DNA of 64,000 bases from Raillietiella orientalis (Eukaryota). The stretch covers positions 1,550,001 to 1,614,000 of the forward strand of contig JAYWIR010000021.1 of the NCBI GenBank assembly GCA_036172245.1. The letters run 5' to 3'. Below the pieces are notes generated by a model. The model saw nothing but the letters and a program-made list of their open reading frames with translations, did not search any database and was not told the origin of the DNA. Both the position numbers and the translations under genes were made by a program. Below, one piece after another: positions 1 through 64,000 of the stretch (position 1 is the first letter of the stretch; every line of letters begins with the position of its first letter).

Positions 1-592
1 GTGATCACAAGGATTCACAGAACTCGTTGCTACTATTCAACGCCTGGCGTGCGACACTTCGGGTGGCGGCTGGACAATCCTTGCATCCTTCAAAGTCCAC
101 TTTATGGACTGTGCGCGCCCGAACGGTCAAAACTACTATCGGGTTTCGTACGAACCTCCTTTCTCCAAACCCAGTTCCTCAAATTTTTAATTTGTACCTC
201 AAACTCCAACTTATAAATCGGCACAAGAAAGTATTACTGACAACGCTCCCAGTCGATTTGGCCTCATTTGGGAACGCGCAAACGAACAGTGGAACTTGGA
301 ACCGTGCAAAATTCTCCGTCAGCCTGCGGCAAATCAAGTCAGAAGATAACGACTGGCTTCCTTGAAGGTCGGGCTTACATCAGGAGGCACTCCAAACATC
401 ATTTTTATTCACTCGAGTCAGCATCAAATCACTACACCCAGAGTTAATATCTTCCAATAACTCAAATAAAACAGCAATCTTCGGGAGCTGCGACAGAATT
501 TTGATCCGTCAATCCCCCATCCTATTTCCACTTTGGGACTGTTTCCAGGAGTTTCCCCGAACCGATCCATGATCCCATTTCGAAATCATTTT

Positions 593-1393
593 CTATCCGG
601 AAAAGCCTGCACTTTCCGATGAGCAAACAAGATTCTTTGCCACACAAAGGCCATTCTGCCTTTCGCACTCGCCAGAAGCCTCTACACTGCTGTTGTCTGC
701 ATTCCAGTACTGTTGCTTTGTCAAAAATGCAGATTTCTGATGCTGACTGCTACCCAGCTTCGGTAACACAGTTGCTATGTAGCCTTCAGTCAAAGGTTTT
801 TTTTGAATGAGTTCTGGGCAGGTGTGTAGCTGCATGTTGACCTCGATCAGCTTCCCTTGTATGGTACTCCGCACTTTAAAACAACGGCCATCCTTTGTGT
901 GAACCAGACACAAGATGGAACTGGCATTTATCCACTGGCCTCCAAGTTTTTTTTTCCCCGACACAGAGTTCTGGGAGCGATCCAAACGGTCCGAAATATC
1001 GAAGCTAACACTCAGAACACCACCACATTCTTCACGCATCAATGGGTGTTTGGGCGACAGACAAACAACGCACAATCCATTGGAATGGAAAAGCACGCAC
1101 ATGTCTTCTCCTGAAGGTTCTGAATGAAAGCGCATGTCGAAATACCGTTCGTTTACTGGAATCGGTCTTTCTCCCCAGGTTATGGACTTCTCAATTGAGA
1201 GGACACAAATATTTGGATCTGAAGCACTCATTTGGAGGTAGAGTTCTTTGCTGACGGATTCGAGTATTTCAATATTAGAGCATCCAATTCCTAAGATCAC
1301 ATCTGAAAAACCGAGACTGATACTCCCAGAGGTCCTTACTGCTTTCTCCAGGCATGCATGTAATTCTTTGTCCACCTCATTGCAAGAACCCAT
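593..1393 (-). CDS. ABITRAM: Actin-binding transcription modulator (Abitram/Simiate/FAM206A), single coding exon
   Basis: ORF contains ERYF, EDMCVLFHSNGLCVVCLSPKHP, NSVSGKKKLGGQ, GKLIEVN and KPLTEGYIATVLPK, matching recalled FAM206A motifs (DRYF, EDHCILQHSNRIC, NKVSGKFKRGAQ, GRLMEVN, KPSTEGYIAVVLPK). True start may be the second Met (MSASDP). Confidence 0.9.
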   Translation of the reverse strand: MGSCNEVDKELHACLEKAVRTSGSISLGFSDVILGIGCSNIEILESVSKELYLQMSASDPNICVLSIEKSITWGERPIPVNERYFDMRFHSEPSGEDMCVLFHSNGLCVVCLSPKHPLMREECGGVLSVSFDISDRLDRSQNSVSGKKKLGGQWINASSILCLVHTKDGRCFKVRSTIQGKLIEVNMQLHTCPELIQKKPLTEGYIATVLPKLGSSQHQKSAFLTKQQYWNADNSSVEASGECERQNGLCVAKNLVCSSESAGFSG

Positions 1394-1749
1394 TATTAAA
1401 CGAAAGGCATTGTGCTACACCAATGGAATTCATTAACTTTTTTTTCTTGATTAATGATATATACTAACTGCTTTTCTGCACTGAAAAACTTTGGCATACT
1501 CCTCCTTGCAGTATTTTTCCGGACCATAGTAGTCGTGCAGGCTTTTAAACATATTAGCTCTATCTTTTAGAATTCAACATGCGCTATCACGATGTTCTGA
1601 AATCGATGCACCATACAAATGAATCTCCGGGTTAAGTTATTTTTCCTACACAAACCAAATGCTATTATAATGCTTAATATTAAACTAGTTTGAAAGTTCG
1701 AAACACATCTTTTTGCTTTCCCATTAAACAAATTCAGCATATTTTGGAG

Positions 1750-3000
1750 AAATTATGTATCAATAAGATTTTTCGGCATTCATAGCAATGTAGCCACTTA
1801 GTTAAACAACGAATACCCTACTACTCTTCGCTCTGGAAATGAATTTTTTGGGCAAATGGTGTATTTTGCACTTGCACAGCAGCTTCACTTTATCCTATCA
1901 GGAGTTACATTAAAATGATGTCCAGATCTGCAATCTGCACAATTAAAACTGCTGATTGGTTTCTCAAGCAGGTGGAATTGCTTTCTTAATAACAATTTTC
2001 ATGTTTACTCTTGACAATCTCACTGGGCATATAACGCTAACACCCAGCATCACATTGCAATTTCCATTCATTACCTCACTTGCACTTTGTTATACTACAA
2101 TTCTGTTCTGGGCATGTGATATAAACATGTTTAGCTTCTGCCACAGAGCTTTCTTATTAAATGATTATTTCTTGAGGCCACATCCACTGAGAATAACTCT
2201 AAGACTAATTTTGCAGATGTATGAACATTATTTCTGTTACTGTAAGTCCCAATCACATAATCACCTAAATGAGTACCTTTCATCTTGCTTTTTATATATG
2301 ACCACAGCATATAATTGTTGATGCCACTCATTGATTATTATCACTCCATTCAAGTTGTTCCTCAACTTATTCAGCAATCCCAATGTATTTAATGTTGTCT
2401 TTACATAAGCATCTTCACCCAATTACTGTAGTCTCTTCGTGAATACATATGATCTTACAAGCAGGTAAAATTAATCTTCTTCAAGAGTAACCTCACATTA
2501 AGCTAATACCAGATAAGTCATCAAAAGATACATGGTTTGGCAAACAAACCCGACCTTTACCTATCAACCTATGCTCATAACAAAACAAAGCGTAACAATA
2601 AATTTCTATAAACAAGTTACACCAAAATATGCAAAAAGAACTTCACTTCAGTACAATCCAAATCTTTCATTTGTTCAAAAAATCAACTAACAGAACATAT
2701 TAAATATACACCTGAAAGCATGATTATACTGAATATTTGATACAAGATATTATTTTGAAGCTGCAGCTTTCAATATCCACTACTAGTGTAAGACAATTGA
2801 AAAAGTGTTCATGTGACTTCTTTGGCATCTCTTTTTAGCATGTTATACCTGTTTTTTAACCAACTGACAGAAAGAAAAACCTTATAGAAACCTCTAAGAT
2901 CTTATAGAATCTCCAAGATACCTATTATGATAAAACTGCAGTGTTTTTTTTACCCCTTCACTGTTCAGTTACAACCATTTACAAAACCAACATAATTCTC
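1750..3000 (-). mobile_element. Very old, AT-drifted L1-like LINE ORF2 remnant
   Basis: Stop-riddled minus-strand fragments (SGVYL near 2710, GKGRVCLPN near 2550, ETNQQFxLC near 1960) lie in the order expected for KYLGV, GGLGLP and the zinc-knuckle ETxxH..C. Boundaries approximate. Confidence 0.25.
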
Positions 3001-6000
3001 GTTCTAGCATTGCAATCTTTCTTATGTTGCAGTCCATGAAAGAATAATGAAACAATGCATGTACAAACAACACATCCACATTTCAAACCTCTGGAATTTA
3101 TATATTATTCCTGATGGTTCCAAACCAGGGAGATAAACCCTTAATGTCTAGTTTGTTTCTCAAAATCGGAAACTGACACCATATTGAAGCATATCAATTG
3201 GAATTTTGGGGAAATCACTTGAAGCAGGAGGATATGCAACATGCATTTTCGTGTTCAAGGTATACATTAGTTGAGTTTCTCATTTCTTTAGCTGAACCTT
3301 AATGCTGTGTCAGCACAACCAATGTTATGTTACCAGGCAATGCAAACATGTTTCTAGAAATGATCTGCCATCAAAATTTCGTACATTAGAATATGCTTTC
3401 AGGTGTGAAGAATCTAAAATTTGCATCAGAGCTAAAAATGACTAATTTCACTGTAGTTCAGCAACAATCTCACAATGCATCATAACCTTCTCCAAAATGT
3501 GCAAGAGAGACAGAAACAAATGATAAATAGTGAAAGTCAATGATCATTTTACAAAAGGAAAAAATTTGAGGCGAATGACTCATGTAACTACAAAACTGAT
3601 TTTGCAACTCATTGGGAGTGCATTACTTCATTATTAATAAAGTTCACCACTGTTATCTCACTATAAAAACAGTGTAAAATGTATTACAGATTAAATGAAA
3701 AATGGATCCAGTGTGGGATCTAAACAATAGTTCACATGGGCCTTAGTCTCATAATTATAAACGATTCGCTCTAGATTCATGTTTTATCTGGATTTCCACT
3801 TGATTAGATGAAGATGGGATGCTTTTTTTCTTTTAAATGTGAAATCTTGTATTACTTTGTTTATAGGCACAAGGAATTGAGAGGTAGGCAGAACATGAAA
3901 TTATTTTTGATGCAAATTTAAACTGATGACAGAGAAGGGGTGTTCTAATGTTTGAATTCTGTTCTAATAAAGCATGCTCATATTGCTTATGCAATATAAG
4001 ATGAAACCAGAATGCACAAAGAAATGGAACTGGAAGCATAGATACACTTGTTTATGTCTGTGAACGAACATGATGGATGTTTGCTATCAGAAAAGAATTA
4101 AAACTCTGCAGAATGATATTTTTAAAAGATAATTAACACCTGCAAATTGCATAAGTCATTGAAAATGGGAATACATCATGGAAATCTTGAAAGAACGAAA
4201 ATGCCAGCAATGCTCCACCTTAATACCTGTGCAAACTAAGTCTTAAAAGTTTTCCCTGAGAAGTACAAGCATGTGGAAATCAGCCTTAGAGCAAATGATG
4301 CAAACTGTCAATTTTAATGCTTAAGTTAATAAGTCAACAAGTGCTTACAGAGATTTCTTGCAAGTTTCACATGAGAAGTGCTTTGAAATTTGGAGAATCT
4401 GCTTTATGACTTTGTTGATGTGTGTGTAATATACCAGAATTTACATAAGCTCTTGGATCAAGTGCAATTTTGAAACAGAATCACATATACCAACAGAAAT
4501 AGATTGGCACAAATACAAAGTTAAACCTTTATTAGTATTAACTTCAGAAGTTTTGAAGCATTCATAAAATCGAAGTGGATAGCCAATTTGTGCAATGTTA
4601 AACAAAGAAATAATGATCTAATTATGTGACAGGTGAATCCATTTGGATTAACATTGAAAACAGGAGAAAAAAATATACACACACTATTTCATCTACTACT
4701 GCCAACAGATTATTTAATCCTAACCTGAAGAACCTTTGAATCTTATTACCTTTCAAGAGCATGATTGACCTATCACAACTGTCAAATATTTGAAATCCTT
4801 GGAATTTTTCTACATGATACATCTATTAAATAAAATGCATTTATAATTATTGACTATCACAAATGATTAACCCTGTCACAACTACAACTCATAAGGCTAA
4901 AAAAATATTTGCAATGCTTTGCAAATGTCTTTCCAAAAGAAAAAATCCCAATGGAAACAATGCCTTGATACAGGATACATGATTCTTAGGATCTATGGAT
5001 GATTATGATCAAGAGTATTTTGTACCATTCAACCATTAAATAAAGCAAGCTGTATGATCTGGTTAAATGCCACCAAGTTTTACACTGCATGCAAACATCT
5101 AAATTTTTTAAGCCTAATGGCCCCAATGGTTGTAAAAATATGCCAACGTGTTGCACGTGTTTTTTAGGAAAGCTGTTCGCTGTTTTTAAGGATTTTGTTA
5201 TTTGTCAATGCCAAATTTGTTATTGCAGTTAATTGATACATCAGACATCAATGATAAACTAGAAAATCAAAAGTAACAAAACTGGATTTAAATCATTACT
5301 TAATATAACTATTACTTTTAGTTCAAAACCTTGTTTCCACAAATGAACCCCTTAAAGTCAACAATGTTAGCTTGTGGTTATGATCCCTGAAAACCACATA
5401 AATTGGGAACCTGGTTCTCGTAAACATTCTTCAGTTTTTCATGGAAGGCAAATCGAAACGCATATCTTACTTTAACACTAAACATTTGAATGTAGCTACA
5501 TACTCTTCTATTTTTTACTTATACAAACTTCAAATATCCTTTTCAGAAACAATGCAAACAAAATTCAGCAATTTTAACAACCATAAATACAACATAGTTG
5601 CATCAATACCATAATCACCATCCAATTTAATTTACTGCCAATTACGGGTTCCAGGAAAGCTACAGGCAAAATACTTTAAACGGAATATACATCCAAATTT
5701 AGATGGTGGAAAATGAAACCACGGACATAACAAATTATTGACTATTCACTCATATCCTAATTATGCGTTAGTTCATGACTACGGTACACTTTTATTTGTA
5801 ACGAAGCGAATTTACCAATACAGTCCACGAATTGTAGCTGTTGTTAAGATGCACAGTACACATATATTTTCCATGCTGTACTGTTCATGCAAAATCAAGA
5901 AAGTGAAATCATTTCCACAGACGCCCACTGCGACTTCACTTCTCACCGGCAATTTCAAGAGTACATCCTTAACACCCCCCCCCCCCCCCCCCCCTATCCA

Positions 6001-7242
6001 CACACACACAAATGAAAAAATAAAAAAAAAGGAATCATTTCTTGTCAGTTGGAAAAATAATTTCAAAGTAATCTCGAAGTGTGTCATGAGAATAGAATTG
6101 TAATATTCATGAGGAGATTAAATTGATTGAAAAGTTTTGAATGAACGATGCAGAATACGTGAAAAGCAGACTTCAGTTTAATTCAAGTTTTTTGGCTCAG
6201 GAATATTTAATTATCGAAGCTAAATATTCATGTAAAACTCGAATGCAATTATTAAATATTCAAATTTGTGCTTTCAATTTCACAAGTTTTCGAAAGCTCA
6301 ATCTTCGAAACTTTGATGCGCCTCTTTTTTTCCTTTCTTTTTCTCTTGCTTAAAAATCCTTCCTTCAAAAGGTTGTCGAGTCCCTTAAAAATAAGTGTGT
6401 CCTCTAAAAAGACACTAACACTTGTGAAAGATGGAAAAGTTTTCTAACAAGGTTTCCTGGAAGCAAATATTTTACATGCATTCGAAAAAACAAAGGGATT
6501 TAAAGGATCAATTTTGATTTATTCCTGAAATCAGTAAAACAATTTGGTGCTTTGCGTCTGGTGATGTTCAACAAGTATATGTGCCTATTATTATAACCTT
6601 TCAATTTCACAATTCTCAGTGATAAAGAACTGGAAAAATATCCTCGAAATCCGCGATGTTTGTGTTTTACTGATAGATACGCCGTTTCTCAGGCTTTGAG
6701 TGCTCTCTTAAAAGCCACTAAATTCAACATTATCTTTAAATTTCAGCTTTATTGCTTTCGCTTTTTTGAACATTTTCGGCAAATACACCTATCAGTTATA
6801 TAGTCATAATCGATACTATTGTTTTAATACATGATGTGCACATCATGCTTCCAGTTGGCTCCCAGTTTTTCTTACCAAAGATTCAGCTCCTTTCCGGACG
6901 ATCCTGGTATATCTTTGATTTTGCCTAATACTTCTTAATTGTTTATGGAAATCTCATCCCCATCTTAAAATTTAAAAATTACATAGAATTAGAATACTAA
7001 AATGAATTCGAGAAATCATGTTTCCAGAATCAGGACATTGTAATTCAGCATTAGAATGTCTTGATTCCAGAAATACTGGAAAAATGCATAGTACTGTTTA
7101 ACCATTTCCTTCCAAAATTTGGAAACTGGAAGCGCGATAATTGATGGACATTTGACCCTATCGAAATGGAGTTTGTGAATAGATACGAAACCGAGATATC
7201 GTTTTAAGGATTTTAGTTTTTGTTTCTTTTTTTTTTTTTGCG

Positions 7243-7330
7243 TTTATCCACAAACTGTTAATATAATCAAATAATGTCCCGTTCTCAATAGGTAAAGGTT
7301 ACCTATTGAGGTTACCTTGTTGTGGATAAA
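7243..7330. repeat. Nested inverted repeat / hairpin
   Basis: Perfect 12-bp stem CTCAATAGGTAA-agg-TTACCTATTGAG (7284-7310) inside an 11-bp inverted repeat TTTATCCACAA (7243-7253) / TTGTGGATAAA (7320-7330). Confidence 0.75.
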
Positions 7331-8337
7331 GAATGCTTTCGTTTATAAATTCACGAAAAACTTGAATGTATGCAAATTTCCACGCTTGCAAATGATGTAT
7401 GCAAATGACGCTGTGGCCATCCTTGAATGCACACAGGTTGATTACACTTCAAATTTGTAACTAAGTTGGCAACAGCTGCGATCCATGAAAGGAGCTCAGT
7501 GGATGTAAAAAGTTTCTTTCTCGAAACCGGAGTGGCTTTACTTTTTTTTCAGTTGTCGAATGCAAAGTTTTCGATGATGAGTATGCAAATTAATGGAGCC
7601 CAGACGTATCTGATACGTTTGGGAATTTGCGTAGTACTTCAATTCGGGAGGAGTTCAGTCGATGCTACAGAAGTTTATGCTTTGATGAAGTATCCGTATT
7701 TCAGCAAATTTCAATATCTTGTCAGGTCTTTTCAACGATTTTTTTCCCCCCTCCCCACAGTGGTGCCAATGAATTCCTCTTTGAAAGTGTAGCATGCATG
7801 GGGACTTTGCATAATTCTCTGATTCCCATCGTTTCCCGTAGTACTTTCAAGTTGCAACTCTTTATGTGTAAAGTTTAGTAAAACTTGAAACGCTTTCAAT
7901 TAATTTGTATACTCGCATCATTCCCATGTACATTCGGAGATTTAGATATTCTGTCAGTAATTCAAATCTCACAAGTTGGTCAATGCTTATTTTGAATAGC
8001 TGTATCATGTTCAGTTCCTGATTCGAATTTTTTGCATTGCCGGATCTTTATTTGTGTTGAACTGATCTTTTACCCATTTTCAAGAGGAATGAAAAGGTTT
8101 CTTATATATGGGAATTTGTTTTCTCAGTTTATAAATTAACCAGGTTGTGTAAAGTACTTTGGGGTCTGATGCAAGAAAGAAGATTGTCAGGAGAAACTGA
8201 ACTTGGGAACTAATTACTTAAATAGGCAGTTCGGAAGAAAAATTCACATAATGATAAATTTATTAGAGAAGCTAACGATATCCATCATATAACGGATGTA
8301 AGACCCATCAATGATAAAAAAATAAATGGTCTTCCAC

Positions 8338-11124
8338 TCAACTGAATAATAACTGTGCCTTTGCAGATCCATGTGCTCCTTCTCTAAAGTGTAACTGAGA
8401 CATGCAATTAGCAAGTTCCTGAGACACGTTTAAATCAAGTTCTTCCAAAACATTTTTCAGATATTCTGAAAAGTAATTTGGTTTACAATGCATCAGCTAA
8501 TGTGTGAAGCTATTCACTTACCAATATCTGTAAGTAACTGGTGAGTTCCACTTGCTGACAAGGATGGCATCTTTCCTATTTCAATCCAGTACAAATGACA
8601 AATCTGGGAAGCTACACAACCCAACAACAAATGACTGGTTGCATGCTCATGATATTTTTCAGGATAGGAATCAGGAAAGCAATATTTCATTAGCAATTTG
8701 CAAAGATGAGGAGCATCATGCTGGAAAATTATTTCCAGAAGCTGGGGGATGGTCATCAGATACTGTCCAACTTTGGTCACATACTCTTGGGGTGGATATT
8801 TGAATGATGGTGTATCTACACAACTGACTGATTCACTAGACCATACAAATAAATGAGGCACTATTTGCAAATGATGAGCAACAGGGAAGAGAAGACAGTG
8901 AAACAGGATATGGAATGCTTCCTTGTAAAATGCTTCTAAATGATCTGCAGTCTTGACAAAGCAAGACAAACTATTGTCATATCGAATTCTTTCTGCCAAG
9001 GATTCCAACTGCTTTCTTGCTGATTCTCTTAACACAAATCTTTTGAAAGAGTGTTGGAAATGCGAAGCTTTAGTGGGAGTTACAGATAGGTGCTGGACAG
9101 AGGCTTGACTGAAGTTGGTAAAATCCTCATCGATAGCCTCCATAAACTTCGGAATTTCTGCAACTGCTTGAAGCAGGAGAAGGCACAAACGAATAAGCAA
9201 CCAATCAGTAAATTGATCATGTTGCCTCTCAAATTCGTGGATTGCACTTAAAGCCTCATTCAGCAGTTGGACCATTAGTAACTATCAAATTATTTAGTAG
9301 GCATTTGCCAAAAAAGAATTTCTATACCTGCATCAAATCTTCAAATGCCAATAAACAACAACCATGTGTTAACACTTGACATCTTAACATAGCTTCTTTT
9401 AATACTGGATGAACCATCTGGAACTTCTTCTGCATTCCGTGGATTTGATCTTCAATTTCCATAGAATCCCTTATGTTTTCATCAAAGAAGGTTTGGATTA
9501 AGTTCTGCTGTTCATATTCAGGATACTGGTCAACAAGAGGCCAGAGAGGCTGAGATACTATCCTGAACAAATGACTCATATCTGCGTGTTCACCATCTGG
9601 AAAATTATGTATTTCAGACCAAGCACATTGGATCCAAGAAAACAGAAAATGTGCAAATTATACATGCCCACAATGCTTTCGAAGCCATCCACAAACTTGT
9701 CAAACAGCAGAAATGTATCTTGCAGATACTGCAGGGGCTTTGATTGCTGCCTACAAGCATTTGTCAAATAAAGCTGCAACTCTCCACTTAGTGTACTGAA
9801 TGATTCCACAAAAACCTTGCATATAAGTTCCTTTCTATTACTATCTTGCGTGATTTCACTGTACCATTTTATCTATATAAACTTTAATATAAGAGAATTC
9901 CAAACTGCCTAATCACCAATTGTGCTCCATGTGAAATTACTGCAGAAAAAAAGTCTTCCAGCCATTCATCTGAAGAAGCACCTGAACCCAACTCCAGAGC
10001 ACACTTCCATTTCTCTAACAGTTCATGTTTTTCAAGATTATGTATGTATGAAAGGAACTGGGAGTGGCGATCCATTCCTGTGAATACTTGTTGATACACA
10101 AGTACTTCATCTGAAAATAACAACTGACTACATTGTATGCAAGGACTAGCAGACCTAAATGATGATGTTTCAAAGCACTTATCAGATGTGGAATAGATAA
10201 GGTTTCCAATCTGTTTTTGTATTCTTCCATCTTTTGCACTCTGCTCTTGTAATCTGATGTGTAAATTAACACTGAAAGGGATTCATGCAGCTGCTTGATT
10301 TTTTCTGCAATGTCTAAAATGTTACCAGACTCAAATAACTATCTGAAAGTATTAGTTCACTATTTCCAAGAAACCATCAACAACCTCTTCCAATTCATTA
10401 GATAAGAGTGACCAGTTGTCTGCCTCCTTTAATGCTTTTCTAACCTTTAACAACTGCATTTTCAACGAATGAATGATACGTATGGACTCCAATGGCATCT
10501 CTGTTTGCTGATTTGCCTAAGGAATAATCACCTGTACACTGTCATACATGCAAATGCAAATCATACAACAGAAATGTCTGCTTTCACTTTGTCTAAATGC
10601 TCACTCAGCAGTACTGTCTCCTGCTCAAAATAATCCAAGTCCACCATTGCCTTTGGAAGAAGTTCAATTATCTGTTGGAGGATAAATACTTGGAATATTC
10701 ATAAAAAATGAACTACCGTACTACTTATGTCCTCCATTGCTAAATGAATTTCTTGGATATACAGTTGTAATTTGGAAACCAAATTCAAAGCTGCTACCTA
10801 CAAGGCGGATAACATTAACGGAGTATCGTAGCCCTGTATTGAAACATAATGCAAACTTTGTTTGCCGAGTTATTAAAATAGCAAAACCAACACGTTTACA
10901 TCTACCACCTAGATGGCAATTTCGGTGGATTCTCTGCTGCTTACCTCTTTACTTTCCTTTTTTTCAATCTTACTACTGCTGAATGCATTATTAATCCAAT
11001 TTTTGACATTAAAATTGTTCGAGGAAAACGCTTCCAAATCCTACAAAAACAAAGGCTATGCAAGATTAACGAGCTACCAATCGTTTATTGAAACGGAATG
11101 ATTTCACACAAACATTTCTCTCAT
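8338..11124 (-). CDS. COG7: Conserved oligomeric Golgi complex subunit 7, multi-exon
   Basis: Hand-spliced exons with consistent phases: 11124-11110 (uncertain), 11040-10945, 10797-10717, 10671-10567, 10516-10385, 10338-10155, 10110-9917, 9872-9668, 9596-9328, 9281-8522, 8465-8338. Peptides FSSNNFNVKNWINNAF, LVSKLQLYIQEI, ALKEADNWSLLS, KNRLETL and PQEYVTKVGQYLMTIPQLLE match recalled COG7. Confidence 0.92.
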
Positions 11125-11199
11125 GCCACCCGAAGCAAAGCTGCTTCGTCTGAAAAGTACATATTCCGGGGCCGGGGCCACACAGAGTTGCTCCTGGGA

Positions 11200-12210
11200 T
11201 CAATGGGAACGCCGCGGCACGACACACGTGTGCTCACCGACGTGCACCTGACCACTCACGAGCATGTGTGAAAGTGGGTGCTGCTGCACCGGAATGAATG
11301 TACTACTGCCCTGTGGCACTGTCCTCGTAATGTAATGCCTTTTCCGTTCAAGCTGCAGCAAGGACCCGTCTTCGCCCGCGAGGGGTGGTGGATCGTGCTG
11401 TCCACTTTCGGGTGCTCTGTGCCCCAGGAAAGAACACTTTCCTGGGGCAGATCGATCACACTTGGGTGTGGGAACCCAAAACGAATCGAAGGCTTCCCAG
11501 AGATCCGTGTCCGGAAATGATAGCAAAGGTGCTTTTACCACGCGGAGACGATCCCATCGCTTCTTCCTTTTTCGGCGGATGCTTTTTCCGTCTCGGCCCC
11601 CCGTCGCCACTCCGACCGCGGACAGCTGTGACTTTGTGATAATTCCACGATTTGCTGTCGTGAAATGCGTGCCACGCGGCCCTGCTTTTTTCTGGATGCG
11701 TGACGAACCCACGTTCGAAAGATGCTGTCTCATGGACCGGGCGCGACTTGCCGATAGCTCGCAGCCGTTTGTGGAGGTTGGGTACACTGTGAGACACTGG
11801 TGGACACGTACATAGTACCTTTTGAATAGTCCCTGAAGGAAGAACAGCTTCTTTTGATTTAAGGCAGTGCACGTGCAAGTTGCGATAAAGTTTCACAGTG
11901 TACTACGCAAAAGCTAACGTATTTGTCCATGGAGAGTAAGATTCGTATGTGGAAAAGGATATTCTCTCTCTCTTTCTCATCACGCCAAGTCAACGTATTT
12001 TATAAGAACGAAAACATCACCCCTGAAATTTCTGGCCACAAGTCGAAAATCGGGAAATTCGAAGCAATTCTGGTGAATGATCTTCCCATTTTTGAGAACA
12101 TCTAAGCTATAAAAATTTATATTACATCATTAGCGGCAATGATCGTCATTTATCCATACGGTTTTTGGCAAAAGGACTTTACATAAATAAAATCATCTTA
12201 CACAATCAAC

Positions 12211-12245
<35 letters not shown>

Positions 12246-15200
12246 GCTCCTTTTTTCTCGAGATGACGAGCAGTGTCTTCCAATCTGCTAATGCACTATG
12301 CGAGAGAAAAACTTATCCATCCAACTGTCCACGCTTTACTCTTTCCCATAAGTGCAAATCTGCTGCTGCTGCCTTGTGACCCTGGATACTTTCATGATTT
12401 TTACCACATTCCCTATCCTAGAAATTTTGCGATCGAAACCACAAGCGGAAATCCTTGCAGATCGCTGAGTTTCGTAGGCAGAATGTCGCTAAGGCACATT
12501 TCTTCCGACTTCATGTCAGGTGGCTCCCTTGAGATGATCGTCAAAGCAAAGGATTCATTCAGCTGAATCGCAAGAGGCTAATCATAACACACAGATCGAG
12601 GAAAAGGGGAAATGCGGAGAACAAATCGATGAGAATGTATCCCTTCGCTCTTTTGCTCTTCAGCTGACCCATGTCCAATTGTCTTTCCGAGCTTTTAGTA
12701 AGAATTTCGAGTTCGCTTTCGCGTTTCCAGCTTCTAGCGTCTAAGGATACGGCAGACTACATTTTTACATCACTAAGTAACTGGAGGATGCCTTTATTAA
12801 AATGGATGCCTTCTTTCACAACCCGGAAAAATGGCATAATTGTGAAACTCATCAAAATCTGATCGTCAAAGTGAAAACGAGCCTCTTGAACTGGGTTCTT
12901 CATATCAGAAGTGTCGTAAGCGTTTTCTCAGCTGATGTATGGGACACTTTCGAAACCATTCCAACTTGGATGAGATCCAGGCCAAGACTTCGCGAGATCA
13001 TTCACTCCAAACAGAGCAAACGATGACTCAGGCCCGTGTAACGCTGAATCAAATCCATACTGAAACCAAAGATCCACATCTGCAAACCACTTTATTCTTT
13101 TGCTTACCCTGGTCGAACGAAATCAGTGGTCAGACCAGATCGTGAACGAAAGGGAAATCCCTTTTCGCTCATTGGAGAGAGCAAACAGCTATAGGCAAAG
13201 GAGCGAAACCGTTGAAGAAAGTTAGGCATTCCGAAAGACCTGAGAGCAGACTAGGAGTAGAAAGATTGCAACCCTCTTCCTTCCTCCTTCCACCTCGTTG
13301 CTAACGCCCCCGATTAAAGATTTCGGATTCCCTATTCCTATTGGGAATCATTCAAAGATGCAGCATCCAATTTGTAGAGGACCTGCGCTTGAATTTTCGC
13401 TCACACACATCGCGTATTTGCTTTCCAGCAACTAAAGGGCTCTACGACGACCACCAGGGAATTTTCGAGCAAGAAACAAGACGTCATCACCCGCCACTGG
13501 CTGCTCTCCGGACTCTGAAACGCGCCTGACGGTCGGTAGGCCTGCAAGGTCCCTTGGGATTGTTTCCTTCGCCAAAAGCAGAGAGCATTCGCTGATCAGT
13601 TGACTGGGCAAGAGGTTATGACTCCCACCGGGAGGAAAGAGGGAAAATCGCTCCCTGGTTCAAGCTGTTGCTGACGCCGCCGGGATCGGTTTCGGTCAGC
13701 AGCTCCTGGTCCGCTCTTCACGGGTTGACGATCCTTCCTCTTACCGTGGTTTCTGCTGTGCTGAATCTTTCGTCTGATCCAGCCCAGCACCTTACAGATG
13801 ACTCGGAAACAACTGTAGCTCGGTTTCGGGCTCGGAAGAGACGGACTGGCTTAGACGTGTCTAGAAAAGACAGTGCGTGAGTGCCTTGAGGCACGAGATG
13901 ATTCTGTGAAAAGGAGGAAGGAATGAGGAAGAGGAGGTCATGCTGCTCATCTTGACGATGAGTCCTGATTAAGGCTGGGTGATTCAGGAGAAATGGGAGG
14001 AGGAAGTGATGGGGAAGGGTGATGCCGTTAGAGCAGGAGGGAGGGACAGCACTAGAGACTCCCCTCAAGAAGGCGAAAACCCTTTCCAGGAAACGGACCC
14101 TCCCTTCTCTCGGTCGGCAGAGGTCATCAACAGCCTGGTCCCATCCCATGAGCAGCGAGTTTTCCGTATCCCTCGGGGCCCCTTCTCGGTCGGTGAGAAG
14201 GGAAGAGTCTCCCAGATCTGTGAGTTTCTGAGCTCCCCCTCTTGCGGTGTCGACAGGCAGGAACCGCGGCTAAAGGAAATCTTCGGAATCGGCCGCCGAG
14301 ATCCTCTTCGGGTGGCGTGTCCATTCCTCCGTCTCGAGGGCGCTGTGAGAAATGTGCCGAAGAGTGAAACTGCATTCTGCCGATGCGCTCCGAAATAGAA
14401 CGCATCGGAGCCGCCTGAAAATCCGAGGGGACGAAGGCAGAACTTTGGCCAGGCAGCATCTTCGTGAGCACGCGCGCAAGTTAACGGGGGAAAATTTCGC
14501 TCTCCCAGGGAGAGCGAGGTCAGGAGAGTGGGAGGAGGAGCAGCAGGAGGAAGGGAAAGGCGGCAGGGGGAGTTACGGAGAAGCGGAAGACCGCTGCGCG
14601 CGCGCACAGGACGCGAGCAGCATCCGGAGACACCCACCCACACCACATCCACCAGAGACGGAAGTCTTCGATCACGCAGGCGTGTGCGCAGCGTCCGCGG
14701 ACTCGCTCTCGTCCGGGATCACCTGGAATTGCCAGCCGCGGTCACAGAGCTCCGCCCTCGGCGGGCGCTCCACGCAGCAGCCAACCGGTCAACTCGGCGT
14801 CTCCTCTCGGTGGTTCCGGAGCGTCGCGTCCCCGGTGCGAGTGAGTTGCCCATTGCGCCGGTGTCGGCGCTTCAGCTCACGTAGGCATTCGCGCCTCGAG
14901 GTGGCGCGTTCGTCCCCAGCTAGCTGGGGATCTCGGCGACATCGAGGTGCTGGGAGCAGGGTTGGGTCCGCGGGGACGTCGCATCAGGGTCAGGAACGCG
15001 CCTCCAGGGGAGGGGGGGGGGAGCTTCGCGCACATGTCCCGGTGAGAGAGGCGCGCCGCACTCGAACGCAGCCGCCTGTCTTGTCTGGACGAAGGTAGGA
15101 AGGTCAGCTCGGAAGTGGCGTGCGCGCCATCTGGCTCCCAGGAGAGAGGGAACTCTTATCTCTTTCCTTCAGGAAAGGAGAGCGGAGCCAAATTTTTCGC

Positions 15201-15950
15201 CTCAGTGGAATGAGCGCGTGCCCACGGGTTTGAGACGTCCGCCTCCTCGAACCGCACTGCATCCGTCTTCAGCGGGCGTGGAGCGCTGGCCATCTGGAGC
15301 ACCGAGGTGCGTCCGTCCCTTCTGAGCGGTGCCAAAGTTCCACGGGGATTTGCGCGCTCCCGCACGTGACCTCGAGGGTGAAAGAGGCGCCACTCCACGA
15401 CAGGAATGGCACCCCCTTCCCAAACCTCTTCTTCCACCCTGGCGGAATCCCAGGCTGCAGCTGGCCTTCCCCTGCACTTTTTGCGAAGATGGAGGAAAGC
15501 AATTCCTCTTCCACGAAAGCAATTCCTTCCCGGGTCGGGTAATCCCTGCTGAGGTGCAGAGCAGCGGCGACGACCTGGCGGTCCCGAAATGTGCGATGGT
15601 CCGTCACGGGGTCAAGAGCGCCAGGTCGCGGGCCAACTCACCTCAGGACCTTCCGCGTCGAGTGCTCCTCTCCGGTACAGTCTTTTCAGTGTCCCGGGGT
15701 GCCTCCCGAGACGGAGGACGCTGCAAAAGCAGCGCCTCTCGAGCGGCGGCATCTCAGCGGCAGATATGCAAGGAAGAGAGCAAGGCTGCTGAGCGCGGAT
15801 TCCTCGCGCCCCGGGAGTCCCCACGGGAAGCTCCGGGGGGAAGGCGGCGCGCTAGGCTTCCTCTCGCGGGCTCGCGTTTTGCACCTGGCAGGAGCGGCGA
15901 CGCTCAACTCACCCTACTCTCCTGAGAGCCCGCGGGACTCCGGAGAGAGC
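11200..15950 (-). mobile_element. Decayed L1/Tx1-like LINE (ORF1-like, APE endonuclease, RT remnants)
   Basis: Frameshifted minus-strand motifs in LINE order: LLLAKET, ASGG, IGGVSN, SDH (APE-like, about 13600-13130), then VTHPEKS, DLWEAFDS and ITRTVPQGS (RT-like, about 11850-11290). ORF1 part and 5' limit are weakly supported. Confidence 0.55.
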
Positions 15951-17514
15951 CGAAAGAGGAGGCGACGCTTCCCCAGGCTAAGAACAGGGTGGCAAAAAAA
16001 CAAAAAAACAAAAAAACGTGGCTTCACTTTGTAACGCCATCGTGCGATTGTCATGGTGATAGTTGGAGGACGCAACCTCGTCCCAAGAGCCGAGGAGCCC
16101 CGCCCTCCGTGGCGGGGCGCGAGGGAAAGCCCGCAGTTCGGATGAAGGGAGGGGGGATGCTATCCTTCCACTTTCCCGGGGAGAAGCAAGGAGGAATCGT
16201 CCGCATCTACTCCGAGAGAGTCCTGTCAATCGTCGTGGCGGCGGCGCCCGTGAAGGGAAAGCTCGGGCTCTCCCTCTTTTTCCGGCGGCGCCTTCTCCTG
16301 TCCACGACGGATTGCCCGGACACAAGCGAGAAATCCCGGTCCTATCCTATTTCCTCCTGTCAGGGAAGGAAGGGCAAGGAAAGCGATCTTCCGGAGTGCA
16401 GCTGTCGCAGCCGGGATCGCACCGAGGCGGAGAGTGGAAGGCTCGCGCGGCCAGAGACTCGATTAAGAGGAGGGCAAGGGAAGCGGAGGAGAAGGAGGGG
16501 AGAGGATGAGAACGGGATCTGCGATCTGCCACATGGCAGCCTCTGCAACCTTCCAGGAGCCGCGAAGTTCCTTCCGGAACGCAGCGCAGCGACGGAGCAC
16601 TGCCCCACGCTCCGCCTTCGGTGCGTGGGGGCGAGGAAGACCCCAGGCATCTGCCGTTGGCCACCACGCTGACTGCCGGAGGCCAGGAGCACTCAAAGGG
16701 ATCCTCCCACGTCCAGGGGGCAGGATCCTTCGAATATCGCTGGAAAGAAAAAAAGGAGAGGAGGGTGGAGAGGAAGAGGGTGCCATAAAGACCTGGGGGG
16801 CAGGTCGGCCGCGGAAGGAATTTGCTGGCCACTCCCTCGCTCGTCCAGGAGCGACCTTGCCGTTTCGTCCGCCCAACAAAGAAAACGCCACCATCCACCT
16901 CACTTCACTCCTGCTCTGTGAGCTCCATGAGGAACCGACGTTCCTCGCAGAGGTCTGCCTCCGCGCGGGAACGGTCAGAATCCGCTCAGCTTCGATGGGA
17001 TGGGGGGGGGGGGAAGGGGGGAACACTGGCCTTCGAAGGGTGATGATGGCACTGCGTATTTGTTGAAGGCGCGGGATGGCACGTGCGCCGTCGACCTTTC
17101 CTCCCATGCCGGCCCACCTGAATCTAGCCGCCGTTTCGTGTTCTGCCACTCACGGAGACGTCGGCGGGGCAGCAGGGGCGATTAGCGGAAGGAAAACGCA
17201 GGGCGCTCGAGTTTTTTATGGCGTTTTTTATGAGCCGATCGGGGAGCTGTGATCCGGGAGAAGAGGCTGCCTCTTTTGTTCGGATCTTTCGCAGCTCCCT
17301 TTTCGATCGCACACCTGGGAGGCCTCATTTGGCAACCCGCCTCTCTGAGCCCAGCTTTCCGGGTGCATCCCGTCGGGAACCAGCGCGCTCTGTTTCCGAG
17401 CTGGGGATGTTCCACAGCCGCCGGGGGAAGGGGGATGGGGGGGAGGTTTCTTTGGTTGCTAGAGGGCAAAACCGACCTCGCACTGCGGCAACCTAGTCCA
17501 GGAAATCTTCGGTT

Positions 17515-18448
17515 TTCCCCAAGTCCCACGAGGGGTGGGGTAAATTTATTTTCTTTTTGTCATTCACACTGCATACTCATTTATTCAATTTTTATTTCAC
17601 TATCACTTATGCCTTTAAAGGTCACTAAATAGGTGTCACAACACTGGAGTTCTGCATTAGGGTGGACTGGGCGTTGCTTGAGCCTGGGCATTATCTTCAA
17701 TCCTTTTCAAGACCTACCGATAAATCCATGCCGGCACTCTGCCACAGTTCCTTGTGCGGATAATCTCTTCCTGGATAACCGCTTTCAGGATTTCCATGGG
17801 AGATGGGGCCGTTCTGGAGTTGCTCATTTTCCACCATCTTATGAGGATGGCGGTGATGAACAGGGCAACGGTCATCCCAACCATGCGGTTGCAACAGGGG
17901 ACGTTTCCACTTCCCTGGAGCATCTTGGCTAGCACTTCCGTTGGCGCGAGTAGTTTTGCAGCCCTGTGACCCTTTTCAGGGTCTGCCAGTCTTGATGGTT
18001 TGTGGGGCAGGTCAAGACGTGAAGTCTGGTGTCCACATCCCCGCATGCTCTGCAGTCCTCATCTTGTCTTGCTCCTGTGTAATGTCTCATTCTAGTGCTG
18101 CCGAGGATTCCTCTGTGATGGAACATCAGGAGATTATCCTGGGAGGTCACTCCTCCAGATCGTGGTTCCCACCGCCAGGGGATTGACAATGTCAGCCCCG
18201 TGGTGACGGGCAGCTTGCTGGAGGGCGCTGGTGTCCTTATCGTCTTTCCTTATGATGCAGCGTAGGTTTTTCTTGGTTATCCTGGACCACGCGTAGTTGT
18301 GGTTTTTCCACACTCCGCGGGTCTTGTGGGTAAACCTTCCCGTCATCATGTCAATGTATCGGAGTATCCGGGAGTGGTGGTGGAATCCACTAGGCTTCCA
18401 CTGTTGTATTCGTTGTAGGATGACTCTGGGCAGTTGGTGGATCCAGCT
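17515..18448 (-). mobile_element. 5'-truncated L1/Tx1-like LINE insertion with 16-bp TSD
   Basis: Perfect direct repeat CAGGAAATCTTCGGTT at 17499-17514 and 18449-18464; zinc knuckle CRACGDVDTRLHVLTC; frameshifted C-terminal ORF2; 3' AATAAA followed by a stem-loop. Confidence 0.85.
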
Positions 18449-20431
18449 CAGGAAATCTTCGGTTAGACCCGGAACTTTTTCCCGGAATCGTTTGAAAGCA
18501 TCACGAGGGAGACCAAGCGTTTCCGGAAGACGCCGGAGGGGCAGGTGGGGAGCGTTCCTGGAAGGTCGGGGCAGATGAAGCAGCTTGCACAGAATCCACG
18601 CAAGTGATCCTCTGCTCTCCGTCTCGAGTTTCCAGACCCGAATTTCCGCGATGGGCAAGGGCGAGGAGGGATCGGTGGTCCTCCTTGCTCTTGGGGACTC
18701 CCCCTCTTGGGGAAAAGACCAAGCGGAACGCTCGTTTTTTGAGAGGGGGGGGGGGGGAGACGGCAGCTCATGCGGAGCGTGGCTAGGGGGCAGTGGCACG
18801 AGGGAGGGCAGCCAGCTATTTCTAAAAGACTTCGAGGGAGGGAGGGGGGGGGGGGGGGAGAAGGAAGGTTCCTCGAGCCTGGACCACGAGGGGAATTGGC
18901 ACTTTTTCGAGAAGGCAACTACGCCGCTGCTGACCCGCTGCGGGGGGTGAGGGCGCTCCCCCCGCGGCCTTCAGACACTCGACGCGGCGCACGCGCCGTC
19001 CCTTTCCCCGTGTTCGTCTTGTTCGCGCGCCGACGCCGGCGCGTCGCTCGGCCCGTTCTGGTGCCGAGCCACTCGGCCGGAAGGCAGGCGGAGAAGACGC
19101 GCCGCCGCGTCCGCGAGCGCATTCCATCCTTCGAGGTCGCGGCCCGCTTCCTGCAGAAGAGCGCAAGGGAACGCCACGAGAAGCAGCGGCAGCAGTCCGG
19201 GTTTCCGAGGACGGTTTCCAGCGCCGCTCCCGGCGGGCGCGCATCAGACCGCCGCCCGGGGGGAGGAGATGACGGCTGCGAAACAGACCGCGAGTGTCAT
19301 CCGCCTTGCGGTGCAATACGAATCCTCTGCGTTTTGCACAATTAGCAATAATCTGTATTCCGCTGACCTGTGGGTTCCTGACTCTGGCCACGGACAGATA
19401 GTTCCATAGGTCGGAAATCATTTTTGGCCAATTATTCGAAACACATCGGGCGATCGCGCCTCGTGACCTCTGCGTCGTGCGTTGGGTGGTGGCCGGTTTT
19501 TTTTTTTTTTCTCTCGGAAGGACTGCACCAAGGAGAACGTTCCTCCTGTAGCAGCTTCTTTCTTCCTCCCTCCCTCTCCTTTTTCTCCTCCTTTCTCTCC
19601 CTCTTTGTCCGTGAGGAAAGGGGAAGCAGGACGAGGAAGCGGTGGGGAGCTGACGGAGGGACAAGCGAGCACGAACGGAAGTGGATTTCTGCCGTGTTCC
19701 CCCTGAAAGAGGTTCCGTTCCCGTTGGTTTCCCGAACCCGGGAACTTTTTCCGATCCGGCGGGGAGGGGGGTGGGGTTCTGCCCGGAACCGCCATGTCGT
19801 CGTCCCCGGAGGGGGGAAAGGGGAGGGATCACGGGCGCTCCGAGGCGCTCCGTTCCTTTGGGGAGCTCGGGAGAGAACGCACGCCGCCTCCCGAAACCAC
19901 GCGCAGCGGCTCACGGGAACGTTCGAAAGCGGGAGAACGCCCTTGCGGGGAGAAGGGGGCCGGCCCCGCATGTGCAACCTGCGCGTACAACTCGGCCTGC
20001 GTGCATACACGCCGTTCGAGCTTCCGACCACTGCGCGTGGCGAGATTTCTCGTCCAGGATATTCTGGACGTTTCGCTCCTGGGCTCCGCTCGTTGCGCGC
20101 CACCAGCCCGGGGAAACGGAGCGCCAGCATTCCGTACGAAGGCGGCGAGGCTTTCGAGCCGAGGACGAACTTTCCGGGGGGTTTCGCTTTAATGAGGATG
20201 ATGATGGCGGCAACGTAGCGTTAGCAAAACCGGACGGCCTTTTTTTTTTTTTTTCTCCTATGAAAATCAAAGTTGCTTATTTGTCTTGGAGACAGTGTCG
20301 AGTTGCCTCCGAAATTGGGGATATTGCATTTCCCATATTGCAGTAATATGAGTTTTTTTGTGTAGTTCAAATTCCGCCAAATGCAATCTGCAGCCAATCA
20401 CGTGCGAGTAGGAAAAAAGTTTTTTTTTGTA

Positions 20432-20432
<1 letters not shown>

Positions 20433-20465
<33 letters not shown>
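20433..20465. repeat. (TG)n microsatellite
   Basis: Direct inspection. Confidence 0.95.
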
Positions 20466-20467
<2 letters not shown>

Positions 20468-20621
20468 CGCGTGCAGCAGGTGTCCGCATGGAGGTGCAGA
20501 TGATATATGCTGCTCCTTAAAATGTGAACCGCCCATGAATCACGGACGGAGCATTTCGTCCACTTGGTTAACACCGTGTCGAACATGTGTACTCGCGAGA
20601 CAAATGAGTTTCAAGACACAA

Positions 20622-20654
<33 letters not shown>

Positions 20655-23600
20655 CTTATCTCATCAGAAAAAGCATTTCGAGATCCGGCAATCTGATTTC
20701 GGGTTTTTCGCAAAATTAATCACAACTTGGCACGAAATCGAACACCATCCCATAAATCACACTTCACATGAATAATCTCGAAGTAATCTCAATATGCACA
20801 CCTCGCTCTTGTCCAACCCCTATTTAAATGAAACTATTTGTCAAACGAATCGGCGAATCTTTTCTGCTCTTGCGGCTCTCGTGAGAGCATCGGGAGAACA
20901 GGGATGGTGAGAAGGTTGGCTTGGAAACGATCCGTTGAGAGGCACCCTTTGAAGAGGCATCGTGCAGCATGTCGCGTTACCATCGCAATCCGACAGCACC
21001 AGATCGGAAAGTTGGATGCGTGTTTTCCTTCTTCGTCTTCCTCCTCCTCCTCCTGCGGGAGGTCTCAGCATGGACGGACGCGGGCAGCGTGGTTAACCAT
21101 GATTCTCCCAAAGTCCGGTTCAAAGAGACGTTTTCGTGTTCTCCATGGCAACGCTTCGCTGTCAGGAATGCCAGGTGCTTGACCAGGGAGAGGGCTCGTT
21201 GCAACTTCCAGAGAGGTGCCACTTTCCTGCAACACGCATGCCTTTGGTGTTTTCGCAGGAGCGCCGATTTTCCGAAATCCGTGGTGAAGAGCAGAGGAGG
21301 GAGAAGAAGAAGAAGAATCTTAGGAGCGCGGATTCGCCTGCCCAGTGAGCGGCGAATACGAAACCTCGAATCTCCCAGCCAACGTTTTCGATATCTCATT
21401 TTCACTTTTTTACTTCCCCCCCCCCCCCAAAAAAAAAAAAAAAGTCGTGTCTTTCGACGGCTTCCGATTGCCATGGAGACTTCGATCGGCAGAGAACAAA
21501 TCTCTTCTCCCGCTTGAGATTCCCCGGAGAAAGAGTCATCCAGAAACGGTAGCAGCCTTCTTGCATTTTTCCCGTTTTCGGACGACGAGAAGCTCTCGTT
21601 TTCTCCAGAACGGGTGTCGTTCTTCCTGTTTTTCTTCCTTTCTTTTTTTTTTTTTTTTCCACGTTTTTTTTTTTTCTTCTCTCCTTCTTCTTCACGGTGT
21701 GCTGATAGAGCTCTTCGCGAGATAGTGGGAGCTTTCCCAATTTCTTTGTGTTCCTCCAAGGTTGTTGTTTTTTTTTTTTTCTCTTCCTCTCGAATGAAAT
21801 GGACTCCGGTCAGATTGCCGTTAAGTTATCCTAAAAGCGATTCCATGTTGTAGATTAAATTACAAATAAAGATTTGTAATTACACTGCACTGTGGGATCT
21901 TCGCGTCCTTTTTTTTTTTTTTTTTTTCCTTCTTTCTTTCCCTCCTCCTTCCCTCTTCAGTTGTGCGATTCTGGAAAAGCGGAAAATCACCGCCTCGTAC
22001 ACGTGTGAGCACATTTTTCGTTTCAAGGAGCGTACATGAAGAACGTATACAAGTACGGTGGGAAAGGAACGTACGCGTATGCGTACACCACGATGCGCCG
22101 AAGGCGAGGCTGAGACCGAATCGAAGGGGCGATTTTCGGTTCGGATGGTCGCGAAAGCCTTCGACCTCGCGCCGCCGCTCGCGGTGCGAAGAAGAGTTCG
22201 GAGGGAAGCCGAGCACCTGCGAGTCTCGCAGGTGCTCTGCGTTTTGGAATTGTGGACCGAAATGCAGAGAAAGTGCAAGCAGAAGCACCCAATGGATCGT
22301 GAGATGTCCAAACATTATAATATCACACGCATGTGAGTGCGTGGGCCGTCAAAGAGCTGCACGCGCTTTCCGGCGCGTGCAGCGAAGACGAACGCTTGCA
22401 TCCCACCTCGGCTCGTTCCCCTTGGGCTTGCGTCTCCTGGAAAAATGAAAGAAGAAGGAGAAGGAGAGCAGAAGGCGACGGGAAGACTCGCTCCCGGGAG
22501 CTCGGCACAGGCACGGGGCAACCTCGCGTCTTTGGCGTTGAGACTTGTGTCCGGCGGGCTAGTCGAAACCAGCCAAGGGAGAGAGAGTGCGCCAAGTGGT
22601 AAACAAAAAAAGCGGTTCCACTCACGAAGAGCAGGCTCGCGAGGACTGGAGGCCAGACTGCCGGTCTGGAAGAACGGAAGGACCGGGGAACCGGAAGCGG
22701 ACGGCAGAAATGTGGCGCTCGCAAAGGTGGAATAAAGCCGCTGCGGATCACCAAGAGAAGGCAAAGAGGGAAAACTTTTGGGCGAAGAGCAGAATCTTCT
22801 GGGTTCACGTAGTCCTCCTTGAAAAGAGGGGGAGAGGGGAACTCGGCTGCAGATTCCCCAGCGGCGCTCCGTGAACCCGAAGAGCCATCCCGGCTTGGAG
22901 CTCGCGGTGGTCATCCTCAGGACACAACAAGATCGGCCTAGGAAACGCACAGGTAAGAAAGAGATTTCCCCTTCTCACTGCCCCCTTGGAATCACTTCCA
23001 TGACGAGGATTCCCGCCTACTGGGGTGTGCTCCTCCTTCCCGGTTCGCCGGAACTCGTCCTAAGTGCCATGGGGGTGCAACGAGCCCAGGTCAAATCGAA
23101 AATCCCGTTCCAGTGCTCTCATCCCGTTTCATTTAACAACCCTGACCATCCGGGAAGCCTCCTGCCGCTGCTTCCCTCTCCTCGCTCTTTGCTCGAATGC
23201 AAAACGGGAACGTTCCCAGAACTAGAGCTAAGTGTTCTGGGATCTGCGTGCCGGACTGATCCCGAGGCCGCCCGCACGCGCCCACCTCGTCGGTCGCCAT
23301 CTTTTCTCACGCCGGACTCTGCTCGCGCCATCCTACTCAAACAAGGCACGGACTCTGGAAAGAAGGAACCATCTTCAGGGAAGGCGGGAGCAGTCCTGCG
23401 GTGCGCCTCCGCCTTTCCCCGCGCCCCCTTCCCCTCCCTTTCCTCTCCCGACTACCGGTCCTACTCGAAGTTTCGGGCTTCCCGCAGCAGGAAGGCTCGA
23501 CTCCGTCGGTTCAATACCTTCGGAGGCAACACCCTTTCTTGTGAACAGTAAATTCATCCTGTGAGAGAGGTCGGTTCCAACGCCCTGCCGGCTTGGACAT

Positions 23601-24229
23601 TGGGCACATCCAGAGCCACGTTCCGTCCGGAGCTGGAAAACGATTCTTCTGTTCAAACAGAATGAGAAGCAGCTTTTCCGTCAAGATGCGGGCAGACGAA
23701 GGGCTTTGGTGGCAGAGCCACGTGATGCCGGCGGAAGCGACTGACCTCCAGTCGCCGTTTTGCCAACGACCACCGCAACGCACGTCATTTTTCGACCGCA
23801 TGGTTTCACGCCGGTTGTGAGCCTTTAAACGGGGGCGGTTGAGTGTTGCCGGAGACTTCAGCTTCTCCGCGACCGATCTTCCAGATTCCCCCCCCTCCTC
23901 ACCTCAGAAAAAGGAGAGCATTCGGATCTTCGATCTTACCAGAGGAACTCTGCTGTCGACAGGACAGGCGCTCGCGATTCTTAGCCGAAATCGTGACAGG
24001 GCGGAATCGTCACGGAACCTCATTAGAGGAACGCCGTGCCGATCTTGACTTTGACCGTGCCCATAAACGTGGTGGTCAGGTCCATTAGGAAGCTTCGCAG
24101 GAGTTCACGCGAATCCGTGTCCTTGCGCGGTTGACGCAGATTGGCACACCCGCGGGTCCCCCCCCCCCCCCCGAGTCCGTTTTCCGTTTCGACTTGATCG
24201 GTTGATCCCGGTCGTGGGATGGAAAGTGA

Positions 24230-24333
24230 TGACGGAAGGTTCTGGAATTTTCTCTGGTCTCCGCATCGTTCGAGGCTCTTACGTAACGAGGGGTGACGAA
24301 ATGCTTCGGCACGCGCGCGCGCGGAAGGAGGGG
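24230..24333 (+). repeat. Copy 1 of duplicated ~105-120 bp non-coding module
   Basis: TGACGGAAggTTCTGGAATTTTCTCT ... ACGAGGGgTGACGAAATG ... CGCGCGCGCGGA; blocks shared with 26331-26448. Confidence 0.75.
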
Positions 24334-26275
24334 TGGCAGCGGAGACATTCGGGACCATCCTCCCCACCGCGGCCGCCGGGTTTTGCCTCAGATGCGTGTG
24401 ACTGCTGGATCGTGAAGAAGGAGAGGGACAGTCGCCCGACGAAAGCAAAGATGGCTTTGGGCTGAATCGAATTCTGGGCGCTTCCCTCCACTTCCGGGAC
24501 GGGCGCGCTCTCCAGGGACAAGGCGGGGGGAGTCATCGTTAGCTACAGTGAAATTCCTGCCGTAGTCGGTCGCAGTCCTTCTTCCGGTCCAAAAGAAAAA
24601 AGAATTGCCTATGTGTTTCGGTGGACAGCAGGAATCTGCGCCGCATCCCTCTTTTTGTACTCGCTGTTTGTCCTTCTTGACCACGATCCAAAGGTTCTGA
24701 AAACGAGGAAGGACAACTTCCGACTCTCCGGCCTTTGTCTGTCCTCATTGCTGCTGCTTCCACCCCGCGCTCAGCATCCGCATGCCTTTCTCATCCGAGG
24801 CTGACATGACGGCCAACCTATTCCTCCGCTTGCTGGACCTTTGGGTGAGGAGAGAGCACGGTGAACAGTGCAACGCCATCGTCATCGTTATTTTTGGCCG
24901 ACTGGCAGAGGAAGGGCTGCCCCCCAGTGGCCTGATGTTGTGCCGAACGTTTCTCTTTCTGCTCAGTTTCCTGGGATGCACAGCAAACGCCTTCCAGCCT
25001 CAGCTTGTCGGGTCGCCGTCTCGTTCCGTGACACGGACACCCGCCGCCGTCATTAACTTGGATCATCGTGCAATTCAAAGCGCCTGCGATGAATTCCGCG
25101 GACAGGAAGGATTCAGGTGCTCCTGCGGGAGGGGAGGCCGCCAAGATGCCTGCCTCCTTTCGCCTCTCCTTCCCATGTCCTAGGAGGTGCCAGCTAATTT
25201 CTGCCTTCGAGTTTCTGGTTGCAAGAAAAAACTTCCTCGCTCCATTTCTGCTTCCTCTTCCTACCCTCACTGTGCCTCCGCAGCCTCGAGTGGAACCGGG
25301 CAGAATCCTTCTTCGCCGTCCCGCGAAAGAAACGCCGCCGCACCCGTCTCCACCTCTTCCTCCTCGAGACGGGCAACTTCTCGGTTTTGCGTGTAGCTGC
25401 AGGAAGGATGCCTTTGGATCCCAGTCTTCGGCTACCGCGGTCTCCGGAAAGATGCTATCGGGGCAGCAGAGTCTTCGCGCCGGAGGAGCACCCGGCTTTC
25501 CGGAGCTGCGGATGCTGCCTTTAGACAGAGGACACTCTGGCGACAGCCATCCGTCCTCCCTCTTTCATGCCTCAGACGTGCATAGGGCGCCGGCAGGCTC
25601 TGCGACGCGGCGTCTCTTCGAAAACTGGCTCTGCCGCTTCCGGGGAAAATCCTGCCTGGCTACCAAGCGCGCGCGCACGGACGCTGCATCCACCGTCCTT
25701 CGAGATGCACCTACGAGAGGGGATGCCATCGCGTTCGGGCGGAAGAGGAAGAGGCTCTCTCTTGTGTCACACCGACGCCATGTGACTTTTTTCCGTCAGT
25801 GAATGAGTAACCGAGGACCGAGTGGGCGAGTTGGGGCACATATACCTGAAGGGAGGCGGGGTGGGTACGTTCCGTCTCATCGGGAGACCGAGCAAGCGGG
25901 TGCCTCCTTTCCAGAAGTTTCGGGTGCGCGCGCGCACGGGCTCCGAGCAGCTGCCGTCGGCGGCCAACTCCGCGGCGATCCCACCGCCCGTTATCTTGCC
26001 GAACTCTGCTCCCTTATCCACTGCCACTGCCGTATTCGCGAGCGACGGCGAGGAACTCCAGCCTCGATCGAGCACGCCGCGCAACAGGAGACGGAGCGCA
26101 GTATCCATCTGTCACGCGACCGTTGCCACCGCCGCAGCCTCAGTCGCTGCTGCAGCATGACGCAACGCCGCCGTGTGGCAGTTCTTCCGTCAGCCGCCAG
26201 CGAGCGCTCGCGAGCAGCGTCTTTCCTCGGCATTGCATGCGGGAGAGCTGCACGTATCTTCGTTGCCTAAGAGGC

Positions 26276-26322
26276 AGAGAGAGAAAGAGAGGGAGAGGGA
26301 GAGAGAGAGAGAGAGAGGGAGA
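26276..26322. repeat. Imperfect (GA)n tract
   Basis: Direct inspection; lies immediately upstream of module copy 2. Confidence 0.9.
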
Positions 26323-26330
26323 AACGATGC

Positions 26331-26448
26331 TGACGGAAAGTTCTGGAATTTTCTCTCGCTTCCTCCTCAATCCAAAAGGTTATGTGACGAGGGATGACGA
26401 AATGACTTAAGAGTTTCAGTTCGCGCGCGCGGACGGAGGGAAGGAGGG
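26331..26448 (+). repeat. Copy 2 of duplicated non-coding module
   Basis: TGACGGAAagTTCTGGAATTTTCTCT ... ACGAGGGaTGACGAAATG ... CGCGCGCGCGGA. Confidence 0.75.
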
Positions 26449-26847
26449 CCGAGGGAGACGTCGAAAGACACGCCTTCCCGTGATGCTTTCTGGGTTTCTT
26501 CTTTTCTTTAAGGGCAATAAAGGGAAGAGGATGAACTTTCCTTTGTTTCCCCTTACCTCTGGGATGGATTTCCGCGCCCGATGGAGCTCGGGCCCTTCTG
26601 CAGCCTGTCCCTCTTCTGAAGGAAACGCAGGAAGAGGGCGGGGGCGCGGTTGCTCCGACGGGTCCAGGGATGTCCGCAGCGGCACGCGGGGGGGGGGGGG
26701 GGGATATGCCGGGCCATCCACGCCGGGGCAGCAGCCGGCCCCTCTCTGCTCGCGAGCACGATACCAACGGCGACCGCGGTTCCCGCTGGCCTGCTGCTTG
26801 GTGCTGCCGTTGCCATCGAGGCAGCGAGTCCGGTAGCGGGGAAGGCG

Positions 26848-27224
26848 TGACGTCAGCGTTCGCACGCCACTGCTACCGCCGCGCGCGCGCGCGCGCCTAT
26901 TCGTTTGACGTTTTTTTTTTTTTTTTTTTGCCCTTCCTTTTTTGTGCCCCCCCCCCCCTTCCTCCCACCCCCCCTCCTCCTTGCATTTCCTTACGGCGCG
27001 CGATGAGGCGTCGGTGGCAACGCGCGCGCGTCGCTTCCGCGCCGTGCGTCAGCGGATTTCTCGAGGAAACGGAGCGCGCGTGCCATCCCGGAACGTCCTC
27101 TGCGGCGGCAGCAAGGTGCGTGGGAAAAAAGGGGGCGGGGATGGGTGGGTGGGAAGAGGAAAAGGCGTGGAGCGGTCCAGCAATGGGAATTTCAGCCCCG
27201 CGCCTCCTCGGATTGGCCGGGCGG
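26848..27224 (+). promoter_or_regulatory. Candidate CpG-rich promoter region of the FGF gene
   Basis: Perfect CRE TGACGTCA 26848-26855, kB-like GGGAATTTC 27185-27193, reverse CCAAT (ATTGG) 27212-27216 next to GC box GGGCGG 27219-27224, about 1.1 kb upstream of the FGF ATG. No TSS evidence. Confidence 0.35.
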
Positions 27225-27860
27225 GAGGGTGGTTTCGCAGGGGAGTGCGATGACCTTTCCGTGGGAGACCCAAGTCGTACCTCCGGGTGAGCGCGTGCCC
27301 CGTCCCGTCCCGACTTCCTCCCCAAGTAAAACCACCACGCCCGTCCGTGTCGGTCGCCGCCCGCCTTCGACCGCCGGCGACGTGGTGCACGGTGGCGGCG
27401 GCCTGCGAGGACGCGGCAGCCGCGGCCGGAGGGACGGCTCGCGGAAAGCTGCGCGGTCGCTGCCGGGGAGTGATCTCGTCGCTTGGGAGGAAACGGCTCC
27501 CCCCCTTACCTCCTCCCTTGCCTACCCGCTCCTCCGGAGTCCGTCCAGCTCCCGCCCCACCCTCTCCTCTTGCTCCCTTCTTCCTTGGCTGGCACCTTGC
27601 CGCCTCCGCCGCCTGCGGATGGACGCCGTCCCTGCTCCTGCGGCACCGCGCGTGTCCCGTCCTCCCTGGAGCGACGCGCGGCCACGTTTTCAATCGGATT
27701 CGCCCGCCCGTCCGCCCGCCCGCTCATTCCGCCGGGTAGGAATGACGAATTGACAGCCCCCGCGGAGGTTGCGCGCGCGCGAACCGTTCAGTCGCGTTGG
27801 TTGCCGGCAGCATCGGATCGCCGCCGGTGCTTCTTTTGATTCCCCCCCCCTTCTCTCCCC

Positions 27861-27922
27861 CTCCTCCTCCTCCTCCTCCTCCTTTCTCTCCTCTTTTTTG
27901 TTCGTCGTCGTCGTCGTCGCCA

Positions 27923-27963
<41 letters not shown>

Positions 27964-28036
27964 ACCACCTCTGCCGCCCCCGTCCTCGTCGTCGTCGTCG
28001 TCCTCGTCGTCGTCGTCGTCCTCGTCGCCGCCGCAT

Positions 28037-28074
<38 letters not shown>

Positions 28075-28077
28075 GCC

Positions 28078-28130
<53 letters not shown>

Positions 28131-28163
28131 AGCCGCAGCCGCCGCAGTCGCCGCCGCCGCAGC
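27861..28163. repeat. Compound trinucleotide repeat (TCC)n/(GTC)n/(GCC)n/(CAG)n
   Basis: Direct inspection; 150-450 nt upstream of the FGF start codon. Confidence 0.95.
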
Positions 28164-28315
28164 CGTTCGCGGGCGAGGATTTTCCCTCCCCCTTCCGGCT
28201 TCCTCCTCCTCCCTCTCCTCCTCCCTCTCCTCCTCCCACTCCGTCCGTCCTTCCCTCCCTCCCGCCTCATCCCTCGCTCCCAGAGGGCTCCCATGCGAGC
28301 GGGGGGCCGGCGGTC

Positions 28316-28580
28316 ATGACACGGCGTCGCTCCGCCTCTCCGCTCCTTTCCTCCCTCGTCCTGCCGCTGTGCGCGCTGGCGCTCGCCTGCCTCTGCGACA
28401 AGACGTGCAGGCAGCCGGGCCACGGCTCGGCCTTCCCCTGCGGGTTCCACAGCTCCCTGGGCGCCGACCAGGCGTACCTCCTCCTCTGCAACTCCCACAG
28501 GCTCAGCGCCATCCGGCTCGCGGGCGCCAGGAACATCTCCGCCACCGTCCTCAAGAAGAAGACCACGCTGGACGAGTTCT
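28316..28580 (+). CDS. FGF: FGF exon 1 (signal peptide and first beta-strands)
   Basis: gtcATGA start; donor T|GTGAGT at 28581; third codon positions almost all G/C. Confidence 0.75.
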
Positions 28581-31500
28581 GTGAGTCCCATTTTTTTTTT
28601 TTTTCTCTTCTTTTTTCTCCTTCTTCTTCCTTCCTCTTCCCTCCTTCCCTCCCCCTTTCGCCTTCGCTCCTCTTCCCGTTCTTTTCCCCCCTTTGCTCCG
28701 GTTTTTCGTTTTTCCCGCTCTTCTTCTCCCCTCTTCCGGGTTCCGCTTCCTTCCCTCCTGCCTCGCTCGCACAGCCGTCCTCCTCCTCCGCTCCTTCTCG
28801 CCCGGGCGGTGCCCCGGGAAATAGGGGGGGGGGGGGGGACGGCGATGTGGATCTCTGCACGAGAACGCAAGGACGACGGACGACGAAGAAGGAGCAGAGG
28901 ATGAGGAAGGTCCACGTCGGAGGAGATGGCGCGTGCGCATAAGTGGCTGCCCCATCATACGCCGCGGAGGCTGAATCAAGAAAGCAGGGGGAGGAGGAGG
29001 AGGAGGAGGGGGGGGAGGAGGAGGAGAGGAGAAATCGATCCATCCGCAAGGCTGCGCGCGCTCGGGGATTTCCCGCGTTCGCTGGAGGGAAGCAAAGAGG
29101 AGGAGGAGGAGGAGGAGGAAAAGAACACGTCGTGAAGTCTCCCCTCCCCGCTTCCTCCTTGCTTCCCACCGTTCCTCCCTTTTTCTCCCTTCGAAATTTT
29201 CCTCCTCCTCCTCCCGGACGGATTCGGCGGCGGCAGTGTGCCACGCGCGCTCGGGCGTTGCACGCAACACAGGGAGAATGCGCGGAGTCTGCCACCTCCC
29301 TCTTCCTTCCCCTCCTCCTCTCCCTGCCGTGCTCTCTCCTCCTCCTTCCACCGAAGCCTTACCCCCGAGATACGAGACGCCGTCTGCTCCGCAGTCTCTC
29401 CCTCACGCGCGGAGGAAGAGGACGTGCGCGCGTGCGCGCGCGTTCCGTGTCCCATGGACCGCTCCAGCAGCCCACCGATTGATCTGCTGTCCGCTGGGGA
29501 CCGATAAATCAGCGGCTTATCGTTCCACGTCCGACAGCTTCGTCGTCCTCTGGCGACCGCATCCCGGTCGGTCGCATTGTTCGCGCGCGCGCGCGCGTGC
29601 GAGCCGAGCTCAGTGAACGAGCGCTCCCGCCCGCTCCACCCTCTCCTACCCCATCCCGTTGCCAGCGGAGAAGCCGCCGCCGCCGCTTCGACATCCGGCG
29701 GCGGCGGCGGCGGCGGTGACGGGCAAACGCCTGCTGTCTCTCCCTCCCTCCCTCCCTCCCTCCCTCCCTCCCTTCCTCCCGTCCGTCCCTCCCTCCCCCT
29801 CCCCCGCTGCCGGAGGAAGGACACGCAGCAGTCCGAAAGGAGGAAAGCGTCCTCGGAACTCCCGGAGCGAACGGGGGAAGGGGGAGGGAAAGTGCCCCGC
29901 AGGAGGAGGAGGAGGGCGAGCGGCTGGCCACCCCGCTCATCCCCCTTTGACCGTCGTTTACACCCCCCTTCCATCTTCGCGAGGAGTTGGGATGAGGGGC
30001 TGCTGCAGGTCTTCCGGGCACCGCCGCCCTCCCTCTGCTAGGGGGGATTCGCCCTCTGCCGCCGACGGTCGCCGAGCGGGCAGGAGAGCAGGGAAAGGAG
30101 ATTGGGGAGAGAGACGAGGGGCGCAACGAGCCTTCAGAGGGGCTCATTCCCTGCTTCCTTTCCTCTCGGGCTGCTGCATGCCCTCCGGAACCCCTCCGTC
30201 TGTCCCCTTCCTTCCTGGCGACCGAGGAAGCGTTCAGGTCCCCCCCCCCCACCCCACCCCACCTCCCATCATCCCCTTTCCCCTGTTGGCAGTGTTTCGT
30301 GCGCCCCTCGTCAAGCACGGCGGCAGGGCGGAGTGGGGGGCACGAGGGCTGCCTCTTTTCCCTCTTTCGTGCGTGCGCGGCACCACCGCGTCCTACGATG
30401 AGGAAGGGGTGAAGGGAGAGAGGACAGACTCCAGGAGCACGCGCGTGTGCGCTTCCCTGCTCGAGAGGGCGACTCTGCCGTCCTTCCACGGAGACCTTTG
30501 CGTGCTTCCCCCTCTCTCCCGTCTCGCCGTGTGCCTCGAGGCGGCAGCGACGGTGGAGGAGAAGGGACCGCGCGCAACACGAGCAGGTGATCGTATTGCG
30601 CGCGCGGTGGAGAGGATGAGCTGCGCGCCCTCCGCCTTCTCCAGTGGGGACGGCGGCGCTCCTCCCCCGTACTCCTCAAGCCTTCCCCTTGCACCCGGGT
30701 CACCGTCACAAACCCCCCCCCCCCCCCTCTCAAGCCTTCCCCGTGGGTTTTTTTTTTTTTTTCTTTTGCTCTCCCCGCCGAGAGGACCGCGGGATCCATC
30801 CAGGACGGGAAGGAATGGGAACGGGAAGAGAATGCGCGTCGCAGCTTCACCTGGCGGGAGCAGCGACGGCCCTTCCGAAAAGTCGGCGGAGAGCGACGTG
30901 CCCGCCTTCGCTTCCCGAACCCCTTGGCGCTCAAAGGTCCTTCCCGCGCTCTTCGCTGACGACATCCCTCGAAAGTCGTCGCGACGCCCGCTGTGGGCGA
31001 TCCGTGGAAAAGGAGGGATGGGTCGGAGAGGGAGAGCAGCAGCAGTCCCGTCCTCCTCGAGTTCCCGCCGGTTGCTCGCTCCAACGCACGCGGAGGGAGA
31101 GGCGTGTGGTGGCACGGCACCGTACGCCTCTCCCTCCGCGTGCGTTCAAGGGAGTGGCTGCAGCGAGGGGGGGGGGGGGGATCATCCCTTCCCCCTTTTC
31201 ACGGGGCGTGCCTGAACAGAGAACGAGCCGGAAAGGCGTGGGACTGCCGGACGGCAGCCCGCGCGACGGTGGCGGCGGCGCCGGCGCAACGCGTATGCAG
31301 GAAACGGTCGAACCACGTGCCGTTTCCAGGAGACGAAGCTGCGATGCGCGCCTCTCCTGCCTCTGCCGTTTCCTTCTCCCTCCCTCCCCCTTCCCATCTT
31401 CTTTCTCCGTCCGTCTCCGCGTTCCGAGTCGATCCCGCCAGCACGAACCGATAGATCGGACCCGGTCGGCGCTGTGCCTCCCCGTTCACGGCCACTGCGA

Positions 31501-31626
31501 GCCCGGTGACTCGTGCCCGGCTCTTCTTCCGACGAGGCCACGACCATCGCCCGCCCCCGACGCCGCTTGCGGAATTCTTTCCATGGCTGCAGCGATTTTT
31601 CCTTTTCTCTTTTCTCCTCCTCCTCC

Positions 31627-31665
<39 letters not shown>

Positions 31666-31714
31666 GGGGGTTCCCCCATCGTTCGTGAGCGTTTTTTGTT
31701 CGCCTTGCAGGAGT

Positions 31715-31797
<83 letters not shown>

Positions 31798-34700
31798 CCC
31801 GCTTGCTTGGCGGACCCCCCCCCCCTCCGGGAGGTATTTTTCGTCGAAGAACGCCCCCCCCGTACGCTCTGCGCCCGCCTTAACGAAATGACGGCTCCGT
31901 CGCGCGCGGCGATTTGCCAGTTGTCGGCAGGTGTCGGTGGCATCAATCGATGACGGCGGTGACGTCCGTTACGCAAGGAGGCTCGCAGCAGTCCATCTCG
32001 TTTGGCAGTTCCCTTTTGCCTGCTCGGAGCCCGCGGCTGTCTTGCACCGCGCACTGGTGGCGCCGCTGCCTCAGAGACTGGCGAGCGGGCACCGTAGGTG
32101 GACCGGCAGCGCGACTCCATCCATCCCCTGTCGTTGCCACCCCGCGCTCGCCGTCTCCCCTCTTCCCTGCCACCTCCGCCGCCGCAACGCTGCCCCCATC
32201 CGCAGCCCCCTGCAGCTGCAGCTCGGCTGGGATCGCTGGTGCTCTGTGCCTGCTCTTCTGCGCGTCGTCCCCAGAGCTGCTTGGAGCGCACGCGTCCCGC
32301 CCACGCTCGGCCGCGAGGGGTCCTCGGAGGGGGAGGAGGACTCAGGACGAGGAGAACAAGGTCGGTTTCGAAGTGCGCCCGACCTGAGAGCTGTCTCCTT
32401 TCGCAATGGGGGCGCGGGGGGCAGCCTACTGAACAGTTCCCCGGGGAAACACGGGCCTGCCTAATTGTCCCGGAAGTATTCGTTGCGGACCCCGGGGGAC
32501 ACTGCTGTCACCGGATGGCATCTTCAGTGTTACAGTGATGGGCGCACCGCTGCTGCTTGCCGAGTGGGAGCGGAGTGGGATGCAGGGAACGGCGGACGGA
32601 GCAGTCGCTGCTGTCCCGAAGAGCAGAGAAGGAACCTCGCTCGTGTTGCGGGAGAAGGGGGAAGCCATGCCGCGGGTCTCCGGGATGGACCTCCCCAGCG
32701 AAGATAGGGGGACGAGTCGGGGAGCGGGCAATTTCCCGTCTTCCTACCTCCTTCCTCCCGTTTCCCGTTCGGCGACACTGCCCCTTCGGCGGGATGTTCC
32801 GCAGACGCCCTCTGATCCCACAGAGGCCTCGAGGTGCGGACGGAGCGAACTCTTCGCGCATTCGAGTGGGGAAGGAGACAGTGGGAGAGGAAAGGGGAAG
32901 ACGGGGGGGTGATGGTAACCCAAGACCGAAGGCGATCGGCGCGCTGCGCCGCTCTCTCCACGACGAACTCGGGGGAGGGGGGGGGGGGAAGAAGAAGAAG
33001 AAGAAGAAGAAGAAGAAGAAGAAGAAGAAGAAAGAAAGCAAGCAGCAGAAGGAGGAGGAAGAAGAGGAAGGAAACACGACGCCCGCTGCATTGTTCTTGA
33101 AGACTGTCCGAGACGACCCCTCGTGCGCACGCGAGCGAGCGCGCGTCGCGGAACGTCCCGGCGGGTTTTTCAGCCGCGTTCTCTTTCGCCGTCTCCTCCG
33201 ACAGCTCCCCCTTTCGCGCGCGGCGGCGGAAGCGGCGACGGCGCCTGCGTGATCAACGGCGAGCACGTGGATGCGAGGAGGAGGAGGAGGGGGGGAGAGA
33301 CGGGGTAGAGAGGGGGGAGATGCGAGTGCGCAGCAGCGAAGGCGGCTGGGCGCAGGCAGGCAGGACCGGCGGCAGCGATTGGGAAACCCGAGATGGCCAA
33401 CCGCGACGACCGACAACGACCCTTTTGGCTGCGGATGCCTGCAGCCGAGCGCGCGCTGGCGGCGGCAGTCGCGAGGTGTCCGAGGGAACGTTCGGGCGCT
33501 GGCGGGAAGAAGGGGAGAGGGAGGAAGAGGAGGATAGTAGCGACGAGAGGTCGCCTTCCTTCCTGCTTCTCTGCTCTTTCTTTCTCTCCCTTCCCGGATC
33601 GGAAGACAGAGAGAGACCTCGGGGCTGGACTATGGAAGAAGCCACCCCTCCGTTTCTGCTTTCGGGTGACCATAGTCGTGCGTCCAGATCATCCGGGGAC
33701 AGTCCATCCGCCACCCTTCGGCCTGCCCACCCCCTTCTTTCCTCGCCGGCTTCCCGTTTAGCCTGCCCCCACCGGTCTCGGACTCGCGCGGCACACAGCC
33801 TCTGGTCCCGAGCATTTCCCTTCAGAGTGCGCTCGCTTTCAAGGGAGCAGCAAGGGCGCCGCCGTCAACGACAGCTTCCTTCCTTGGGCAGGCGAGAGCT
33901 GTTCCATCCTTCTGGCTATGTTTTCCCCTTGACAAATACCGGATGGATAGGAAGGAAGAAGGTGGGGAAGAAGCGGAGTAGGAGCAGCCTCTTCTGTATG
34001 GATGTGTTCGCCTCCTTACACTGAAGGCGGGTGCTCCGGGCCGAAAGGCGGCGTCCCGCACTCTTCTCTGGAACCGCTCCCGGGAGTGAGGGTGGCAGCT
34101 TTGCTCCTCATCCCATCGCACGCAATGCGGAGCCAGGACATGCTCTCGTTCTGGGTTTCCGGCCTCAGCCGGAAGAGCGACCAGGAAACGAGGGATCCGT
34201 GAGGAAGAGCGAAGGGTTCGTGAGGGTTCCACCCCTCCTCCATCTCCTCCATCTAAACTCCCGTAGGCGCCTGGCCACTCGACTCCGCACAGCTGTCACG
34301 TTTCCTCCCCCCTCTAGTGCTCCTGGGTGCGCACGTGCCACTCTGCTCCTGCAACGAGTCGCTTCGCGTGCGGCTGGAATGGCCGCGTTCGTCGAGAACT
34401 CGCCCATTCCCGAGTGAGTCGCAGCCGGAAGGATCCATGGAGGAAGAGCTCTCTGCAGCTGTGCCTTCGTCGGGGAAAGGGGGAGGGGGGATCAAAGAAC
34501 GGCAGCAGCCAGCACCTAAAGATACCGTCGCCTTCTCTCCCCTTCCTTCCCCTCCCGCCTTTTTGATGCTATGGAAGACTCGTGCCTTCAGGCAGAGTGG
34601 AGGACCGTACCTACGTCTTCCCTTCTTCTTCTTCCCCTTCTTTTTTTATTCTGCTGCGGAAAACTCTTGTAGACATCCCTACTGGTGGAGGCGCCGAGTC

Positions 34701-37700
34701 CACCAGCAGAGGCGGCAATATGAAACCGTCGGGAAGGACGCAGAGCCGTGACTCCGTTCTGGTCGACAGAGAAGGGGCGAGAGGGAAGGGGGCGGCGCAC
34801 GTTTCTCCCTGAGTAAAGATCCCTTCGTCCCAGAGGTGGGAGAAGCTGATCCAGAAGAGGTTCCGCAGAGACGACGACGCCCATGAGCAGGGCTTCTCGC
34901 GCGCCCCACCTCGCCGCCGTCGTCTCCGTGCTCGTCTTCGTTGCCAACGGCTACGCCTTCCCCTTCTCGCGCCCGTTGAGAAGGGGGCACGTCCCTCATG
35001 GGACGATTGTTCTTCAATCCTAAAATGGAAGGAAAGAGGGAGATGAAGGTTCGTCTCCTCCCGGCACCCTCAAGGCCCCCGCGTCCCCTCAGCAGACAAT
35101 GGGAGAGGACAGAAAGCAGAGCGCTTCTTCCGAGGCATGAGGGAGCGGAAAAGGCGGTGCTCCCGCATAGAGGAGACACGAGTCCACCTCATGCTCGCCG
35201 AGTGACGACAAGAGAACGGCGCGTGCGCCTCGAGGGGGGGGGGGATGATGTCATGGAAAGAGTGGATCGCCTAAAGGGGCACGGGCGCTCGAGTATAACG
35301 GAGAGAAGCGAGGATAGGATTGGAGGGCCCCCGCAGTCCTGTTTTATTGGCCCGATGGGGGAAGGGCAGGTGGGTCATTTTTTCTGCTATCCGGGTACAG
35401 GCGCGTGCGATCAGAGGGTCTGGAACAGAGAGAACGCGAGGAGAAGGGATCCGCAGCAGGGAACCTGACGAGAGGTGAGTGGCCGCGGCGTCAGCAGGAA
35501 GGAGAGAGAGAGAGCTCCCAAGGAGGAGTTACCATTCCGGCTTACCGTAGGGGGTGGAGGGGCGCAAATGGGGGATACTCCGAAGCCGGAGGAGATGAGG
35601 GCAGTGGGTCTCGGAAAGGAGGAAGGAGTGGTGCACCCTATTCTCCCCCCGGTAGGAGGCGAAGAGAAGACCCATCCTTCTCTCTGACCTTGTTTCTCAT
35701 CATAGCTGTGGTCCTTCCGGCAGGCCGAGGCGTAGGTCACCGCCGTCTTCGTCGTCGCGCGCTGCGGTTTCCTTGGGGGCGACGAGGAAGCAGTGGAGTC
35801 CTGACCTCCTCCCCTCCTTTCTCACTGCAGCCCTGCCACGCTTGTTCTCCGACAGGAGACCTGACTGGGCACCCGGCTGACTGAGGCGCTGACCGAGCAC
35901 CCTGCCAGACCTCCTTCCTGTCATGGTTCGCTGCCGTGTTTCTCGCTTCGGCAGGACCCGGAGAGCCATTCTTCTCACCCTTCTCGCTGCTGTAGCTCCC
36001 TATTTCTTACCCGAAGGCAGCAGATTTCGGCTGCTCCCTCCCCCAGTGCCTTTCCTTCTCTCGCCAGTGAGCTTCCGCAAAGGACGACTTCGAACGGTTC
36101 CAACACGGCTCCTCTTGCGGCCGGAGGGGCGTCAAGCTCTTTCCCCACGGAGAACGGAGCGCCAGCATGGGGAGGGGGAAGGGGGACAAAAGTTGCAGCC
36201 ACCCGCTCGCCTCTCTCCTCCCACTTCTCCTCTCCCCATCCCCTCACACGGTGACAGGCGCGCCAAGGAGGCGTCCGGATGCGCGCCATGCAATGGTTCT
36301 CGCTCATATGCACGCGTTCCATAGAGGTTTGTGGACACGCGTCTGCCTGCCTGTATCTTCCTCATTCCTTACCCTTTTCCCGTCCCTCTTTTCTTTTTTC
36401 TTTTGTTCCTCCTTTCCTTCCGCTGCCTCTGCGGACCGGGAGTTGACGTCGTCCGAACAGCGGAGTGCTTCCTGAAGAAATCTACCCTCTTACCGCACGT
36501 CTCTTCCCTCCTCCTTCAGGCTTCTTCCCGGATCGCTCCCGGACCCTCGGACGGAGAGGTGCTGCATCTCCCCTCTCCCCAGTTCCTCCCTTTCCCAGAA
36601 CGGGAAGGAGACTATCGTCTGCCGTCGCATCTGTCTCCGTCCATCGGGAGACACGCGTTGCCCTGCCCGCTTCTCCCGATGGACGAGGGAGAAGCCGATC
36701 TTCCTCGCATCTTGCCAGCGGATGAGAGACTCATCAGGCCGCCTCCGTTCTTGAGGCGCGCCCCTCTTCCCGGCTTGCGCCAGCATCCGAAGCCGCGAGG
36801 CAGTAGGCGGGCGGGCTCATGAGTCACGGCTGCTTCCAGAGGCCGTCTTGATTGCATGTGCGAGTGGGATTTTGTGCCTTCTTCCTTGCCTACGCTGGCT
36901 CCTGGCGGTTTCTTTCGAGGGACTCTCCCTGCCCTGCTCTGGGAAGAGCGGAGGAAGGGGAAGGGGGAGGTTTCCTCAGAGCAGCCTCCGTTCACGGCGG
37001 GACGGGAACAATCTCCAGGAGTCTCCCGGGCCAGGTCCCTCTCCAAGCACTCCTTCCTTAATCCCACTTTTCCACTTCCCCCAGGCTCTCCCTGGCTCGC
37101 GGCAGAAACCGCGCACAGGAGAGGGGGATGCCGCCGCAAGCGCGGGCAGACGGGCGATCGTTGGCCCCTCCTCCCTCCGACCTGAACTCTCCTTCCGAAG
37201 GTCCACACGCCACTGTTCTTCTCTTCCAGATCTCTTTTACAAGTTCCAGTCCTTGCAGAGGGAGACTGGCGACTCCAGGCACAAGTACCGGTACGTCGTC
37301 CGCTTCTTCTCTCTGCCGCTGCGGCGTTACCTGTGCATGCGCAGCAACGGCAGCTTCTACTCCTCGGTAAGCCAGCGCAGTCAGGCGCTCGAGGCGACCC
37401 CCGAGCCGGAGCGGTCAGTCGGACGCGCGTGCAAGATGACCTCTCTCTTCCTTACCCTCCCGCTGCACGCGTCCTTCCTTCACCCGCGGCGGCGCCGGCG
37501 GCGAAGACTTTCTTCCTCGACCCGACCCATCCGCCAGTAGGCGGCCCACGGCGCTGCATCTCCTCCTCCAGCCTTCGGGAAGTGCAGAGGCTTCCTCGAG
37601 GGAGTTTGGCCGAGCCTTTGCTCTCCTACCCCTTCCCCTTTTCTTCCTTCCGGAGAGGTGATAGGAGGGGACGACAGGCTCTCCTCCTCCCCGCCCACCC

Positions 37701-38302
37701 TCCACGCGCCCCGGCCTTGAGGGGAGTAGGGGCGTCTTCCGCGGAGAGGAACCCATGCGGGGCGAGAAAGGAAGGGAAAGGGGGGGAGGGAAAGGAGGAC
37801 ACTCCTGGTCCGTCCCCATCTTCACCCACCCTCCCTTATAGGCGCGCGTGTTTTCCAGTGCGAGGCCAACCGGCACTGCTTCTTCTACATGTCCAACGAG
37901 AGACTAGGCTTCTCCTTCATCTACTCGGCCCACCTGGCCCACACCCGCAACCTGACTTTCTACCTGGGTGCCCAGCGGGGACTCGTCAAGGCCTTCAGGC
38001 GCACCAGCCGCAGGACCCTCTGCACCCTGCAGCAGACCGACTTCCACGCCGTCTTCCTGCGCCACCGCAAGAGGATCCACCAGCTGGCAACTCAGTGCCG
38101 CGTGGACGCCTCCGTCCACGAGGTTTCCTACGCCTCACTGGCGCTTGCGGCGCGCCACCAGGGGTGGAGGCGTTCAGGACGGGTGTCTCCGGGGACTGCA
38201 GGCGCCTCCACAGGGAGGAGGAGGAAGTGGGGGAGGGACTCTCCCGGAAACGGTACGAAGTGGGGCGGCTTCGCCCGGACACGAAGGAACAAGCCCAGCT
38301 GA
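28316..38302 (+). CDS. FGF: Divergent secreted fibroblast growth factor, 281 aa, join(28316..28580,37230..37366,37859..38302)
   Basis: Signal peptide MTRRRSASPLLSSLVLPLCALALA; core YLLLCNS...NISAT, VVRFFSLPLRRYLCMRSNGSFYSS|CEANRHCFF, GFSFIYSA, FYLG. GT-AG sites give phase 1 then phase 0 introns as in canonical FGF genes; exon lengths 265+137+444=846 nt. Subfamily not assignable. Confidence 0.82.
31718..31795. repeat. (CT)n/(GA)n microsatellite in FGF intron 1
   Basis: Direct inspection. Confidence 0.95.
32988..33032. repeat. (GAA)n microsatellite
   Basis: Direct inspection. Confidence 0.95.
34998..35468 (+). mobile_element. Possible Tx1-type ORF1 remnant in FGF intron 1
   Basis: TTRERRVRL ... 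PPQSCFIG ... FFCYPGTGAC resembles the Tx1 ORF1 segment preceding the zinc knuckle (PxxFxIG..YxGQ..C). Confidence 0.3.
37230..37366 (+). CDS. FGF: FGF exon 2
   Basis: Acceptor ttcttctcttccag|, donor TCG|GTAAGC; encodes VVRFFSLPLRRYLCMRSNGSFYSS. Confidence 0.85.
37859..38302 (+). CDS. FGF: FGF exon 3
   Basis: Acceptor ttttccag|; CEANRHCFF...GFSFIYSA...FYLG, basic tail, stop TGA 38300-38302; AATAAA at 38641. Confidence 0.85.
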   Translation, partial: CEANRHCFFYMSNERLGFSFIYSAHLAHTRNLTFYLGAQRGLVKAFRRTSRRTLCTLQQTDFHAVFLRHRKRIHQLATQCRVDASVHEVSYASLALAARHQGWRRSGRVSPGTAGASTGRRRKWGRDSPGNGTKWGGFARTRRNKPS

Positions 38303-39252
38303 CAGCGGGGGTGCCCGCGGCAGCGCTGGCGCCAGGGCGCCACGTCTAGTCACGCCTGCAAGCAGGTGACGAGAGGGGGATGAGGAGGAGGGACATCTTG
38401 CCGCCTCCCCCCCTCCCCCCGGTGAGCCAGTGCCCGGATGGTGCCGTCCGGCGGCGGCGCAGAGCCCACCATCACCACGTGACGTGACCCCCAGGTCCAA
38501 TCTCCCGCCCCCTTCCCCCAGCTGCAGTCCTTTTGGGGTTTACTTCGCCCTTCCCCACCCTCTCATCCCCATCCCTCTCCCGGCGCCGGGTGCGTCCCGC
38601 CTGGGTAGCCGCGCGCTCTGGTAGCGGAGCGAGTAGGAGAAATAAAGGAGGGAAGGGCGCTCGCGCCCCCGGCGGCCCTTCCCCGGGTCCCGGCGACGCA
38701 GCCCTCTCCGACGATGCCAAGAAGCTCCCCTTCCTTGCCCGCTTCCTTTCCTTGTCCTCCGCCCCTTCTCCTGGGGAGACCGCGCTCGGCTTCTGGGGTT
38801 GCCTCCTCCTGGCATCGGCTAACAGTGGGAGGGGGGGGACCAGGGGGGCAGCTAGGTGGGGACATCAAGCTTATGAGCGGCGCCAGCGCGTTCCCACCGC
38901 CTCCAGAGGGAGGGAGGAGCCCTACCGGTCAGCAGAGTCGCCCTTCGTGGCGCCGAGGTCATCGGGAAGGAATCGAGGCCACTGAGTACCCATGCTCCTT
39001 CCCAGGAGGAATGTTGAGCGCGAGTTCAAAGCCCCTTGCGCCCGGCTTCACGCGCAGTGGTGGCCCCGGCGGAGGTGCTTCCAGAAGTTGAGCTTCCGAC
39101 AACTTCGTAAAGGAGGGAATATTGGGGTGAAGGGGGGGTAGGCGACGAGCGGTGGGAGCAGCATCAGCAAGGAAAGAAAGAAGAGCAACAGATGGACGCA
39201 GCGGGCGGCGAAGTTTGCATCGCCTTCTGCCCGCCTTTGTTGTCCTCTCGTG

Positions 39253-39283
<31 letters not shown>

Positions 39284-40899
39284 GCCCCTGCCTGATCGGT
39301 GGCGCTCTGACGCCGCCGCACCGTGAGTTCTCTCCAATGTCTTCGCGCCGACCTTCTGTGGGGACTGCACCTGGAGCTCAACCGCTTCTGATATGCCACG
39401 CGCACTCCGAGCACACGGAAGGAGAACCGCGACACCGCTGAGCGGTCGGGTCGGCGTCGTCCTTGTGAGCCTTTCGGGCCTCATTTTCCCTCAGCGGGCG
39501 TTGAGTGCTGCCGTCTTTTCCAAGTCTCTCCCGACCCTCGCGCCTGCATGCAGGAGTGCCCTTCGGTTCGTCTCGGCAGGGGCAAGGAGGAAAGCCACGA
39601 TCTTTCTCCTGCTGACGCGATCTGCAAGGATCCCCCTATCGACAGCCTATGACACTTTCACCTGTGAGCGCCCATGGCCGTCCTCGCAAGCATCTCCCAA
39701 AGACTTCCGTCCTCTACGTCCGCTCTTGCCCCTCTACTTCCTTATCTGCTTCTCACCTCGAGTACCCCTCCCAGAGCTCCGGTCCTTCGTTCCGGAACCC
39801 CTCCCCTCGCTGGGCAGCGGGGACGTCTTCGTCTCCTCTTCTATCCCACACGCCTTGGATGGCTTTCGTCCACAGCGAGTAGCCTCCGCCGAGCCCCAAA
39901 TCGGAAGGACGGCAGCAGTGCAAAACCCGTCCGCCCTGATCCGCTTTTAAACTCCAGGTCGAGCGCATGACCCCGCCCCATCCCTCCCGCATCCCAGCAG
40001 ACACGAGATCGGAACCTCTCTCCGGAAGGAGGAGGAGGCGACGTCTCTGCCTTCCTCTCCGGCACTCCTGAGGGCTCGGCGGCGGGACCGTGGAAATCCC
40101 TCTTCGAGGATCCCAAGGGGGTCTCTTCTCGACTAGTTGGCCCGGTGATGCATAGGCCGCCCCCGAGGATTCCCTGCTTGCCGTCTCCTGAAACGGTGGG
40201 TATGTCCCTGTTTCTGCTGTCTCCGCGAGAAACGGGCTGCTTTCTTCTCGCTGCCCCCAGCCATCGACCTGTCTCAAACCTGAGGCCCACCTCCGAGGCT
40301 GCAACCCATCGTCCGTTGCCGCGTCCTTTTTTCTCCAGTCACGGTCATGCCGAAACGCTCAAACCGGCGGCGGGCTTCTCCGCTTCCTCTCCCACCCCGC
40401 CCCTCCCCTTCCCGACTCTGGTTGGTGTCATCACATCGAAGTCAGAATGCGGTGGTCACGGCCTTGATCTCCTTGCTGGATATTGTCCTCGCGTCTCGGC
40501 GCGCACCCTAAGCCTCAGATCACCTAGCGAACATCACCCTGCATTCCGACCTGGGTCCTCTTCCTCTCATCTGTCGGCTAGAGGTCCCCACTATCCCAGG
40601 AATCTGCATTCCTCGCGGATTGCAAGCGCGCCGTTCCTGCGATTCCCTCCCTTCCCCACTTAATCAGAACAACCCTTGACCCATGCAGCCACTCCGGGAG
40701 CGAATCTCAGTGCGTTTCTTGTGTGTGGCCCCGCCACTCTTCTTCACCCCGTTGCGCTGAAAGCCAATGTCTCCTGCCCGCCTCATCCGCCGCGTACCAA
40801 ACCAGCTCATCCTTAATCGCATCACCGGCTGGCTCTCCTCACTGTAACTCTTAATCCCCGGTTTCTCCCAATGCGAGGTGATCCCTGCATCCGCAACCG

Positions 40900-42990
40900 C
40901 AATGTTCGATCTACAATGGCCCCTGCCACCGGTGCTAAATTCTTCTCCAAATAAAGGGAGGCATCGGTGTGTCTAACCTACAGTTCCTCGTTTCCTACCT
41001 CCGGATGTCGCCGAATGCACGATACGAGCAGACGCAGCGGTTCCCAGGAAGAGCTGAACGCGCTGCATCCGTTCGCCACTTCAGTCTCCGCGCCTTCTGC
41101 CGCACACATCGCGAGTGCTCCAGCGCTGACCTCTTGCGCGTAGCGTCGGGCCCGCACGTGTGCTTGCCTGAGCCCCTCCCACGCTCGCGCGCGCGCGAGC
41201 ATCATCGAACTCTGGGCGTTGAGGAAGGCAAGCACCTCCTCCTCACCCATTTTTCCTTGGCTCTCACCTTCATGGAAGCGCACGGCGCAAACCGTCGCTG
41301 CTCAGAGTTGTCTCTCCTCTCCGCCAAACAGAGCATTCGTTCCGACGGGCAGGAGCCGCCACAGATCCCGGCGATCCCGAACATCAAGTAAGAGCACAGC
41401 ATCGGGAACAGACCAAACCTCCCCACGAGCCGATCCCCAAAAGTCTTGAGTTCTTCTCCTTCGGTAATGGAGTAAGTGGAGCGCGAGTACGGTTTCGAGC
41501 AAGGCCTGCAAGCGCGACCCTCTCCACCAACATCGACAACATCCAGTGGACCCATCCAGGGGCACCGGCAGGGGAGCTTCCGCGTACTGAACACTGCCGC
41601 GGGGACGACTTTTCCGGAGGCATCTCCCGAACGCACCCCTCAGTCAAGTTCGTTCGCGAAAGTGGTCGATCCCTGCCGCTGCTGCACAGAAGGGATGATC
41701 GCCCCGCCCTTAGGCAGCACTGAACGCCATCGCTCCTTCGAATGCCGCCGCCGTCTTGGCTGGAAACCGGAGGAGCCCAAAACTTGGTTCTCCGAATCGG
41801 AGATCAGAATCATCTTGGGAAGCCTCGAATGGGCCACTTTTCTGGCACGTAACTGCTTCGCCCTCGTCACACACGCACAGAGATACGAACCGGTCTGACT
41901 TTTTTCGTGCTGCTCTTTGCTGACCTATCGGAGCTAAAGATCGCGTGGACTAGCCGCCTTCGCCCCGCGTGCGCCACCTTCATATCCTCCTTCTCTGAAC
42001 ATCTCGGAGGTCACCTCCGCAAATACCCGTTTGGGAGCCCGAGAGAGAGGAGACGCATGCAGGTACACATCCTCTAGCCCGCCGTTTCCAGAGCACATCC
42101 AGCTCTCTAGAATATGCCGAGCCTGTGCCTACGTCGGCCTCTCGACGAATAGGTTGCAACGACCATTACAGCTCACGAGTCAGAAGCACGCGGCAAGTAC
42201 GCCGCTTCCACTTGGTTCCCTGCTCCCTGACCGCTCTCTTGTCGCCTCTGCCAGTCCTCACCCGCAGCGGCTAATCAATCCCATCGCTACTCGCACCCAC
42301 CGTTCCGGTTCTAGCACCACCCTCACCGAACCATGGAGAAGCGGGCCCCATTATGTGAGCTCCAGCACGCCACAACGACCTGAGCTGACAATGATGGCAA
42401 TGCTTCTGATCTAACCTGCCTTCTCCGCAGCTCTGGGAACTGATTGCACGTGACGAACAAAGAGAATCTGCTTTCATCGGAAACAAAATCACCTAAGAGT
42501 TCCATGGCGCCTGACAGTGGTCGATGTCTTCCGTCAAGAGCAACAATCACCGGAAGAAGTCCCAGCAGATTCAAAAGGTGTACAGGGTTCTCGGTACCAC
42601 GTGCAGAATACGAAACCACCGGATCTCGATGTTGGTCCCCTATAACTTGATTTGAACTCCATGTAACCCCGATTCCCGGATCCATGGAGTATGATACAGC
42701 AAGAGCTGATGATGATCAAAAGTGACGGCAGTAAGCACACTGCACCCCACTTCCATGAAAGCTCGTACTGCCCAATCCTATCTCAAAACCTACCACGAAC
42801 AAACTCGCCTGCCGTTAACGGGAGTCCCCATAGGAAACCTGTCTCTGTCTCAGCTACTCATCCAGTTCAAATGCAAGCTAAATCTCGCATCACCGTCCGT
42901 CCCTGTGGTCACCACGAAACGAAGGAGTCTCATATGGTTCCCAGTTTTCCTCACGCCAGTTTCCTACATATCAGCAAACCGACGTAAGTA
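40900..42990 (+). mobile_element. Possible heavily decayed LINE remnant
   Basis: Only weak traces (IRIILGS near 41800, CWSPIT near 42630 resembling WRPISL); no intact motif. Confidence 0.2.
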
Positions 42991-43739
42991 CTGAACCACT
43001 CGCATAAAAGTCGCCATACTTTATGGTCGCCAAATCCATCCTTATTAGGCTACTCGAAAGCCGGATAAGGTAGGACTGTTACTTGCTTTCAGCGTAATCA
43101 CTGCAAGTTTCGAGGTCAGGCCATCAGCCTCTACCATAGGTGGAGACAGTTATTTGCTGTTCGTCACATCACGTCGAATTGATCGCGCTCGCTTCGGCTG
43201 ATTCCAGAATTACGGCTCCACCTTCATTTCCTCTTCCCCCTTTCGCCACCCCGACTCATTAGCTCCCCTTCTTTCTCGTGGTTTCTCACCATCTCTTTCC
43301 TCGAACACGCAAAGGAACTTTCAGTGTTCTCTAGCTGAGTACTTCGCATTGGCGACCCCATCATCTCCAGCCCCGGACTCTGCGAACGAGATTGATTCCA
43401 CTGATTGACCCATTCTCCTCATTCCCACCACCAACCCAACGACTAATTCATGATCCTCCTTTCATCGCCAGCACTTTTCCTACGTCCTCAAAATTACCCT
43501 CAAAAGTTACCTCCATAGCCCAGGTATTCCAGTTCCGAAATCTGGGCTCCCACAGAGATTTTATTTGGCTTGAAATAAAAAAAACTTTTCGGCATTCCAT
43601 GGAGGGTTAGAGGAGCTCGTTGGCTGAGGAAGGGGATGCGAACTATTTCCATCACCTTCTCACATCCATCCGTCGTCCGACAGAAGACTCCGCCCACGTG
43701 AGATTCTTTCCTCGCAAGTTCACGGGTTGGTTCCGACAG

Positions 43740-44830
43740 ACGTCACAGAAGAAGAGGATTGCCGGAACCTACGAACCCGTGTGTTCTAACAGCTGACCCG
43801 TTGTCCTCTGGGTCCCAAGGATCCCGCGACGAGTGCTCTCGTTGGCTCAGGGACACCTTTGTCCGACAAGTGAAGAGCTCGTTTTTTTCATGTGCATTTC
43901 TTCTTCCTTTATCGGGCAATCTTCCAGGACTAAGTCGCGCCTGATCAGGGAATGCAAGCCGGGTATAGGCTGCATTGAAGGCCGCCAGCTCCCAATTCTC
44001 CCACGTAGCCTTCTGACACGTGCTGCCCTCTCCTTGAGCCTCAAGGAGATCAAAGACGGGCTGCAGGTTCGACGTGTTCAGAATGAGTAGGATGCGTGCA
44101 GGCGATTCCTTCCGTGCCCAGCGTCTTCGGCACATCTCAGCTGCTTCGTTCCTGGTGGGCACCCAGCTGGTGCGGGAGCAGAAGGTTGAGCCTTGCCTCA
44201 AGCACAAAGCGTGAGTCACAGAACCTTATGTGCTCTCTGCTGAGGAGGAAGTGTTCTGATGTGTGCGATGCCATCCCATGGAAGACTATATCCATCCCTT
44301 GATCCGGGTGCTTGTTCGTCAGGGAGAGCCATCCTTCTTTGCGTTGGAGGGTGCTCCCATTGAAAGCGATCTTCATCTGCATGCTCCGACCAAACACGCT
44401 TTCTCAGAAGGCTATGCACGAGACTCGCTATTTCGATGCTCGCTGTTGACGCAAACACCAAGTTTTCCCAAGGTCCGTCTTCCAATTGTCCAGAAGCTTC
44501 TGATGTGACTACCGAGAGCTTCACTTAACCTTCCTTTGGCGTCTCCAAGCACGAACTCTCCCTGTCAGTGCCTGTAGCCATTTGCTGAGATCAGATGAAT
44601 TTTTGTAATCATCTGAGCAATCGTAGGAATTCTCCCTTGGAGAAGTCAACCGCTTCCTATCAAAGAGACCCACTTGCAAGGAGGAGGATGCTCAGTTTTA
44701 ACAAGTCTTCGCTCATCTGTTCCATTTGCACCTACATTGCCGTTTTGGTTTTCAAGGTCATCTGCCTGGTCTGCCTTCTTCAACTCGTTCATCTCTCTTG
44801 CAAAGGCAAACAAAAAACAGCCAAGCACAC
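43740..44830 (-). mobile_element. Decayed NeSL/Utopia-like (RLE) non-LTR retrotransposon 3' part
   Basis: KHPDQG...SEHFLLSREHIRFCDSRFVLEARLNLL, degenerate CRR..ES..IL knuckle, then LVAGSLG/PWDP; same motif order as the 54443 element. Confidence 0.7.
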
Positions 44831-44840
44831 GCCTGAGGGT

Positions 44841-45774
44841 TTTTCACCCGGATAAGCCGGGACTTTTATTATTAAAACTTTACAATTAAATTTGACAATG
44901 AAGTCTGGTGTTTTTTGAATTTGTTTCAGTCAGAACACATGGTTCTGTCTGTCTTGATGCACTTGTCCTTGTCCTCACCGACCCGCAGGGCGGTGAGGTC
45001 CTCTACACTGGCGAAGGGGGCGGGAAAACCACAAAAAAAAGAAAAAAAAAAATCCAAAAACACCAGGGGGGACAATGTTTTATGGGGAGGGGAGGGCAGG
45101 GAAGGGATCACGGTACGCCGTGAGGAGGCCTCTGCATCCGGTTTTGGATGCGGACAAGTGTCGGCAGAATTTTTCTTAGCCGGCGCCAACGGGAAGCCTT
45201 CTCCATAGAGATGACTGCCCAGTGAATGGCATTCCGACTGCTGCGGCCTCTCCTTGACGCGGTCCACTTCTCCAGGATTCCGCGTATGCAGCAGAGAACT
45301 GCCACACGGGCGGCTGCTGGCAGGGCGCCCCGCATCAACAGGCGACGGAAAACGTTTTCTGGGTCGCCCATCGGAATGTTTAGGATCGACGAGAGTCGAT
45401 CCCCCATGAGGCGGAGGGCAACACACTCGATGATGAGGTGGGGGAAGACAAACCCTTTCCCCGCACTCTGCACAATTGGCATCCATACTCCCTAATGTCC
45501 ACCTTTTGGAGACAGCCGGACCAGGCCTTTGCAACGCAGAAGTCTCCCAACGGAACTCCAAGGTACTTGAAGTACCCGCCCGTTGGGATCCCCGAGCGGA
45601 TCCAGTCCGGCCGTCCTGCCAGTAACGAATCTGTAGATGTTATTGACGACTTCGCCCTGTTCACCTCCAGGCTCGTCCCCCCGCTTAGCAGCTCGAAGAA
45701 ATCCTCGAGCGCAGACGCCGAGGCGGACCCGGGGAGCAGCAGCAGAAGGTCGTCTGCGTAGGCCGAACCCGTCA
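44841..45774 (-). mobile_element. 5'-truncated, internally deleted L1/Tx1-like LINE with RT core
   Basis: AYADDLLL, SLEVNRAKS, FKYLGVPL; 3' AATAAA plus hairpin; probable 9-bp TSD CCTGA(G/A)GGT at 44832-44840 and 45775-45783. Confidence 0.85.
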
Positions 45775-46419
45775 CCTGAAGGTACGTACTCTGCTCTGGG
45801 TATTCTATTCTAGCAACACTGGCACATTCTTTCTACAGGTGCACGTTTCGGTGACTACAGACTCCGCTTTGGATCGAAATACTCATCCGGAACCCCTTTC
45901 TACCTCTGCCACAGTATCCTATTCCTATGAGCAAATTCTTTCACTGTCAGCCGCAACACAAACTGGCTCATCTTTCTTCGTGCTCTTCATGATCGTCGCT
46001 CTTCTTCGGAATCGAGTGCTTCTCCCGCACGCTCGCGCGGAGCCTACGCATCCTTTTGGAGCAAGATGTAGCTTAGACGCACTCCAGCTTCTTTCGCACT
46101 CCCCCCAAAAAAGATGGCTTCATTGAACTTAGTTCCTTCCTATATGCACTGTCATCCGAAGAAAGTGGCTTTCTTGGCAGCCCTCTCGCAGCAAACATCA
46201 TGCAGCCTCAACATCCTACTTTCTGCAAACTGCCATCCCCAGACGCATTCCCAACAAACTCCAAGGATCTTAGCGCATTTCTCGGGAATCGTCGCCCTTC
46301 CCATTTACAGCCCATTTTCTCCCCCGTATCATCCGATAGCATTAACTTGGAAAACGTCATCCATTCTCCTTCACGGTAGGTTCTGCAGCTATTTATAGAT
46401 ACTATCTTACATCATGCAT

Positions 46420-47800
46420 GCATATATGTGTGTGTAATTGATCAGCTGTTATTAGATGGAATACTTGATGTAGAGAAGAGTGCGCAATGGAGGCCATCGA
46501 CGCGTGGGAGCGGTGCATTCTGTGCTCAGATACTTTCCTGTCAAGTGCATCTGATTATTCTTGATATGGAAAAGCAGCTTGTGACGACTATTCTAGTCGG
46601 ATCCTCAAGATAGGGGAGACAGACCACGCTGTGCAGGCTAGGGAGGGTGGCCACTTGGTCTGTGATGCGTTTTGAGTTTTTTATTCGGTTCCATCTTGAG
46701 ATTTCTAGGGAAGCGGGAAAAGCTCCTCAGGGACTTGCAAACTTGTTCTGCCTGCTTCTGGACTTCTTATTTATCAGGGTATTTGGAGACTCGCCATTCA
46801 TATGAATTACATCTCCGAATATTCATGTGAATGTTAGGAGATGTGACGGTTCTCTTACCGATGTACGCAGTTTTGTGGAGAGGAGATGTGTAGTTCCTCG
46901 ATTTCATCATGGTAAAGTAACGCATTTGTGCTCTAACAATCATTTTTCTCATCAGTTCTTCTTGTGTTTTGAAGTACAGAGATGATCGTGATCTACCCAA
47001 CCCTTTCTCCACTCATTTCAGTAGGAATATGAGTACGATGAACCAACATGTGGATAATATGGTTGGTTAAAGCCTTCTAACTACTGTATCAATTTGAGCA
47101 TTTCATGAAGTATGTTGTTGCCACGACCTTTTGTCCGCTTTGCTATTTTTTTTCCCTTTATTTCTGTTTCAAATGAGTTCTCGATTCGTCTGTTAGCAAT
47201 AAGGATTCGTTCTTCCCCTACATGAGACAGTATTTCCTCATGATCTCGCTTGAATCCTTTAACGCCGAAAAGAAATGTCCTACCGTCAGTTCTTATCCGG
47301 TTAATTCATTATGGATGTTTTGCACTTTAAACACCGTATTACATACAAGATGGCTCCCTTTCAGCCGGGATAGGCTCTCAACCAAGGCACCAACGAAAGA
47401 TGGTTATCATGCCTCCTGGGCACGGACACCTAAGCAGTTTACTTCACACGGAGCATGGATGAAACTTTCAAGATGATTGAGGAAATACCTCGATTGAAAT
47501 ATCAAGTAACTTGTTGGCAAATTCTTCATTCCTGTGTACTTCCAGTACAAGCTTTCCCATTACTTTTTCTTACGAATTCAAGCCATATTACATCAACCAT
47601 ACTTTTTTCGTGTCATTTTTAAACTCAGCCTCATTCTATTACAGACAACTCTAAACAAGCCACCCTAAGCTCACTCACTACTGTTTCTTCTACTGTTTAC
47701 ATACTTGGGAAACAAGCTTATCCCATTTGTCCCCAATTCACAATAACTAGAGTTTCCAATAAAGTTTTCCGAATAGACCTTGATTTCCTTAAGACGAAGC
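46420..47800 (-). mobile_element. Old decayed LINE RT-like remnant
   Basis: GVRAQEAxxPSFVGALVESL near 47430-47375 resembles GVRQG..SP.LF...EPL; many stops. Confidence 0.25.
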
Positions 47801-48559
47801 AGTTCTACCCATTAACGTGGCCATTAAAGCTCAATCATCAAATTGTGTATCGATTCCACTTAATTTATAAAACTTCGAGCCGCACGCACGCATTTCCATT
47901 TGATCTCACACAAGGCACTCACATCTGACATTCTCAGCCCATGTATATTCTCTTTTTTGTGATTTTTCTGGACTGCTAGTCCTATGGATAGTTGCTAATG
48001 ATTTCAAGCACGAAACGCAGCCATCAAGCGCAGAATCATCCTCTCCAAAACACCTTCCAGGGAAGACGAACTCATTTCCTGCTACGTCACGACTCCTCAC
48101 GTCTCACGCTTGGACGACGGCCGGCCGGTGGTTCCAACATCCGCTTTACCCCTTTCGGGCCAACTTACAGTCCACTCCTCTATCTCTGCACGCGCTTACG
48201 CATTTGAACCCTGATCTCTTATGGTTCCCTTTGGTTTCTCTTACGAATGGCGTCTTGGCCGTAAAATTTTAATACCCTTTCATTAAGAAAAAAAAAAAGG
48301 AAAAAACCACTTGTTTCAAATAATCAAAGCAACGATGAGCCAACACAGAAGACCAGTTTGGAACCGGTTGCCATTTCGCAGACAAACTTTCCTAAGCAAG
48401 AATCGCCACGAGCGAACAATTCCCTCCAGCATCTCTTCCTGGTCCATTATACATAGGGGAAGAGTACCTAATTCTTCGGGTTAATGCTCCGCTTCTACAC
48501 GGAAAGCCACCGTAGCATAGCATGAAAGAGCTTCAACCCATCACCAGCTCACCGAAATT

Positions 48560-49568
48560 TTTCACCCGGTCACGTCGGGGCGTTTATTTTCATAGACCAG
48601 TTGGGAACAAATGTTGCCAACCGCCGAATACGAGGAATAAAGGGGAGGGTCCACCGACACGCAGGCCGGGAAAACCAGGTGTCCAGAACGAGTGAGGGAA
48701 AAGGGGACAAAAACAAAAAAGAATATAATAAAATAAAATAAATAAGATTGGGTGGGGTTGGGACAGGGATCTTTGGACTTGCTCCGCACGAACCGAGGAC
48801 TAGACACATAGAAAACAAAATTTAAAAACATCGGGACACTGACGGAGCGAGAAGGGATAGGGAGTACAGAAAAAGAAATAAGTAAGGGAGGGCAGGGGAC
48901 TGGGGTCACCGGGATGAACTGTTCCTAAACATTCGTAAACCGGCGCTCTATGTCGATGATCTCCTCCTTCGTTTCTTTGTCAAAGTGATGCCACCTCGCA
49001 GCCGTATCTATGTAGGTGACTGCCAAAGGGGTGACATCCCTCCTCTGCTTCTTGGTCTCCAGCAAAGTTCGGGCTGTGACGATGGCGCGTATGCAACCTA
49101 CGGTTGCAGTCACCGCGCCAGTCGTGAGCCCGCTAGGTGCGAAGAGCCTACGCAGCACATCTCGAGCGGTGTCCTCCTGGTGCAAGAGTGCTGCTGCCAG
49201 CCTCCGCTACGGTTGCCGGAGGGCACCGCAGTCTAAGAGCAACCGCGGGAACGGCTCCTTCGGCCCGCACCTGCCACCGTTAGGTGAAGCAGCCCCCCAC
49301 CGGAGACACGATGCCGTCGCTCGTTGCTTTGCAGTCCCCGGTGCACGAGGAGCGGCACGTGCCGTTTCCGACTAAGCGGAAGCACTGATGTGTTACCACG
49401 GTTTGGCGGGGCCACTAACACTTCGGGGGCAACACTTGAAAGTTCGCACCACCGAGCAAGTCCCGCAGCAGTTGTGCACGTTGCAGCAGCGTCTGCCAGC
49501 TCGCAAGCCTTCCAGCCACCCAGGAGCTTTTCGATTCCTGCTGGAGTGCAGGAAATCTCCCGTTTCGC
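48560..49568 (-). mobile_element. 5'-truncated L1/Tx1-like LINE insertion with 13-bp TSD
   Basis: Direct repeat GCTC(A/G)CCGAAATT at 48547-48559 and 49569-49581; degenerate knuckle RCGPKEPFPRLLLDC; pyrimidine-rich 3' UTR and terminal hairpin shared with the 44841 element. Confidence 0.78.
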
Positions 49569-51186
49569 GCTCGCCGAAATTGCAACCGCACTGGTGGTCA
49601 ATTCGCGTGGCGACGCGTTCGCTCTTGAAATGAATGCAAAAACCACACCCAGAATCCGACTGAACGGCCCGACCATCGGTAATTCCTGAACGAAACGAAT
49701 TTTCTGCCGCTTCCGTTCCTCGAGCAGTGCATCCCTTTCGTGGTAGACAGAACCCGCCACACCAGGAGCGTCCACACGGAATCCTCGTCGGTCCCCGTGA
49801 CCTTCCATTTAGACAGGAAACTCCCTACAAATGATTTAATGCGGTCTCAGCTTCCTCCCTTTTCGTTAATTCCAATGGTTTTCCGCGGACGGAAATTTCT
49901 TCCTCTCAGCAAAACCTCGAAGATGACAGCATTTCGAGATTAAGGAATGGCTGGCTGGCAAGCTCTCATTAAGCACATCACATTAGTTGCCACCGGTGCC
50001 ATAAGGGAACTTCATCACTTAATTGTGAATGAGCACGTTCCACGGTGCACGTAAACAAACAACACACAAACACATCGAACACTCTTTCCAGTCCATCGGG
50101 TGCTTTTTTACGCGGACTGCCAACTGAACCGGTCACCAAGATGAGCAGAGTTACCCTCGAGGCTACACATTTGGAATGTCTGTTTCGATATTTGCTGCTT
50201 CTCGCCAAGCCCCGTTTGAATTTCATCATTCTTGCATGAGCTGTGGAAAGCAGGGACGGGCAAAATGACACCTTGAAGGGCTGCAAGAGCTTCTCCTTCC
50301 ATCACCATCACCATGCAAAAGTACACTCAAATACAGCAAAAGGACGGAACCCGCCCTCCGACGCAATTTCTCATGTCGAACATCAGGGACTCCCAACTTA
50401 CTTTATGATATCTATACATACTTTTTCGTACGACCGCTTCAATTGAATAAAAACCATGACAACTATGGGATTCTTGATTCGCGATAAAATATACAGAAGA
50501 GCACTTATCCTAAAGCTGCATCAATCTCAACACTTGGAGGTTTATTACAAATTTGATGTTACACATAAATTCACAACAAAGCTGATGTCCCTAAAATTTC
50601 TTGTCAAGCCATATGTATTAGAAAAGCATCTCTTATAGTCTCTGATTCTCTTAAATGCTTAAAACCTTAACAATCACCAAAGAGCTAAAATAGAAACAAA
50701 CTATGCAAGGATTATCGCATTACTGTCTTAGTGTTTCATTTAATTTTACAAGAGTGTGCCAAGTGAGTATCTTTACACTTATCACCCTGTACCTGTGGGA
50801 ATAAACCAACAAATGGACAGGAATTGTCTGAATGACATAATGAAGAGCCCAGTTGCAGACGCTAAATTAGATTAGTAATCTGCCAGTATGCCCATAGATA
50901 ACTAATATGATGTGGATAAAGTGATGCTAGCATGTTTCACATCCATTTGTTCCAACTAACTTTAAGGCACCACCAGTAATGAGTGAACTTCTGTCTTTTA
51001 CAAATCCTTTGTCTGAAGTGAGCTTACTGCAAACAACTGAGGAAATCCTCGAATACCAAATGATTACAACAGCAGACAATTGAAAATGGCAGTCACTCAT
51101 TGATTGCAAGTCTTAAAACATTCTCAATGAAGGCTGTGGGCTGGCAACAAAGGCTGTCAATACAAAATGCATGCATAAGTGGCATC

Positions 51187-52490
51187 TCACCATCGGAACT
51201 GATCGGTAGGGAGAGCAATGCGATGTCGCACCAGAAATCCGGCAGTAGCTTCTGCCACATGATCAGGTAAATCCTCATGAACAGCATGGCCAGCCTGCGG
51301 GAGCACTAACATTTGGAAACGGCCCTGCATCTGTCCTGTAGTTAAGGTACGATCCAGTCGATCCACTCCTGCCAGCAGTAGAAGTTTAGGCACTGAGCAC
51401 TCCAGAAAAAGTGTGGATAGACCAGAAAACCATTCTTTCCAGAATGGCTCTGTAAGTGCTAGGTTGATGCGCCATGAGTATGGGTATTCTGGAGGTGCTG
51501 GCAGAGGATTGAAAACAGTAGCAGCATCTCTGCCTTCCTCTTCCTCCTCTTCTGGCAAGACATCAGCTGCTGGTAAGCAAGCAGGAACAACATCAGAACA
51601 GCTTGTAGCCAAGTTATCAGCCACTTCATCAGAGGCTAGCTGGCCATTCCTGGTGCTAAATTGGTCTGTGTCAGCTGCCTTCATCATTGACATACCTGAC
51701 AATCTGTCCTGGCATGGAAACTCTTGCAGAATCTCTATTGTGTATGGTGCCACTGCGGACACTGCTGCTACGTTTGTATACATAGTATATGTTTCTTAGC
51801 TCACCTCCACTCAATGGCCTGCTGCAGAGATGAGAATCCCTGTGGACGGCTACGCAAAAAACTTTGCATTTGTGCAAGTGCTTCCAAAGCTGTGCCTTCC
51901 ACTACATCAATGACTACTAGTCCCACCAAGGAAACTAGCTTCTTTGCAGCAGCATGAATAGCAATTGCTCCACCCATGCTGTGGCCCATGAGGAGTACAG
52001 GAGAACAAGGGTCATCTTCCATTAAGATGCCCAATACATTCACAATATCCTGCACTAATACATCAGCACTCATATTCTTTTCAGATGCTGTACAGGTACC
52101 ACCATGTCCTCTTAGGTCCAGAGCATAAACTTTGCAATGCACTAACTTGGTAAGTTCCACCTACAAACTTAAATGTGTTGAATATTCTTCAGCTCTTAGG
52201 CTCTCACACTGAACAGTGCCCATGAAAGAGCTGAAAATCCTCCTCCATGTAATAAAAAAACTATGGGACCTTCTGTCCCTTTTTGATAAATACAGAATCT
52301 ATCTGTTCCAATAACTATATGGCTTTTTTTATCAAAATAGTGCTGCCAGCTGACAGGTGTGTAGTCAGGTTTTTGGTTTGATCTAAATAATGGGCAATAA
52401 AGAAAGCTGGATAGCATACTTTTACCTGCAACTCCTCATTGGAGGTAATAAAACTTTTTTTTTCAAAAGTTTTTTTTGAAGAGCAGACAT
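51187..52490 (-). CDS. PPME1: Protein phosphatase methylesterase 1 (PME-1), multi-exon
   Basis: Exons 52490-52426, 52382-52208, 52160-51805, 51761-51696, 51655-51187. Motifs MSAL, LLHGGGFSALSW, ALDLRGHG, GHSMGG, IDVVEGTA, SARVSMPGQ, KLLLLAGVDRLD, GQMQGRFQ, GHAVHED. The end may instead splice at TG|GTGAGA (51190) to a short terminal exon. Confidence 0.95.
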
Positions 52491-54442
52491 CCTTATATTT
52501 AATACAATTTTAATACCTATGCAAAAATTAATCCTTTGAAGTGCTCATCTTAATATTCACACAAATTAGGTGAGCTGATAATCTAGAAGATACGTTGCAC
52601 TTCAATATTTTACATTCTAAACGTACTGAATGTAAATCCTTACTAACAAATACAGAATTCCATGTGCTGCTCTCGGGTGGGTTGCAACTGGCTGTATTTG
52701 AATTTAGTACAAGTCCATATGAATCTTGGCATAACGTCACATTTCATTCACTCACGGCTGCTTAATGACCCTGACACCTCCTGTGGAATTTATGTATCTC
52801 AAATATTGCTCATAACATCCACGAAAAAAAATTGCACGGCCACCACCTCGAAGGGATCACCATTGGAAAGTTGCTTTTCACGTTGTCCTAAAATCAGCAA
52901 AATTCCAAATTGCAACCTGAGCTTTTGGTAAACACGAAAAGCATATGAAAATATATTTCCCTCGAATAACATGCAATCTGACTTTTACTTCCTAACACAT
53001 CTGTATCCAAAAAAGAAAACATGACGTAAACTGAGTTGTATACTTACACGCAACACGTCCTATGCATTATGTTGACACGAACAAATAAAAAAAAATAATA
53101 ATGGTTGCCAAACCTTCAATTCGAAACTTCTCGACACAAGTACAGGTATATGTTGAAACAAAAAATTAAGTTCAGAACAGGGGATGCTTTCTTTGAACCC
53201 AGCAGACGATATTTCAAGAGCATTTTGGAACACTTTCCAAAATGAAAATTTGCGTTTCATAGCGAAAGTGGAATGAAAGAATTGGAAGAAGGAAGGAGAA
53301 AGGCCAACGCGTGTTAAACGTGCATCAAAGTTTTAATCAAGATGCAGCATGAAAAAGAATAATTAGTGAGCTACAATATTTTAAGTTTGGATATATATAT
53401 GTAATTTCATATTGAAATAGGATTTAATTGTAAATTTATTTGAGAGAGGCAGATTGAATATAATAATCATTGAATACAAATCGCCCGTCGCTCTGATATA
53501 AGGTTAGATAAGTGGTAACATAGTGGATGTACCGGAAGATGTATCTAGGCAAGGGGGTAATTTACTGGTTTAAGTAAATATAGATTTGATGTTGATAATT
53601 ATTTGAATTTTTGTTGAATTTAAGGTTGAAATTATTAGTAAAAAATTTTATTTTATAGTGATAGTGAAAAGTACTGAAAAGGAGACGAATGAAAACGAAT
53701 TTCAGATCAGAAATCAGGTTTCTGTTACTTAGTGACATTGAGACGTGAATTTAAGCTGCACATTCGGCAAGCCCACATAGAGAAATAATGCACACCATGT
53801 TCGCTGGAAAGGATTCTATAGAATAAAGCCATAATTAAAGTTTATAATGCATGCTGACACAACGACTTTTCTGTAGTTCATAAATGCTTGCCTAACAAAA
53901 ATCTGTTGATAGTAATGGCGTTGATGCATTCTTCTAGTCTGCGATTTGAGTGGAGCCAAATTGTCATGGATACCGGCGATATTAAATACCATTGCCTACG
54001 TGTCAATCTTTCCGCAAGAATTTTTCCTGATGCAGTGACTTTCCCAGTAAAATCACTCTTTCTGTGGCTAGAAATTTGAAAGTTTAGTATCACAAAACCC
54101 AGGGGAAAATCCCCATGAGTTTGTTTGATTTCAAACGAATATATGATCCGTAATCGCTAATAGTTCCTACGATAAAGGTCATTCTAAATATAAAACTCAA
54201 GGAAAATGGAAATGAATGCAAAGAATTTGTCTGGCCATCGGATGAAGTTTGTTTGCAACTGGACAAGCTGTAGAATTCCCCAAACCAGCAATTTCTGGGC
54301 CTGGAAAAAATTGCATAAGAAGGACAAAGATTTAGAACGCTAGAACGCTGGACTTCTTCTCAAACTCAGAAGGATACCAATCATCCCTTGGTAGGATCGA
54401 GAGCATCTTATCAAGAGAATTCTTATATTTTAGCCTGAAAGA

Positions 54443-55458
54443 ATGAGAATGAAGTCTAAGCAACTTTCTATGGGATCTGAGGCTGCAATCCCATATTCTG
54501 TGAACGCTGACCGCTTAGAAACTCATGATCGTTTATTCGGTCAGTATCTTCCTTATTGGTTCAAAGAGATGACTGATCGGCTGTATCACCCAATTACTCC
54601 TTCGTCTTTATTTCTTGTCCATGAGAAAAGAGAAAATGAACATACAAAGTGGGAACCGTATCCCACTTTGTGGACGAAAAGAAGAAGAGCCCCGAGGAGA
54701 ACAAAAGTCTATTGGAAATTCACTGGTGGAGGGCCCAGCATGACGATTCATGGCTTCACCTTCAGCAGTAGTCTGAGAAAATTTACCTTCGGGGTGAAAG
54801 CATCACAGAGAGAGCACGCGCGGCAATCCCTCGTTGCAGAGCATCCCAGTCAGCAGAGGGTCATGCAGTGTGTAGGTATACACTACGCTCCAAGCTTCTT
54901 CCTTACAAGCGGAGAGTACCTGAGGTTCCCAGACTATAAGTTCATCCACGCGGCTCGACTAAACGTCCTTCCGGCCAGGAGGAAACTAGCGGATCTCACG
55001 TGTCGGTGCTGCCAGACAAAAGACGAAACGTTGTCTCATATCCTAGGTCACTGCAAGAGTCGCCATCGTCTGTTCACTGTGGGGCACGATGCGATCCAGG
55101 AAGTGATCAGGATTGCTGCGGTAGATGAAGCGAAGTGGATCTGGTGTCAATCAACTGGAAGGCTCAAGGAGCAGACTCCCCCTTGCGACCAGACCCGATA
55201 TTACAGAAAGGTTATCGCATAATGGTGGTGGCCATCTGCTGTCCATTCGAGGGTGGAAGAGAGGCGTTCAGCACAGCTAGGAGAAACAAGGTGGGGAAGT
55301 ACAAAGAAGTGGCCCTTAAGCCGACCAAGGAAGGGAAGCAATCCAAGGTGTATGCTATTATTCTTGGCTCACTAGGGACCTGGGACCCAGATGAGGCCAA
55401 GATGATGAAGAGGTGCTTTACGATCTTGGAGTCCCTACGAGGCACTCGGAGAGAATGA
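54443..55458 (+). mobile_element. NeSL/Utopia-like non-LTR retrotransposon 3' fragment (CCHC knuckle and restriction-like endonuclease)
   Basis: FFLTSGEYLRFPDYKFIHAARLNVLP, CRCCQTKDETLSHILGHC, GHD, frameshift, then LRPD...CPFE...KVGKY...ILGSLGTWDP; no intact RT upstream. Confidence 0.88.
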
Positions 55459-55599
55459 GGCATCAGATGGTGACCTCGTGCATCCAATACTCGAGAGACA
55501 TCTAAGCGACTCACATCACAGGAAGAGCAACAAAGACAGAAACGTCTGCGCGTCCAGAAAAACCGAGCGATCAGCTCTTGCAAGGTGGAGGACACGATG

Positions 55600-58500
55600 C
55601 TGAGAGGGCAACAGAATAGAGGGCAATAAGCGCCCCAGATAGATAGCTGAGTAAACCTGGAAGGATACGAAGAGTCTCTCTGTTAATGCATTATCAGTTG
55701 TAAATCTAAATAAGTTCTCTGCCTTGACTTGTGGATGTTGCTGGAGACATCTTCCTTCAAGCACCGACTCATGCATTGCCATCTTCTCACTCTTTGCATT
55801 CGTAGTATGACTGGTGAAGGTGGTCCTGCGTTGCTACCGGTACTAGCCCATCACCCTGCCCTTATGCAAGTCAAGGTTGCAGGTACTTCAGCTAGAGAGA
55901 GTCTATACTTAGCAAAGGACTATCGTCGAAGGCTACTGGAAATTCTTTCAGGAGGAACCCGCGACAAGATGCTTCCAGTCGAATGAATCCTGCTGCAGTC
56001 CGTTATTAGGTGTGGGAACGATTCCATCTCCCTGAATTCCGTATAGTTCGGAGGAGCGCTGCCCTTCGTCACTACCCTACCCCCGAGGTATCAGTGCTCG
56101 TTGCACAGGGCAGCCCAGCGAAGTGAAGAGCACCAGTTGAAAGAGGAAACAGAGAGAGCTACTCAAACATGGATTAGGTAGCATTAGGTGCTCAGAATGA
56201 ATTAGCAAGAGCTCTGCCCACCGTAGCAAGCCCTTTGCGGTGGTTCTTGGGGCGTGTGAGTAGACCAGCTGACTCGGCGATCATCGACCAAGGAGTTTCG
56301 TATCTGCTGCTACGGGGCTCAGGAGACTGCTGCACTGGCGTCAGGAATGTGATGAAAACTCGAGTGCATTTCTCCTGCACCAACTCCAGGAGGCCAGGCT
56401 CTCTACCCGTGAGTTTAACTCAGATGTCGAGCTTCTCCGTCCTCCAAGCGTTAACACCGGAGAAGGAGCGGGAGAATCATTGGCGTTCCTTCATTAATGC
56501 AGTCGTTCCGCGAAGGGAAATACCATAGCACTCCTTCTTCTACTTTGGATGCAGTTCTCTGAAAGCAGACAGCATGCTCCAGGATGGGACGGCCGGGAAG
56601 ATTCCAAAATGAAAGCTGCAGTATTAGGTCATTTCTGAATTGCACCTGCAGTTGCGGTCTGCTAATAGTCAGCATTCTTGGACGCGCATCACAGCATGGA
56701 GCAATCAAGTCCTTCAAAGGATCCTGGACGTCGTCCAACCTTATGGGACTTTCAGCTCAGTCCTTAGTGTGGTTTTACGCGCAGAGTAGGAGGACCAATC
56801 TGCTGAGCGTAAGGCATGCGCAGACTTTCCACAGGTTGCAACGGTGATGAGCATCCTCGATGTCAGGAACGTCAGGGGGGAGGTATGCGGACCACAGTTA
56901 GCACTTGGGAGAGAGTTCGCTCAATCGATGCTTGCAAGATGTCCCACGGAAGTCTGCGATGTGTTCCATTGATCAGTAGAGATTCTGTATGCTAGGAGTC
57001 TGCTACCAGGGCGTCGTCCTTATCGCTCTTCATTGGATCGTTTGGTTCCCGTCTGGAAGAGAGCGAAGCGCTCCGGTTCATTGTCCGCTTCGAATCATCC
57101 GACATAGTCGCTTCCCTCCGCTCTACAGAGGGCCTGGCATGCTCAGCCCTTCATGAGCGGGCTGGAGAGCAAAGCTCCATCGCTTTCACTCACGTTCCAG
57201 GGAGCTTGGCACTCATCAAGGATGTGTTCCGATGTGCCTCCGTGACACACAGCACATATGAAGCACCAACCCGCCTTTTTGGAATCTGGAAGAGCAATAA
57301 TCCTAGCTAATGTTAACCATATAGGGAGCGACGGCCTATGACAACTATTGGGAATAGTTACCTTCCAGTAAAAATAGATGCAGCCATAGGTGCTCCGCAT
57401 CGACCTCTTCTGTTATTGAAGAAGTGGAAAAGTTGATATGGGAAAGTTGCTGTGGAGCTCATCCTGACATGGGCATCTGCATAGGAAAAAATATGCACAC
57501 AACTTATGGATAACTACAGTTTCTCATAAAGTTTCCCCGATCAGGCATCCTAGATGATTTCTGCTTCCTCTAGTGGATGCTTCAGGGCCATTGTCCACTC
57601 GGGAAATTATCGCTCTTTTTATTTTGGATATCATATCAAATAGGCAACGTAGAAGGAAGTTTAGGACACCGGGATTCGTTCCATTTTTCCCTTGAGGACG
57701 GTATCCTCGACCGAAGGCAAGTGCGATGAGTTGTGGAAATTGATAACCGATAACCTACCAAAATAGCCGATATTTCTTTTTCTCTGTATCCTCAGGGAAG
57801 TTCGCCGATCCAACGGGAGCTTCATCTACTCTATGAAGGTATTTTGCATCACCTCTTGGACACATACGCTGTAAAGCACCACCCTGGATTCAAGGCTGAG
57901 TCTTGAAGCGCGGCAGCCCTCAATTACTTCCGCAAAACCTCTAGGAGACTTCAGCTAGCTAATGAAAATTTTTGACCTTGCTGGTCAAGAAAAACACGGC
58001 AAAAAGTTTACCCATGGTTCCGATAACTCTTCAAAAAGGCGAGAACTGCAGTGTGTCTGCAGCTTCCACAGGGTGTCTTTTACTGGGTGGGTAGAGGCAA
58101 AAGATAAAAACGATAGAAACTACTTTCACATCCAACTGCCTCTTGACTCCTCGCTTGTTTCCAGCTTCAGTGGAGAATCATTTGAGCTTTTCAGGTTCAG
58201 GAGGAGGTGCAGCGGGGTTCTCCGTTCTACGGTCGATCCACCAGTGTTTTAAGAATCATTTCCGTCATCTCTTAAAAAAGCGTCAGCGGATTCATAGCAA
58301 GCAGGCACCCTGAACAACTGCACTGACGAGTACCGATCGGTTTGCCGCCGGTTCATTGCACTGATTGCTTCGCAGACGGTCCATTAGACGCAGGGGATTT
58401 TTACGTACCATTGCCTACCTTTGCACTTTTCGAGAAATCTCCCATAGTTAGTCTTGACATGAACATTCGACTTTCGGCTGTTGCCATCCTTAAATGGTTA

Positions 58501-59300
58501 CGCTTGAGCTTCCGTAAGTCGAAGAGGAACATCCATGGTCCACCTCCCCCTACCCTCGGCATCCATATCTCTGGCTGCTTAAGCACGAACAGACTTGAAC
58601 GGAGCAGTCCTTACTTCAAGAAAACGGCGAATCTTCACCATCTGTGTTTGCAGGTGGACATCACCATTCAACCGTGGCTTCGATCCCGGCTAGCTCAGGA
58701 GTTCAAAAACCTCAGTCATTGCAGTCACTCCTCTAGCCACCTCCAAAGAGCCCCCAAAGTAGTTCCATCCTTTAAGTTTGATGCGTCACAAGAGTTTTGT
58801 AGGTCCAAAGACGAGTTAGGGTTACCGAAAAATTACACAAGCAAGGCTGTTCACCTCTCACGTCTCGTCGTCATCCCATCCAACATCATTCACTGTTGCA
58901 CTGTTGTAATTCTAGATCCGACTGCAGTCCTCTTCAAGGTCACGGAAAAGCCAAGAGCCTCCTCGTCCAGCGTTTCAACTTGAAGAGAAAATCCTAGTAA
59001 ACGTGGAATTTTCCAAACCCAAGAGATCGGCTCTCTGAAGATCGTTGCCCTTGCAAAATTGCAGGAATCTTCGGCTCCTCAGCACAGCAGAATTGGTGAC
59101 GAAGGCATTGGCTCCGGCCAGATGCCCAAGCAACACCTCATGCACCTGTTCTTCGCTTGCAGCACAGACTGCTTCATCTTCGTGTTCAAGGGATCAACTA
59201 GCATCTGTGAGATGCATTCGTGCTCCTCTGCTGATTTGCCGAGGGTTCAGAAATGCCACCATCAACGCAGAAGCAGCCCGCAATAGGTCGAATCTTCGCG
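55600..59300 (-). mobile_element. Possible old decayed L1-like LINE
   Basis: GLATVGRALANSF (near 56230) resembles LSxxGRxxLxNS of the L1/Tx1 RT thumb; other motifs only faint. Boundaries approximate. Confidence 0.25.
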
Positions 59301-60970
59301 AGGAAGCAGAGACATTCCTCTACTCGACACTTAATTCAGGTTTGCATTTTTGCCATCAGGGGAACGCGGGACCACAAGGAAAGCCGTGAACCCTTCCAGT
59401 GCAGCAAGCAGGAGCACCAGAATTTCATGTGGATCTTACTGACACGTGAAATCGTGCTTCCGGATCCCGTCTGTGCACTCCAGAAACAGTCTCTTCGCTG
59501 CTTCGTGACGACGCAGCCCCCTTCAGATCACCGTGGCCTTTCTTGCTGCCTTTACCAGCGGAGGGGAATCTCGGGTGTTGGGTCAGCGAATTTTTTCGTC
59601 ATTATGAAAGATGGTTGGAATGCTTTTTCTCTTGGTTAGTTGAGGATCGAAGGGGAACGAGTTACATTGCTCTGTAGGAATGTTTTTGGGGTAAGCCCTG
59701 CAGGGAACGTGCGAAATTCCTACAAGGCTCCACACGGAAAAATATGCTTTCCGAAATGCAACTCTATTTTGTAGATGCGTTCAAATCCAAAAGGTTGAAC
59801 CGTATCCGCGATTCCCAACATGGGATCAGCAAAGAAACTGCAGGACACGTAACGTTGCTGAAACTAGATGTTCACCACTCCCTTTGTTGCCAAGGTGACT
59901 TGTGGGATCGTGGAGCAGTGCTTATTGGTTTTCCGGAAGGATAATCGAAGAAGGGAACAAAGACAAATTTCCAGACTCCAAACATTTTGAACATTCCAGA
60001 TCTTCGGGAGCAACTCCTATTGTTTCTGAAATTTTGGAATGCCTCGGCACCAAAGGTGATTCGTGAGCTGCCATCTGTCCTCCGGGGCTGAGTCCTCCGA
60101 GATTATTTGTCCAAGAGCCGAAACTTTAATATCTCCGCTTCATTTTCGGATTCTGAGTCTCCCGGGCATTTCAGAGAGTTCGCGGGCACAGGTCTTTGCC
60201 TAAGCAGACTTGGGTTTGCGGAATTTAGCCTTCCTGCTTTGAGGATCCCGAATCCGATGAGGGCATTTGAGGCTCCAAGCTGAGGATTCCTCGACTCCTT
60301 CGGCCACGGCGAGCCACTCACCGTCTCTGAAGAGAAACCTCGATGCCTTTGTTCCAAAATCTGCCGCCAAGGTAACGTTGGTTCGTTTGGCTTCCCGTTT
60401 CCTCCCGGTTGCCGCCGTGACATCTGATGACGCTGCTTTCCTCCCTCTGTGTTTAGGAGAAGGTTCCTTACTCTCTCATCCTTTGCGTACGCAAAGGCTT
60501 CCGATACGAAAGCCCCCCCCCCCAAAAAAACGCTCTTTCTGTGTCTTGAGCCGAAACATCCTCAGATCCGAACGAAAGTCGCCAACTGCTCTCCTTAGTG
60601 AGAGTTCACCTGTCCAGTAAAAAGGGAAAGAAAGGAACCAAACAGAAGGATAACAGCAGGTAGAAGAATACTGGATGGGACCTTCCACAAGGCAGTGCAC
60701 AAATCGAACAGTCCCGCATCCTCCTTGTTGTTTTCAGCACGAGTCTTTTGCAATGCGTGAGCTCCATTTTTTTCGTTCTCTCTGCTTTTTGAGCTTTCGG
60801 CAGCTGCGCCACCTCACTCGGCATTAAGGGACTATCTCACGAAGAAACAGGCATATGCTTCAAGGATAGAGCCCTCGTGGAGGCATACTTGTGGCCAAAG
60901 AATTTTGAGGAAGAAGTAAGAATTCCCTGGGGGATTCGCTCGGGTGGCGCAAACACCTTGATCTCGCACC

Positions 60971-61270
60971 GGCGTCGACCAAAATCCCGAAAATCAAGAT
61001 CCCGTATGTCGAGATCTCTAAAAATCATAAAAAGTAAGCATGTCCATTATATCTATTAATATATGTATTTACATACGTTATTAATCTATCTAACTATATA
61101 AACATATATATTGATATAGGTAATGTGCAAATATATTTATTTATTATAATCTTTATAGTATATATTGATTTATACATAAATACATATAATGGACATGAGC
61201 ATTTATTCCCTATCATCTTTCGAGATTTTGACATTCGGGATTTGGGCGTTCGGGATTTTGAAACCCCGCC
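60971..61270. mobile_element. 300-bp MITE with long imperfect TIRs (Mutator-like)
   Basis: About 85-bp inverted arms starting GGCG and sharing CAAAATCCCGAA, ATCCCGxATGTC and CATGTCCATTATAT; AT-rich core; flanks ATCTCGCACC / ATTTGGCACG match 7 of 10 (decayed 9-10 bp TSD). Confidence 0.8.
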
Positions 61271-64000
61271 ATTTGGCACGTTCCTCAGCCACACGAAAAC
61301 TCCACGTTGGCATCCATGAGGTCCACTTTGCCCTTTGGTCCACTCTGCTTGCGCGCTCACGAGTTCCGCTCTCGCCTGTTTCACCGGACGCCGCACTGAG
61401 TCGCCGCGCGACGAACGATTGCCAGGGTGACGGGAGCCGAACGCTTCCTCAGTACTGCTCCTCAGTATCCTATACTCAAAAGGACCAACTACTTATACCC
61501 TCCCCTTACCAACACCCCCTTTAGACCATCCACAAGAATTGATCGAGCCACTTTCTCCCTCCGTCTAGCCGGAAGCTCATCCATCCTAAGAGCCATTAAC
61601 TTTACTACCACCATCATCAACATACGACCCTCTTCCGCAAGTGGATTCGATCCACAAGAAAGCGAGCTCCGGAATCTCTCAGCAACGTGTGCGTTCTGCC
61701 CCAACAGCGTGCTCTTGCGCGACCCAGTCCCCAAGCGAGATCTAAAGAGACTGCGGATTCCCTGGACTCGCCATTCGTGCACTGTCGATGGGTCCTCGCG
61801 CCCCTCATCCGTTCCCACAGGCCAAGCTTTGCGGTTTGCCAGAGCGGATCAGAACTCATCTTCGAAGACGTTCGAGAGATATCCGAGCGAACTCTCTTCT
61901 TCCTTTGTCTTGCGAAGGAAAGAGCTTCCCGGATGGAGCTGCCAGCCTGCCTCTCAGAACCTATAAAAAGAGGCTTCTCACCATCCGGAGGAACAAGGTC
62001 TTCAAGCAGGAAGTCGAGAGAACGCTTTTCCTGCTGTGTTTGATCCGCTGGGACCATGGCCGACATCAGGCAAGGCCTCCTGTCGTGCTGATCTTCGATT
62101 CACACTGTGATGCGAGAGAGACAGGGCCGGGGTGGGGAGGTGAACGGGTTCGGTGAGTCTTCTCACTCGCATTCAACACTGTCTAGACTCCGCACATCCC
62201 TTGGCGTGGCGACATCTGCATCCGTTCGAACGGGCACTCAGGAGATATGCGAACTCCTCGAGAGTGCTTGAAGACATAGGAAACTGAAGAAGGAACATCA
62301 GGGACCACTTGAAAACGCAAATCTCTTCGGAAGCTGCAATCGTCTGCTCTTCTTCCCCTTCCACTCCCATATTCGGTGAGCTCCGACATTCGTGACCTGC
62401 TTGACGACTCCACTGCAAACTATCACGGAAGGGATGGTGTACCCCCCAAAAAAGCATCTGATGGTACGGACAAATACCACACGCTGATCCCAAAGGTACG
62501 ATGAAGATTGGTCTGCATCAGAAGTAGGAGGTTGCTCCTTGAATGTATCGATATGATCAGATGGGAAAAGGAAATCTGTTAGGATAATAGGGGCGGGTGC
62601 GGGTCTCCGTTCGGATGTAGCATGCAGAGCATGTATAACATTGGATCGCAAGCGGTCGACCCGCAATGGTTCGAAATGCAAAGCTCCTCGACCAGAAGAA
62701 GAGAGATGAGTTTCGCTCCTTGATCGCTCACTGGTTCGCTCTTCTCGCAGGGAGGGCAGTGAAACTACACGCCTCTTGCTCTTATGGTAACTGCTTAGCA
62801 TCAGGAGCTTTCCCTCATCCAAGAACACCGCTCCTCTTCCTCGCCTTCAACCGCTTGGTTTCGAGGCCGAATGCGTTGTGCCTCGCAGAATTCCGGCAGT
62901 CTCGTCCACGTGACCTCCAGATATGATTCGATTTTTCGGACTCAGCCGCATCTTTTTCCTGAGACTGGAAGACAGGGATCCAGGGAACGATGACGGGTTT
63001 GTGCTGTTCGATCGAAGCAGTCATGGGGCACACTAAGATCGCACGAATGCCGTCATGCAGCACCCATTCATCGTGAATGCCGACTGTCCTTCATCGTGCG
63101 GTTTTGGTTCCCAAGGGATAGGTGTCCGAGTGTTGACTTGCAAGTCAAGGACCCAGAAAGCAACCTCGGCGCAGAAGAAAATCTGTCGGTACTTTTACTG
63201 GACCGAAAACCACCGACGAATGAACCATCAAGAAAGATCTTGGAATCTTTGGACAAATTCCTTCAGTGTCAGACCCCATCCAGTCCTCTACGAGACCCAC
63301 TTTTTCCAGAGATGGATCTTTCATCGAGTGACATCGAAACTCCGGGAGTTTTGATAGTTTCCATTCCTTGTTTATGAGCAAAAGCTCACCGATGCTTTCA
63401 AAGAGGAATTCTTTGCGAGGGGAAAAAACTTTTCGTTTGAGTCGCATTCATGATGGTGTGGCGTTTCGGATTCTCAGCAATCTTCTGAGAGCGTGAAGAG
63501 CACTCATTGTTCTCGAAGAGATTATTTAAGACTTTGAGTGGTCCTTGAAGCCACTGAAACATCGATGGAAGGAGGAAAGATTTTTCCTTCCTGAAAGCTC
63601 GAATTTTACCTACGACTGCATTGCCTGTCGCGAAGGGGAACGTCACGATTCTCCCAGTTTCATCTGACGCCTTCTTTTGACAGGAATGCGATTAGGAGCG
63701 AATTTCGAAATCTCCTTTTATATCCCCCCAGGGCCAGCTGTCGTGTCATTGATGCGATTGCCAGTTGCGTCCACCTAAACTAAAGAATGAAGCTACTCTG
63801 TTTTTCTGCCAACAGTCATGAGGTTCTGTTACCCAGCGGACATGGCCTATCCTTCACGAACCAGAAAAGAACAAGGATGCTCACGTGCATTGGACAGGAC
63901 TTTCGTCGGATGGTTCAAGCGGAAACGGGCAAAGAGGCCACGTTCATAACAGGTCAAAGGCACGTCATTTGAATTCCTTGATCTCACAGTGAGGTCAGAA

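Follow-up and report, generated by a model that had tools for sequence, protein, structure and literature searches.

A strongly diverged, cysteine-rich secreted FGF candidate in an arthropod genome and its possible kinship with Branchless

Introduction

Arthropods have a small complement of FGFs. According to one survey, it comprises three types, FGF1/2, FGF8 and Branchless (Bnl), the origin of the last being called unknown there (PMC3420111). Two FGFs are reported for Daphnia in the same source, and Parhyale is likewise reported to have two. The types differ in features that can be read from sequence. Drosophila Bnl carries a C-terminal GPI signal, or hydrophobic tail (PMC9203819), and the FGF8 family has a Cys109-Cys127 bridge (PMC3996155). 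Baculoviruses encode FGFs of their own (vFGFs), with which Bnl is grouped in the comparisons below.

Here, we analyze a locus in the window (the whole 64-kb stretch of DNA under study) and find that it is a genuine three-exon arthropod gene encoding a secreted, cysteine-rich protein. Sequence comparisons make it very probable that the product is a member of the FGF family that has diverged beyond the reach of standard family searches, and it may be the animal's missing counterpart of fly branchless.

Results

Gene structure and coding signal

When joined at GT-AG sites, the three exons listed in Table 1 yield a single open frame of 281 codons, just as the initial annotation of this DNA had proposed. 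GC3 reaches 0.95 in exon 1, 0.91 in exon 2 and 0.93 in the first 70 codons of exon 3, with a GC2 of only 0.42-0.55, and such strong codon bias in all three exons indicates that the gene is real; the coding signal weakens over the final ~47 residues (GC3 0.65-0.85, GC2 0.75-0.9). A six-frame codon scan of the 64 kb, to which exons shorter than 35 codons are invisible, returned 19 coding-like windows, of which 15 fell on these exons in frame, 1 was an antisense shadow and 3 lay elsewhere. The same scan revealed no coding-like window of 35 codons in intron 1 and, by codon scan only, no other gene in the GC- and CpG-rich domain around the locus. The composition of this domain differs from that of the comparison stretch at 1-13000 (GC 0.37, CpG o/e 0.62) and is similar to that of the DNA around the FGF8-like gene of the same genome (GC 0.56-0.67, CpG o/e 0.88-1.13).

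Table 1. Features of the candidate FGF gene and its surroundings (positions in the window)
Feature	Position	Strand	Description
Coding exon 1	28316..28580	+	265 nt; open frame, phase-1 donor GTGAGT
Exon 1 parts			Signal-peptide-like segment, ~28316-28387; Cys cluster C25/C27/C31/C42; then presumed strands 1-3, C58 and sequon N73
Intron 1	28581..37229	+	8649 nt, GC-rich, many simple repeats; predicted
Coding exon 2	37230..37366	+	137 nt; preceded by AG, followed by GTAAGC; ends in phase 0
Exon 2 parts			Insertion ahead of the YLCM strand; C124; sequon N128
Intron 2	37367..37858	+	492 nt, GT-AG, phase 0; missing from the C53 copy
Coding exon 3	37859..38302	+	Preceded by AG; ends with TGA
Exon 3 core part			C135, C141, sequon N165, FYL, basic loop, R-x-L-x-x-L with C189; then C214
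Exon 3 tail	~38159-38299	+	Basic, low-complexity; N265, RxRR site at 274
Probable 3' UTR	38303..38646	+	AATAAA at 38641; putative polyadenylation site
GC- and CpG-rich domain centred on the gene	14000..42000	.	GC 0.61, CpG o/e 0.96

A decayed intronless copy of the gene

A genomic copy on contig C53 that has no intron confirms the exon 2/3 junction, fusing the two exons at exactly 37366/37859, the join given in the initial annotation. Compared with this copy, the annotated junction outperforms 625 shifted ones, the sole tie being an equivalent shift. The 5' limit of the copy coincides with the first nucleotide of exon 2, the upstream DNA being unlike either exon 1 or intron 1; the copy aligns at about 70% to positions 38321-38489 of the probable 3' UTR, and is 26% diverged from the candidate gene. 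In its exact intron loss, 5' truncation, included 3' UTR and frameshifts it resembles a processed (retro-) pseudogene, from which it differs by having no A-run or poly(A) tail visible in 200 bases (893521-893720), at a divergence of 26%.

The exon 1/2 junction (28580/37230) is a prediction. It is highly improbable that the 5' end of the model is wrong, with exon 1 being part of a different transcript or a short exon overlooked, or that the gene was recently silenced. A faulty 5' end would fit the start of the C53 copy at exon 2, preceded by DNA matching neither exon 1 nor intron 1, as well as the escape of exons below 35 codons from the scan; against it, exon 1 ranks first in coding likeness (0.57; runner-up 0.37) when the 98 phase-1 donor segments at 12000-37200 are compared, and it has a consensus donor and a phase that fits exon 2. 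Silencing would be consistent with the differences between candidate and copy, which show no excess at third positions (23/112 against 29/111 and 35/110), but the splice sites and frame of the candidate are all intact, whereas the copy has accumulated 4 frameshifting indels over 333 aligned bases.

Protein features and the fate of a receptor-binding residue

Eleven cysteines are present in the 281-aa protein, one within the hydrophobic N-terminal segment (peak at residues 14-26, Kyte-Doolittle 2.75) and 10 past the likely cleavage after residue 24; the count of 10 agrees with that made earlier, as do the four N-glycosylation sequons (N73, N128, N165 and N265). The N-terminal segment is the only strongly hydrophobic one, and the tail is basic, with no hydrophobic GPI signal. 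The mature protein is strongly basic as a whole (45 Lys+Arg vs 12 Asp+Glu, pI 10.9), and residues 174-186 include six Arg/Lys, which may form a surface late in the core that binds heparan sulfate. Exon 2 is enlarged, as had been claimed, exceeding by 33 nt, or an insertion of 11 residues, the 104-nt type, which is seen in the FGF1-like gene of the same genome (contig C18); the exon measures 107 nt in the FGF8-like gene (contig C26).

The conserved cysteine, C141, which aligns with the family-wide FGF cysteine (FGF18 C127), lies 17 residues past the YLC-type strand. The initial annotation had likened this spacing and the intron position to those of FGF2; the chains compared for spacing, FGF1 and FGF10, share it, and the introns are placed as in C18 and C26. 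The Glu expected four residues after this cysteine has been lost, in agreement with the earlier reading, and Met145 stands in its place. That residue, which has a role in FGF receptor binding, is present in FGF1, FGF10, C18, C26 and the vFGFs of nucleopolyhedroviruses (NPVs) and is missing from granulovirus FGF domains, and hence is not strictly FGF-defining.

The loss of this Glu raises the question of whether the protein is derived from an FGF but no longer activates the FGFR, acting instead as a heparan sulfate or receptor decoy or competitor, or as the ligand of another receptor. The lack of FGF signal in strands 1-3, the 11-residue insertion, the sequons within the core and the very basic mature protein (pI 10.9) would all suit such a role. 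We nevertheless regard it as improbable: granulovirus FGF domains, which may or may not be active, lack the same Glu, the locus shares its GC/CpG-rich setting with the FGF8-like gene, and ligand and receptor may drift together.

Membership in the FGF family

In addition to the FGF1-like (C18) and FGF8-like (C26) genes, the genome holds an FGFR-type kinase (C25), an exon of which was found with a second kinase pattern, the first having returned no match. The intron phases of the candidate, 1 then 0, fall at the same alignment columns as those of the C18 and C26 genes, its intron 1 being a prediction; amphioxus FGFs ancestrally have two introns of this kind (10.1101/2024.08.30.610304).

Against a nine-sequence FGF profile, the spliced protein scores 23.8 bits, a value attained by none of 3000 shuffles (maximum 7.4) and by none of 3000 shuffles that keep YLCM (maximum 12.2), and retains 11.4 bits with YLCM masked. 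Joined exons 2 and 3 reach 26.6 bits, compared with 8.7 for exon 2 and 7.2 for exon 3 alone, and among 943 ORF pieces of the window the exon 3 and exon 2 pieces take the top two places. The match spans only residues ~118-192, with the signal in exons 2 and 3, and exon 1 yields no signal (-0.5 bits, 11th of 98 donor segments, with a five-sequence exon-1 profile of uncalibrated sensitivity). Since the viral references were retrieved with a YLCM-type motif, both the profile and the tree described below are biased. An unbiased profile built from the genome's own two FGFs gives 8.1 bits (1/2000 shuffles as high), and a less biased five-sequence set 11.5 bits, falling to 1.1 bits once YLCM is masked (225/3000 as high). 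The candidate is not recognized by single-sequence profiles of C18 (1.1 bits, 405/5000 shuffles as high) or C26 (-2.2 bits, 4429/5000), and hhalign assigns it probabilities of 0.2% and 27%.

The Pfam FGF model (PF00167; family cut-off 24 bits), named as a check in the initial annotation, was scanned exon by exon and matched none of the three exons at E<=10. Of four control exons taken from the other FGFs of the genome it matched three, exon 1 of the true FGF8-like gene remaining without a match and its exon 2 scoring just 15.7 bits, and two NPV vFGFs score 81-86 bits. A PF00167 search of the genome likewise passed over the candidate locus. Exon 3 had no relative among 407 protein candidates of 259-2000 aa (E<=1) or among 1.84 billion representatives (E<=0.001); together with the PF00167 genome result, these two large searches fit the earlier suggestion that automated annotation missed the gene. 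None of 510 matches of a pattern search in metagenome contigs proved to be a relative of exon 3, and a two-exon alignment (A1) found no cellular FGFs in 88 candidates and none in 43 viral stretches. Two of 171 metagenome stretches matched by A1 turned out on reading to be unrelated to FGFs. Within the genome, a weak exon 2 match lies on C20 (E 0.45), and an exon 1 match on C1 (E 0.27) was dismissed as chance, with no DNA similarity above shuffles.

Language-model features of exon 2 (Atlas) place the beta-trefoil clan in the lead, with all values below 0.9, which weakly backs an FGF; the best named matches are FRG1, fascin and MIR (0.87-0.89), FGF appearing in a mixed cluster at rank 13. Residues 1-80 of exon 3 reach 0.77 at best, in clusters without names. 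A single-exon AlphaFold model of exon 3 has a pLDDT of 45, with no fold match at Z>=5, and is uninformative, as is its fold search, given that the control, a true FGF exon 3, attains only a pLDDT of 55 and a pTM of 0.32. A PDB sequence search returned nothing for exon 2, and for exon 3 a chance match to Cas13a (E 0.35).

The named Atlas matches and the failure of single exons to match an FGF in Pfam or the PDB would be expected of a different beta-trefoil (related to fascin/FRG1, MIR or lectins) or of an orphan cysteine-rich secreted protein with chance FGF-like motifs, and the FGF profile scores, gauged against shuffles rather than against profiles of other trefoils, leave room for it too. 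This reading is less probable still than a decoy: both introns occupy FGF positions and phases, the joined exons 2 and 3 score above the sum of their separate FGF scores, and the N-terminus resembles a signal peptide, whereas FRG1 and fascin are intracellular.

Branchless-type FGF or lineage-restricted duplicate

Given that the FGF1/2 and FGF8 slots are filled by C18 and C26, we count the three-type scheme in favor of a Branchless assignment, and the candidate leans toward baculovirus vFGF/Branchless in sequence comparisons marked by a long branch and a biased reference set. Its conserved Cys pair and exon 3 features resemble vFGF/Branchless more than the FGF2 cited in the initial annotation. 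The spacing of 17 is found in three alphabaculovirus vFGFs, compared with 18 in both C18 and C26. An R-x-L-x-x-L motif, our own reading of a Branchless/vFGF mark rather than a published definition, occupies residues 186-191 before the last strand; 3/3 NPV vFGFs compared have it, and neither C18 nor C26 does. It lies 16 residues past FYL in the candidate and 17 in vFGFs. In fly Bnl, as read from a primer table in PMC13041799, the distance is also 17. A post-core Cys aligns with that of vFGFs. Exon 3 alone gives z values of 3.7-4.3 to three close NPV vFGFs, against 2.0 to C18 and 2.5 to C26; a fourth NPV vFGF (2.5) and granulovirus domains (2.7-2.8) are no better than C26. In a tree whose Bnl/vFGF side, as in all our scored comparisons, consists of viral sequences, the candidate groups with 5 viral domains against C18 and C26 with support of 94/97; its branch measures 3.9 changes per column and carries a long-branch warning. 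Searching the genome for a better Bnl with two vFGFs produced one match (E 2, with stops) for one query and none for the other, and, as these queries missed C18 and C26 too, this is no proof of Bnl absence.

Likeness to Drosophila Bnl and the AcMNPV FGF comprises the signal peptide, predicted in the candidate, and a YLCM strand that the conserved Cys follows after 17 residues. Further features shared with Drosophila Bnl are FYL at strand 10, in Bnl read from primers, and basic residues aligned with R357 and R365 of Bnl, which are predicted to contact heparan sulfate (PMC13041799). Four Cys ahead of the core, an exon 2 enlarged by 11 residues and the basic tail set the candidate apart from both; unlike Bnl, it has neither a long N-terminal region nor a hydrophobic GPI tail. 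The fetched NPV vFGFs likewise end without such a tail, and an alternative last exon with a GPI signal is possible. The candidate differs from vFGFs in having no Glu after the conserved Cys and no extra Cys before and after YLCM, a mark seen in 6/6 viral rows and in viral rows only and not a published definition, and from NPV vFGFs in going undetected by Pfam, exon by exon.

The other arthropod types offer fewer parallels. With FGF8/17/18/24 (C26 gene; FGF18 4CJM, FGF8b 2FDB) the candidate shares identical intron phases and a strand 6 Cys to pair with the family-wide Cys, differing in spacing (17 vs 18), in exon 2 length (137 vs 107 nt) and in going unseen by the C26 profile. With FGF1/2 (C18 gene; human FGF1) it shares three exons with phases 1 and 0 and, for FGF1 chains, the 17-residue spacing; the C18 frame upstream of the core, unlike that of the candidate, has no hydrophobic segment (maximum 1.08), and the C18 profile gives the candidate just 1.1 bits.

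A signalling FGF that is a lineage-restricted, fast-evolving duplicate of an FGF8 or FGF1/FGF9-type gene, rather than Branchless, is unlikely on balance, yet the strongest of the competing readings. The C124-C141 pair matches the FGF8-family bridge (PMC3996155), exon 3 has GFS and a YLG motif in common with the C26 gene, its want of relatives among the 1.84 billion representatives and the 407 candidates (259-2000 aa) would suit a restricted lineage, and FGF10 too has a long loop before strand 10. Divergent lineage-specific FGF paralogues of appendicularians (10.1101/2024.08.30.610304) set a precedent. Against such a duplicate stand the Cys spacing of 17 where C26 has 18, an exon 2 that is not of the 107-nt type, the -2.2 bits of the C26 profile, and the R-x-L-x-x-L and post-core Cys, which are common to vFGF and missing in C18 and C26. 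The duplicate reading is the closest to the view of the initial annotation, which had proposed a lineage-specific FGF. The FGF part of that view is borne out by custom profiles, introns and, weakly, Atlas, but lineage specificity is not, as the gene may be a fast-evolving Branchless orthologue.

Discussion

We tentatively favor, at somewhat less than even confidence, a secreted signalling FGF-family ligand, most likely the arthropod's strongly diverged Branchless-type FGF. With exon 1 spliced to exon 2, the first ~24 residues would route the protein into the secretory pathway, where residues ~55-200 may fold into a beta-trefoil with a closing disulfide between C124 and C141, comparable to the bridge of the FGF8 family, the other eight Cys could pair in the oxidizing lumen and steady the core of a drifted sequence, and N-glycans might assist secretion. 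The Arg/Lys-rich loop 174-186 and the basic tail would bind heparan sulfate and hold the protein near its source, a task that falls to the GPI anchor in fly Branchless, and the protein would then activate the animal's FGFR, guiding cell migration or outgrowth. The fuller proposition, a hidden Branchless-class FGF that is disulfide-locked, glycosylated, free of a GPI anchor and altered at its receptor face, is unlikely in all its particulars.

A third FGF overlooked by routine family searching would mean that crustacean FGF counts can be too low, and the candidate sequence can serve as a query for finding relatives. Should it be a Branchless orthologue, it would bear on where this guidance cue came from; a decoy would be an unusual FGF, and if the gene is neither, it is a useful, ordinary annotation gain. 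If it is of the Branchless class, crustacean-type arthropods credited with two FGFs may possess a similar gene that Pfam and BLAST are unable to detect. In that case Branchless would predate tracheae and be independent of them, and what it did ancestrally would become testable in a group mostly without them.

Supplementary FGF trees that include Parhyale, Strigamia and Daphnia could be informative about Bnl. A literature search confined largely to the main texts of openly available papers found no report of a cysteine-rich or hidden crustacean FGF.

Gene structure and coding evidence

As the initial annotation had proposed, the three exons of the candidate gene join in one frame, with GT-AG introns throughout, into 281 codons, and the four N-glycosylation sequons listed there lie at residues 73, 128, 165 and 265 of a protein with 11 cysteines. 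Residues 14-26 form the sole strongly hydrophobic stretch, a signal peptide being judged from hydropathy together with an Ala-x-Ala site at 22-24, and the mature part is very basic. Over the first two exons and the first 70 codons of the third, GC content is 91-95% at third and 42-55% at second codon positions. A six-frame codon scan of the window yielded 19 coding-like windows, 15 of them on the candidate exons in the candidate frame, 1 an antisense shadow and 3 elsewhere, with none in intron 1. Among 98 segments with a phase-1 donor upstream of exon 2, exon 1 is the one most like coding sequence; the tail beyond residue ~235 is less coding-like. Upstream of the ATG, the exon 1 frame continues without a stop for 190 codons, encoding poly-Ser, Gln and Pro, and has no in-frame ATG.

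Coordinates of the candidate gene and of other features in the window and on other contigs (C1, C18, C25, C26, C53) of the assembly
Feature	Location	Strand	Remarks
Candidate exon 1	28316-28580	+	GT-AG boundaries, single open frame
Candidate exon 2	37230-37366	+	GT-AG boundaries, single open frame
Candidate exon 3	37859-38302	+	GT-AG boundaries, single open frame
Repeat runs upstream of ATG	27746-28315	+	GTC, CAG, GCC, CCT; probably 5' UTR of candidate
Only other coding-like windows in codon scan	19052-19201; 14681-14785	+; -	
Decayed intronless candidate copy	C53:892984-893527		Holds exon 2, exon 3, part of 3' UTR
Ordinary three-exon FGF1-like gene	C18:1305384-1309895		104-nt exon 2; Thr replaces family-wide Cys
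FGF8-like gene	C26:1758066-1760105		107-nt exon 2
FGFR-type kinase exon	C25:2760065		
Long open frame	593-1414	-	GCV_H match
COG7 exons	8514-10338	-	
Protein phosphatase methylesterase 1 (PPME1)	51187-52160	-	
Frame with weak zf-RVT match	54434-55222	+	E 0.008; probably end of non-LTR retrotransposon
Decayed COX1-like fragment	~61450-61610	+	Pfam E 0.078; probably nuclear copy of mitochondrial DNA
Dispersed repeats	45498-45763; 48877-49064; 49489-49562		First: three ~71% copies within 80 kb of C53
Inverted duplication	C1 near 1858453 and 1889126		At least 2414 bases, 99.75% identity

An intronless copy

Used as a protein query against the genome, exon 3 retrieved itself and five further sites, one of them strong (C53, E 8.8e-8) and the other four weak. 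In the C53 copy, exon 2 directly abuts exon 3, with no counterpart of intron 2, and the spliced model aligns to it with a score of 277 vs 180 for the unspliced locus. Of 625 shifted junctions, none scores above 37366/37859 and only a sequence-identical shift equals it; this part of the proposed gene model is thus borne out. The copy is 74% identical to the candidate over 333 aligned coding bases containing five indels, 4 of them frameshifting, with larger deletions in the tail; where it is frameshifted, the candidate frame stays open. Given the exact intron loss, the 3' UTR, and the decay of the copy against the open gene in the window, a spliced candidate transcript most probably existed. Counting against this, the differences to the copy show no third-position excess (23/112 vs 29/111, 35/110). 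Nor was a poly(A) tail seen at the copy (C53 bases 893521-893720). The copy begins precisely where exon 2 does and is therefore silent on the exon 1/2 junction.

Probable membership in the FGF family

The proposal that the gene encodes an FGF stood up to custom FGF profiles and to comparison of intron positions and phases, and drew no support from Pfam: scanned singly, 0/3 candidate exons matched Pfam FGF, while 3/4 control exons from the true FGFs of this genome do. A PDB sequence search with exons 2 and 3 gave no FGF, and exon 3 had no relative in two large protein collections. The spliced protein was scored with scripted profiles; the bits and E-values apply to a single sequence tested under a hypothesis fixed in advance. 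Against a profile of the C18 and C26 genes, its rows chosen without regard to candidate motifs, the candidate scored 8.1 bits, equalled by 1/2000 shuffles, and both candidate introns occupy the same alignment columns and phases as in these genes.

A nine-sequence FGF profile gave 23.8 bits, reached by 0/3000 shuffles (maximum 7.4) and by 0/3000 that kept YLCM, the strand motif of exon 2 that includes C124 (maximum 12.2); with YLCM masked, the score was 11.4 bits. By part, exon 2 scored 8.7, exon 3 7.2, the two joined 26.6 and exon 1 -0.5, and the two best of 943 ORF pieces in the window were those with exon 3 and exon 2. An FGF exon-1 profile found no FGF signal in exon 1. The baculovirus FGF (vFGF) rows were fetched by a motif; the three scanned are FGFs by Pfam, and two rows were named; selection by a YLCM-like motif biases the viral rows, and a less biased five-row profile, still with one such row, gave 11.5 bits, or 1.1 with the motif masked. 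In Atlas, a language-model feature resource, the 10 best results for exon 2 all fell in one beta-trefoil clan, all below 0.9 and with low recognition, a lead towards that fold. Single-exon folding was uninformative for the candidate and equally for a true FGF control exon. The candidate very probably belongs to the FGF family, and we conclude that it is a real gene, hidden and strongly diverged, of FGF type.

The PF00167 search of the genome (210 Mb, 491 contigs) returned five matches: C18 contributed three exons, C26 a single one and C4 a weak match containing a stop, and the candidate locus gave none. The search missed the first two core exons of the C26 gene. The best PDB matches of C18 exon 3 were FGF1 chains, in a database crowded with FGF1 variants, and C26 exon 2 had only two, FGF18 and FGF8. 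For the C25 kinase exon, FGFR1-4 account for 59/60 PDB sequences listed, the single best match being labelled EGFR. The candidate lies in a GC- and CpG-rich block resembling that around the C26 gene. Cuticle family PF00379 gave 14 matches over the cut-off among 16 candidates, marking the genome as arthropod-type.

Divergent FGF paralogues are known; according to passages of 10.1101/2024.08.30.610304, the appendicularian ones still reach 1e-7 or better with an FGF HMM, whereas the single exons of the candidate fall below Pfam's reach. Sections of PMC5111886 and PMC3420111 report two FGFs each for Parhyale and Daphnia, respectively, and the literature searches listed no account of such a gene.

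Relationship to Branchless and viral FGFs

Arthropod FGFs comprise FGF1/2, FGF8/17/18/24 and Branchless (Bnl, the fly FGF) types (PMC3420111, in part), and the C18 and C26 genes fill the first two slots. The C124-C141 spacing of 17 is shared with three nucleopolyhedrovirus (NPV) vFGFs, whereas it is 18 in C18 and C26; as FGF1 and FGF10 also have 17, this argues only against FGF8. R-x-L-x-x-L lies 17 residues after FYL in vFGFs and, as read from the primer table of PMC13041799, in fly Bnl, but 16 in the candidate. With one residue missing in the turn after strand 10, K178 and R186 align with Bnl R357 and R365, predicted heparan sulfate contacts in passages of PMC13041799. In the alignment, C214 falls on the post-core Cys of vFGF. 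Without YLCM, exon 3 scores highest against three NPV vFGFs that are close relatives of one another (z 3.7-4.3); the values are 2.5-2.8 for three other viral domains, 2.5 for C26 and 2.0 for C18. In an 8-row tree, with no cellular Bnl row, the candidate joins the viral rows (94/97), its own branch being very long. Counting against Bnl, the candidate lacks the extra Cys that six viral rows all have and the GPI tail noted for fly Bnl in part of PMC9203819. Searches of the genome for a better Bnl lacked the sensitivity that a claim of absence would need. The third FGF of Strigamia is either FGF9/16/20 or Bnl in the relevant passage of PMC4244043, an ambiguity that illustrates how difficult the third slot is to assign. 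Long baculovirus FGF genes (three of those fetched) seem to carry two tandem FGF-like domains, the first assigned by motif only.

Proposed mode of action

We establish here three exons, the exon 2/3 splice, FGF-like exons 2-3 and an FGFR-type receptor gene. The product would be secreted through its predicted signal peptide and may, on the pattern of FGF18, form a beta-trefoil closed by a C124-C141 bridge; the FGF18 bridge is said in part of PMC3996155 to limit that protein to extracellular function. The even number of mature Cys suggests four further disulfides. N-glycans may help secretion, as they do for BmNPV vFGF according to a title cited in PMC7552049, and basic patches in the sequence could hold the protein on heparan sulfate. 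By analogy with Bnl and vFGF, which activate FGFR and guide migrating cells (PMC7552049, in part), the candidate may do both. The product could alternatively be a decoy, or a ligand with an altered receptor interface, considering that the Glu after the conserved Cys is gone, that strands 1-3 are unrecognisable and that exon 2 carries an insertion. This Glu has a receptor-binding role in FGFs.

Other observations

The best relatives of PPME1 reach only ~73% over the conserved half, so that the protein collection searched holds no close species.
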